Below are positions 1-64,000 of a DNA stretch of 64,000 nt, piece after piece (positions within the stretch are counted from its first letter, which is position 1; each line of letters starts with the position of its first letter). The notes below the pieces were generated by a model. It had not been told where the DNA came from, searched no databases, and was given only the letters and a program-made list of their open reading frames with translations. Both the position numbers and the translations under genes were made by a program. The stretch covers positions 2,976,001 to 3,040,000 of the forward strand of contig OX337239.1 of assembly GCA_946965045.2 (NCBI GenBank), in the 5' to 3' direction. This DNA comes from Epithemia pelagica. Taxonomy: Eukaryota > Protista > Bacillariophyta.

Positions 1-20
1 GTATTGAACATTGGGAAGCG

Positions 21-1368
21 GTGAAGAATGAAATGAGAAAACTTGTGCCACACAAATATTCTGGGCACGACATCACGGAACTTACCAAGGCATTCGCGAT
101 CAAAGCGCGATCTCTATCCGCGGCTGGTCTCTATGACCATAGCCTAACCGCTACCTTGACCCGAAACATCCTCAAGGCCGATTGGCCTGATACACCCAAG
201 TTCAATCTCCAGCATCTGAATAAAGATGTCAACAATGGAGTAGAGCACATCCGTTTTATGGATAAGTCAGACACAGACAAGTACATGGCGAAAAACAAGC
301 TCTTGTATACTCACGTGGTCGAAACTGCCAACGCAAAGTATCTGGTGGCAGTCAAGATGGGTGAGTGGTCGGCAAAACGCAGTGTCACCGACAAGAAAGC
401 ACCACCATCTACCTTTGGAGCACACAACGCCATGGTTCCATTTCTTAAACAAGGAAAGGGCCGAGACAAACAAGTCTCAGCCAACACACTGGTCCATCAA
501 GGGGCTTCCAATGGGAAACCCCACCAGTCCACCCAATCCGGTGCCAAAGGACCCTGCTTCATCTGCGGAGGTCCTCACCTTCAGCAAGATTGTCCACAAA
601 ATCCCAACCGTCGTCAGAAAGGGGAAAACAACAATAAAAACAAAAACAACAAGGGGGTTAGCAAATCGAAACAGACGACGGCGCAATCCAGTGGCCCTGA
701 ATGGAGGACCACTCCACCTGGTCCCGGTGAGCCACACGAACGAACCTGGAATGGAAAACCGATGTACTGGTGTGCCATCTGTGGAAACTGGAATTCCACC
801 CACACCACTGAGCAGTATATTGTTGTATATAACAAAAAGAACAAGACCAACCAACATTCCAAGAAACAAACCGAAGTACATTGCTTGACGTACGACCCAA
901 GTGCGTGGCAAGCCGTAATTGATTTCGACGATGCCAAATCCGAAGGGGACGACTCTTGGATTGTTGAATTGGAAAAGAAATACGGTAAGGGATCCTGGCA
1001 GGTCGAACTCGAAAAGGAGCATTGGTGGCTCTTCGACCGAAAGTGCCCTGGACCAGAGTATACTCTTGAAGCACTCGACGACAAATGGAACAAAGCAATT
1101 GCCGCGAAATCAAAGAAAGAGCGGTTAGAATCCATTGAAGAAGAACAAGAAGAAGAATTTGAGATTGTCAATCTCGCAGAGATGGACTCTTTGCCATCCA
1201 ACGTACCTGATGACAACACAATTGAAGACAGCGATGATGAGTCTCCACCACCACTAGTACCTCGCCAGCGTCAGTTCGACGAAACCGCACCCCTCGTTCT
1301 GCCTCATTTGAAAAATCCGTGCCTCTGGAGAATGCTTCTACCCCTACATCTCCTAAACCACCCTCTGT
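21..1368 (+). pseudogene. gag: Ty1/copia (diatom CoDi-type) gag fragment, 3' end fused to an oppositely oriented copia
   Basis: CCHC knuckle CFICGGPHLQQDC. The second motif WRTTPP..WNGKPMYWCAICGNWNSTH resembles WRRVPP..DGVTYYWCGVCRRWTTNH in the 15.5-kb element. An acidic linker follows, then an abrupt junction at ~1370. Confidence 0.75.
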
Positions 1369-2225
1369 CAGACCATCCGGAACCCCGACTTCATCAATAA
1401 AACGGGCCAATGCCTGGCCGACATGTGCCTTGGAAGCGAGTGGGTAAACGGCCGTGTACTGTCCATCCGTCAATACTTGCGCACACTTGTGTCCCGAAAG
1501 TGATGTCGTCCGAGCAAAAAGCGTATCCGTATAGAACCGACTATTCAATCGATTCCGATGCAATGCCAAGTTGTCAACACGATATTGTCGCGTTTTAGGC
1601 GTAACAGCTGTCCGGATACCCTGTTGGGTGGTAACGCGGAGGGTTTTCCGCGCTGTTTCCAACCCAATCTTCCATTTCTTGCTGAGATTTTCCGGTGAAA
1701 CGGTCGAGTGACGGTCCGAGCCGAGACCGCCGACCGTTCTGAGGCTGTCGAGTCGCTGCCCCACGACCACAGGATCACATGCGCAAGAAACCACCCTCTG
1801 TCAGACCATCCGGAACCCCGACTTCATCAATAAAACGGGCCAATGCCTGGCCGACATGTGCCTTGGAAGCGAGTGGGTAAACGGCCGTGTACTGTCCATC
1901 CGTCAATACTTGCGCACACTTGTGTCCCGAAAGTGATGTCGTCCGAGCAAAAAGCGTATCCGTATAGAACCGACTATTCAATCGATTCCGATGCAATGCC
2001 AAGTTGTCAACACGATATTGTCGCGTTTTAGGCGTAACAGCTGTCCGGATACCCTGTTGGGTGGTAACGCGGAGGGTTTTCCGCGCTGTTTCCAACCCAA
2101 TCTTCCATTTCTTGCTGAGATTTTCCGGTGAAACGGTCGAGTGACGGTCCGAGCCGAGACCGCCGACCGTTCTGAGGCTGTCGAGTCGCTGCCCCACGAC
2201 CACAGGATCACATGCGCAAGAAACC
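1355..2225. repeat. 433-bp direct tandem duplication
   Basis: 1355-1787 is repeated at 1788-2220. AAACC microhomology at 1355, 1788 and 2221. Identical ORFs at 1410 and 1843 (offset 433). Confidence 0.95.
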
Positions 2226-2860
2226 GCGCCAATTTCGAGTGAGATCTCTTCACGCGCATCATCCAGCGGGCTACGATTGGGTAAGCTCAAATCCACACTT
2301 TTTGGGTCCCATAACTCTTGACGCGTCAAAGTCACCGCAGGTAAAGTCTCAATTTCGTGCTTGGGAGGCGCGCGGGACTCAAAGTAGATAGTCGTCCTCT
2401 GTATCTCGAAGGGAATATATAACCCGTCGGCCGTGATGCCAAATCCTTTGTCCTCCTTCCTTGTGGGGTCATCGCGAACCACATGCCCACAATACCGAAT
2501 TTGATTTTGATTCAAGAGAGTCTTCTTTAATGCACTACCAAACCACAACATTTGGTGGCCGATTAAGATGTATTCTACTCCTGTACTTTTCTCTCGGATG
2601 CATGTTGCACATGTCGCTATCGGTACGTATCGACCTCCTACCTGTTGTCCCATAAAGTCACTAACCTTGTATTCCATTCCTGTTGTTTCCATGAGTGTCC
2701 AATTGACACCAGCACAGGAGGTGTCTGCCATCGTATCCATTTGGTTGCATGCAACATTCCCATTCCCAGTGCTGACTCCCATGTTTCCTATGCTACAATC
2801 CATCGTTGTGTCTTTCATCTTGTCAGTGGTCACCTCACGCCTGGCCCCACAAGTAACCAC
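1775..2860 (-). CDS. pol: copia pol fragment (aspartic protease plus integrase N-terminus)
   Basis: Protease-like MDTMADTSCAG. LSKKWKIGLETARKTLRVTTQ and RFYTDTLF...FIDEVGVPD are paralogous to the pol at 55725. Confidence 0.85.
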   Translation of the reverse strand: MVTCGARREVTTDKMKDTTMDCSIGNMGVSTGNGNVACNQMDTMADTSCAGVNWTLMETTGMEYKVSDFMGQQVGGRYVPIATCATCIREKSTGVEYILIGHQMLWFGSALKKTLLNQNQIRYCGHVVRDDPTRKEDKGFGITADGLYIPFEIQRTTIYFESRAPPKHEIETLPAVTLTRQELWDPKSVDLSLPNRSPLDDAREEISLEIGAVSCACDPVVVGQRLDSLRTVGGLGSDRHSTVSPENLSKKWKIGLETARKTLRVTTQQGIRTAVTPKTRQYRVDNLALHRNRLNSRFYTDTLFARTTSLSGHKCAQVLTDGQYTAVYPLASKAHVGQALARFIDEVGVPDGLTEGGFLRM

Positions 2861-3714
2861 TGATGCCTGGCGTCACTCATATGCGCCGGCTCCAAATCTG
2901 CGTCCGTTGGTGCTGCCACGGTCGTTGCTACCAGGATTCTCGGTTCCCGCCGCACTACCACCGGCATGTCCATTGGTACCTCCGCCGACAGACGGGTCTG
3001 TGATGACCGATGGTGGCTCATTATTTTCATTCACGTCGATGTTGCCGATGCCGCGTCCACTAGCAGCAGAACCGCGCCCCCAATCACCACGTCCCCGCCC
3101 GTAGCCACGGCCGCGGCCGCCACCACGACCACCACGATCACCTGAGCCGCGGAGCCGAGCTCGTTCCTGATGGATGTACGCCTTTCCGGCGGGCCCGAGA
3201 GTGGCCATCTCCTGGGAAGTGAATCGGCGGCTAACGTCCGTGACGTCGACGCTGTAAAAGGTGAAAATACCGTTGTGCTGTTGGAGACCCGCAAAATTCC
3301 GTGGACGGGAAGAGGGTGACTGTTCGCCAGTGTGTGTTTCCGAGATAAACCGGTGCCGAGTACCAGGACGTGTGCCACTGCCTCCGACGACATTCGGGTA
3401 CAGTTCCGAGACTTCACGCGAGATATAGGCGATGGCGTCATCTAAATTAGACCTGTAGTTGCTTCGTACGGTGCTTTTGATGACGGCAAACTCGGCCGTT
3501 GCAATTCGGATGTTGTCCAGAAAGATCATGACCTGATTTGCATTCGAGCTTCGATTAGGGGTCTCTTCGAGCGTGCGGAACGCACGTAGAAGCTTGGTAG
3601 AATAAGAGTCGAAGCTAAACGCCCTCTCGTTGTGATAAAATACGGAACTAAGGATAGCTTCGGCCTTGTTGATACGTTTCGCTTTCTGGCCGCCCCCATC
3701 GTAGTGTGCTACCA

Positions 3715-4127
3715 TTATAGCTCGTCTTCCTTGGTGGGGCGCAGGTTGATAAGCCTAGAAATAATTTTCCTTAAGTAAATTTTCCCACGACTGTTTTTTT
3801 TGCTCGTCACTTTTTTCAGCTGCGAGCTCGTCGGACTCCTCACTACAGTGGAAGCATTCAACTGTGACTGCGCGTAGGCCTCCTTATCGGGGCGCGCTCG
3901 TCGGTACTTAAGACTTCTCGTCGGGCAATTAGCTTCTCGTCGTGGACCGCGTAAGGTCGACGTAGAGGGGCGCGACGAGGAGGGCTTAGGACGACGAGGA
4001 GGGCAATAGCTTCTAGGCGGACTTACTAAAGCGGTCCACTTCTCGAAGCTATTGCCCTCCTCGTCGTCCTAAGCCCTCCTCGTCGCGCCCCTCTACGTCG
4101 GCACTCCTAGCAGTCAAAGTAGATATA
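3715..4127. mobile_element. Unclassified 413-bp insertion with CTACCA target-site duplication
   Basis: CTACCA at 3709-3714 and 4128-4133. Excision restores the gag frame. No TG..CA ends. Confidence 0.8.
3958..4100. repeat. Perfect 56-bp inverted repeat with 31-nt loop
   Basis: 3958-4013 is the exact reverse complement of 4045-4100. Confidence 0.95.
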
Positions 4128-5207
4128 CTACCAAGGCTAACCATGCCGCTCGACCATTCTGGGATGCCTGGTAGGGTTGAATCCACCTTGCGGGTTGGTC
4201 GCGTACACGGTCACTAAGCAACCGGTACACTACCTTGTTGTCTTCGTGAAAGAATGGTCCAGTCAGAGGGTAAGTGTACAATCCTTGCTCTCCGAGAGTT
4301 TGAAAGATGTGTCCAGGTTGAATTTCAGGCCTAATAACATAATCGAGTGGGGCTTGTTGCTTCCCAACTATGTGGGACAAATAGGTAGGAAATTCACGAG
4401 ACCAATCTTCCCAGATCTCTTCCTTGAGGATTTCGGGCTTAATTTCCGGTGCCTTGTCAGTTTCTGCTTTAATTTCCATCTCGTCGAGGGCATCCGAGAG
4501 TACCACATGGTCGAAATCAGTGGCAGTGATGTCATGCCTCTGTCTACGGGCCTTGGAAGCCCAAAAACACAGCCCTTGAAGATTCTTCACGACGCTTGTT
4601 GGAAGACTTATATTGTTCGGTTCAGGGCGTTTCTCCAACCTTGAAGCTAAGGACGTGACATCATCGTTACTCATTCGTCCGAAGGCGTGTAACGAATTAA
4701 GACGTTCTATGTTTTCTAGTACTTGACTTTCATTCGCGTTTGCCCCGCACACGGTCAACACCAGCCCAACTTGCGAAAGCACGGGTGGTGGTCCTGCAGG
4801 CGGGTGTGGGATCGGGGGAGGCGGAGGTGGTGCACCATCATCGCCATCACCGCCGTGTCCACTACCACCACCTCCTCCGGCGCCGCCAGCTGGTGCACCT
4901 CCAGCGGTGTCGTCCCGTGTCAGCGCGCTTCTTGTTCCTCTCGTTCCACTACTTGAACCCCCGGCTCTATTACTAGAGCCGCCAGTACTTCCACCAGTGC
5001 CACCACCACGGGGGGTTCCGTTCCGTTCCTGTTTTCCTCGCGGGCATCTTTCTACTACCCGTATCCGTACTGGCTCCCCCCGCTGGGACAGCGGTTCCCA
5101 TTCCTTGCCCTTCAGGGCTTGTTTCCGGTGGATTCTTCGTCGTAGCTCTAGTATTCGTTACCATATTCCTGTAGTTCACTTCGTTTACTCCTTCTCAATA
5201 CTGCAGT

Positions 5208-5220
5208 GGGTCTGATAAAC
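5208..5220 (-). promoter_or_regulatory. Primer-binding site GTTTATCAGACCC of element B
   Basis: Directly abuts the LTR end (TG at 5221 on +). Identical to the PBS at 53145-53157. Confidence 0.75.
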
Positions 5221-5272
5221 TGTCTTGTTCCAGTCGATACCTTATTCAACGTGCAAATTAAAGATATTATAA

Positions 5273-5404
5273 GGCTAAACCACTAATGTAAGGATCCCCA
5301 AAATAGTTACCATGTAAACAGTAAAACCCCCAAAGATTGGCTAAACCACTAATGTAAGGAACCCCAAAATATTAACCATGTAAACAGTGAAACCCCCAAA
5401 GATT
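5273..5404. repeat. 2 x 66-bp tandem repeat in the putative 5' LTR of element B
   Basis: GGCTAAACCACTAATGTAAGGA...CCCCCAAAGATT at 5273 and 5339, with about 4 mismatches. Confidence 0.9.
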
Positions 5405-6036
5405 TCCCATATCCGGGTTTGTTCCCACGACCCGAATAAGACAGGTGGAGCAAGGTTGGAAGCAAAATCACGCACCCACACACCACACCCTCAATGCGTC
5501 GAACAGTCAAAGTCCTTCGATGATGGATTTATCCTTGACAAAAGAGACGACAGAGTCTATCTAGGCACTAGTATTGCAGACAAGTACATATAGTCGGCCA
5601 ACTGTTGCTTCCTTGCTCTTTAGGAGTCTTTTCCATCCTCATGGTGGAGGTTGTGTTTCCATAGAGCATGGAAATTGACGTGTCTTTCCCACATGAGCTC
5701 GTAGGGCCAACAGAACAACAGGTGAAATGTACAATGGATACTCTAAATGATAAGTACACGTTTAATACCTAATGACAAAATGCGTCATTTTCATCAAATG
5801 ACACGGAAAATTTAGGTTTTTTTAAAAAAAAGTTTTTTTTTGTTCTTTGGAATTCAAGCAGTACCAAGATACCGTCCAAGGAAAGAGAGCGACACCTCCA
5901 CCGCCGTAGATAGAAGAAAGGAATTGACATCACCATGTGGAAGTGTGTTTTTCTCATGATCCACAAGTTTTGATGTGAGAACGAGGAATCGATCCAAGAC
6001 ATTGAGCAGTGACGATACAAGGCGAGAGATTGGCTA

Positions 6037-6581
6037 TTGCTGCTGGTCTCGTGTCGAATCTTGGTCATGGTGGTGGACAAGTTGATTCGCCAAGAGGCTA
6101 GACAGAGAGCACATCTTCAACAGCAGCATTCGGCCTTTTTGGAACGCATGGTTTCGTCACGCCACCAACAAGAGAATGACGACGAAGAAAACGACCAAGA
6201 CGAGCCGCCGCCCAGTTCGACCATAAGTACTTGCGTCCAAGAATTGGTCGTTCAACTCTTGTTGGAACGGGGTCCTCGGAGTGCCTTGATGGTAGATGCC
6301 AAGGATGGTCGATTGCCCTTGACCCATGCCTGGGTTGGCATGCCAGTATTGCACCCCTGATTGCCGCCTATCCTCGAGCCTTGGAATGTCACGATCCTGT
6401 GATGGGCTTGTACAATTTTCAATGGGCGGCCGTGTGTTCCCCCCAACTCGATACCATGTACAGTTTGGTCCGACCCCTCCCGGCCCTCTTGTGTGCCTGT
6501 CGGCGTCCTCGTACTACTAGTAGCAGTAGTTGTCGGGACGAGAACTCACTGACAGGAGGCATCACCAAACACACCACATAG
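6037..6581 (+). pseudogene. Captured host-gene fragment, ankyrin-like LPL.HA / P.AL...DP..GLY.F..AA type
   Basis: LLLERGPRSALMVDAKDGRLPLTHA...AAYPRALECHDPVMGLYNFQWAA split over two frames. Confidence 0.5.
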
Positions 6582-6644
6582 GAATGCACGACAAGTGCCA
6601 ATTCCCACAAAAAAAACGCACCAGGATACCGTGTCGCTCGACTC

Positions 6645-6856
6645 CATGACAACCTCTGCTTGTGGAAACAACAACAAAGCAAAACAACGAAGCCATGGGT
6701 GCCAAACGACAAAAGACATGATTGGAATGGATACAACACGTTTTCATGTAGATGGAGCATGACAACCTCTGCTTGTGGAAACAACAACAAAGCAATGGGT
6801 GCCAAACGACAAAAGACATGATTGGAATGGATACAACACGTTTTCATGTAGATGGA
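6645..6856. repeat. ~113-bp tandem duplication; second copy has a short deletion
   Basis: CATGACAACCTCTGCTTGTGG...TTTTCATGTAGATGGA at 6645 and 6758. Confidence 0.9.
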
Positions 6857-7197
6857 TCACCGCAGACACACAAACCCCAGGAGGACCGTGGATTTGGTTC
6901 ACAAATAACAGTACAATTCCCTCTGTCGTGGGGTGTTCTGGAGAACACCAGGAATCCAGAAATGGCACGGTGCGTTTGACGCTCGCTTGGATGAACCGGA
7001 GCCGCAGACGCTGGTACAGAATCGACATGCGCGGACGCGCAACAAGAGAGAGAGAGAGTCTGTTATAATAACTCATTGATTAGTGTTATTCAAATAATCA
7101 GAGGCTTTTATATTGCTTAGGGAGTCGACGAATACTAGAATATGTAGATATGCAGTGCTGCTGGGAAAGATGAGTCTCGACATCCGAGGACAATTGG

Positions 7198-8205
7198 TTA
7201 CATGTGGTTTTCAACATTTTTCTTCCACAAACCAGAATCGTTGTCCCAAACACATCCCTTGGGAGCACCACCTTGCGGGCGCTTGTACTTGCCATCAACA
7301 CCCAACGTAGCTGGGTGTTTGGGTTGGACAAAATCCCACTGTTGATTGCTCTCGGCAGATTCCATTTCACCCATGCAGTCCTCCCTGTTCTCGTCACAAT
7401 TATTTGTGCATCTATGGTCAAGCCGATCAACATGGTCAGTGGCGCTGGTACTCTCATTGTGTTCTTGTGTATTGTTGTCGTCATCAGTGACAGAGTGAGG
7501 CTCGTCCAGACCACCATCGTCAGTGCTGGTGGAGTCGAAGTCTACGCCTCCTGCATCTTCTGCAGCAGCATCGAGGCTACCATCATCGGTGGTGGTGTCC
7601 AAGAAGTTCAAGTCCCCACCAGCATCAGCGGTGGTATCCAAGAAGTTCAAGACATCCTCCTCCTCAGCAGCAGTGCCATCGTCCACCAGGCTACCACCAG
7701 CAGAGTCCAAGACATCATCCTCTTCAGCAGCAGTGCCATCGTCCACCAGGCTACCACCAGCAGCATCCAAGACATCCTCCTCCTCAGCAGCAGTGCCGTC
7801 ATTCAGGGTGCCAGCAGAATCCAAGCCTCCAGCATCATCATGATCATCAGCAGATGGATGATCCAGGTTGCTGAATGGCCTCCCTGTCACTGCTGCACCG
7901 TCAATCCCAAGGATTGTGCCCAAAAACGAATGAATTCGACGAAGCTCTTGCTCTGGAATAGAGCCAAAGACTGTCGAGAGAATATGTTCCATCCTTTCAG
8001 TTGATTGCTTTTGGAGTTGGCCAACCAAGAATGCATCGTTTGCTTGGACAGCACGGCTATACAAGGCAGACTCTGAATATGAGTTGATCTGGCCAGACTC
8101 AAGTTGTGAGAGCTTTTGCTCGTCACGTTCCGTCCAAACTACATTCGAGGGAACGGCCATGTTCTTGTATTTTTCATAAAGCTCTTTCAATCGAGAGTTG
8201 GTCAT
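7198..8205 (-). CDS. Acidic repeat-containing C-terminal extension of the transposase
   Basis: Three DDGTAAEEEDVLDxAGGSLV repeats (63-bp period). Ends YKRPQGGAPKGCVWDNDSGLWKK. In frame with the 8266-10953 ORF. Confidence 0.6.
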   Translation of the reverse strand: MTNSRLKELYEKYKNMAVPSNVVWTERDEQKLSQLESGQINSYSESALYSRAVQANDAFLVGQLQKQSTERMEHILSTVFGSIPEQELRRIHSFLGTILGIDGAAVTGRPFSNLDHPSADDHDDAGGLDSAGTLNDGTAAEEEDVLDAAGGSLVDDGTAAEEDDVLDSAGGSLVDDGTAAEEEDVLNFLDTTADAGGDLNFLDTTTDDGSLDAAAEDAGGVDFDSTSTDDGGLDEPHSVTDDDNNTQEHNESTSATDHVDRLDHRCTNNCDENREDCMGEMESAESNQQWDFVQPKHPATLGVDGKYKRPQGGAPKGCVWDNDSGLWKKNVENHM

Positions 8206-8265
8206 ATTGCCAAGGGCCTCTCCTCTCGGTGACTTGAGCCCTTGCTTGTACCTAATAAAAATGCG

Positions 8266-10953
8266 CTAGTCGGGGTTTGATTGAATAGGACGACCCGATG
8301 CAATCAGTGCATCAAATTTTTCTTTGATTGGTTGGAACTTACTGGCAAGTTCTTTCCGTTTCAGCATCGACTTATGCTCTTCCTCCATGTTGGCCCGTGC
8401 ATAGGCGAGGAGCATATCGGTGCAGTTCAATGCATCCCCACCCATGGTATACCGAAAGAACTGCCCAGCTGTCTTCACAGTGCCAAGAAGGTCCTGGCGC
8501 TCTCTTGTATTTTGCATCGTTGAAACTGCATTGCGCCCAGACACCTGTGCTTCAGTGATGCGAGGTGCATCCCGACGCAAGGAATTCACAGCCGTCTCGG
8601 AATAGCCGGCTGCAATCAAGGCTTCGGCTGCATGGTGATTGTCCTGCTCCATCATTGAGATGAGAGAGCTGTAGGGATCACCGCTCTCAACTTCAGTACC
8701 TTCCGTCTCAACAATCTCATGACGAAGCCTGTCACTCTTGAGAGCATTGCGAGTCGCCGGGCAGTAGCCACACTTTTCACGGGCGCTTCGGATGTTTTCT
8801 GGACGAAGGCCCATGGTGAAAGCGGCCTTTAGGTGGATCAGCTGACCATTTGGCAATGGTACATCACCACCAAAAAGGATGTAGCCAATATCATCGAGGG
8901 GGAGCGTCGCTTTCCCAGCCCCCTCGATAAGAAGACGCTCCTTGTACAAAAGATCACGGTTCTCGTACAGAACCTTTTTCATTGGACCAAAGATCTGGTC
9001 CATCTCTTGACCAATCTCAGTTCCATTTGGAAGCCCGGGGTAAAAAAAGAACCCCATATCCCTTGCTCGTGCAGTAAAAGAAGCGCTGGCGGCTCCGAAG
9101 CTTCCACGCCCAGTCCCACTGTCGAGCTTAACCAGATAGGGATTGGCAGGACTCGCATCGGGGAAGATCTTTACCAATACCTGTAAGCTCCATTTGGCCC
9201 ACAGTTCACTTGTCATACCACCTTTTGGTGTGTATGCAATTGTTGCATCAACGAAGTTTTGCGTGCGATTGAACCCCCATTGTCCGCAAATCTGCTGGAA
9301 CCCTTGAAGCATAGCTGGGTTCACCTTCACCTTGTCTTTTGCTGATGTCGGGAATATTATGAGTGGTGGAATTGCCTCGTCTGCAAATGTCACACACGCA
9401 AGGATTGTACATTTTAGACTGGAGCGTAACACTGGCTCCCCAGCATCAGGAATGGAGTGCACAGTGTAGACAAGTGAAGGGCGTCCACCTGCATGTTCGT
9501 CCTCACCATTGAGGGTGAACGCCATCTCATCCGGCTGCAAAATTTTGGATGTGTCTTGGAAGATCACATTTCCATGCGCTTTGCGTTCTTGATCATTCAT
9601 AGGCCATTTAGCAAAGCCGTTATCTACCACAAAGTGCTCCCAATTCTTATAGTGCTGTTCCTGGGCTTGGTAGGTCAGCCAACGAACACGTCGTGCATCT
9701 TGTTGGTCACATGCTCCAACGTTGTTCATGCGTGCATTGTCCTGCGTGATCCGCCGGTAGAATACAGTGTCATCAAGGTCGTACTTGCTATTTACAACGG
9801 CACCAACTAACGAAATGCATTCTGACCTGCTGAGACGAATGTCCACATTTGCTTGCTCCAATGCCAAGCATGTATGCAGAAGAGTAGCAATATCATTGTA
9901 CTCTTTCTCTGGGATCACACTTCTTCGTCCTCTCCTTGCTGGCGAGACACCAACCTGCCCTTGTTGCACTGCACTCTCAAGGGATCGTCCCGAAACAAGC
10001 TGCATAGTCTTGCCGTTGGGAAATCTCACACCAAAGATGTCACTGACCTTTTCGGCGCAGTGATCTTTCGTGAAAGTCCTCTCCAGCGGAATCTCCCCAT
10101 TCTTGGAACAGTTGAGAAGCACCGTCCCAACCTTGTGAGCAACTTTCCGCAGATCATCCAATTCCTTTTTCGCACGGACTTGTGCGTGTGCTTGCTGGGA
10201 TGTCTTGCGATGGGCAGTGCTGTTGCATGCCGAACTAATGGCTGACAAAACTGACCCATTGTCTTTGTTGAGGAGACGAATGCGTGGTATGTCACGGTTG
10301 TTGCTTGATTCCGTTGTATTTTCTGTTGTTGTTGAGTTGCCACATGCAGTTTGTGTGAGTGGTGATGCTAGAACCTGCTCATCACCCCACTCCTCCGCAT
10401 CAACATTAATGAGCATGTTGACAGGATCATTGGATCTGTGGCTGTCCTGGTTGTTATGTTGATATCCCTCGCCATTCTGGTTGCGGTGGTGACAGTGTCG
10501 AGTATTATTTTTGTTGCGTCGAATGGGTTTGGGGATGAATCCTTCATTTTGTAGCTGTCGTTGGCAGCGCTTGTAGACAGTAGAGCCACCCTTTGTGTCT
10601 GGATGGGGATACCCAGCAAGTCGCATCATTTCTGAAAGAGTCTTCCGTTGAGGATGGAACTTGTTACCCGGGTTGAATGTTGCAAAGTTGAACAGAATTG
10701 TTGCTCTGTACTGCATGGAATCTGAGTCAGTTGAATAGTCTGGCTCTCCATCTTTAACAGATGATGCCTCTTGAAGTGCTGCGAACAAGGTTTTTGATCC
10801 TTGCAACTGCTCTGCACTGATGCCAACCATTGTCATGGCATCTTCTCCCGACAGACTTGTGCCGGGGACAAGGCGTGATATCTCCACAGCCTTTTGAACG
10901 CTCTTTAACATGACATTGTCCACCATGGTATCTTCTGCATTTTGGTCTGTCAC
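8266..10953 (-). CDS. pogo-type DDD transposase, probably extending past an in-frame TAG to 7198
   Basis: QPDEMAF...CTILACVTFADEAIPPLIIF...KGGMTSELWAKW...VKLDS...LPNGTEIGQEMDQIFGPMK. The 7198-8205 ORF is in the same frame. Confidence 0.85.
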   Translation of the reverse strand: MTDQNAEDTMVDNVMLKSVQKAVEISRLVPGTSLSGEDAMTMVGISAEQLQGSKTLFAALQEASSVKDGEPDYSTDSDSMQYRATILFNFATFNPGNKFHPQRKTLSEMMRLAGYPHPDTKGGSTVYKRCQRQLQNEGFIPKPIRRNKNNTRHCHHRNQNGEGYQHNNQDSHRSNDPVNMLINVDAEEWGDEQVLASPLTQTACGNSTTTENTTESSNNRDIPRIRLLNKDNGSVLSAISSACNSTAHRKTSQQAHAQVRAKKELDDLRKVAHKVGTVLLNCSKNGEIPLERTFTKDHCAEKVSDIFGVRFPNGKTMQLVSGRSLESAVQQGQVGVSPARRGRRSVIPEKEYNDIATLLHTCLALEQANVDIRLSRSECISLVGAVVNSKYDLDDTVFYRRITQDNARMNNVGACDQQDARRVRWLTYQAQEQHYKNWEHFVVDNGFAKWPMNDQERKAHGNVIFQDTSKILQPDEMAFTLNGEDEHAGGRPSLVYTVHSIPDAGEPVLRSSLKCTILACVTFADEAIPPLIIFPTSAKDKVKVNPAMLQGFQQICGQWGFNRTQNFVDATIAYTPKGGMTSELWAKWSLQVLVKIFPDASPANPYLVKLDSGTGRGSFGAASASFTARARDMGFFFYPGLPNGTEIGQEMDQIFGPMKKVLYENRDLLYKERLLIEGAGKATLPLDDIGYILFGGDVPLPNGQLIHLKAAFTMGLRPENIRSAREKCGYCPATRNALKSDRLRHEIVETEGTEVESGDPYSSLISMMEQDNHHAAEALIAAGYSETAVNSLRRDAPRITEAQVSGRNAVSTMQNTRERQDLLGTVKTAGQFFRYTMGGDALNCTDMLLAYARANMEEEHKSMLKRKELASKFQPIKEKFDALIASGRPIQSNPD

Positions 10954-11709
10954 CCGTCATCCCACCATCACGTGTGGCGCCATCTCGGTCACGTTTGGGT
11001 TTATGCTGGGTCATCACACATACACATGTTTGGCATGGGATGGACGGGTTGATTCCATGTGGGAGGCGTGAATCCATCATTGGGCTGACCCCCAAACAAC
11101 AATCAGCATCTCCGATTCCTTTATCCGTGACAACAAGGTGCACCTGCAGTTGCTGCCTCCAAGTGCCATTGTCATCCTATCATGTTGGACGACGAGGGAA
11201 CGAGATTTCTCTTCAAAATTTGATTCCAACGGTGCCAAGCCTGTCAGGTCGTGTGTGACTGACTGTGGTTGAAAATGTAGAACCTGGGGGATTTTGGTCT
11301 TGTTGGGGGGTGTTTTGTGGTCCCAGTCCCAGGGCGGGCGCACTGGATGATGATGGCTCCTCACATCTATGTTTCTTCGTGGGAACATCCAATCGGGGAT
11401 TGTTGGCCTGCCTACCATTGACCATATACATACTGTACCATAACGTCTAACACACTGTTTCACTTGCCTGTGCACAGATGGCTATTCTCCGGATGACATT
11501 GGATCATCGTCGTGTCCACCAACCCAAGTCGGCACTATAGAAATATCCACAAAGGGGACCTGGTGACCCATAAAAACGTTCTGACTCATATCTAAGCTTA
11601 GCTACCTAGTTTGCCATTTCACCATGGCTTGCTCGTGCATTGACATACCAGAGTTTTCGTTTCAGAAAGGACTAGACAGCATTTGGTCCTGAGTTTCGGC
11701 AAACTGAAA

Positions 11710-12399
11710 TTAAAGGTCACTCTCCATGGAAGCCACACTGCTTTCACCAGAATCCAAACTGTCATTCGTTTCGATCTTGATATGCTTCTGTGCAAACGAA
11801 ACAGCCTTCTCCACAGATGCATTAACATTATCCTGACCACCACCAGCATGCTTCTTGTTGTTGGTCTTCTGGACGTCATCACCAGTTAAATCAATCAGCG
11901 CAGGAGAACTGATATCATCAGTTAAATCAATCACAGCAATGCCTTCCGTGATTTCTTGAGCAAGATCCAGCTTGATGTTGTTTGTGTAGGGGGAAGAGTT
12001 GTTGGAAGTAGCAGTCTTCTTGGATCCACATGCGCTGGTTTTCTTTGGCGGTGGAGTCATTAAATCAATGACTTCTTTGGCTGCAGGCATTGCTCTACCC
12101 TTCTTGGTCCGCTTCTTCTCTGCGGCCTGATTAATAGCACCACCAGCAGCTGCAATCGGAGCCCTGGCACAAGCTGCAATCGGAGCACTGGCCGAAGAGT
12201 CCACAACCTTATTCTTACCAGCCACTACGTCCTTCTTCTTGTTGGTAACCTCCTTGGTGTTCACTCGGTTCTTGTTACGGACACTGAGGCGACGGCCTCC
12301 AACAAATTCAGACATGATGGATGATTCTGATAAAATGGACAAAAGCGTGCCGTTTTCTGCTGTGCTTCCTTTTGTGAGAACATGGCAAACGTTCATCAC
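11710..12399 (-). CDS. Hypothetical Lys/Ala-rich cargo ORF in the pogo element
   Basis: 229-aa ORF with repeated VIDL motifs (EVIDLM, AVIDLT, ALIDLT) resembling SUMO-interacting motifs. No recognised domain. Confidence 0.35.
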   Translation of the reverse strand: MMNVCHVLTKGSTAENGTLLSILSESSIMSEFVGGRRLSVRNKNRVNTKEVTNKKKDVVAGKNKVVDSSASAPIAACARAPIAAAGGAINQAAEKKRTKKGRAMPAAKEVIDLMTPPPKKTSACGSKKTATSNNSSPYTNNIKLDLAQEITEGIAVIDLTDDISSPALIDLTGDDVQKTNNKKHAGGGQDNVNASVEKAVSFAQKHIKIETNDSLDSGESSVASMESDL

Positions 12400-15300
12400 T
12401 CACATGAAGAGCTTCACAATTCACGAGTCACTCATACAAAACTACAGAATACCTAGTTGAACAGACAACAGTCCGCCAACTGGCGCCAAGAATTGCTGGC
12501 CTGCAGGCGTGGGACGTGGGACGTGTTCGTCAAACTCGACAAGACTCGAAACGCTTCCCACCTCATCTTCTGCAGCGATTGAGAGGTCACAAAAGAAGAG
12601 GTAAGTCAACTTGTTGAGATCAAGAATAGAATCGCATTTCCATTCCTCTCTCTCACGCACAATATACTGCAGCTTTGGATATATAAAAGAATAATGCAGT
12701 TGCCAAATGGTTTTTATATCATTCCTGAACAGGGACAAGAACGCCGACCAGGCGAGAGCTCCACTCTGTTTGCCGAACCGGACGTGAATGTCTATGTGAA
12801 AAACGACATTCCTTCAAGACCAGGCGATGATGATGGGCGTCTGATTGTTGATCGTGGTATGCTCTTGGTACAGCGTTCTGCACCAGACAACATTCTCTCA
12901 ATCCGTGCTTTTGGTCGAGAGAAAACAGATTAGCATACCTTGCCTGACCTTGTCGTTCCCTTTTTCTACATAAATCAGGCATACGACAAGAAAATCTGCT
13001 CCAAGGGTGGATCTGTTACCAAGGGTAAGATTGTTATTTCAACCCACTGGTCTCTCAACACCCAAATGACTATGAACCCGATGGTGATCACTCTCAAAAT
13101 GTCTACGAATGGTCGGAAGACTTTCAAGACAGCCTGCCATAATGGAATGTGCAATTGGCCTCAAGAGACAGGTTTAGCCTTTGTGTAATTTGAATTGTTC
13201 GTAAGAATCTGAACTTGATTGTGTTTATTTTAATCTAGTGAACGTAGACTTTTGCATGGTTATAAGTCGTCTTGCCATCCGAGCTCAACGAAGAGCCGCC
13301 GCCGGACAACGACTGACATCCTCTGCCACTGCAGTGCCTTGCACAAAAAGCACAATCTCTGATTGTCTGTGTCTTCCACCAGCTTGTTGTCGTCTCTCAT
13401 GGGTTCCTTCACCAATACACCTACGACTGAAACCACCACCACCACTCCAAACAGTCCAACCACCTTCTTGCATCCTACGTACACAAGGAACCAACCCCCA
13501 CATTGGATTTGAAATTCTTGGCAAATGTGACCCGAAACAATAGACAGCATCAGATGACATGGGAATGTTGGCCATCCAAGATGAACCATCCTGTTGTGCA
13601 TCTTCTCCCGTCCTTGACACGACAACGACGCCCAACAGCAGCGGCGAATCGTCGTCGTCCCCCCTGCAATTCGCCACCACTACTCCCCCGTCAATCGACC
13701 AGTAAGTAGAGACTGGACCATCATCAATGAAGACAAGGTTAAGCCATCGACAAGCCCAACACTGTTTTGGTAATTGTTGTAGTTGTGGTTGTGGTTGCCG
13801 TTGCGGTTCGATATTGGTTGATTGGTGAGTTTTGTTGTTTTTGATGGGCGCATCGGCCAGCAACCAATCCCTTGTGCAAGGTGCCTTGGGCAGGCTATTT
13901 GCACAATATCAACTGTTGTGATCCACTAAGAAGCCCTGGGTTAGGATTCAACAAAAGCAAGCAAGGAAATGGTGAGTTGTATGGCAGAAGACGTCGATGA
14001 CACAAAATGACACGAATCTCACCAAAATTTGCCTTCTGCTCTGGCTCTTTTTTGGATGCCACAACCACAACCAACTCAAAGATGGAGCTACATACTTTCT
14101 GAGAACACTATTGTTGGGAGTTTAGAGGCCTTACTTGACCCATGGTGCTCAGCAATCGGTCGAGAACGGCCGACAACAATGGTCGAATTTCTAGAAACCT
14201 TAATGTGTACAAAAAAAATGTCATTTTTTAGGGTTTTGTCATTAGGTACTAAACGCGTAGTCTATAAAGGGAATGATTATTGTGTCCGGAAACCACCCCT
14301 TTGCTTGCCATCGTCTTCCCAAAGTTGCTCTTCTCTTTCCTTTTCGCTTCCATACTTATGGCGACCCATACGCGTTTCCGTGACGGTCGAGGATTTTGAG
14401 CGCGCGCGCCGCGCATGCTCCGCATCTCTGCATCCGCCCACCGATAATATAGACGCGCGGAGCATGCATCGTGGAGCATGCATTGCTCCCCCATATCCAT
14501 GCTCCGCCCATGTTCCGCGTGCCCGATAACTTAAGGGCTGGGTCATCGATTTGACTGCACGTCTTCCAAATGCTAAGGGGCCGTATAGGGTTAAGGATTT
14601 CGTCATTTTATGCCATTTTGTGCACGGGGGTTTTTGAAATGAGCTTAAAAAAGTGATGTTTCCGAAGCCATCACGAGATCCCTACGACGTAAACGAGGTC
14701 TTCCCCCTCTTCTTGACCATTGGGTCTCTTCCAACGCATGGCTTGAGTACCTCATTGCTCATGAAGAATTGATGCCTGAAACAACAGAAGACACACTCAT
14801 CAGAGTCTTCCGTAGATATTTTTGTGACCATGAACGGGTCCTGGCACAACGGCACAATGTCGTTGTGAACCATGAAAAGAAGGAGAGAAATGCTAGGCAA
14901 TGGTTCTACTTTCTATCCAAACCAATCTTCAATAAAGAATGGAAGGAGGAAGAGACTGAAAGGATGAAGGAGTATACTGGGGACCATTGGCAACACTTTT
15001 TTGACACAATCACAGGAACACGTCAAGAGACCGACCAGTCCCGACAAACCAATACAGCATCAAATATGCACTCAACCTACGCAGAAACAGCTTTGAATGT
15101 GTCTGGTCAAGAGAATGATGCAGCTATTCTGTATGAAGCTGTTTCTGGAGCTACTTTGGCACCATTTGTTTCACCTGATGTGGTGAGACGACAGCACTGC
15201 CCTCGTCTGATCCACTTCTCCAGAAAAATCAGAATGACCGGGTGTATCGACAATGTTGAGAACCATGGAGGCACCATCCAAGGTCTGGTAGGGAACTTTT

Positions 15301-15519
15301 GTGACTTTGGATGTGATGGTAATTCCTCGCTCCTTTTCCAAATCGCCCGAATCCATGAGACGAGACAAGGCTTCGGCGGACGTTGGGTCATAACTTTGTT
15401 TGGCTGCCACCAACAACTTGTCAACCATGGTTGTCTTGCCATGATCGACGTGGGCAATAATGGCCACATTGCGAATCACCTGACGTCGAAAGGTTTCGAA
15501 ATTCGTGTCCATTGGAGCT

Positions 15520-15849
15520 AGTCAGAGTTAACAAGGACGGGAAGATCTCGGAGAGGTCTGACCGCCAACGAACTAACCCGTGGGAAAACTACCCTCCCAT
15601 GGATTTCCTAACATAACCATGCGGGAGTCTAATGTTCCTATGATTTAGGTCAAGTCATGGATGAAATGAACCAGACAAGGAACGAATGAATAGACGACCT
15701 TGAAAAAGCAAAGTTCTAGAATAAACAACCTTATAATATCATCAGAACAACTTTGCTAAAGCAACTTGTTCGTCCAACTTGCTGCAGAGGACTGATCAAC
15801 TCTGTAGCGAGCCCAGTGGTATTGCCTAGTTTACTTGCGTACACTGATT
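15520..15849 (+). repeat. 5' LTR (330 bp)
   Basis: AGTCAGAG...CACTGATT. One visible mismatch versus the 3' LTR. Confidence 0.95.
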
Positions 15850-15862
15850 GGTTATTGAGCCC
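15850..15862 (+). promoter_or_regulatory. PBS GGTTATTGAGCCC (initiator-Met half-tRNA type)
   Basis: Abuts the LTR. Resembles the Drosophila copia PBS GGTTATGGGCCC, which is complementary to the tRNAi-Met anticodon arm. Confidence 0.7.
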
Positions 15863-16088
15863 AATTGTTGTTTCTAACAATTGCTTGCGCTTCCTTTTGT
15901 CGCCCTGGAGATTGTTGAGTCGACGCAGCATCTCCTTCCCTTTGCCTCGCACCGAGAGCCCGTTCCCGAACCGTTCCCTTGCACCAGCCAACTGGTAGCC
16001 TCCTTCCAAGCTGTCGGACCAACAAGAGTCTCCGACCTACAGCCTTGGCAGTTTCTCCTTCCCCAAATACGACGAAGAAGAAATCCTT

Positions 16089-19000
16089 TTGACCGACAAT
16101 TCCGCCGCCGAAGACAACGAGCCAGAGATTGTTGAGATACCGTTGATTGTTGAGCCAAACATGTCTGCTCCTGCACCACCTCCTCCGCCAACAACCACTA
16201 CCTTCCGTCCGACGAAACCCATCATGGGCGATCTGATTCAGACCGATGAAACCAAATGGGCCGTTTGGACTGGTGGTAAGCCGAATGCCACCTGGACTGG
16301 CCTTGATTCGTCCGCTGCCACCCACGACAAGACCCCCTTTCAACGACGCTTCGCCAAGGATGCTTCCGCCTTTGAAGCCCGATGTGCCGGACTACCGCAC
16401 CTGTTCAAGAAAGGACATAATCTGAATCAGTTTATGAAAGATATCAAGGAGACACTGGAGATTCGGGGTATGGACACCATAACTTACCTTGTTGACCCTG
16501 CCGATCCGACTGTGATGCGCAACATCATCTCCGAGCACACTCGCTTCACCGCTGAGTATGTTTCTACCGTTGCTGCCACCCAGAAGAAGAAGTATGACAG
16601 CTACGATGTGCAGAATGACACTGCTGCCATTCAAATGTTTAAGGCCTCTCTGGATTCGCGGCTCGTGCAACAAGTGAAGAATTGTCTCAAGCCTGACATG
16701 TGTTTTCTTGAAGCATGGATGATTTTGATCACGGTTGTCCAAACGGACTCCGTTGATAAGTACGACAAGCTCAAGCAAGATATCAAGTCACGCACGCCGT
16801 TCCTCTACTCTGGACAGAACATCACGACTATGGCCCAGACTACTCGCGAGTCGTGTGATGATTTAGTTGCAGCCAGTTTCTTCGAGCAGTCGCTTGTCCT
16901 TACCATTCTCGAGTCGTTCTTGCTCGCAGATGGAAGTGAGTTCTACAAGCAGTCCCTTCTCCAGCTCCACTCCAAGGTCCACTCCAAGATTTTGGATATC
17001 CGCTACAAGCACCACGATGACCAACAACGTGCTATGGAAGCCGATGGTATCTCCTACGATGATATCTGCCGTATTGCTGACGATCTCTACGTTACTGATG
17101 TAGCTAAAGGACGTTGGTCGCCCGCCGTTTCGAATCGAGACTCCAAGACTCCTGCCCGAGCCTTCTCCAACTTGTCCACTGTGCAAACTCTTGCTCTCCA
17201 GCAGCACATGACAAGCCGTCAATCGAATCGCCCGAAAAAAAGTCCAACTCATTCCAGTCGTCAAGCAATCGCTCCTGTTCCTCCGGCAATCAATCCAACC
17301 ATCGCTCCAACCGATCCCAGAGCGACAACAACAGCCGCAGTTCCAACCGCTCAAGTGGATCGACCAACTGGCGTCGTGTCCCACCGACTGACCCCAACGA
17401 ATCCACACGAGCTGTTGACGGTGTCACGTACTATTGGTGTGGTGTCTGTCGTCGTTGGACCACCAACCATACCTCTGAACAGCATTGCAGTGGCATGGGC
17501 AAGAACAACAAGAAGCCGCAGCGCCCCAAACCTCAAGCCAACACGTTTTGCACCGATGTATCTGCCTGGGCCACCCGTTTTCCCTTGTACTCGCCCATCC
17601 GAAGCGTCCGCGCCGCAAGTCCACCCGTTGAACCCGACTCCTCTTCCGCTGGTAGCTCTGTCCCAGACTCGTTCTGGGACAACTTCAGCAATGACTCCGC
17701 TGAAGACGACGACCATGTCAACGCAGATGCCTTGCCCGACCAAGCTTCCAACGATGTCCATGTCTTCCATGGCAACGACCTTGTTCCTGCATGGGCGATG
17801 GACAATGATGATGATTTCGCTGCCGACAATTCGAGCACCGACTTGCTCTCTTTGGATGCTGCTGCTCCAAAAGCCGACGATGATGCCAACTCCCATGACT
17901 CTACCATGTCTTGGACCAATGTTGATGATCCGGTGATGGACTCCAAGCCTTCAGCAACAACCCTCCAAGCCATGCCTGCTGCCTTCCCTTCTGTTGCCCG
18001 TCCCTCCGTTCAATTTGAAGATCCGTCGTCTTCCCCTGACACCTCGAAAGACGACGATGCCAAACTATGCGGTGAAGTACCTTCCGCTTCACTCAAGCAC
18101 GACTGTGACACGTCTGCCGTACACGATTCGGCACAGTCTCCACGTTCCCCCACTTCTGTGCACGAACCACCTTTGTCTCAACGTGACAAGGTTCTCTCCA
18201 GTGAATTCGTGTACGATGCCTGTACAGCCCTTCTGGAAAATTTGGATCTCACCGGTGACTTAACCGACCCCAAGACTCAAGCGCCCGCCTCTCCGGACGA
18301 ACTTCATGTCATGCTCTCCACAGCTTCCGAGTACTTACTTCATCTCCACACGGCTTGTGTGAAAGAACCAGATTCTGCCTTGCGACAGGACCTACTAGAC
18401 AAGATTCCCCTCCATCAGACACGTTTGAAACAGATTTGGCTATATGTGTTAGATCAAGAAATGACTTTCGGTTCTCCCTACCAAGACCGTCGTCCCCTTT
18501 TGTCTACCACGCACGATGCAGTTTGGCATTTGGCCAACACTCCCCTACCAGTTTTCGATGCTGCGTCCTCCACTCCTTCTGACGCTCCTGACTCAAAACC
18601 ACCCCCTGCGGAGCCCCAACCAAGTGACCATGCCGTTGAACTCTCGTCGTCGCCCATGCCTCCGACCAAGAAGCCACGTACTGATCTACATGCCACTTAT
18701 CTCTGTTTCCTCAAGCATCCCAAGCTGAAGGTCACTCCCGTCGATTTCTCCGATGCCTTCAACTCTGTTCCCTTTGATCATGTGCCTGTGCCTCGTACAG
18801 TGTCTTTCTGCACTCGTCGTTCCCCAAGTCCTCGTGTCCCTTCCCGTCGTCCTCGTGCTGTTCCATCCAAGGCCAAGCCCCAGCCGAAGCCGAACAAGAA
18901 GAAGAAGAAGAAGTTTCATCGTCGTCGCTTCCATGCACAACGCCCACGACCACCACCAGTGCCTCGCCCCAAGCCGTTGCCACCCCATCTTCGTTGTCTC

Positions 19001-22000
19001 CAACGGCCTTATTTGCCTCCGAACTATGTGCCACCCCACCACGTTTCCAAGTCTACCGCGTGGTCCCTTGGCAAGCGCCTCAAGTTATGATTGTTGGGTT
19101 GCCTTTCTGTTTTATTGTCGTGTGAAGCTCTCGGTTATCCGTGCCTTTCGTTTGTGGCCCGCCTCCTTTGGCGTCTTGGTTGCCACCTACCGGTTCTGTT
19201 TTGTTGGTTCTCGTTGGCCCTGTGTGTGACCTCTCTTTGCCCTAAACTGGAAGCCCGTGCCCAGTCTTGGTTCTACGGCCCACCAAGTCAAGACCAAACG
19301 ATCCCCTGGACACCCTTTTGGCGTCTCATTGAACCGACTCTGTTCCCCTCCTCATCTTTTGCCTCACGAGAGGGAGAGAGGAAGCAGCCAACTGGTCATC
19401 CACCATGTTATGGCATCAGCTCCATTCCGGTTGATTGTCAAGACAAATTCGTTCGGAACCCAGACCAGCCGTCAATTTCGATCACGTATCGATCAAAAGA
19501 TGAGCTCCCGACAAGACCGTACATCCTCGACCACCCTTTTCGCACATTCACCGAGCAATACGAATACCGACAGAGGAAGATGTATGAGTACATCTTGAAG
19601 AAACCTGAGCGAGACCGATACCGTTCACCAAATCACCCCGACTCATTGCTGGACTCAGAGCATCTCCGAATGGCATGCGTGGCAGCAGCGAAAGTGTTCA
19701 ACGAACTACACAAGCTGTCAAAATGGAACGAAGCACGGCAGAGGAAGTTTCAACCGAACAAGACAAACAAGAAAAACAAATGGAACAAGAACAAGAGTAA
19801 AAGGAAAGATGAGAACGAACTCAACCTTGGAAGCGCGCGCAAGAGTTAACCTTCGAAGCTCATGGCATGTAGTGCAATCAAACACTACAGTGCCGCTCTC
19901 AAGATGGCTCTCCAAGCTCCATCCAAGTTTCGTGGTTCCATGACCGACTCGACCATGTTCCCGATTGTTTGGGACTCGGGTGCAAGCACAGCTGTTTCAT
20001 TCTGCAAGGAAGACTTTGTTGGACCAATTGAACCACTTGAAGATGAAGAAATGCAATTGAGTGGAGTCGCACAAGAAGTGAAAGTTGAGGGAACAGGGCA
20101 TGTCAAGTGGTCTATGATGGACGAAAGTGGTGGATTGCGTACCTTTGTTCTGCCTGCACTCTATGTGCCATTGTCAACGATCCGTCTGTTGAGCACGACA
20201 CATCTGCTGCAAACCTATCCAGGTGAATCGATCACTCAAACCAACTCTAGTGTGAGACTGTCAGGCATCAAAGACGACCCAAAGCGACGCAGTATCCGAG
20301 TCCACATTGACCCAGAAAACAACTTACCTCAGTGTTACGGGTACACGGACAAAGGAATCAAGAAAGCAACACGAGCAATGGCAAACACCGTCTCGTGTGT
20401 TGACGATGCCAATCTGAACCTATCCGCCCCTTCAAAGGAATGGCTCAAGTGGCACTACCGTCTTGGGCATGTGAGCTTTCGAAAATTGCAAATGTTGTTT
20501 CGAAGCGGAGTTTTGGCTGCCACCGAATCTGCCAAACGATTGCACACTGCCATTTGTAAATTGGTCACTCCTCCTTTATGCGCTGCGTGCCAATACGGTC
20601 GACAGAAGCTACGTTCAAGTCCAGGACAGAAGACGATCAAGATCCAAGACAACGAAGGAGCTTTGAAACGAGAGAACTTGTTTGCTGGACAGTGTGTGTC
20701 CGCCGACCATTTTGTGAATTCAACCAAGGGTCGTCTGTTTACATCAAAAGGAAAGACAAAAGAAGACAAGATGTACTCAGGAGGATGCATTTTTTGTTGA
20801 TCATGCAAGCGGCTATATCTTTGTCGCGTTTCAGACGCACCTTAACACGCACGAAACGTTGAAAGCCAAGGACGCCTTCGAGAAGCATTGCAGTGATGTT
20901 GGTGTTGTGGTCCAACAGTATCACACCGACAATGGGAGCGCATTCACTTCGGCCAAATACACCGACCATCTCAAACAATTTCGGCAAATCACTTTGTATG
21001 CCGGAGTTGGAGCGCACCATCACAACGGTGTGGCCGAACGGGCCATCCAGACGATCATGTCGATCAGTCGGACGATGATGATGCACTCAAGCATCCATTG
21101 GGTCGACGTGGCGGATCCGTCGCTGTGGCCCATGGCCGTCCAACATGCCGTCTTCCTCTTCAATCGACTTCCCAACACTGACACTGGAATCAGCCCCTTT
21201 GACTTGTTCACCAGGACCCGATGGGAGCAACGTCGTTTCCATGATTGTCACGTTTGGGGATCGCCGGTCTATGTGTTGGACAAGACCAACGCTGACGGAA
21301 AGAAGATCCCTCGCTGGAAACCAAGGTCGACTCGTGGAATGTTTGTCGGGTTCAGCAACCAACACGCCCATTCTTCGCCACTCGTTCTGAACCTTGAGAC
21401 CGGTGCCATTACTCCCCAGTATCACTTGATCTTTGATGACTGGTTTGCAACCGTCACCGCCACTGATTCTTCTGATCGAGCCGCTACCGCCGACGCTGTC
21501 CTGACCAAGATCTTTGGCGACTTGTCAAACCATCTACATGCACCAGGATACGAGAGTTGTGATGGCGATGACTCCGAGGACTGGTATTCTGTTTCGGATG
21601 CAACATCCTTTCACCGTCACTCGCAAAATGTCGAAAAGATCTCTGAAGCCATCGATCACACGTCCCCAATCGTTCCCCTAACCGTGCCACCTTTACCAGC
21701 ACGTGCCTCCAGTCCCTTGACACAGTCACACCGGCAACACCTTTTCCGACTGTCACGCTGTCCGTGCCTACTCCCGTTGCACAGTCTGAGTCTGTTGAGC
21801 CTCCTCACGACACGAGTCCGCGCAAGGTGAGCTTCGCTGAGCCACCTGTCTCCGATCTCGTCCCCGTTTCGTCGGTTCAGAGGGAGAGTGAACCAAGTGT
21901 TGATCCAGTTGAGACTCCATCACCCACACCAGCTGTTACCGTGACACCATCGCCCAAGACTCCGCCATCTTCTCGTCAGAGGGAGTCTACTCCACCACCA

Positions 22001-23740
22001 GTACGTCGCTCCGGTCGAGAACGCAAACCTACAACGAGACTCATTGAAACTATGACGGCTGCCTTTCGCTTCTCCGTTTCACCGTTTCTCAACGCATGGA
22101 TGGCATCATCTACAGCAAGTTTTGGTACACCACCGTCTCCTACTATGCTTAAGGCTGCTAAAAGTGATCCTGACACCTTGTCTTACCAAGAAGCAATGGC
22201 AACTGACGAATATTTGGAATGGTGCAAGGCTGCAAACAGGGAAATTGATGAGTTAACCGAAAAGGGAACATGGAATGAAGTCCCTGCAAGCAAAGCAAAG
22301 ACAAGAATCATTCCTGGCACGTGGGTATTCAAGAGGAAGAGGCACCCTGACGGCACTATGAAAAAGTATAAGGCAAGATACTGTGTCAAAGGTGACCTTT
22401 AAAAAGGAACATTCGAGACGTACTCACCTGTCGTCTCATGGACCACCATTCGGATTGTTTTGGTTTTGGCCCTTACCCTCGGTTGGGTAATGGTGTGTGT
22501 CGATTTCAGTAATGCCTTCGTGCAGGCCGAGCTCGACGAGCCAATCTGGATCCAAATTCCAAAAGGGTACCACTCAACGTCATCCGTACCAACATGCCTC
22601 CAACTGTTGAAGAGTCTGTATGGTTTGTCCGTGGCCCCTCGGTTGTGGTATCTGAAGTTGAAACAGGCCTTACTTGATGATGGGTTCCAACAAAGCAACC
22701 ATGACGAATGCTTGTTTCTGAAGGAAGACATGATTGTGTTCTTGTGGGTTGACGATTGTGGGATCATTGCAAAGACCATGCAAATTGTTGACGACTTCAT
22801 CAAGAGATTGGAAAAGGCAGGGTTTGCCTTGACAAAGGACAGTGACTTCGCCGAGTACCTTGGCATCAACTTCGCGCACAACAAAGAGGATGGAACCATC
22901 AGCATGACGCAACCAGGATTAATCAAGAAAATTGTTGCAGCAACTGGGATGGAGAACTGCAACCCCAATCGAACACCAGCAGCACAAGCAGCACTTGGAA
23001 GCGACGAAGATGGACCACCCATGGCAGAACAATGGCACTATCGATCCATCGTCGGAATGTTGTTGTATCTTTCAAACAACACCCAACCCGACATTGCCTT
23101 CGCCGTATCGCAAGTTGCCCGATTCTCCAACAACCCCAAAGCAAGTCATGCAAAAGCTATCAAGTGGATTGTCCGTTATCTGGCCTCGACAATGAACCAA
23201 GGAACCATCTTCCATCCAACCACCAAGTACCAGCTTGATTGTTACGTCGATGCTGATTTCATGGGGCTTCATGGACGCGAAAAAGAAGAGAAGCCAATCA
23301 GCGCCAAATCTCGAACCGGTTACATCATCAACTTTGGAGGATGTCCGCTGATTTGGAAGTCACAGCTCCAGTCAGAAACCGCTCTGAACACCTTCCACGC
23401 CAAATATGTTGCCTTGTCCCAGTGTATGAGAGAAATCTTGTGGATCTAATGAGTTTTTAAAGAGATCAACAGCACCTTGAAATTGCCAACCGACACACCA
23501 AACATCCACGCAACTGTGTTTGAAGACAACAACAGTGCCTATCTTCTGGCAAACAGTCAAAAGGTGAGCAACCGATCGCGGAGCCTGAACTGCAAGTTTC
23601 ATTTCTTCTGGGAGATGATCAACAACAAATCCGCCACTGTGGAAAAATGTGATACAACTGTGATGCGCGCGGATTATTTGACGAAGGGACTGAACCACGA
23701 AGTGTTCGAACGCCTTCGCAAGTTGAATCAAGGTTGGTGA
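16089..23740 (+). pseudogene. gag-pol: gag-pol polyprotein broken by several frameshifts and stops
   Basis: Gag YYWCGVCRRW, protease IVWDSGAST, GAG-pre-integrase WHYRLGH, integrase SADHF/YHTDNG/NGVAER, RT KYKARYCVKGD/LFLWVDD-type (VFLWVDD), RNase H CYVDADF/EDNNSA/RADYLTK. Confidence 0.9.
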
Positions 23741-23807
23741 CACGACGTCTGCCCTTCACACCATCCGTATCTTTCATTGCTACCCCTCTCATTCGATCTA
23801 GAGGGAG

Positions 23808-24137
23808 AGTCAGAGTTAACAAGGACGGGAAGATCTCGGAGAGGTCTGACCGCCAACGAACTAACCCGTGGGAAAACTACCCTCCCATGGATTTCCTAAC
23901 ATAACCATGCGGGAGTCTAATGTTCCTATGATTTAGGTCAAGTCATGGATGAAATGAACCAGACAAGGAACGAATGAATAGACGACCTTGAAAAAGCAAA
24001 GTTCTAGAATAAACAACCTTATAATATCATCAGAACAACTTTGCTAAAGCAACTTGTTCGTCCAACTTGCTGCAGAGGACTGATCAACTCTGTAGCGAGC
24101 CCAGTGGTATTGCCTAGTTTACTTGCGTACTCTGATT
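23808..24137 (+). repeat. 3' LTR (330 bp), preceded by PPT AGAGGGAG at 23800-23807
   Basis: AGTCAGAG...CTCTGATT. Confidence 0.95.
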
Positions 24138-27100
24138 GAGCTCCTTCGTCATCGACCGTGGCACTTGTCGAAAAGGAATGCAACGGTTGGGTCCAAATGT
24201 GCTCGTTCCAAGAATGATTGCGAGCCATTGTGCTGTTTCTGGCAGTGGACTATCCCCATCCCGCTGTCACGGAAGGAAGCATTCCGCGCTGGTCGCGGGC
24301 AAAAGAAGATGACAAACGCTGTTGTTGTTGGGTACATCTGGAAGCAGACCACTGCTGCCTTAACTTTGATACTACACTTCGATGCATCATCATTGTCATG
24401 GCCGCTCTTTGTTATTACTCATCGACAACCACAACCAAACAAATAACAGAAGATGCGTCCAACTCCAAGTTACGTACGCCGCATGTAGATATCGGTCGGC
24501 ATTGTCGATTGTCGACCGTTGACGACACGGCAAGCGATTGTTGCGTTTGTTGTTTGGCTTCGTTTGAAAATAGAATGAATTAGACAGAGATACTAATGCA
24601 TAGTATAAGCAATACAATGTAGGCTTACCTGTGCTCAACACTCTCCAAAATGGCCTTTGTTTCGTCGTTTGCTCGTTGATTGATGTGTGCCAACGTGCCA
24701 AACAGAGCTGTTTTGGAGCAGCAAGCTATCTAAAGCTGCGCTTCCCCCTCCAGACCCACCACTCCACATCGCTTCTAATACTACTGAAGAATAATAAGAA
24801 GCAGTACCAGGGTGTGAGAAAGTGAAATAGACAAATAGCAACGTAAATGGTGCAGCACAAGCAAAATGGTAAAAAAACACAGAGCAACGCAGATGAACGA
24901 CTTCATCTCTACCGCCCCTTCGATTTTTCGCACGAAACTCACACATCGTATCTAATGCATACTTGGTTCGACACTCACGAAGCTAAGACCTCTATCCGAG
25001 TCTTGATCTGATGAACGGCGGCATCAAATGCGGAGCGTCATGGTGAGGTGGTGATTTTATAATTTGTAACTTTAACCCTAGTGAAAATTAAAACTTGCAG
25101 TCCTAGCGATGACCCAGCCCTTACCCCCTTAGGGAGAGACTCCTCCACCCAATGAATACTCGTCCCGACGAGTTTGTTGGATCTTACAACGGTCATTACT
25201 GTTCATGCTACTGATTTGGGCTGGTTTAACCCTCCGACTAGGTGTCCGCTTCTTAGCCCCCCAGCCGCTCTCCGCGACCAACCATTTTAATTTTGGTTTT
25301 TTTGCGTTTTAGAAGAAAATTTCTGGTCAAAACGAAAATGATCACGCCGGCCTTCTGGATCACCCTTTTGAATTCTTGTGAGAAGCCGTGCGCACTTTGA
25401 CCGTTGGTCTTCCCCATTCTTGATTGTCTTCCCAAGTTGCGACCCACATTATTTTCACCACGCACCTTTTGACATTGACAATGGACATGCACCATCACAA
25501 TGCATTCTCCATCATCTGCACACCATGGACATTTGACATATAGACCATAGATAGTGTTTTGCTCTACCGCCATCCTTTCTTTGTTTTTTCTCGGCGAAGT
25601 GTGGTTGTTTCTAGTCCGTAGGCTTGTCTCTTTGCAACCACTTGACTTACTACAGTCCTATTTTAGAAATCGTTTCTTTCGAGTTCCGTCATGGAGTATG
25701 TTGAGTGTAGAATCCCCCGCACTGACTGCAGATTCTGAATACCTTTTCCAAATAAAGAGCTGCTCAGGAGTGATGATAGTCAACAACCAGAAGTTCTACA
25801 AACATTTCTGGCGTTCTCTACGTGAGATCAAACTTCCAGCAAATGCCGTTGGGGATCAGATTCTTTTGAACAATGTTAAGGATTATCTTAAGAACAAAAA
25901 AAACCTGGTGCCAAAGTGGGGCCAATTCCTGAGAGATGGGAAGTCAAGCAGCCTTTTCAAAATCCTGGGTATCAAGTCATAGAACGAGGTGAAATTGCAA
26001 ATCTGCACTTTAATGGAATATATGGCGGAGCGTTCTTCAGCTTGGAGAATGGAGTTTCAAGGTTTTGTTCCGAGAAGAGCTGCATGAAAAATAAGGAGCA
26101 GATGATTGCGTTCAAGTCTCCCTGGGCTTTGGCAGAATACTATGTATACCTTCCATGGAAATGGGTATTGTACATGGGCCGGAGTTTCATTCCATTGAAA
26201 CAAAAGGGGTTTTCATTGGTCATTCATCATCATACAAATCACACCGACAAGGAAAAACTGATGGCTGAAATAAGTGGGAATTGGACCACTTTTCTCTGAG
26301 TCCTCTTCAACCACTTGACCACTACTCCTAGTAGAACGGAGAAAGTAGGGGAAGTACAAGGAGTACTAATCAAGTAAGAAGCAAAAAGACAAGAGATATC
26401 CTTTGATTCCCAGTGCCCCGGTGGCGACCGGAAAGTCCATTGTCATATGAAGAAAGAACACAGTAATCAAATCTAGAAACAAGGGGTTTGTCACCGTCAG
26501 CCCATAAAATAAGAAAGAAGAACAGAACCAACAAGGCGATGATTTTTTAAACGAGTGATTGAAAGTGGCCAATGAACCCCATCTACTTGGTCAACAATCA
26601 TGGGATAGACACTCCATCAGAGATAAGCAACTCTCTTGTCCAAAAAGCTTACTACCTTTGTCATAGAATTGGTTCAGGGATACCCGGTAAATACGACAAC
26701 TCACAACATTACCTAGGTTTTGTTGGCCAAGTTGCGGCTAAATCACATCTTCTGATTTGCGACGAGTGATTTCTACTACATCATCGTAGGACAAGTATGG
26801 GTGCAAGGCATAACTTCGGGAACACCCGGAACTATGTCCTCTTCAGTATTATGACAACATAGCTAGAGGACACTTGTTGTCTAATAGCTATCATAGACTA
26901 GCTATCTTGTTGTCTTTTTCCTGTTTGGCGAGTCTGTCGTTTCCAGCGAGCGGGACGACACATACAAACTGGTGTCACACAATTGATTGTTGTACTGAGA
27001 TCTACACTAGCTAATCCTCATAGATTTGTTGGTCCCACTCTCAACGGTCGATATGCACGACTCCACTTACAAAACATTCCGTTCCAATTTCAAGGGCAAT

Positions 27101-27446
27101 GGGTTTAGGCTTAGAGACAAGTTTTATGGCAGTGTACATCGGTACTATTTTAAATGTACAAATGTACTTTAAATATACCAAAGCACGGTCCCAGATGATC
27201 CATAACTAACCATGGACTCTGCACGTGCTTGAGAACTGCCCTCCCCCATCGTACAGTCACTATTTGTACACAAATTGATCAAGACAAGAAGACAAGAAGA
27301 CAAGAAGACAACGAGACAACAAGACAACAAGACAAAGACAACAAGACAACAAGACGAAGTCATCAAGACAAAGACAACAAGACAACAAGACAAACACAAC
27401 AATCAACCAACGGCTACTACGAAGTTTAAGCTACGGACTATGGGGT

Positions 27447-28064
27447 TCACGGGCTATCCGACATCGTATCCGGCCACTTCGACACTTCATGGCTCCTTTT
27501 TTGCGCACCACGTTTCTTCTCTTCTTTCTCTTTGCGCTTCGTTTCAACATGATGCAGGAATTTTTGGCGGTGGACTTCCTGGCGGATGTGGTTCTTGAAG
27601 ACATCAAGTGAAAAGGCTTGATATTCTGGACGTGAGAGGTATAACTCACTTGGTGTCATCCGTTCATGGGTTCCGTTGCCTACATCACATTCAAGAAGGA
27701 GCTTGGCCGCGGAGTGGCCTCAGATTTGACGCCCACGCGAGTCATGGGATTCCCTGGGTTGAATCGCCCGATCATGCAACAATGCAGTCTCCTGGAAGTG
27801 AGAGGCAAGCTTCTTGGCGGCAACCTGGTTTTTGTGGTCCTTGGAACGAGCCACAAACTGGCTATGGACAACACCTTCGGAGACAAGAACTTGGTGATTC
27901 TTGTATTGGATCCATGTTTCTTCTTCGCCTGCATCAAGCCAAATAAACCCACGCTCAAGGTTGTTCATGAGCAGTGCTCGTGTGGCGGAGGTCCTCCAGG
28001 GGATCCATCCTTCACTTACTTTCTGCCTCTTTGCCGACATGATGAAAAATGATAAGACTCTCAA
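27447..28064 (-). pseudogene. Small accessory ORF(s) inside the Harbinger element
   Basis: WIPWRTSATRALL and PSELYLSRPEYQAFSLDVFKNHIRQE in successive frames. Confidence 0.4.
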
Positions 28065-28244
28065 AGTAGAATCGTGTTACAAATGACAGACTAGTATTTT
28101 AGGAGTAGGAGTACCTACAATTGTCTACGGTTTCAGTTGGGCGCCAGAGTTTTCATTCGTATGTACGACCCAGTAGCTTGACGGGAAGGTCGGTCCGCCA
28201 CAAGTTGAATCCATGGGACCTTATGCTTCATTCCCACGGTCACC

Positions 28245-29642
28245 TTGGGACATATTCAACAATCAAATAGTCCCCAGGGACCTATCGACAAATCCTATTG
28301 GCGCCGCTGCAAGACAGGTTTGATTGTTCGTGTTGTTCTTGTTTCTCGTATCATGGGCTTGCAACAGCATCTTTGTTGCTGGAAAGAAAAGAGCCCACAA
28401 CCTGACATAATGCCGACTCCTCCAGCTCTTTCATCGCCGCAAGTGAAGACTCTTCTTGAGGACATCGAAGGTCTCAAGAAGCCACGGTCTGAAGTTACCT
28501 TCAGCCAAATCGTTGGCCCGCCGTCGTCACGAAACAACAAGTACGGCTCTGGACCGATTTTCCGTCATTTCCAAAAGCGTTGTTGGGTCGTCACGAAGCA
28601 GCTGGATATCAAGAGGTACAAGGCTCTCCTTGACGAGCACAAGGTGAAACCAAACGAGTTTACCCTTGCCGAGTGGAACGCGTTTATTGTTGATTCCTTT
28701 TCTGACAACTTGTCTTCTTCTTCGAAGCACGAAGAACCCAAGGAAGCAGCCGAAGAGTTGTTGACCAACGAGGCGGAGGAGTACAATACGGAGGAGGAAC
28801 ATCCTGACTTTGAGGCCGAGCAAGAGATTGACAACTTCGCATTGATTGGTGCGTTCGACCAGCTCTCTGTTAGTGAGAACAAGGTCCAAGGAAGCAAGCA
28901 CGAACGCGACGGAGAGGTCCGAGTTCACCATCCACCGAGCAAGGCCACCAAACAGGTGAAGACTGGGACAACCGCCATCCTTCCCACTGCTCCCTTGACA
29001 CCACCTCGTCCCCAGAGAAACTTTGCTTGGGTCCCCCCACGTAACTGGCAGGTGCCCTCTTTTGCAACTCCCCCTCGCGTGTCGGCCAGAAAACTCCAAA
29101 CTCCGCCACCACAGCCTCCCATCATGTCCGCTGCTGATGAACTGTCTTCCTCTTCATCTGGTGGTGAGGGCTACCCACCTCAACCACCTCCGCTTGGCAA
29201 GTACCGGGCCAAAGTTGACAAGCAGTACCCTGGCCTTGAGCATCGTGTCATTCTCGTCGAAGGCCCATGGCGCGACTCTACCAACGACGACATCACCCAG
29301 TTCTTCTCCCGCCTCAACGACCCGGCATACAAGGGTGACAAATCTCTTGGATTGTTGAGTAGCATGAAAGCGGCGTTGATGAAGAGTACAAGCAATCCAG
29401 CTTGCAAAAACAAGTACTGGTTGCTCATCTTCCCCGAGGGCGTCGTCTTGGATAACTCTGTTATCCACCCAGGAGACGACAAGAATATGAAGACGAACAT
29501 TGCTCCGATGAAGATCGAAAATGGGGACAAGACGTTTCTTGGTTTCTATGCCTATTGGCTGGTTGCCGACAAGGCTTCCGAACAGGTGCACGATGACACG
29601 ATGGTGACCGATATCAACGCTCTGGTGAATTCGTTGGGTTGA
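28245..29642 (+). CDS. Harbinger accessory ORF (465 aa, hypothetical)
   Basis: Intact long ORF convergent on the transposase, inside the TIRs. Pro/acidic linker. Confidence 0.6.
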   Translation: MGHIQQSNSPQGPIDKSYWRRCKTGLIVRVVLVSRIMGLQQHLCCWKEKSPQPDIMPTPPALSSPQVKTLLEDIEGLKKPRSEVTFSQIVGPPSSRNNKYGSGPIFRHFQKRCWVVTKQLDIKRYKALLDEHKVKPNEFTLAEWNAFIVDSFSDNLSSSSKHEEPKEAAEELLTNEAEEYNTEEEHPDFEAEQEIDNFALIGAFDQLSVSENKVQGSKHERDGEVRVHHPPSKATKQVKTGTTAILPTAPLTPPRPQRNFAWVPPRNWQVPSFATPPRVSARKLQTPPPQPPIMSAADELSSSSSGGEGYPPQPPPLGKYRAKVDKQYPGLEHRVILVEGPWRDSTNDDITQFFSRLNDPAYKGDKSLGLLSSMKAALMKSTSNPACKNKYWLLIFPEGVVLDNSVIHPGDDKNMKTNIAPMKIENGDKTFLGFYAYWLVADKASEQVHDDTMVTDINALVNSLG

Positions 29643-29827
29643 TAAATCGCTACAGACAGAAAAAATAAAGTGGTATCTTTCTGTTATTTGCCGATGATGC
29701 ACATGGCAAAGATGAGATTATAGTAGTCTAACAGTAACTATTTAGTTTATCGTTACCGCAAAGCACGCACAAATCGTAGATGATGAGACTCTACTTAGAT
29801 AGAAGCGATGAGTGTTAGATGTACTCC

Positions 29828-30705
29828 TCAGACCATAAAGAGTGGTGCTCCGTTGTTAATCTGGTACTGGACAAGAACGCAAACTGCTTCAAAAGCATCT
29901 TTGTGATTGATCGATGAGTGTCAATAAGTGTCACTGAGAATTCGGAAGCACTTGATCCGTTGGTTGAGCGTCTCATGTTGTGAACGACACCGGGACTTGA
30001 ACTGTGAAAGCTCAACGCTATCAGTATGGTTAGGAGTGGCCAGCTTGTAAATCTCGTCGGGCTTGGAAGAGCGATATCCTCGATCGGCTATAGCTATCCC
30101 ATGACGAGAGATAGTAAGATCGTGCACCCCTGCTTTGAAGGGGCCATTGATCCAAACAAGATCTCCCGAGAAAATGCTCACCGCTAACTCATACTTAACA
30201 GCGCCATGACTGAACTTTTTAGAGACGAACTTCTTGTCATGAGGAAAGGTAGGGTGTTGCGGCTCCCAACTTTCATATCGACACCATCCACTGTTACGAC
30301 ATATCTTTCTTCTAGATCTTCGGGCCACTTAATGACCTTCGATTTTAGCCCCTGAAGTTTCCGCACCCATTTCCACACTCTGTCACGCCGAGAGTACTGT
30401 TCGTTTTGCGCAAACAAGGAGGCAGTCATCCTCGCATTTTTCGGGTAAGCAAACAAAAAGTACATCGCAACAAGAAATTGTTTCTGACCTTCTTCTGTGT
30501 TCTCTTTCTCGCCCAGTCGAGCCTGGGGAATGGTTGTTGTTGTGAGGTCGTACCAGACCTCGGCAACCACAAGTTGGCATGACCCATAATGGCCACGGAA
30601 GAAACTCTCCTTTGTTTTCATAGACATCTTCTCAATAGCTTGAGCCGAATAACCCAAAAGAGAAATTCCATAGCTTAGGAAATCGTTTGGTGTCACTAGT
30701 TGCAT
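29828..30705 (-). pseudogene. Harbinger-type DDE transposase (one frameshift, one stop)
   Basis: TVDGVD|WEPQHP...KYELAVS...VWINGPFKAG...IADRGY...HETLNQRIKCFRIL...Y*H...FEAVCVLVQY..NGAPLF. Confidence 0.8.
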
Positions 30706-31049
30706 TGTTGTGTTTGCGAAGTGCTTTCTATGCGTAGTTTTGTGAGTGATATTCTAGGACTACTTCTACTTTGTTGTCGCTCAAATCATCTTGGCGTGAT
30801 TCTACTTTGTTGTCGCCGAGATCATCACGATCGAACTGCTATGATTATGTAGAAATGTGATCTTAAGTATTTTAAGGTTTCTCTCTATAGTGATATGTTT
30901 CACGGGGGAAGCATGTCCAGCGATTTGGTCTCTGTTGGTGTTGTGATTGCACGCTGCTCTATTTCCATCTCATACTGTCCTCGCAGCTTCTTGTTGCTTC
31001 CTCGTTGATTGTTTCGTTGATTGTTTTGTTGATTGCTGAGTTGGAAATG

Positions 31050-31438
31050 AGGAGCGTGAAGGGTGAACCGATCCACTTTGTTGGAGGCAAGTATGCGGGC
31101 TTGACAGGTTGGCTTGATCCGAAGCGTGGCCCGACCAAGTGCAAGATGAGCGTCATCGTCGACATGGGAAAAGGGTCCTTGAGGCACACATTATCGTCAA
31201 GAACGAAAATTTGGAGCTCAAGAGTGCCCGCAGGAACCCTCGATGCCGGGAGGAGGCTGTTCTCCAGCAGCACGGCGACCTCAACAAGAAACTGAACCAC
31301 CTCGTCTGGCAGTTTGGGATGATCTTCAAGCTTCGTCTCCAATGTGCCATTGAGAAGCAGCGCAGCTTGGGAGTCAAGGCTTGGCTCCGTCCGGTCGACT
31401 TTGATCCTCAATCCATCACCATGTCCAATGACTCCTAA
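31050..31438 (+). pseudogene. Small accessory ORF with KOW-like motif
   Basis: GEPIHFVGGKYAGLTGWLD..., continuing by frameshift into ...EEAVLQQHGDL...AWLRPVDF. Confidence 0.4.
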
Positions 31439-34400
31439 ATCCGTCACTAGCTGTTACTTCGTAGTAGCCGTTGGTTGATTGTTGTGTTTGTCTTGTTGTC
31501 TTTGTCTTGTTGTCTTGTTGTCTTCTTGTCTTTGTCTTGTTGTCTTGTTGTCTTGTTGTCTTGTTGTCTTGTTGTCTTTGTCTTGTTGGCTTGTTGGCTT
31601 GTTGGCTTGTTGCCTCGTTGTCACGTTGTCTCGCTGTCTTGTTGTCTTCTTATCTTCTTGTCTTGATCAATTTGTGTACAAATAGTGACTGTACGATGGG
31701 GGAGGGCAGCTCTCGAGCACGTGCAGAGTCCATGGTTAGTTATGGATCATCTGGGACCGTGCTTTGGTATATTTATAGTACATTTGTACATTTAAAATAG
31801 TACCGATGTACACTACCATTATACTTATCTATTAGCCTTAAACACCCCTGAAGTGGGAACGGAATGTTTTGTAAGTGGAGTCGTGCATATCGACCGTTGA
31901 GAGCGGGACCAACAAATCCATGAGGATTAGCTAGTGTAGATCTCAGTACAACAATCAATTGTGTGACACCGGTTTGTATGTGTCGTCCCGCTCGCTGGAA
32001 ACGACAGACACAGGAAAAAGACAACAAGATACCTAGTCTATGATAGCTATGAGACAACAAGTGTCCTCTAGCTATGTGGTCATAATGCTGAAGAAGACAT
32101 AGTTCTGGGTGTTCCGGGTTTCTACGAGGGATTATGGTACCTCCCACATATAGGGGGGGGGGGGGTGCGAGTTTTGCAAGGGAGAGATATGATTGGGTTA
32201 GAAGAGTCACTCAGACACATAAACACAAAAGTAAACAACAAAAACAAAGTTGGGTGGAGGAGGCGGTCTCTCCGTAGTCCGTACTCGTATAAGTAGAAGG
32301 TGAGTATTTTTCGCCGAGGCAGTCTCAGCTGGTACACAATAATCGCCTTATACATAAATATGACGTCATGCAGCGTGCAGGATGTGAGTAGCTTAGTGAG
32401 GTCTAGTCATGAATAAAACGTCATTTGAAACTGGAATAAAGTGAAACTATTGAATAGCGAAGGTTGATAATGACAGGAAGTATAGTCAAGTGCTCAGGAG
32501 TAGGGGAAGGGCAGATCAGGGAAAGAGTTTACGGAAAGGGAATGGAACGGTGAGAGAGCCGGATGCTTGATCTACAGGAGACATGATAAGACCAGTTCCA
32601 ACGGAAAAGTCTTCGCCTGTATTGATGTTGGGCAATTGTTGGTGACAGACCACTGTCCAAGCGGTATTGGTACGACAAAGGACGTCAAGCTTAGGTGCAG
32701 AGGAAGTAACAACAGCAATGGGGTGTGCGTCTTCGTAAATTACCGATGTCCTGACAACCTGCGCTCCTTGCCAATGGTGAAGGTTGTCATATCCTGGGAG
32801 ACAGTTGTGGTAGATTTGCATTCTAATGAGATATTTCCCGTCCGGAGTTCCACACGTGGACATATGGTTTTGATTGTGTCTTCGTACAACTGTTCCGAAG
32901 GATTCAGCGCAAGAGCACGAATGGGACTAGTGACAATGGAAGGATCATATCCGTTGAAGTCTGCAAGTAAAGGAGATATGATATGTATCAAGTCTTCTTC
33001 TTATGGAAAACAATTCTGGAAGATGAATTTCCTGGTGATGGTGGGTGAATTTGTGTGAGGTGCCGTGTCCTTTGGAGGGTCGGGTCGCAGTTGCTGTTGC
33101 ATTATTGGTGTTTGGTTACACATCGATCCTCAAGATTCGCGACGACGTAGTTGAGCACGGATCGAACGGCGGAAGCAACTTTCCATTGCGCCACACCAAG
33201 ATCAAGTTTGCTGATGAGCTCAGCCCAGTCCGTTATCATGATGTGTCTCACTGAGGAGTACCACATCAATGCACAGCTTCAAGACTGCATTGTCCTGTGG
33301 AACTGCTGTCGATAGCAAAATTTCCTTCACCTTTGCCAAGACACAACAAGATGAGTATGACGGCATCTACAATCATTGACGTCGTCGTAGTGATAGTTGA
33401 GTAACTTATTATAGTTCTGACCTTAGAAAAAAGGGAAAACACTTGCTTCATAAGTCAAAACCAGTTTCTGCCTTAGGAGCAGAGATCTAACACTTGTATA
33501 AGGTAAGGTAGGCTCAAACCAAAGTTTCAACTAAGTAGGACGTGTAGAGAGCTTATATTGGATGAACCGAGTGTCGTCGTCTTTTGGTCGAAATCTCATG
33601 TGGTTTGTGCCACGATGAGAAATTGTCCATCGACGATTGCTTTAAGCTCGACAACCATGGCACCTACACCAGTTCTCACACTCGGGCTTATACAAGTAGA
33701 GCATAAATAAAAAGCTTAGTGAGTAATACGTGCAGAGCGGCAAGTTTGAATGAACTACAAAACGTCGACCTACGTATGAAAGTCTCATTTGGTCTGTGCC
33801 ACGACGAAAATATTCTATTTCGATGATCAGCTCGATCTCTACAAGGATGGCACCTACAAGAGGTCTGACACTTTTTTTCACGAACCTAGAGCCTAAAGTA
33901 AAAGCCCAGCAAGTATGGTGTGCAGAGCGGCCATATTGGACGTGCTTGATGACTTCGACCTAGGGATGAAAATCTTGTTCCGATGTGCGACCAGCGAAAA
34001 CGTGCCAATGCGACCAGAGGTTCGTTTGCCGATAGACAAAATGGTATGCACCATATGATGGCAGGGCACGTAATGGTTGACTTATAGGACCATCGAGGTA
34101 CCGGCCAAAGGGATATCTAGGCCATTTCGTTGATAAAAAAAATGAGCCAACAATGGTATCTTTGAACTCGATAACCATGACCGCTATAGCAAAAAAAGCC
34201 CGCAGGGGCCGAGAGTATTGTTTGAAGACAACAAAGCTCGATATTGGGGTATGGGCGTCCTATATGGAGTGAGTTATGCTATAAGGCCTGGTCTTTTGGC
34301 CGCGACAATCGAGAGTTTGGCCGGATTACCCTGCACGGCACTAGATGCTCGCTATTGGTTTTGGTAGGCAGCAATCTCTCGGTAGGTAGGATTGAGTACA

Positions 34401-34495
34401 ATAGGTCCCATTCATCGATTATGCTTCTACTTGAATGCATCAAGTATAATCCATGTCGAATCAAGTTTGGTTGCCATCATAGCATCCCTAGTATC

Positions 34496-35585
34496 TGTAT
34501 CCATGGCAAATTGAATCTGAGTCTTGGCTTCAATCATGAATGACCTAGTAGCCGGCAATTTTGGACAATCTTTTTGAAGATTCCATTCAATTAGTACGGT
34601 TTATATTAAACATTGAGGTTATATAGCAGAGTTGGAAGTTGGTAGCACTTATCCAGTTATGGGAAAGACTATGCTTCGAAGCGCAGCCTTAACCCTAATT
34701 ATAGTACCCATCGTGTGGTATCTCTTGTTGTCCCTCCTCGTTGATTCACTCCCATTTCCCATTCCCAGTGTAATGTGAGCCATTGTGATAGAAAGCCTTG
34801 AATGTGAGGAATGTGGGGGTAACCCTAAAAGGCATAAAGAACGTACAGATAAGATAAAAATTGAGAGGGCGATGTACGTGAAGTTTAATGGGGGGTCCAG
34901 GACTATGGGGGTAAGGAATCCGCAAATGATGGTTGACAGCCCATAGATCCGGGGTAAGTGGTTGTTGTTGTTGTTGTTGTTGTTATACAGAACTAATTGA
35001 GACAAACCTAGGATATTCTTTGTAAATGCCTTATGGACCTGAGGTTCCGTTTGTCTCAATTGCCTCCCAAAAATGAGCATGCTAACCTAGAAGACACCAA
35101 ATCGGTGCACCCAGCCCTTAGTAGGAGTAGTTTTTCCGGTTATGTAATTGGTTATTAGTTTTGTGCAATTTTTTGTAGTTTTTTTTGGAAAGCTTTTGAA
35201 ACGGAACGGAAAACGGAAACCATGAACTCAGCCGTTCCATCCCGAAGGGTACTGTTTCCAGTCGTGTGCCCATCATTTTTCGGTCGCTGTTCGCTTTTCC
35301 ATTCACCTCCACCAAGGCCCCAACGAAAAAGACTACTACCACCGAGAAGAAGACCACGACCGCTACGAAGAAGGCCAAGCACAAGATAATCCGAGAGATT
35401 GCTGCCTCCCTATGAGAACGATTAATAGCGTCTAGATCCACACCTACCTCTTCTGAGTGTAGCTATATCTACTAGCTACTCACTACTCATAAAACAACCC
35501 GGATGTGATTGGGATGTTGGGCAGAAGACTAGGTATGTCATTCATGACTGAAGCCAAGGCTCAGATTCAATTTGCCATGGATACA
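34496..35585. repeat. 49-bp inverted repeat pair about 1 kb apart
   Basis: 34496-34544 versus 35537-35585, 2 mismatches. Confidence 0.9.
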
Positions 35586-36118
35586 ACATTGAATTTTGAC
35601 TTTTGGGTTAAAAAATTTTCTTCTAGTTTTTGTTGTTCCCCCCCCCCCCCACCAGACCCCCTTGCCTGCCGGCTTACCCGATACTTTCATTCTGAACTCA
35701 GTCAAACAACGGAAACAACGTGGAAACAACGGGTACACGACTGCCTGTTGCATTGTTGAAAAGTTTTGCTTTTGATCCAAGGTCGATCCTCGGGCTTGCT
35801 TGGTGTCCAAGGCATGGATTGCTTGTTGGATGAAGATCTTTTTCTCTTGCTTTGTAATCGGACATACAGACGTTTTTGAGTGAACGTGCTTCCGGATGGC
35901 GAAAGCTCGTGTGACACTTTCGCGTGACATTGAAGGCGCCATGATCCCTTCGACTCTGTCAAAATGGTCAATGCTTATGCTGGCTTGGGATATGATCTTG
36001 GTCCCTCTTTAACTTCTGGCCGTACATGCAGGACCTTGGTTCCTTGTCAAGATCCCATCCCGGATCCTTTCTGAAATGTTCTCCTCCAATGATCCAATGA
36101 AGGTGCATCGAGTTGAAG

Positions 36119-36344
<226 letters not shown>

Positions 36345-36393
36345 TCATAGTTGTCTCGAGGCCAAAACAAAGTTCCTGCAGGTACTTCAATCA

Positions 36394-36870
36394 CTAAGTC
36401 GCAAGCTTTGTGTAGGGGTGATCAGTCGCTGGCACAAGAAAACATTGGTGGACTTTTGTCTCTCGTGCCGAATTTTTATAAAACTGCTCAACTGCATGAT
36501 AGGCGCTGGGAAGCATACCCATAAAGAGCCGATTCCATCTGACTCTAGGATTAGAGAGGGAAGCAGGAAGCAAGTCTTGAATGGAACATAGATCCACCAC
36601 AGCATATGAACGGATATGCGTATCCATGGGTAAGTTGAGGAACATTTCACCCAAATCCATGTCCCCACAATATGACGCTGTTTTGAGAAGGCGCAAGGAT
36701 GTTTCTGCGGTTGGCAGCCAAAGCCCCGAACTCGTACCATTATATACCTTCCGTATATCATCTTTGCCCTTGGGAACCTCGAAAAAATCCCTGAGGCTAA
36801 CCACCTGAGTTTGTTGATCGAAGTAGCCCCGACTAATCACCTTGCTGAGCTGTGCAGCGATGCGAGTTCA
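36394..36870 (-). pseudogene. Reverse transcriptase fragment of tyrosine-recombinase (DIRS/Ngaro-like) type
   Basis: KVISRGY..VVSLRDFFEVPKGKDDIRKVYNGTSSG..LPT..GDMDLGEMFLNLP..RWNRLFMGMLPSAY. Confidence 0.65.
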
Positions 36871-37094
36871 TGAGTTAGCGGAGGGGAAACATTGAGGGTG
36901 TTTGTTATAGGGAAGGGTGTTGGGGAAGGGTGTTGGTGACAGATCGATTCCTTGTCTGCTTGGGATTGCGAAGACAGGGAAACAGATGAAGCAATTAGAA
37001 AGCAAGCAATATTCTTACTAGTCCCAAGGCTAGGTCAAACTGTGTGCAGATGTCTTTCCTTAGGATAATTTCTGAATATTGTGATTACTTGGCT

Positions 37095-39005
37095 GTATGC
37101 TAACTGCTGATAGCCCTTGGCAACATCGTTCGGCCGCCTTTGCCAACGCGGAGGAGAAACTGGGTGTAGCTGCAGCTACTGCCGTTCGCAATGGCGATCA
37201 ACATTCGATTGCATTCAAAATTCGATTGCTGCATCCTCTATTCCAAGCCTTCTCCACTCCACAGCCTTATCTGGAAGCCGACGCAAATGGCAATGACCTA
37301 TACAAACGATTGATAGCGACGGTCACCGTTCATCCAGAGAAGGAGGAGCCTGTTGAGGTCCCGGAGGATCACCGTGAACGTAAATTGTTCATGATCAAGA
37401 CTGCCAAAGAGTCTTCCCCAGCCAAACCTGCTGGAAAGGGAACACTTGATGCAACCGTACTGTCACAGCGTTGGGGCATAGGATTGTCCAAAGCAAAGAA
37501 TACGCTGAAAGTGACGAAACGTTTTAATCCCGTCCGAGCGTAAAGTCCGCAAAAAGGCGCCATGGCTCAAGTTCCCAAATGTGAAAGGCCGTTGGTTCTC
37601 GGATGAGATGTTTTCCAAGGAGGTCTCACTGAACTGGGACACAGGTGCCTCTGTCTTTACTGATGGCAAAGGATTTGATCACGTTTACCCCTGGAAGTCC
37701 AAGAAGCAACATCCTGAAGGATTGATGTCTTTGATTCACAATATAGGGATTCCCCAAACAATGGTATCTGATGGTGCCAGGGAATTGTTCCAAGGGAAGT
37801 CCCGTGAAATATGCAACGAATATCGCATCAAGATGGAGAAAACGGTTCCCTACAGTCCATGCAGAATGCCGCCAAAGCGAGCATTCGTGAGCTAAAGAAG
37901 GGAGTAGTCAAAGTCATGAGAATGACCAGAGCACCACGACGTCTATGGAGCTATGCTCTTAAATGGTGCACACACGTACGGCAACTCACGGCATCCGACA
38001 TCCCTCAATTAGATGGACGCACACCGTTCGAGCATGTGGTTGGCTCCACACCCGACATTTCTCCATTAGCCATGCTCCAATTCTATCAGCCGGTGTATTA
38101 TCGCACGCCCACGTCTCAGTTTCCCTTCGAGAAAAAGCTGATTGGACGATGGTTGGGCCTTGCCGATGATTGCATGGATGATATGGCCTATGAAATTCTG
38201 ACGCATGAAGGCAACCATGTCACACGGAAAGATGTGTAGGCCATTCTGGATGACAATCTCAAGAATCCGACGATTCGACAGCAGATGACAGACTATTATG
38301 CCGCTATTCAGACAAAACTGAAAGAGCCACCATCTGTGGTACATCTGGGAGTGATCCACCCCCAGACCTCTTTGACGAAGGCGAGATAGTTGAGGCCTAA
38401 TGTCCAGAAGCCGAAGCACTGGAATCCGATGCATACACACCAGAGGAGCTTGATGAATATCTAACTGCTGAAGTCATGCTGCCGCGAGGAGGTGAAAGTG
38501 CTCGAGCGACCATCATTGGACGCATTAAAGATGCTTATGGACGACCAATCGGTGAGCGTGACCCTAATCCAATCCATGATACCCGGTACTACGATGTACA
38601 GTTTCTGGATGGATCGGTTGAGTCATACGCCACTAATATGATCGCCGAGAATCTTTATGCGCAAGTTGACCAGGAGGGCAACGCATTCAACACATTTAAA
38701 GCCATTGTGGGACATCGTAGTGATAAGACCGCTGTTAAGAGAACCGACGCATCGTTTCTTGATGGTACGTCACGTCACACAAAAAAAGGCTGGAAACTAC
38801 AATGTGAACTGTCCGATCAATCAACTGTTTGGCTGCCGCTGAAAGACGTCAAGAATGGCAATATGGTTGAAGCCGCCGAATATGCAGTGTCCGCCGGCAT
38901 CGCCAAGGAGCCCGCTTTTGCATGGTGGGTCCCACGTCCTCTTCGTAAAGGAGATAGGATTATCAAGAAAGTCCGCTCTCGTTACTGGAAGATTCGGCAC
39001 AGTAC
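37095..39005 (+). mobile_element. Decayed copia pol fragment C (integrase region), same family as the 52905 element
   Basis: Visibly close nucleotide paralog of ~56312-58250. Frameshifts and stops; truncated at both ends. Confidence 0.9.
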
Positions 39006-39034
39006 TCGGGTTACCCATAAACTGAAAGCGAGTG

Positions 39035-39676
39035 TGGAAAAAATGACAACGACCAGTAGACGCGTACAGGTGGATCGAGGAAACAATGCCCGTCAAAAGG
39101 CAATGAGTGACCGCAACCCAGCATACAAAGACTGACGCGAAAAAGATATAGAGAAGAAAGAGAGAGTGGCCAGGCAATGATAAGGAAAACCAAGTCGGAA
39201 ATCAGGCAAACAATCATTTCTCATTATCTGGGCAAAGTACTAATGTTGGAAACGTACAAGAAACTGCATGTGAAGATATTGATAGATCGGTGGAGCAGGG
39301 TTCATATGACAGTCGATCCAGACCTCTGTTGGGAGACTCCACGATGAATGATAATATGAGAGATGACCATCCATCATCCTTCATTGGATGCGATATCTAT
39401 GGCGCAGGTCTATGCTACCTTGGCTATGTTCAGTTGAAACCTGGATCTATAGCATGCGGACTCGCAGATGCAAGCGAGGCGGGTGTACGCTAAGCTATAG
39501 AAGTCCGGCGCGCACTCATTGCTACCACTTGCGAGTTGACGTAGTTGCTATGGCAACTACCAAGTCGAATGACGACGCGGAACTCGAGCCTCAGGCACGA
39601 GAAACCACGTTTGACACAGACTCCGTTGTAATTCTCATCGACATTGGAGCATCAGCATGCATCACTAATGATCTTG
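39035..39676 (+). repeat. 642-bp copy of 44828-45469
   Basis: Identical ORFs at offset 5793 (39290/45083). The match runs from TGGAAAAAATG to AATGATCTTG. Confidence 0.92.
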
Positions 39677-39679
39677 GAG

Positions 39680-41014
39680 TGACAAGGATAGACTTACTTC
39701 AAGGAATATTTTCGAAGGAACGGGCTCACTAACAAAAACATGAAAGAGACATGGTGGGTTGAACATGTGTGAAAAAATATTTGGGAGTGAAAAGGTTGAA
39801 TGTACTTGCCACATTCGCAAGAGCTTTAAGACTCTACCCCCATCAGAATGCCCTTGTGCTCTTCTTCTTGGCTTACTTGTGTCTCTGCATCTTCTTTAGC
39901 CCAAGTCAAGAAGGATATATGGAGGTTTTACAAAGATGGTGTTCTCAAAGATACGTTCCAGACGATGTACCCAAATGATGAGTATGGTAAAATGCCTTCA
40001 TTGGAGGAGATGTTGGAGATGAGAGGAGATGATTGTAATAATATTGCCTTTGCATACATGATCTTGGTGTTTGCTCCAGCTGTCTGCGGAGAGTCAGTGA
40101 CGAAGGAAGTTTTTGATTTTGACCCATCAGACAAAAATATACCAGAAGATGAAAAGAAGAGATGGTGGAAGACGGCAGCAAAGAAATTACACCAAACAAT
40201 GAGGCATTCATGTTAACAATTCTTGAGGACAATTGGGATGTGTGGACATCAGAGGCAACCCTTCAGTTGAAACAGTCAATCAAGGCATTAGACCCAATCT
40301 GGTATGGTGATATGAATGTTGAGAAGGAACAAGTAAGTGAGCAAGTGGATAAATATAGATATTCCGGAAGAATGGGTAAAAACAGATAGATGGATGCAAG
40401 AGGGTTGAACAGGTATGAACAACTACAAAACGATGTCTTTGAAGACAGGAAGAAAGAGGTAGACAATGAATTTTGGAGATTTCTCAATACAGAGTATTGC
40501 AGAGTGATGAACTATGGTACTAAAAGAAAGGGTGGTAGTACTGGGCAACAGAAGCGGAAGATATATCTATGTGAGGAGACTGAAGATGAGGAGTCTGTGG
40601 ATGGGGATGACGATGTGCAAGTGCAAACAGTATCAGTGCCAATTTAGGTAGAGGTTTAAGACTAACATGATTGCCAAAATGCCTGTATGACAAGTCCTAG
40701 TATGAAGTGATGATGCCCATGAATTGAAAATAGTATGACCAAGTGAAAGCACATGTGTTGTTTATATCATGTCAGGGGAATGTCCATGTGTGGTTTATAC
40801 TATGACGGTGTATGACGTCAACGTTACGCAAAATGCTGACGTGCACAAAATTTTGATTTGGTTTTGCGAGCTAAAGGATTGGCCTCACTTCTTGGACACA
40901 CGCTCGCCCACAGCAGACGCGTACTGTTCAGAATCTAGAGTTCTGGCAACGCGGCGCGATTCCGGATCCCTCCCTTAACGGGATTGATGGGTGGGGGGCC
41001 TATACCCCCCAGTG
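39680..41014 (+). mobile_element. Remnant of a possible CACTA/CMC-like element (accessory ORF plus CAGTG end)
   Basis: Broken ORF with EAFMLTILEDNWDVW and GLNRYEQLQNDVFEDR. Ends ...ACCCCCCAGTG (reverse complement CACTG). No left end found. Confidence 0.35.
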
Positions 41015-41210
41015 CTGGTTAAGTACTTAATTATAATGTTAATCAATGAGAAAGTGACTCAGGAACGACGAGGATTGCGATATGAGGAAAATACCAATAC
41101 ATCATGGGTATGGCAAACCGTGGACTGACGGGCTCAGGTATGAAATAGGCCCAATGTGAATTATTTGGTTCGGATTGGGACTAGTGACTAATGACTGGTG
41201 AAAAGGGTCA

Positions 41211-42768
41211 TTGTCCTCCTTGGGGAGGATTATGTTGTGGGTTGCGGTTGCAGGTGACTTGCTTGTTACGACCTCACAAAATTGTCCTCCCTCGACAAAA
41301 AGTGGACATAAAAGGAAACTCCCCCTAATAACCTGTGGACAAATCATGGTAACAAGACTTTGTTCTACGAAATACTGGAAAAGGACGGCCTTGATCTTGA
41401 CCGTAGCACTGTTGACCATCTCCGTGCATCACCTTGCTGGCTTGTTGACGACTTATGAAGCAAGTGTGAATATCCAAATCCAATCGATACATTGACAGTG
41501 TTTTGAATCCAGATCAGAATTACTTGAAGAATGAAACCACCTCTTCTTTATCAAGTGCCGTTGTTGTCGAAGGAAATCACAAGGCCGTGCATTTGACTCA
41601 ACCCAGGGAAGTAGGACTGATGTCTATGAAGAGCAGCGCTTCCCCTAGTTCACGAACAATTCAAGCTAATGCATCTGTCCCCTGCTACATTCTTGTTGAG
41701 AATGGAGGTGTTGACTGGCATTATGAGCTTCTTGAAAGCACTGTGCTGCATTACCCACTGCCTTGGAAGTTACTCAATTGCAGTCCTGCCGAGGACAATC
41801 CTGTTCTTTTTGATTTCTCGGTCAAGAAAGCAAACCGAGGCCGAAACAACGAAAGTATTGGTTGGAGGAACTACTTCCACCAACATTTACAAAACACCAT
41901 GAGGCTACGTGTGGATGGTGTCCCGACACTTTTTCACCAACTCACAGATGAACCAAATTACCCAAAGAAGCGCCCTTACTACAATGCAATTATTCATATT
42001 TCTTCCTGTCCCCATCACCTGCTGCTCAGCAATAACCGCGATTTCTGTGTTGGGCACATTTTGCATAGTTTTGCCAGAAACTGGAAAAATAAGACAGTCG
42101 CTGAGCAGACGACCTTAATTGCTCGTACCTGTTGGTTGAGTCCGATGCATCAATCATGTTTCTTCATTCCCAAAGAGTATCCAGTCGTCTCTTCTCTTTC
42201 ATCTTGTTCCGACAGAAACAATCGCCTCAAACGATCTCTTCGCATTTGCACTAGTGGAAGTGGACGCTATCACGAACAACTTGCCATTGCACTAGAACAA
42301 CTTCGCCCACCTGACGTGCTGGCATACATTCATCATCGAAGCACAAAAATACCAAAACCGTACATTCAAAGAAATGTGACGCAATGGATAAAAATTGTTC
42401 AGGAAGCGGACTTTGTCAATTTCTCTCAATCCATTGGAAACTGCGATATCATGCTCCCCCTGTTGGATCCAAAAGTTAATGCTGGTTACTTCGACACCAA
42501 TGCCAAGAAAACCTCTGGCCAGATGGGGCTTGCTGTGGGTTACAAGCTCCCAACAATTGTACACAAAGAAATTTTCAAGTACTACAAGCCCTATCTGGAA
42601 CAGTCATCAGTTTCTTACGATGACAACAAAAGCTTTGTCTCAGCTCTGGAGAAGGTTCTGAAGAGAAAGCAAGCAGATCTTGAACTAGCATGTGGTGAAA
42701 AACAAGCCATGTCGGATCATCCTCATCCTTCGGATCCACCACCTACGCACGACACGGCTGTGGCATGA
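41211..42768 (+). CDS. Host-like type II membrane, glycosyltransferase-like protein with an apparent frameshift at ~41480
   Basis: TM segment ALILTVALLTISVHHLAGLL. Luminal domain WHYELLES...CDIMLPLLDP...KKTSGQMGLAVGYKLPTIVH. Confidence 0.5.
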
Positions 42769-43593
42769 CCACATCTTCTTTGCATCGTCGTCGTGGTGGA
42801 GTCCAGGAGACGGTAACCATGGGTGTGGTCCCAGCGGTAACGGTAACCGTTTATACGTAACTCCGATACATAATTGTTTGGTAGCACACGGTTTAGAGGT
42901 GGTGACGGTTTTGGACCAGAAGCGTAACTATAACAAAATGCAATTATTAACACACGTTTCACTCATCACCATGTCTCGTCCTTGTGAATTTCGGAACTCT
43001 GTTCTAGTTGGGGTGACATGCTGCTGGTAATGGCCATAAAGCTGCACCTTTGTGAGGCCACACGAGATTCAAAGAAGTTGCGTGTCATTTGATGGAACCG
43101 CAAAAAGAAAAAAAAACACAGTTGGACAACGCAATACTTTGTTGTCCTATAGAGAGAGAAGGTGTCCACAAAAAATAAAATAGTACATGCTACCAATACA
43201 GTGTTGACCATGACTACGTACAAGGTGCATCCTGTAACGATCCAAATAGACGGATAGAGCCGCAACAAGCACTGGCATGTGAGAATATAGCAACCATAGC
43301 ACGTCTCGCGGTCACCTAGTTTACCCAATCTACAGGATGTTCGCTTCGCTTTGCATACGACTGCAAGGACAAGCATTAGGTGAATAAAGGCTTGCCCTTG
43401 TTGTCCTTTTAGAACGTATAAAGCTCATAATAACAAAACAACCGATCTACGAATGCCCTTACGATTACGTCTTCCCAACCTATCGTAGAAATCACACGCT
43501 TCCTCTGCGAATAGAGACCAAGAGACCACCAAGAGTATCACCATAGTCGAAACCAGAGCTGCCAGAGCACGAAGAGTCGCCGCTGCTGCAATT

Positions 43594-46442
43594 ATGGACG
43601 CAGGCGGTGGAGGAGGAGCACCTCCAGCACCTCCAGGGGGAGGAGGAGCTGTCTTTGTACTTGGACCTGGACGAACTAACGACGTTCTGGACTTCACGGA
43701 ATCATCAGCCGTGAAGCTCTACTACAAGGCTATTGCTCCATTGGAGACCAAGTTCGATGGACAGCCGGACAACATTGCTGTCTTCCTTGCTTCCGTCGCT
43801 GACCGAGCTCGCCGTTTCCACTGGACGAGCATCCTGACCATCCCTGTGGCAGGAGGAGTCAGTCGCAACCTCATCAAGGATTATGCCCAAGTCACTGCTA
43901 CTGAAGTACGAACACGAGCTACGACCTATCAGGATCAACAGATGAGAGACGCGCAAAACTCGGACATGCTTTATTACTTTCTGATCGAATCATTGACAGA
44001 AACGTTTAAAGCTCAGGTCTTGTTGTTTGTGGACAACTTCACAATCAACGATGCACCCGATGGGATTTGTCTTCTCAAACAGATTGTCGTCCTCACCTAC
44101 ATCGACAATAGGGCAACTACAGCCCATATCAGAGCCACTCTCATCGATATGTCCGACAAACTGACTGAGCTTGAGGGCAATATTACCCTGTTCAACAACT
44201 GGGTGAGAACACAACAGGCCCGGCTTAATGCGCGTGGTACGGATGCTCCCGACCTACTTTCGTATCTATGGAAGGCCTACACTCATGATCAACATGACTC
44301 TGAGTTTGTGGCCTACATAAAGGACCTTCGCAATATGTACAATGATGGTCGCGCCAACCACACGAGTGCGCAACTCATGGTCCTAGCTGAAAACAAATAT
44401 AAAGAGCGAGTGCAATCAGGTGACTGGGGTCAACCATCCGAGGAACAAGCTGAGATTGTGGCACTAACTGCTAAACTCCATACAGTGGAGAAGCAGCTTA
44501 ATGCACGATCTAGCAGTCAAACGAAAAAGACTTCCTCAGGGAAGCAACAAGGCAAGGCATCGACCAAGAACTCGTCCAACAAACGCCCTGCAACGACTGC
44601 TGATGCATCCAATAAATCCAAGCAGAACAAATATGCTTGGAAGGATGTGAAACCATCTGGGAATGAGACCAAAGTGGACGGCCATCCAACAAAGAAGAAG
44701 GATGACAAGCTCTACTATTGGTGCTTGAACCACACAACGATGGCAAAGGCAAGTGGGTGCTGCATCACCCGAACGAATGCAACAACACTGCCAACCAGCA
44801 GCAATGGCAACAACAAAGCTCAGGCACTGGAAAAAATGACAACGACCAGTAGACGCGTACAGGTGGATCGAGGAAACAATGCCCGTCAAAAGGCAATGAG
44901 TGACCGCAACCCAGCATACAAAGACTGACGCGAAAAAGATATAGAGAAGAAAGAGAGAGTGGCCAGGCAATGATAAGGAAAACCAAGTCGGAAATCAGGC
45001 AAACAATCATTTCTCATTATCTGGGCAAAGTACTAATGTTGGAAACGTACAAGAAACTGCATGTGAAGATATTGATAGATCGGTGGAGCAGGGTTCATAT
45101 GACAGTCGATCCAGACCTCTGTTGGGAGACTCCACGATGAATGATAATATGAGAGATGACCATCCATCATCCTTCATTGGATGCGATATCTATGGCGCAG
45201 GTCTATGCTACCTTGGCTATGTTCAGTTGAAACCTGGATCTATAGCATGCGGACTCGCAGATGCAAGCGAGGCGGGTGTACGCTAAGCTATAGAAGTCCG
45301 GCGCGCACTCATTGCTACCACTTGCGAGTTGACGTAGTTGCTATGGCAACTACCAAGTCGAATGACGACGCGGAACTCGAGCCTCAGGCACGAGAAACCA
45401 CGTTTGACACAGACTCCGTTGTAATTCTCATCGACATTGGAGCATCAGCATGCATCACTAATGATCTTGCTGACTTCCTACAGCCTCCAACGAATGTCAG
45501 TGCTCAAGTCACAGGAATCAGTCGCCAAAAAGTGCTAGCTACGAAAAGAGGAACAGTGGCCTGGAGATTCGAAGATGACAATAGAGTGGAGCACAGGTTT
45601 GTAATTCGTAATGTTTACTATGTGCCTGATGCTCCTCACCGAATCTTGTGTCCGCAACAATGGGCGCAACAAGCCCATGATCAGAAACCCATGGCAGAAG
45701 GCACTGGGTGTATGACGACTAGTAAACATGTCGTGTTGTTTTGGGACCAAAGACGATACAGGAAGTCCATCCCATTGGACACTAAACTCAACATTGGCCT
45801 TGCAAGAACGGCATCCGGATACAAACGCTTTGCCACTTTCATGGCTAATGTGGCACACAACTGGGAACCCGAGACGGAACAAGTAGTGTTCGAGACTCAC
45901 ATCATACCTGTTGATGAATCCACTGCACCACGACAGTTGGATGACGACGACATGTCGTTTCAACCACCTGACCCAGTCGATCCGCCCACAACGACGGATC
46001 CACCAATCAGACAATATGGTGGCGATGTGCCAGCCACCACTGAAGACTTGCCAACGACAAGTCAAGTGGAGTTTGCCTTACCAGACAAACCACATGTCAT
46101 ACCTGATGACGAGGAGCCACGCACTTTAACACCACACGATGAATTGTTGCGTTGGCATTACCGATTGGGCCATGTCTCATTCCGGAGAATCCAGCTCATG
46201 GCCAAACGAAATGAGCTGCCCAAGAAACTGTTTGAGGCCAAAATTCCTTTGTGCCCAGCCTGTCAATATGGCAAGATGATAAGGCGACCGTGGAGAACCA
46301 AACCACAACAAACAGGCAAACAAGTTCGCACAGTGACAGCACCAGGACAAGTTGTCTCTGTGGATCAACAACTGGAATCCACAACTGTGGGCTTCATCGG
46401 ACAACTCAAGGGCATCTTGACAACCCGGCGGTACAAATATGC
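43594..46442 (+). mobile_element. Ty1/copia element D (gag, protease, start of integrase), 3'-truncated
   Basis: Gag KLYYKAIAPLETKFDG and YYWCLNH, protease ILIDIGASAC, WHYRLGHVSF, CPACQYGK, VVSVDQ. Confidence 0.85.
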
Positions 46443-46789
46443 CAAAGTGAAGAAGAGATGTGCAAAAGTTTGGTTTATGCATTACCCGGTGGGTGGTTTA
46501 AAGATTCACAGTTCCAACCATCTTTTCCCGGGTATCCCAATCGATCTTTCGATGAGATGATACATATATACACACAGTTTTCTGTGTTCCTAAATAGACT
46601 TTCACAAGAAAAGGAAATACAGGAAAGAAGGGGGGCTCGGTCAAGGAAGAACAGAAAATCTTCCAAATATTTTCCGAGTTTCGATTGTCAAAAAATGCTC
46701 GGCGATATCACACCGGAGGAGAAAACATTGTCTAACAAGCGTTCTGTTCGGGGATATTACAGTGAACCTGTCCAGAAAAAAAGAAAACT

Positions 46790-47010
46790 ACTGCCGGAGG
46801 GAAATGGTGTAGGTGGTATGGTGGGTAAAGAACACAAATCGACAAAACGGCTTCTTCCCTCTGAGCCACCACATGGTGTACGTGGCATGGTGCGTAGGGA
46901 AGACAAATCGACGAAACCGCTTCTTCCCTCTGAGCCACCATATGGTGTAGGTGGTATGGTGCGTAAAAGAAGACAAATTGAATAAACGGCCTCTTCCCTC
47001 TGAGCCACTG
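46790..47010 (+). repeat. 3 x ~69-bp coding-like repeat (KRLLPSEPPHGVRGMV...)
   Basis: CTTCCCTCTGAGCCAC at ~46855, ~46924 and ~46994. Confidence 0.85.
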
Positions 47011-48174
47011 GAAGATGACAGCGTTCCAGGTAATGCTCTTGTTATTGTTGTCAAAGAGGACCCCGAAGGAACGCTTCAGAAAATTGTTGATTGCAATCCC
47101 CAACCTCCTGGATTGGATGTTCAGCTTATACCAAAACCTCAAAAACAAGATCAACGGCTATTGTCGGTTCTGCCACGGGTTGGGCGAAATGACCTAGGGA
47201 AGAAGAGACAAGTTCTGACACATGAGAACGAGAAGAAAATTCAGGAACCCAAGAACACAAATCCAAACAAATTGAAACAACCACACTCACATCAACCACG
47301 ATATACAACGAAGACTATCGTTCCAAAAAAAGAGAACAGAAAAACTGTGACGACTGCCAAGAGAGCACCACAGGGAAAAACCATGGCAAAAAATACTCCA
47401 GCAGACACTGGACCTAAACAAGTGGAACCAGGAAAAACCTCTCAAACGAAGTTGTTTGCAGATCTAGATAATCAGAAACGAAAAAAGAAGGAGTTAGTGA
47501 AAGGAAAGGAAAAGAGTGACACCCGATATGCACAAGCAGCAGAACGCCGGAAAAAGAGAAAGCTGCAACTGAACAGAAATATGGACTTTATGACCCGTTT
47601 GGCTATTGCTCATGCCTGGGAGCCTGATGAAGTTTGTGACAGAGCAATATTTGTCTGTCACACCTGTGGAGTGTACAATAAAAACATTGATACTGAATAT
47701 ATGGGAACAGACGTCTTCATCCCACACAAGTCTTGTCGCAAAAGACACTGTTGTATGACGGGATGTGATATAGACCATTTCATAATAGAGTCATTTATGA
47801 CATTGTATCAACATCAATACCATCAAGACATCTCTCTGTCAGAGGGTCGATCAAGGAATCACCTGGTTTTCCTAAGTTGCAATCTTTGTCCAAACACTGA
47901 AGATATGCTGTTAGCATATGACGACTATCATCGAGACTTGCTACACATGTTCAAGGATCAAACACCAACACCTAGTTCAATGTTGTTTCTACTTTCTTTC
48001 AAGGAGGAGGGAGAAAGATGTCCAACTGATCAAGCTTCGGAGTTTGAAATATTTCATCATCATTGTCTCCTCCTTCTATCTCCGGAGGAAAAAAAGGGAC
48101 ACTATCTGACCCGTCTGAAAATGGATCCATCGACAAATGGATCTACGGTATTCAGTGGATTCTCCCTCGACTAG
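46951..48174 (+). CDS. Hypothetical Lys-rich/Cys-His-cluster protein
   Basis: 407-aa ORF with CHTC, HKSCRKRHCCMTGC and CNLC. Confidence 0.5.
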   Translation: MVWCVKEDKLNKRPLPSEPLEDDSVPGNALVIVVKEDPEGTLQKIVDCNPQPPGLDVQLIPKPQKQDQRLLSVLPRVGRNDLGKKRQVLTHENEKKIQEPKNTNPNKLKQPHSHQPRYTTKTIVPKKENRKTVTTAKRAPQGKTMAKNTPADTGPKQVEPGKTSQTKLFADLDNQKRKKKELVKGKEKSDTRYAQAAERRKKRKLQLNRNMDFMTRLAIAHAWEPDEVCDRAIFVCHTCGVYNKNIDTEYMGTDVFIPHKSCRKRHCCMTGCDIDHFIIESFMTLYQHQYHQDISLSEGRSRNHLVFLSCNLCPNTEDMLLAYDDYHRDLLHMFKDQTPTPSSMLFLLSFKEEGERCPTDQASEFEIFHHHCLLLLSPEEKKGHYLTRLKMDPSTNGSTVFSGFSLD

Positions 48175-48310
48175 GTGTTTTGAATATCCAATCAAATAAA
48201 CCACCTCCTGATTTGAAGAATCCCAAATCAACGACATCTCAGGAAAGATCTGAAGCTTCCAGGTCTCCAGGAAAAAAAAGGTCATCGGTATAGAGATTTC
48301 AGATTGGTAT

Positions 48311-49033
48311 GTGAATCTCGATCAACGCTGCAGAATGTATATCACACGGGAATCGTACATTCCATCAAAAATCGTTCTTTCAGTTGTGTTTACAAGATTG
48401 TATGATGCAATAACCAAGGGCGCAAAATGTTTACATGGGAAACTATCTCTGGTAGATCTCCCTACTAACTGTGAAGACTGTCGTATTGCGCTCAACTCGC
48501 TCATTCAAGACAGTATTCTACATGCAAAGTCAACTTCCTGTTTACACCCTTTATCATTGACGGAAATTCCACATGATATTAAAGAAGCTACAATCACAGA
48601 GGATGCCATTAAGAATTATGGAAAGAAAGTCGCAGCAAAAACGCGAAAAGAAGGAACAAAATACAGAGATAGTGGTTACAGCAAGGGTGTTTCTAAGGAT
48701 GAGTATACACAGACCATATTGGAGGAAAATTCTGCCTATCATTTGGTTCAGAAGACTATCAAAGAGTTGCAAGAGGGTGGAGCGTGTCCAATTTGTCATA
48801 ATGATGTGGAAAATTCTGAAGAAATGTATTTTTTGGAATGTGGTCACATGGTCCACAAGGTTTGTTGGAGTGGTCGGGCTGGTTTCGGTCTAGATAATTC
48901 AAAATGTCCGGTATGTGAAGCATCCGTATCAGAAAAAAAAACAGAAGGCAGTAATTTTGTTTTCTGGTTTCGAATATGCCCTGGTCAAAGAGAACTTGAT
49001 AGAAGCACAGGGTTTGGACCAAGAAAACAATGA
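48311..49033 (+). CDS. RING-H2 finger protein
   Basis: C-x2-C-x14-C-x-H-x2-H-x2-C-x13-C-x2-C (CPIC...CGHMVHKVC...CPVC). Confidence 0.75.
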   Translation: MNLDQRCRMYITRESYIPSKIVLSVVFTRLYDAITKGAKCLHGKLSLVDLPTNCEDCRIALNSLIQDSILHAKSTSCLHPLSLTEIPHDIKEATITEDAIKNYGKKVAAKTRKEGTKYRDSGYSKGVSKDEYTQTILEENSAYHLVQKTIKELQEGGACPICHNDVENSEEMYFLECGHMVHKVCWSGRAGFGLDNSKCPVCEASVSEKKTEGSNFVFWFRICPGQRELDRSTGFGPRKQ

Positions 49034-50788
49034 TGAGAACAACGACGTCCCAAATACAGAAAAAGTCATGACCGGAAATAAAGATATGCCAAATGATCGG
49101 GCAGGATTAGTAGACAAGGAAGACGATGAATCAGAGAGTGAACAAAAATACATGGAGTCAAAGTCATCCAAGTCGGACCGAGTAGATTTACCAATGGAAG
49201 AAAATCTAAAACCACCGGCCAAGGAGAATAATGAACCAATGAAAGAGGACCTCAAACCAGCGGCAGAGGAACATACCAAGTTGGATGAAAACTTGTCGAC
49301 CGAGGAACGAATCAGGAAACAAGCTCATTCTCAAAACGACAAAGGCAAAGAATCCAAGGAACAGAAAAAAGAAGTAGAGAGGAAAGGCAAAGAGAAAGCC
49401 CAAAGGAGGAAGGAGAAACACGGGAAGGCAAAGAATCCAAGGAACAGAAGAAAGAGGTAGAGAGGAAAGGCAAAGAGATAGCCCAAAAGGAGGAAGGAGA
49501 AACACGGGAAGGGCAACGCAAAGAGAAAGCCCAAAAGGAGAAAGGAAAATCTCAGGATGGGCAAGACAAAGAGACAATGAAAATTGACGGTCATACCACC
49601 AAGAACGCCAATTAAATGAATGTACCTAGGGTGCTACCAGAGGATCCCAACAACAAAAGGAATGAAAGGAACGTAAATGAAACTCCTCGAGAACCGACCA
49701 TAAAGAGCACGACAACAAGGGAACCAACACAAACAACACCTATCTCACAGTCACAACCCTCAAAGCTTTCTCGATTATCGAATTCGGTTCCTCCAAGGAA
49801 CCATCCATCTTCACTAGAACAAGGTTCACTAAGTGCACCTGTTCCAAGAACATCAAGCAAAGAATTTCGTTCACATTCACGAAATTCTGTATCTTCACGA
49901 GGGAATTTTCCACGGTCAAGAAATTCTGCTTCTCCACATGGTTCGTCGAGTATTGCTGGTGGTCATCCAAAATGACAAAGACAAAAATTCCAGGGTCCTC
50001 CGGGAAGAGTTCATCCATATGGTAGTCAAAAAGATCGATATCATGATTCAATGAGGGAAAGTCTCGATTTCCAAAGTGTCCAACGAATTGTTGAATTTCC
50101 ACCACCACCAGAAGGCTATATGTTGGTGCGGAAACCTGAATATCAAGAAAATCACATGTCATACCAGTCAGTACATCATCCAAATGATGGAGGTAGAGAA
50201 AGATCACTATATTTACCAACCGACAGAGATAGAGGATATCCAAGAGAATTTCGACAATCGGGACGGCATGACGAAGACTCTAGAAACACGAACTGGATGG
50301 AAAGAGGAAGTAGTAGAGAATATCAAGGAAAGGAGGAGTTCAATAGATCGAGAAGGGTGAGAGAAATACGAGACGTGAGAAGAAACGAAGATGAATGGTC
50401 TGTTGATCCCCATAGAAGTCCAGAATCTTCTAAAAAACGGAGTAGAAGAAGAGCACCACATAGATACGATCAGGAAATTGGAACTTAGGATGATGAGTAT
50501 GATCATGCGGGTAAAGAGTATAGAGTGCGAAGAGAACAAGATTCTATCCCTCAAGGACACAGGGAGAGAGATTATCAAGAGAATGAACTCAGAGAAAGAG
50601 AATACCCAGGTCGGAGATCACAAGGGGAAGATGATTATGTACAAAGAGAAAACAGATATAGAATTGACTACCCAGACGATCAGAATGAACGAAATAACAG
50701 AGAAAGTCAATCCCCCAAACATCAAAGGGAAAATGGAGAAGATTATAGTAGCGAAGAAGATCAAGGATATAGGTCAGTTCCTTCTTGA
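48915..50788 (+). pseudogene. Low-complexity Lys/Glu then Arg/Asp/Ser-rich coding tract with premature stops
   Basis: 49616-50788 is one frame with two isolated stops (49973 TGA, 50486 TAG). ~83-bp repeats at 49344 and 49427. Confidence 0.5.
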
Positions 50789-51864
50789 ACAATTATATAA
50801 TTAAACCAAGACAAGAAATATTGATCATTAGAAAAATGAACGATATACAAGCAAGTAAACAGCAAGGGTTGGATTGTTCCCAAGCAGAACTTGAGAAATA
50901 CATCAAGCAAAAACCACAAAGAGCCAGTTTGACTATATTGTCAATAACAAGACACAGTGACGTTGCTCACGAGACATTGACCTTTTTCCAGCAATCCGAA
51001 TCTGGGAAAATGGAATTCTTCTTCGGGTTGTTGTCTTTGTGCTTTGGTAGTCCCACAGATCAGAAGATATTTCTGGAAGTTTGTTACGAGAAAGTCGATC
51101 CGTGGGAGTTCAGAAATGGGATTGACGGGAAACTGATTGACAGACTACCAAGTCTATATTCAATGGCTCTATCTAGAATTGGGGATAGAACAGAGGACAT
51201 GGCAAGTCATTGTTTCATTGGTCCACACACTGGGTTGTCAGTTAGAAGATGCAATGTTGAATGCTTGACTAAGACATGCCCGTGTGCCTTTCTGGTTGAA
51301 TGTGTGTTAAACCGGAGCAACAAGAAACCACGTCAGAAGTCAAAGAAGTCTGCATCTATTTTCGAAGAGCGTATATCGGTAATACGAACAAGGAAGGGTT
51401 TGGTGGATGATGTATACAACCCAATATTCAGGGATATTATACTGTTCTTTCCATATGCTTCAATATTTTTCACTGGTACACGGACCATGCTTCCATTCCA
51501 AAGTCATGGTCACACTATCAGGATAAGAAATTCTACACAGTTGTACCCTTGCCGATTTCGTGGTTACGATTGTGTCATTAGACAGGTCAACCAGCAACAG
51601 GTGGATATATCCGGGAAGTTCTAAAGTGTTGGTCACTGGATTGGTTATCCTTATCCCGAAATGTACCAACGATCGAGCATTGTTTCCAATTCAATTATGC
51701 AGAGAGTGGCATACCACTACTGGCACCAGATTATTACCCTATCAACGAAGTGGTTACTCCAGACCATTGTCAACAAACAGGTAGTTCACACAAACTACGA
51801 TGTCGATATCGCAAATTATTGCAAGAAAGCACAACAAACAAATGCCATTGTCGTCGTTATGTAA
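50785..51864 (+). pseudogene. Cys-cluster protein, weakly AWS/SET-like
   Basis: C..ECLTKTCPC...ECVLN followed by ISVIRTRKG. A single TAA at 51622 lies in an otherwise open frame. A nearby CHC could be post-SET. Weak. Confidence 0.3.
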
Positions 51865-52727
51865 TGGGAGCACTACATCGAAACATTGGGAGTAACTGTT
51901 TGAGATATGACCAACGATCCATGGGCGATGTTGTATTCCTTGTCACCATTCGTGACACTAGAGGTCGTCCAGAAGCACTTTCCATACTACGAATTTCTAC
52001 TTTATCATCTGAAAGTGGCTTACTTTCATTGATGCAAAAGGTTTCTACTAAATTAACGTCAAAGAAGGCATTTGTGAAGGGAAACTGTAGACGCGATAGA
52101 GGTGATTTTGGTGGAATGATGGTAATTGGACAAGCTTCTAAACAATCGACAAACGAATCCCGAATTTCGGACGCTGCCATGAAAGGGTATCCTGGTTTGT
52201 CAAGGATCTTACCCAAAATAAACAGTGGAATCCGCAATTTTGCAGAGAATACGTACCCCGGATTAATTTCCTGTATTAAACATATCGATGAAAACTCAGG
52301 AGTCCAACCTCCTGGTATGGTTGGAGGTTCCAATGGATCTACTTCAAGTGCCATGATCATGAGTGTTGATCTCATGAATGCTACTCATTATGATGTATCA
52401 GATGCATCTATGAGTTTCACAGTTTGGACAGAAACTTGTCCAGATTCTACAAAAGACTGGTACTTCGTCTTACCTAATATTCTTGTGAGAATGAAAGGAG
52501 ACAGCAGGACATATATGGGATTGTCTTTACTCTTATTTCATGGTCTAAGCATACTTTGGGATGGACGGGTTTTTTGGCATGGAACATCATACCACACTTT
52601 GAAACAAGGGGAACACACGGTTGGATGGTTTTGGGGAGCAAATTCCAGGACAATTAAGGCAGTTGTGAATGAAAACCGAAAAGAGCACGGCATTTCGGAG
52701 GAACAGCAATACTCATTGAATTGTTAA
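51750..52727 (+). CDS. TET/JBP-like 2OG-Fe(II) dioxygenase (copy 1)
   Basis: HxD in MNATHYDVSD, WYFVLPNI, and distal His in LFHGLSILWDGRVFWHGTS. Aligns end to end with 63311-64000. Confidence 0.7.
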   Translation: MVTPDHCQQTGSSHKLRCRYRKLLQESTTNKCHCRRYVMGALHRNIGSNCLRYDQRSMGDVVFLVTIRDTRGRPEALSILRISTLSSESGLLSLMQKVSTKLTSKKAFVKGNCRRDRGDFGGMMVIGQASKQSTNESRISDAAMKGYPGLSRILPKINSGIRNFAENTYPGLISCIKHIDENSGVQPPGMVGGSNGSTSSAMIMSVDLMNATHYDVSDASMSFTVWTETCPDSTKDWYFVLPNILVRMKGDSRTYMGLSLLLFHGLSILWDGRVFWHGTSYHTLKQGEHTVGWFWGANSRTIKAVVNENRKEHGISEEQQYSLNC

Positions 52728-53639
52728 CCTTCTCGAATGGTTAACTTACTTTGTCATAACATCAAAGCAGTATCGGAAGAATGGCATATAATTGTAATAC
52801 GCACCAAATGAGATTGTAAGAAGCCAAACCGACCATTCTTCGGCCTCGTCGATGTGATCAAATGGGTCCGTTGTCATTGTCTCGCAGAGGGGGACATATA
52901 AATCTGAATAAATAATCACGGGCGCCCCCTTTGTAACCTACGAAGGGCCTCGCCATGCCTCGCTACGCACCGCCTGGCATCGCCCGGCCCCTAGTTATGT
53001 GTTCGCTAGTGGGTACCGTGGTCGCTATTTGGCCCCTACGTGAGCGATTTGCCCCCAAAGGGCACCCCTAGTTTAGTCATCATAATTTCTGATAGTTTGA
53101 TTGTTGCAAGCCGTATATTGCGTCTGGCCGTCAGTTTTTATTCAGTTTATCAGACCCAAGTCTGTTGTTTCCCCACTGTTCGCCGGAAGGCAAGCGCCTG
53201 ATCAACGCTCGGGAGTTGTTCGCGCTAAGCGGCTTCGTCACTCGCTCGCTTGCGTCATCTCTGTGACTTGTTTTTGTCACTGTGGGACCCACTCGCTAAT
53301 TTGTGACTTGCGACTGCACAACGTACCGTGCACGTGCTCGTACACGTGGACTGTCCATCCACGCGCTTCGTACGACTCAACTATATAAGCCTGCTGGCTT
53401 TTGACACGTGCCTGCTTGCTCGCGAAATCGCCGGTTCGCCGACTCGCGGATTCGCCGATCGCTAGCTCGCTCGCTCGCGGAATCGCCGGACGACTACTCG
53501 CCGATTCACTCGCAGATTGTTGGCTCACAGAAATTCGCTCCTCTCATCACAATTGCAAATTTCTGCACAAGAACAAGCCTTCCCTTGCCATCCGTTTGAC
53601 CTTCTACTACCCTCCTACCCTTCATCCGACCCTTGAACC

Positions 53640-55718
53640 ATGGCCGCAAATGCCTTCCGTACTGCACTGGGCCGCTGTGGCTACAACAATGCTACCGTTG
53701 GGTACCTAACGCAACAGGGCTTCACAACAACGGATCAGTTCCTGGAGTTTCCCATCAACGAAGTAAAGCCCATGCTGAAGACATTAGCCAAGAACCTACC
53801 CGACGGTGTCACCCTACCCTACCAGTTCAACCTGAAGTTCCTTGGCTTCCGAATGTGGTTGGAATACCGTTCTGTCCGTGGTCAGGACCTTGATGCTGGT
53901 GCTTATACTGGTGACGTAATCACCAAGTGGATGAAACGCGTAACGGAACTCGCGAATGCCACCACCACTGATGGTCAGGATGACCCAGTACCACCCAAAA
54001 GGCTAACGAACCTTGCCGATTGGGAACGTCACGACGGAATGTGGCGCACGTACTTGGGTCAGCACCGTAATCCGACAACGGGAGTGCCGCTCACCTACGT
54101 ATTGCGTGAGGAGTCCGACGTACCGGACGACGCACTAACCGCCGATTACGACTGCATTGACGACGACCTAGTCGCGACCACTCGTCATGAGGGGGACCAG
54201 TACAAAGCCGACCGACGCAGAGTGTATGAGCTGTACTACCCTCTTATCTACGATGGTCCGGCATGGACGTTTGCTAAAACGCATGCAAAATCAAAGGACG
54301 GCCGTGAGGCCTACCTAACCGTCAAGCGGCAAGCCACTGGACAGGCCGCGAGCATCCTGCGCAAGAAACAAGCTTATGCGCAGATCGCAAATGCTAAGTT
54401 TACAGGACGAGGGAAGTACCGCTTCCATGACTACATCCACCGTCACCAACATGCGCACAACACCCTAGAAGAGCTTGGCGAAACGGTCGCGGAAACGAAA
54501 AAAGTGACCGATTTCATGAATGGGATCACCGATCCGACGCTCGTCCAAGCAAAGACCGTCGTCAACGGTGACCAGGAGAAGTTGGAGAACTTCGAAGCGT
54601 GCCAGCAATATTTCTTGACTGTGCACAGTGCCGCCAAAACCGAAACGCAGGACGACTCTCGAAAGATCGCCGCTGCTAGTACCACCCCAAGCAAAGGAAA
54701 GGGCAAAGGGCGCAATCAGAAAAAGAGCAAGAAAAAGAAGGACCGCGTTCATGCTGGTCACTACGATGCCGACGAATGGGCAGACCTGACGGAGGACGAA
54801 CGCAAACAAGTCCAGGCTCTTCGCAGAGAGCGCAAAGAAAAGCGGAAGCTTGGATCCGTCACCACAGACGACTCTTCCAACGCATCGTCGAAGAGATCGA
54901 AAACGTCGCATGGGAGTACTGCTGAGGACGCAATCTCAGTAGACATTGATGAAGACGACGCTAAGCCTGAGGCTAAGACCAACGTATCGGTCATTATGGA
55001 AGTAGACGAGAACTTGCTTGACTCCTCTGTTGACAACGTACCGTCGCCAGACAAGCACTCTAAGTTCCGCGCTTCCGCCTCACCTGCCAAATCATCCGAT
55101 GATGATTCGCAGCCGACAAAGTCCTCAGCTGGTAACAGCTTTGGACGTTTCGCGCATAAGGCTAAAGCACAACCGAACGAACCCGGATCTGCGTCCGTCA
55201 AATCCGTACGTACTCGCCCCATGGGGGAATATGAGACCTATCCACCTATGTGGCAATGGGAAGAGGACGGACGTCCTGATATGAGTCATATGACCATCCG
55301 GCCAGTCCCGGAACACGGTGACATCTTTGTGAAGCTGCCGCTACCGGTCAAAGGCAAGTATGCTGAAGGGACTCGCAACGTCCGCTCACTTACCAAGCAT
55401 GACCAAAGTATGCTGAAAGGAAGCTTCCGCGAAGAGATCGACACTATTGTACACAACAGTCCAATTTGGTCTTGGCGCTGGTCTAAAATGTCAGGCTATG
55501 AACGAGAAGAGCGCCAAATGTACCATGTGTGCAGACGCTTAGCCGAGCACACGGAAGTGTTCGACGAAGCTTTGAAATACACTATGCTTGCCAATGGACA
55601 ATTGGCTGCTGCAGAGCGAAGGCGTAATGTATGCGGTCGTTATTCCGCCGATCTTGAATTCGATGTCCGTGATCCGAATGTCTCTGACAAGTCTGCCGAC
55701 ATGTCTAATTCCTCCTGA
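53640..55718 (+). CDS. gag: copia gag (692 aa)
   Basis: Intact ORF after the PBS/leader. VPLTYVLRE, DGPAWTF and DGREAYL are homologous to the gag of element B. Confidence 0.85.
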   Translation: MAANAFRTALGRCGYNNATVGYLTQQGFTTTDQFLEFPINEVKPMLKTLAKNLPDGVTLPYQFNLKFLGFRMWLEYRSVRGQDLDAGAYTGDVITKWMKRVTELANATTTDGQDDPVPPKRLTNLADWERHDGMWRTYLGQHRNPTTGVPLTYVLREESDVPDDALTADYDCIDDDLVATTRHEGDQYKADRRRVYELYYPLIYDGPAWTFAKTHAKSKDGREAYLTVKRQATGQAASILRKKQAYAQIANAKFTGRGKYRFHDYIHRHQHAHNTLEELGETVAETKKVTDFMNGITDPTLVQAKTVVNGDQEKLENFEACQQYFLTVHSAAKTETQDDSRKIAAASTTPSKGKGKGRNQKKSKKKKDRVHAGHYDADEWADLTEDERKQVQALRRERKEKRKLGSVTTDDSSNASSKRSKTSHGSTAEDAISVDIDEDDAKPEAKTNVSVIMEVDENLLDSSVDNVPSPDKHSKFRASASPAKSSDDDSQPTKSSAGNSFGRFAHKAKAQPNEPGSASVKSVRTRPMGEYETYPPMWQWEEDGRPDMSHMTIRPVPEHGDIFVKLPLPVKGKYAEGTRNVRSLTKHDQSMLKGSFREEIDTIVHNSPIWSWRWSKMSGYEREERQMYHVCRRLAEHTEVFDEALKYTMLANGQLAAAERRRNVCGRYSADLEFDVRDPNVSDKSADMSNSS

Positions 55719-55724
55719 TGGAGT

Positions 55725-58700
55725 GTGCCCTGTGTATCCGCTGCCGAAGCAGTAAAAATTGATAAAACGAATCTTATTGTTCAATCAAATGCACATGTAG
55801 GCACCCATTATAATTATTCTAAAAGTTTCGCACATCGTCTATGTGCTATGAACACCGACGAATATGGTGTTGAGACCATTGAGCTCACCTGTGAGTTGGA
55901 CTCACATGCGGACACCTGTGCCGTGGGAAGAGACTTCGTAATGCTCTCCGAAGCCCACCGCTATATCAGTGTGCATCCGTTCGCGGAGGAATATAGCCCG
56001 CTGACCAATGTCCCTATTGCGACTGTTGCTACTGTCTGGACTGACAGCGAAAACCAGTCTTACTTGCTTGTTATCCACCAAGCATTGTTTTTAGGGGACC
56101 GTATGGGCAGTTCGTTACTCTGTCCGAACCAGATGCGTGCCCATGGCATCGTTGTCAACGACGTACCTAAACAGTTTGACCCGCACAGCACGCATAGTAT
56201 CCACGTACCGGATGCGGATCTCACCATCCCGCTCACCATGGCTGGTGTGATCAGTGGTTTCGCCACTCGCAAACCCACTTCTGACGAGCTGGAACACTTG
56301 CCACGAGTTGTGCTAACTGCCGATAGCCCATGGCAACCTCGTTCTACCGCCTTTGCGGACGCGGAGGAGAAACTGGGTGTAGCTGCCGCTACTGTCGTTC
56401 GCAATGGCGATCCGAATTCGATTGCCGCATCCTCCATTCCACGACTCATCAAAGCAGTGCGAACGTACCAGCATGCTTTTGCCAATCCATCACCCGATCT
56501 GGACGCCGACGCACAAGGCGACGACCTATACGAACGCTTAATAGCGACGGTCACTGTTCATCCAGGAAAAGAGGAAACTGATGTAGTCCCGGAGGATAAA
56601 CGTGAACGTCGGCTGTGCATGATCAAGACTGCTAACAAGTCTTCCCCAGCCGATCCTGCTGGAAAGGGAGTGCTTGATGCAGCCGTACTGTCACAACGTT
56701 GGGGCATTGGTTTACCCAAAGCGAAGAATACGCTTAAAGTGACGACGCAGGCTGGAGTACGAAACGTATTAATCCCATCTGAGCGTAAGGTCCGTAAGAA
56801 GGCACCGTGGCTCAAATTCCCTAATGTGAAAGGCCGTTGGTTCTCGGACGAGATGTTTGCCAAGGAAGTATCACTGAACGGGGACACGGGCGCCTCGATC
56901 TTTACAGATGGCAAAGGATTCGACCACGTTTATCCCTGGAAGTCAAAAAAGCAACATCCTGAAGGATTGATGTCTTTGATTCACAATGTAGGGATCCCCC
57001 AAACAATGGTATCTGATGGTGCCCGAGAATTGTTCCTAGGGAAGTCCCGTGAAATATGCAACGAGTACCGCATAAAGATGGAGAAAACGGTTCCTTATAT
57101 TCCATGGCAGAACGCCGCCGAAGCGAGCATTCGTGAACTAAAGAAGGGAGTTGTCAAGGTTATGAGGACGACCGGCGCACCACGACGTTTATGGAGCTAT
57201 GCTCTTAAATGGTGCTCACACGTACGGCAACTCACGGCATCCAATATCCCTGAATTAGATGGACGTACACCGTTCGAGCATGTAATTGGCTCAACGCCAG
57301 ACATCTCTCCATTAGCCATGTTCCAATTCTATCAGCCGGTGTATTATCGCATGCCCATGGCACAGTTTCCCTTCGAAAAAAGACTGATTGGCCGATGGTT
57401 GGGCTTAGCCGATGATTGCACCGATGATATGGCCTATGAAATCCTAACGCAAGAGGGCAATCATGTCACACAGAAAGATGTGTGGGCCATTCCGGAGGAC
57501 GACCTGAAGAATCCGACGATTCATCAGCAGTTGTTGGACTATGATGCCGCTATTCAAACGCAAATGAAAGAGCCGCCATCTGATGGCACAACTGGGAGCG
57601 ATCCACCCCCAGACCTCTTTGAAGAAGGTGAACTTTTAGAGCCCTTGTTCCCAGAGGCCGAAGCCCTGGAATCCGACGCGTACACGCCGGAGGAACTAGA
57701 CGAATATCTCACCGCTGAAGTCATGCTGCCGCGAGGAGGTGAAAGCGCTCGAGCGAAAATCATTGGACGCACGAAAGATTCTCATGGACGACCAATCGGT
57801 GAGCGTGACCCTAATCCAATCCTTGATACCCGGTACTACGATGTACAGTTTCCGGATGGATCGGTCGAGTCGTATGCAACGAATATGATCGCAGAGAATC
57901 TGTATTCGCAAGTTGACCCAGAGGGCAATGCGTTCAATACATTGAAAGCCATTGTGGGTCACCGCAGTGATGAGACCGCAGTTAAGCGAACAGACGCATC
58001 GTTCCTTGACGGCACATCACACCACACAACGAAAGGCTGGGAATTGCAATGTGAACTGTCCGATCAATCAACTGTTTGGCTGCCGCTCAAAGACGTCAAG
58101 AATGGAAATATGATTGAAGCCGCCGAATACGCAGTATCCACTGGCATCGCAAAAGAGCCTGCTTTCGCATGGTGGGTGCCACGTGCACTTCGCAAACGAG
58201 ATCGCATTATCAAAAAGGTAAAGTCACGTTATTGGAAGCGAACGCACAAGTATGGCATTGAGTTGCCCCACTCTGTGGAAGAAGCCCTGGCGATTGACCG
58301 CCGAACGGGGACTGACTTCTGGCGTAAGGCTATTGAGAAAGAAATGAAGAACGTTGGCATTGCTTTCGAATTTCCAGCTGATGGCGAAGTGCCTTCTGGA
58401 TACAAGCATATTCCCTGTCATATGGTTTTTGACATCAAATCAGACCTGCGACGAAAAGCACGGTTAGTGGCCGGAGGCCACAAAACTGATCCACCCAAAG
58501 AATCGACCTATTCTAGTGTGGTATCACGCGATAGCGTACGCATTGCTTTTACTATCGCTGCACTAAATGGTCTTGATGTTCTCGTCGGGGATGTGCAAAA
58601 CGCATATCTCAACGCACCGACTAAAGAGAAGACCTATACCACAGCGGGACTCGAATTTGGACCAGATAAGGTTGGACAACCTGCACTGATAGTGCGCGCA

Positions 58701-59279
58701 TTATATGGTCTCAAAAGTTCTGCCGCAAGGTGGCGTGATCACATCGCCGCCACGCTCCGCGATATGGGATTTAAGATGTGTCAAGCTGATCCGGATGTAT
58801 GGCTTCGAGCGAACACTCGACCATCTGATGGGTTCCAGTATTACGAGTATGTTTTGGTCTATATTGATGATCTGCTGATTGTTAGTCATGATCCCAAAAC
58901 CGTGATGCAGGACCTGCAGAGGCGCTATACGACCAAGCCCGACAGCATCAAACCGCCAGACGAATACTTGGGATCCGAAATACGGCGTTATACCATACCC
59001 GACACGCAAGATCCGTCGAACCGTGATCGTTGGGCCATGCCCGCTGACAAGTATTGTAAGCGTGCTCTTGCCGAAGTCGAAACGGAACTGGAGAAATCCG
59101 GAGAAAAGCTGAAGTCAAAAACACAACGCAATTGCTTATCATCGGACTCGTGAAGCGCAAGCTGCTGGACTTGTGCGCATTGCATGGGAAGAAGGTGAAA
59201 CGAATCTTGCCGATATCCTCACCAAACTGTTACCCGGACCTCGATTGCGATTCCTGGCCCAACGTATCATGTGGTAGCA
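55725..59279 (+). pseudogene. pol: copia pol (PR-IN-RT) with a deletion joining mid-RT to the end of RNase H
   Basis: ELDSHADTC, WFSDEMF, MVSDGARE, QNAAEASIRE, RKARLVAGGH, GDVQNAYL, VLVYIDDLL. Then a jump at ~59125 to HNAIAYHRTREAQAAG...NLADILTK in another frame. Confidence 0.9.
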
Positions 59280-60213
59280 CCCCTTTTAGATCCAAAATGG
59301 GATCGCCCCCTTTTGAAGAATAGTCCGACGTACTGGACCGGCCTCTGCTGACATGACGAACTAAACGAAGTTGCCCACCCCGATTTTGTTCGCGGGGACT
59401 GAATAAATAATCACGGGCGCCCCCTTTGTAACCTACGAAGGGCCTCGCCATGCCTCGCTACGCACCGCCTGGCATCGCCCGGCCCCTAGTTATGTGTTCG
59501 CTAGTGGGTACCGTGATCGCTATTTGGCCCCTACGTGAGCGATTTGCCCCCAAAGGGCACCCCTAGTTTAGTCATCATAATTTCTGATAGTTTGATTGTT
59601 GCAAGCCGTATATTGCGTCTGGCCGTCAGTTTTTATTCAAATCCTTCCACATCTGTTGTGTTGAACGCCAGACAAAATACTTATTGTCTGACATGAAACA
59701 CTTACATAAACTGACACATCTGCTATGTGAATCCGATGGACAAAGACAAGACTTGCAGATCATAGGGATACCACGACGAACCGACTCTGATCTCGTTTCG
59801 ATTATTCCACATGAACTGTCATACAGAGCAGCCTGGCAATAGCGTTCGTTCCCAAATCCAGAACATCCACTCAGGTGTACACCACACCCATAACAACTGT
59901 CACGGCATCTTGGATTTGATCCATATTTGTGAACACACTTTCGGGTAATCAACCAATTACTAGTCGGGTTATCTGTCAAAATACAGGATGGACAACGTCT
60001 AAGGGCAGCGTCATGCGCCCCCAAAACGCACACCCCATACGCGCCGTCGGCATGCGCCATTTTTCGTACCCGGTTTTTTTATACGGATTTACACCATTTT
60101 GACTAATCCCTTCCACCACCACGCACATACAACATCATACACATTCACGGCGACCCTAGCTTCCACGCACGCACACTCCCATCTTCCACGCACAGAGAAC
60201 TTACCTTCTAAGC

Positions 60214-60453
60214 TGAATAAAAACTGACGGCCAGGCGCAATATACGGCTTGCAACAATCAAACTATCAGAAATTATGGTAACTAAACTAGGGGTGCCCTT
60301 TGGGGGCAAATCACTCACGTAGGGGCCAAACAGCGATCACGGTACCCACTAGCGAACACGTAACTAGGGGCCGGGCGATGCCAGGCGATGCCTAGCGAGG
60401 CATGGCGAGGCCCTTCGTAGGTTACAAAGGGGGCGCCCGTGATTATTTATTCA
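60214..60453 (-). mobile_element. Solo LTR of the element E family, 4-bp TSD AAGC
   Basis: 240 bp, reverse complement of the E LTR with roughly 8-10 substitutions. AAGC at 60210-13 and 60454-57. Confidence 0.93.
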
Positions 60454-60600
60454 AAGCACACTGACCTTGCCCTCCACGTCCAAAACACTCTGAACACAAA
60501 GTACCAACCTCATCGGAACAAGGCATCTTTACACCCTCTCCACAGGTGCAATAACACAAGGGCAAACCCCCAATCTCTCCTATCCCATTCTCCAATGACA

Positions 60601-60732
60601 CCAGCGGAAGCCACTCACCTTTTGCATCCCATGCTCCGAAAGCACCAGCGGAAGCCACACACCATTAGCATCCCATGCTCCGAAAGCACTGGCAGAAGCC
60701 ACCCACCTTTTGCATCTCAGGCTCCGGAGCAA
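60601..60732. repeat. 3 x 44-bp tandem repeat
   Basis: CCAGCGGAAGCCAC..CC.TT.GCATCCCATGCTCCGAAAGCA at 60601 and 60645, with a diverged copy at 60689. Confidence 0.9.
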
Positions 60733-60734
60733 AG

Positions 60735-62200
60735 ACACCCTTCTATAGCTTGAATCACTCTGAATTTCGGTAGAGACACTAGGGGTATCATAGGCATGGA
60801 TGTCATAGGCTCTGAACTCGTCGATCGCGGACCAAAAGTCTTGTTGTAGACCATACCAGTGTCGCGTTGTCGTTGTCTCAACATTCCATGGACATGGAGC
60901 AAAGTAACCCTTCTATAGCTTGAATCACTCCAAATTTCGGTAAAGACACTTGCGCTATCATAGACATGGATTTCATAGGCTCTAAACTCGTCTACCATGG
61001 ACCAAAAGTCTTGTAGTAGACCATACTGGTGTGGCGTTGTCAATGTCCCAAACTTCCATGGACATGGAGCAAAGTAACCCTTCTATAACTTGAGTCGCTC
61101 CAAATTTCGGTAAAGACACTTGCGCTATCATAGACATGGATGTCATAGGCTCTGAACTCTTCTATCGCAGACCAAAAGTCTGGCTGAAGACCATACCAGT
61201 GTCGCGTTGTCGATGTCCCAAACTTCCATGGACATGGAGCAAAGAAACCCTTCTATAACTTGAGTCGCTCCAAATTTCGGTAGAGACACTTGGGGTATCA
61301 TAGGCATGGATGTCATAGTCTCTGAACTCGTCAATCGCGGACCCATGGAGCAAAGTAACCCTTCTATAACTTGAGTCGCTCCAAATTTCGGTAGAGACAC
61401 TTGGGGTACCATAGGCATGGATATCATAGGCTCTGAACTTATCTACCATGGACCAAAAGTCTTGTAGTAGACCATACTGGTGTTGCGTTGTCGATGTCCC
61501 AAACTTCCATGGACATGGAGCAAAGAAACCCTTCTATAACTTGAGTCGCTCCAAATTTCGGTAGAGACACTTGGGGTACCATAGGCATGGATATCATAGG
61601 CTCTGAACTCATCTACCATGGACCAAAAGTCTTGTTGTAGACCATACTGGTGTTGCGTTGTCGATGTCCCAAACTTCCATGGACATGGAGCAAAGAAACC
61701 CTTCTATAACTTGAGTCGCTCCAAATTTCGGTAGAGACACTTGGGGTACCATAGGCATGGATATCATAGGCTCTGAACTCATCTACCATGGACCAAAAGT
61801 CTTGTTGTAGACTATACCAGTGTCGCGTTGTCGATGTCCCAAACTTCCATGGACTTCTTCGAGCAAAGACATTTTTCTGTTCATCGAATCGACCCAGGTC
61901 TTGGTACATATCCTCGGGATATCATAGCCATGTATACCATAGGCTCTGATCTTATGTGCCGTCAAGATAAAGGCTTGCAATAGATCAGATCGGTTTGGCG
62001 TTGTCGCCGTGCCAAAATTGTATGGACATGGAGCAAAGAGATCCTTCTCGTCATGGAATCGGTCCAGATTTTGGAAGAGACCCTTAGTGTATCATTCTTA
62101 TGGATACCATAGGATCTGATCTCGTGATCTGTGATGAGAAAGGCTTGCAATAGACCATACCGATATAGCGTTGGCCTTGACATTGTCCAAAAATTTCGTA
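60735..62200. repeat. Tandem array of ~170-bp units (about 8-9 units, one shortened, distal ones diverged)
   Basis: ACCAAAAGTC at 60831, 61001, 61171, 61452, 61622 and 61792. Confidence 0.92.
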
Positions 62201-62608
62201 GGCTCATTTTATCCTCCATTGAATCGTATGACAAAGCAAACAAGACTCAGAAATTCTTAGCGTTATTTGAATTTTCCCCATAAAAACGATAAGAACTGAG
62301 AGATAGTCAGGATCAGTTGTTTTCTCCGAAGTACATCTTCTTGCAACCGCAAACAGAAATCCTCTTACCATTACTCTTCGAGAAGACCGTTCGATATCGT
62401 ATAAAAGATGGAAGACTCGTCTTGGTTGAATACTGTTGCAATATGGAATCTCATCTCGAATACACGATTTGATGTTGAAATTTCGTTTTGTCTTCGTAGC
62501 GGTGATAGGAATGTTATTCTCACTGAAGATGTTGCGGCAGCCAAATGAATCAAAAACGAATTCAAGGATCTTGTAGACAGGATTATTAATCACGAGGGAC
62601 GACTTGAT

Positions 62609-63271
62609 GTGATTTCCATTATGAATGGTAATCAAAAAACAGAAGAGCACCAGTGTCAGATGGGCACATGGGCAGACAGACCGGAATTCCTTGACGGACC
62701 CTTCATCTGGAAACAAAACTTCCTCGAGACATGTCTTGTTTGTGGTAAATTCACCTGTAATCAACGGGTAACAATATACACATGCAAGCATTGTTTTGGT
62801 CCTTTACAAGTACCTGGGTCGTCTTCATCTTGTGATACCACTTGTGCAAAGACTCCCTGTACTTCATCCATGAACATGTCCTTCGTATGGGAGTTCTGTA
62901 TGACTTTACGAGAGGCATTCCAAGCGTGGTTTGACTTCCACAAGTTTGGAAAAAACAGAAAGATTCCCTTTTTTGAATATATCCCAGCCGAAACTTGTGG
63001 GATTTTGACAAAAACGGTCGGTAAAGTATGGAGAGAAAAATTGGAGCCTTATTACGACGAGGATACCAAGTGGCGTAGTCCATCTCATTTCATTCACACC
63101 GAGAAACAATGGGCATTGTGGCTGATTTCTTCACCACCTGGTTGCTCCTTTCGCAACTATATGCCTATTTTTACTGCATGTTATCATATAGCACAGGAAA
63201 ATCCAAAGAAACATGCTGCTGGTGTATCACAGAGTGCTCGCAAGAAACAAAAGACGTGGAATGCTCCCTGA
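62609..63271 (+). CDS. Cys-rich 'NYMP' partner gene 2 (220 aa)
   Basis: CLVCGKFTC..YTCKHC..CDTTCAKTPC. The C-terminus VWREKLEP...QWALWLISS...RNYMPIFTACY matches partner 1. Confidence 0.7.
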   Translation: MISIMNGNQKTEEHQCQMGTWADRPEFLDGPFIWKQNFLETCLVCGKFTCNQRVTIYTCKHCFGPLQVPGSSSSCDTTCAKTPCTSSMNMSFVWEFCMTLREAFQAWFDFHKFGKNRKIPFFEYIPAETCGILTKTVGKVWREKLEPYYDEDTKWRSPSHFIHTEKQWALWLISSPPGCSFRNYMPIFTACYHIAQENPKKHAAGVSQSARKKQKTWNAP

Positions 63272-63310
63272 ATTTGTTTTTCCTTCGTGATGAATGCATC
63301 CAGAAAGAAT

Positions 63311-64000
63311 TTATAATGTTCCGCTACGAATACCTTGAACCGTCTTGGTTATACCATGGTCCTCTCTTGTTTTGTTGACAGTTGCATTCATAGACCTGGA
63401 ACTTACTGCCCAAAACCAACTAATAGTGTCGTTCTTCATGTTCCCATCTTTATGTTGTCTTTGTGTGTGTATTGACGTTCCATGCCGGATCACACGTCCA
63501 TCCCATAGAACCGAAACCCCATGAAATAGTTGTATACAAAGACCATGGTATGTAGTACCATCATACTCCACAAGAATATGCGGCAAAACAAAGAACCAAT
63601 TTTGGGAGTCACCTGGGATTGTCTCTGTCCAGATTGCGAATGAAACAGAACCATCGTGAACATCATAATGTGTCGTGTTCATGAGGTTCAAAATCAGGGT
63701 AATGGCTGAGGTCATACCTCCGACTCTTCCTCCGAATTCACTAGGCATTTCTTCGCCAGCTGAATCTTCTAGATACCGGAATGTTGGAATCACCCCAGGA
63801 TATTCGCGTTCACGGAACCTTTTTGCCGCTGTACTTATTTTCGGCAGTATCATCGATAATGTCTTGTCCTTTGTAAATAATTTCTCGGAAACGAAAGTAG
63901 AACCGTTTCCTCTTGCCGCAGTATTACCAACAGTGGTCATAGATCCCAAGTCTCCCTTATTACATCTGGCATTGGCCGCCTTTCTCTGAGACCCAGTACG
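63311..64000 (-). CDS. TET/JBP-like 2OG-Fe(II) dioxygenase (copy 2, runs off the window)
   Basis: MNTTHYDVHD, WFFVLPHI, LFHGVSVLWDGRVIRHGTS. The frame is open to 64000 (NARCNKGDLGSM matches NCRRDRGDFGGM of copy 1). Confidence 0.7.
   Translation of the reverse strand, partial: RTGSQRKAANARCNKGDLGSMTTVGNTAARGNGSTFVSEKLFTKDKTLSMILPKISTAAKRFREREYPGVIPTFRYLEDSAGEEMPSEFGGRVGGMTSAITLILNLMNTTHYDVHDGSVSFAIWTETIPGDSQNWFFVLPHILVEYDGTTYHGLCIQLFHGVSVLWDGRVIRHGTSIHTQRQHKDGNMKNDTISWFWAVSSRSMNATVNKTREDHGITKTVQGIRSGTL

Follow-up and report, generated by a model that had tools for sequence, protein, structure and literature searches.

The window is the whole stretch of DNA analysed, 64,000 nucleotides long; the sequencing runs containing it look like DNA assemblies, with contigs of up to 500 kb. 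It carries two genes for TET-like dioxygenases (TET1 and TET2), each converging on a gene for a Cys-rich protein of a family named NYMP (P1 and P2), together with the following features.

46236..46982, plus strand: weak and tentative remnant of the X388/394 gene of the element described below (blastp against the 388-aa gene of L010, E 2e-5, 23% over 140 aa)
48254..49030, plus strand: RING-finger ORF upstream of TET1, on the same strand (recognised by Pfam RING models with E 3e-8 to 1e-3; weakly similar to the RING in the 543-aa gene of L010, E 4e-4)
50869..51474, plus strand: N-terminal region of TET1, in the frame of ORF 50785-51624 (tblastn with residues 10-215 of a 647-aa paralogue, 34% identity; matched by other family members too)
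51475..51581, plus strand: two lesions of TET1, namely a frameshift of 1 nt close to 51480 and a TAG stop in frame at 51579-51581 (translations and sequence)
51582..52727, plus strand: C-terminal part of TET1 with the DSBH catalytic domain, including ORF 51750-52727 (alignment and fold model)
52746..52904, minus strand: C-terminal piece of P1 (NYMP), 52 codons and stop (family HMM; 75% identical to P0191)
52905..59639, plus strand: Copia-type LTR retrotransposon within P1 (LTRs 52905-53144 and 59400-59639, 100% identical; flanks AAATC), its gag (53640-55718) and pol (55725-59153) sharing one frame with a TGA between them
59644..60060, minus strand: N-terminal Cys-rich piece of P1 (NYMP), 139 codons (in frame with 52904; family HMM)
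60214..60453, minus strand: inverted solo LTR that belongs to this Copia family and lies immediately upstream of P1 (complementary at 96-97% to each LTR of the inserted element)
60582..62179, no strand: tandem repeats between P1 and P2, a 44-nt repeat (60582-60726) and a 170-nt satellite (60726-62179) (repeat comparison)
62408..63271, plus strand: P2 (NYMP, 'B' type), whose complete ORF, seen in P0175, is broken by a TGA at 62546-62548 (remaining ORF 62609-63271)
63311..64000, minus strand: terminal 229 codons of TET2, catalytic domain included; the rest of the gene lies past the window end

A preliminary description of this DNA had proposed a duplicated two-gene module, and its reading of the genes themselves is confirmed. 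ORF 51750-52727 (plus strand) and ORF 63311-63949 (minus strand) encode paralogous, diverged dioxygenases (206 aa aligned at 42% identity, E 2e-61), and all the motifs quoted for them are present. The convergent spacing is indeed 18 bp between TET1 and P1 (52728-52745) and 39 bp between TET2 and P2 (63272-63310). The Cys-rich C-termini encoded by ORF 52746-52919 (minus strand) and ORF 62609-63271 (plus strand) are homologous, sharing a W..WL..NYMP.F..C block (pairwise E 5e-7), and the NYMP family HMM finds the two ORFs with E-values of 3e-24 and 6e-56, respectively. The dioxygenases are old paralogues; a recent segmental duplication of both modules was considered and rejected on the figure of 42% identity.

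Both modules are damaged remnants without a transposase: no transposase homologue is present anywhere in the window at a threshold of E 1e-4. TET1 homology begins at 50869, upstream of ORF 51750-52727, and at the TAG site TET1 reads LRLCH*TGQPA vs. LRLRHKDGQPA in the paralogue. An intron at the frame change was rejected, the paralogue alignment being contiguous and the gap only 14 nt longer than expected. In the numbering of P0001, TET1 keeps H156, D158, D161, and H220, and R219 is replaced by Trp. The P1 gene (60060..59644 joined to 52904..52746) is split exactly in frame by the Copia element, which is young; about 44 residues are missing internally and the N-terminus is truncated. In P2 the in-frame stop is codon 47. 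A 97% identical copy of TET2 is 647 aa long, and TET2 itself runs beyond position 64000. The element copies in the window are mostly dead, with only the TET2 part looking intact.

Related loci of this genome (L002, L003, L004, L008, L009, and L010) were examined, and three contigs from other organisms (L005, L006, and L007) were compared with them. The same gene order recurs in L010, L002, L008, L009, and L004: a Plavaka-like transposase gene is followed by one to three NYMP paralogues, which converge on an oppositely oriented series of X, RING, RING, and TET genes, TET lying innermost; L003 has the TET-NYMP pair. A NYMP gene lies at the 3′ end of the TET-like gene at seven out of seven loci examined in this genome, with spacers of 5, 18, 39, 39, ~105, and 726 bp and, in L004, a Copia element between the two genes. 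Since the better-preserved copies show that gene order, the TET-NYMP pair is a mid-element convergent junction which is inherited with the element. What had been described as a two-gene module is thus a junction within a block of about seven genes, and the 'TET gene' makes up the 3′ portion of a longer, RING-containing array of genes. The proposed paired functional unit survives insofar as the pairing is kept across diverged copies, but not as a free-standing module.

Transposase homologues of ~1000–1380 aa occur in L002, L008, L009, and L010. In the ESM-Atlas the clusters closest to them are Plavaka (PF18759; score 0.97, 225 of 256 shared features), which is a lead only, and a Pfam search of the homologues gives no PF18759 match even at E 10. 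Plavaka/CMC-type elements have TGT..ACA or CATCA..TGATG termini and 2–3 bp target-site duplications; a search of L010 revealed no convincing long terminal inverted repeats. In an alignment of six homologues, the motifs D..GD..CxxC..HxxxH..E appear in order, the diatom copies having CxC and the metagenome homologues CxxC. The order D..GD..C(2)C..H(3)H..E is the CMC signature (PMC12730594). By language-model similarity and motifs, Plavaka would be the nearest assignment for this transposase. The expectation that the dioxygenase genes are borne by a transposon is borne out, but not for the KDZ class, which had been named as their vehicle in fungi: the carrier is apparently a Plavaka-like (CACTA/CMC-type) element, a type described in PMC12730594. 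The stretch most probably represents the inner parts of a giant cut-and-paste DNA transposon of Plavaka type, present in two old head-to-head copies whose transposase genes have been lost. This reading draws on the homologies, the fold, the order and lesions of the genes, and the purifying selection.

The NYMP protein, which the preliminary description did not recognise, remains without a known relative in database and fold searches. NYMP has no match in Pfam, its database homologues come from this assembly only, and its HMM finds nothing in the contigs from other organisms, including the surroundings of the TET-like genes of L005, L006, and L007. In L005 and L007, both metagenome contigs, a transposase homologue and the TET-like gene converge directly on each other. 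The suggested linkage of NYMP to TET-like genes and to a transposase holds in this genome, was not seen in the other organisms, and, as NYMP was not found outside this assembly, is lineage-specific. The predicted structure is poor (pLDDT 54), moderate confidence being confined to the helical C-terminal part (121-225); fold searches of the Atlas and the whole PDB return nothing above TM 0.33 or Z 5.2, and an ESM-Atlas feature search reaches a score of only 0.76. NYMP is an orphan Cys-rich family so far known from this genome only. Satellite arrays homologous to those of the window are present in L002 (5172-9765) and L010 (11390-11839), each adjoining a NYMP-B gene.

Divergence between old copies was estimated with two mis-framed pairs excluded; pN is 0.19 for NYMP, 0.38 for TET, and 0.31 for the transposase, with synonymous sites saturated (pS ~0.8). 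Between the window and L002, pN/pS is 0.20 for P2 and 0.25 for TET2. As judged from these substitution patterns, the NYMP and TET genes are under purifying selection. Such selection on both genes, together with a NYMP gene behind every TET-like gene examined here and spacers of 5–39 bp in four copies, would also suit a different explanation, namely that NYMP serves the TET-like enzyme as its dedicated partner or targeting subunit, in complex with it, rather than acting as a transposition accessory, and that the pairing reflects co-regulation of subunits. We consider this unlikely. The TET-like genes of the other organisms do without NYMP, the NYMP-A gene lies directly behind the transposase and several kb from TET, and no TET-like gene is found within 10 kb of one NYMP locus (L009). 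It is far less probable that the pairs are host genes, a duplicated cellular DNA-modification unit that merely lies within transposon-rich DNA. The pN/pS values well below 1 and the lack of a transposase in the window fit such a unit; however, there are many diverged copies, most with frameshifts, stops, or insertions, and their association with a multi-copy transposase-like gene does not vary within the genome and recurs in unrelated contigs.

The AlphaFold model of the dioxygenase is confident (pLDDT 88.4, pTM 0.85), and its top Foldseek matches in the PDB are TET2 (E 1.6e-8), CMD1, CcTet, and NgTET1. Among Swiss-Prot models it matches JBP2, JBP1, TET1-3, and NgTet1, and among AFDB clusters the fungal 'Tet-like 2OG-Fe(II) oxygenase' (E 1e-10). 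VIA-align gives Z-scores of 15.3 for TET2, 14.8 for NgTET1, 14.0 for CcTet, and 12.9 for CMD1, as compared to ~12.3 for AlkB homologues, with shorter alignments. The check that had been proposed against PF12851 (Tet_JBP) gave no score: neither TET1 and TET2 nor ten full-length relatives nor 58 family members match it, and PF20515 is touched by only 2 of the 58, with E 0.02. A PDB-sequence profile search with the enzyme family yielded chance matches only and no TET, a word-indexed protein search returned only the query proteins or near copies, and a search for exact matches to guessed gene models of TET2 and P2 yielded no record. The family comprises 646 cluster representatives, 390 of them at E ≤ 1e-10, and the domain is usually placed at the C-terminus of proteins of 550–1700 aa.

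The iron triad HxD...H is present in both TET1 and TET2 and is nearly invariant in the family alignment (H156 in 58/58, D158 in 57/58, and H220 in 58/58). D161, at HxD+3 (HxDxxD), is invariant (58/58), and the base-stacking position F237 has an aromatic residue. In related enzymes the residue equivalent to D161 (CMD1 D350, NgTET1 D234, and TET2 N1387) forms a hydrogen bond with cytosine N4 (PMC7854593). From fold similarity of the model and motifs, the window enzymes are assigned as predicted TET/JBP-fold dioxygenases, as had been proposed. The co-substrate site appears to differ. In TET enzymes the C5-carboxylate of 2OG is bound by a canonical Arg in the strand that follows the distal His (TET2 R1896, NgTET1 R289). 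The corresponding position in the family, N231, whose register was set from the stacking aromatic six residues later (F237), is apparently Asn in 42 of 58 members; TET1 has Glu there and TET2 has Asn. The distal His is preceded by two Arg residues in a conserved WDGRxIRH motif. Since Asn occupies the position of the 2OG-binding Arg, activity and co-substrate are uncertain. The missing Arg, the lack of a Pfam Tet_JBP match, and the Z-scores of 11–12 for AlkB and PHD-type structures could be taken to mean a 2OG oxygenase acting on a protein or small molecule, its TET likeness being only the common double-stranded beta-helix, but this is very improbable indeed, as all TET/JBP-family structures rank first with 40–70 more residues aligned, the cytosine-N4-reading Asp is invariant, an aromatic residue occupies the base-stacking position, and the transposon context parallels the fungal TET-positive elements (PMC12730594).

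For the substrate, the anti-silencing role, and the function of NYMP, we infer the following from the preferred reading, that of a Plavaka-type element. The TET-like domain would act as a base-flipping Fe(II) dioxygenase, oxidising 5-methylcytosine in DNA (most likely that of the element itself), and this oxidation would undo methylation-based silencing. NYMP may be an element-encoded zinc-binding accessory protein which most likely binds the element's DNA or repeats and could either help transposition or target the oxidase. A bolder version, which we regard as improbable, holds that this Pfam-invisible TET-like family, widespread in marine eukaryote metagenomes, uses a different co-substrate or binding mode in the manner of CMD1 and vitamin C, as would be signalled by the Arg-to-Asn change and the conserved WDGRxIRH, and that with NYMP as a zinc-containing DNA-targeting subunit it writes an undescribed DNA base modification shielding the transposon from silencing in diatoms.

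The closest known parallel is found in fungi. Kojima (2025, PMC12730594) described TET-positive DNA transposons, including PlavakaB of Agaricus and Gymnopus; an earlier account of fungal TET transposons by Iyer et al. (2014) is cited there. As in those elements, a TET/JBP-fold dioxygenase lies beside the transposase of a cut-and-paste transposon, the copies are multiple and mostly decayed, an anti-silencing role is proposed, and the nearest AFDB fold clusters of the window enzyme are fungal Tet-like proteins. Unlike them, the present element resides in a diatom-like alga and is far larger, its TET domain ends a RING-RING array, extra NYMP genes and satellites are present, and the enzyme has HxD rather than the HxE of the fungal PE type, is missed by PF12851, and is marginal for PF20515.

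Giant red-algal Plavaka elements with the accessory genes PAG1-3 were reported in a Bostrychia preprint (10.1101/2025.02.11.637652). By description they are similar in being Plavaka-type elements of 17–19 kb with several accessory genes, one having a 2OG-oxygenase domain, and with tandem repeat arrays beside these genes. Also by description they are set apart, since in the red algae the oxygenase forms a fusion with ParB and an N6-adenine and SET methyltransferase is part of the cassette, whereas RING fingers and NYMP are found here. Chlamydomonas CMD1, an algal enzyme of the TET fold, shares HxDxxD...H and the structural match already given, and its canonical C5-carboxylate Arg does not bind 2OG; the aligned Arg is kept but points away and the enzyme uses vitamin C (PMC7854593), while the enzyme here has Asn and WDGRxIRH. 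In its position NYMP may be likened to TnpA of En/Spm (CACTA), since each is a lineage-specific second protein whose gene follows the transposase gene in the same orientation. TnpA attaches to subterminal repeats and works against the methylation of its element. The analogy concerns position only and has no basis in sequence or fold, NYMP being Cys-rich.

In the literature, no paper linking TET-carrying transposons to diatoms was found. Such transposons are a proposed route for mobile DNA to erase a host methylation mark. The locus corrects gene models in that the window copies are remnants, and to this route it adds an orphan accessory family, NYMP, which stands beside the enzyme at every TET-like locus examined in this genome and is kept by selection. 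It also adds a large hidden enzyme family whose cluster representatives are not recognised by Pfam, and an unusual active site, in which the family seems to depart from TET at the co-substrate site.

The window is eukaryotic DNA rich in transposons and is 99.4% identical to ctg1266l of the ENA assembly ERZ21939226. A preliminary description had claimed that two paralogous dioxygenases (genes TET1 and TET2) each converge on a small Cys-rich gene (P1 and P2, of a family named NYMP) with a homologous C-terminus. The sequence comparison bears this out: the two dioxygenase ORFs share 42% identity over 206 aa (E 2e-61), both contain every motif by which they had been recognized, the convergent ORFs lie at 18 and 39 bp, and the C-termini of the two Cys-rich ORFs are homologous.

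Main features of the two gene pairs
51750-52727 (+), TET1 ORF
52905-59639, Copia-type element within P1; two 240-nt LTRs, 100% identical, flanked by AAATC
60060..59644 and 52904..52746 (-), the two pieces of P1
62408 (+), equivalent start of full-form P2
63311-63949 (-), TET2 ORF within the window

In four copies a gap of no more than 5-39 bp separates the stop codon of TET from that of the convergent NYMP gene (window 52728-52745 and 63272-63310; 11101-11106 at locus L008). The two transcripts would have to have overlapping 3' ends or a common bidirectional terminator. A 238-nt contig in run X7 of a second organism spans the P2/TET2 3' junction (window 63242-63476) with 5 differences; the junction is thus also present in a related strain or species.

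Corrected gene models demonstrate that both modules are remnants. P1 is interrupted by the Copia-type retrotransposon; without the insertion, its two pieces form a continuous reading frame of 191 codons. Both pieces are covered by the paralogues P0191 and L002:3889-5157, relative to which P1 has an internal gap of about 44 residues and is shortened by some 160 residues at the N-terminus. Immediately upstream of P1 there is a solo LTR. The homology of TET1 to full-length relatives begins at 50869, and the gene carries a frame change near 51480, a TAG at 51579-51581, and Trp at family position R219, which is Arg in 52/58 members. The full form of P2 is P0175 (291 aa, locus L002); the window copy has a TGA at codon 47. 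At this stop site (62546), contigs of the public runs X1-X3 have G (GGA, as in L002) versus T in the window, and elsewhere the same runs also hold contigs identical to the window. TET2 extends past the window end; its copy in L002 encodes 647 aa and is 94-97% identical in DNA.

The Copia element is very young. Its gag and pol share one frame with a single TGA between them (55716-55718). Compared with the window, the copy in the ENA contig shows SNPs, and its pol has an indel of 21 nt (1135 vs. 1142 aa). More Copia-type elements, with gag_pre-integrase, RVT_2 and integrase matches, occur upstream of the gene pairs (43500-48200 and 16000-23500).

Other loci of the assembly, reached via paralogues, reveal a recurring gene block. 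Its first half runs from a protein of ~1000-1380 aa to NYMP-A, then NYMP-C on the opposite strand or a 170-nt satellite, then NYMP-B; the second half converges on NYMP-B and consists of X388/394, a RING-containing ORF, RING and TET. The block is complete in L010. In L002 all of it is present except that the large transposase-like gene crosses the locus end and so lacks its beginning. The TET-NYMP pair is present in L003; in L004 a Copia element lies between the two genes. L008 and L009 are upstream on the window's own contig. The loci also bear out the adjacency of RING and TET and a TET relic upstream of the window; the TET-like gene of L008 is without the HxD part of the profile. In L010 (-), the RING ORF (15561-13954) and the TET ORF (13950-11983) share one frame with a single stop codon between them, and 543-aa and 388-aa ORFs upstream abut this block (11983-15561); the arrangement would fit one large RING-RING-TET gene.

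The nearest ESM-Atlas clusters of the large protein are Plavaka transposases (score 0.97). It obtains no Pfam score; its alignment displays D..GD..C(2)C..H(3)H..E, the order of the CMC signature (PMC12730594), except that the diatom copies have CxC where the metagenome homologues have CxxC. In two unrelated metagenome contigs, its homologues converge directly on TET-like genes, with NYMP absent. Among old copies synonymous sites are saturated, pN being 0.19-0.38 across NYMP, TET and transposase; a comparison of the window with L002 gives pN/pS values of 0.20 (P2) and 0.25 (TET2). Because the block recurs with such low values, NYMP is a real gene of the element, under selection. In this assembly, NYMP lies at the 3' end in 7/7 TET-like loci examined. 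The conserved pairing had been read as a functional unit; the conservation stands, but since TET and NYMP recur within one larger block, the pairing is inherited gene order and not an independent two-gene unit. The suggested proximity to a transposase likewise applies to other loci of the assembly, where the transposase-like gene belongs to the block, but not to the window, in which no transposase homologue is left anywhere.

The left module comprises weak X388-like and RING remnants followed by TET1 and the convergent P1; the right one comprises P2 and the convergent TET2 with RING genes next, as in L002. Their transposase sides face each other across a solo LTR, 44-nt repeats and the 170-nt satellite. 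To the left of the satellite, the transposase gene and NYMP-A (+) of L002 are replaced in the window by TET1 and P1, the latter inverted. The likeliest origin is two head-to-head copies with their transposase ends deleted. The satellite adjoins NYMP-B genes at three loci (window 60726-62179, L002 5172-9765, L010 11390-11839). Between the window and L010 it reaches 83% identity, the adjacent proteins only ~27-45%; either it is under constraint, perhaps because proteins bind the array, or it spreads independently.

The enzymes have no match in Pfam, the proposed Tet_JBP (PF12851) included, or in a profile search of PDB sequences. An exhaustive HMMER search gave a family of 646 cluster representatives, 390 at E<=1e-10, mostly metagenomic, with the domain usually C-terminal in proteins of 550-1700 aa; Bacillariophyta clusters are among the ESM-Atlas neighbours. 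The paralogue P0003 (953 aa; L004 10001-12862) has a ~550-residue repetitive 'PPKDSEQATE' tail past the TET domain, its N-terminal region being in a different frame. The AlphaFold model (58-sequence alignment as input, pLDDT 88.4) sustains the proposed fold, the predicted structure being closest to TET/JBP-family structures.

Structural neighbours of the enzyme model
Foldseek vs. PDB: top matches TET2, CMD1, CcTet, NgTET1
VIA-align: the same four, Z 15.3 to 12.9; AlkB homologues ~12.3 with shorter alignments
AFDB Swiss-Prot models: JBP2, JBP1 and TETs rank first
AFDB clusters: fungal 'Tet-like 2OG-Fe(II) oxygenase' proteins rank first

In the active site (numbering of P0001, the TET1 ORF product), H156, D161 and H220 do not vary across the family, and 57/58 members also have D158; the distal His is preceded by a conserved WDGRxIRH. 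D161 occupies the HxD+3 position, whose residue in CMD1, NgTET1 and TET2 forms a hydrogen bond to cytosine N4 (PMC7854593), which argues for a putative cytosine-type substrate. In TET2, NgTET1 and CMD1 the base-stacking aromatic is found six residues past the Arg that canonically contacts the C5-carboxylate; if F237 is taken as this aromatic, N231 would occupy the Arg position, as judged from sequence. Because the fold and the H/D residues match while N231 would replace this Arg, the fold, iron residues and base-reading residues appear to agree with TET/JBP, and the co-substrate site to deviate from it.

The NYMP family counts at least nine divergent members, each of them from the Epithemia pelagica assembly; no match came from the searches or from the structure model. 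The proteins begin with a basic region in which NPY[KN]K motifs recur, continue with a core rich in Cys and His (CPxC ... CYGCGVH ... CKxC ...) and close with a helical C-terminal domain that ends in W..WL..FG.F.NYM..F..CY. The N-termini of P0190, P0191, P0192 and L010:7467-8540 hold three to four copies of the short basic motif NPY[KN]K(K/R), which may serve in nuclear localisation or in docking. The position of NYMP behind the transposase recalls, as an analogy only, TnpA of En/Spm.

Fungal TET-positive transposons include PlavakaB (PMC12730594), and a literature search found no paper on TET-carrying transposons in diatoms. Like the giant Plavaka elements of red algae (10.1101/2025.02.11.637652), the element of the window, L002 and L010 has accessory genes with tandem repeats beside them. 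The functions of its proteins are putative. The present data contribute a consistent NYMP-TET junction, evidence of selection, the size of the enzyme family, an active-site comparison, and the remnant status of both window modules, which we regard as what is left of two copies of a giant Plavaka-like DNA transposon carrying a TET-like gene.
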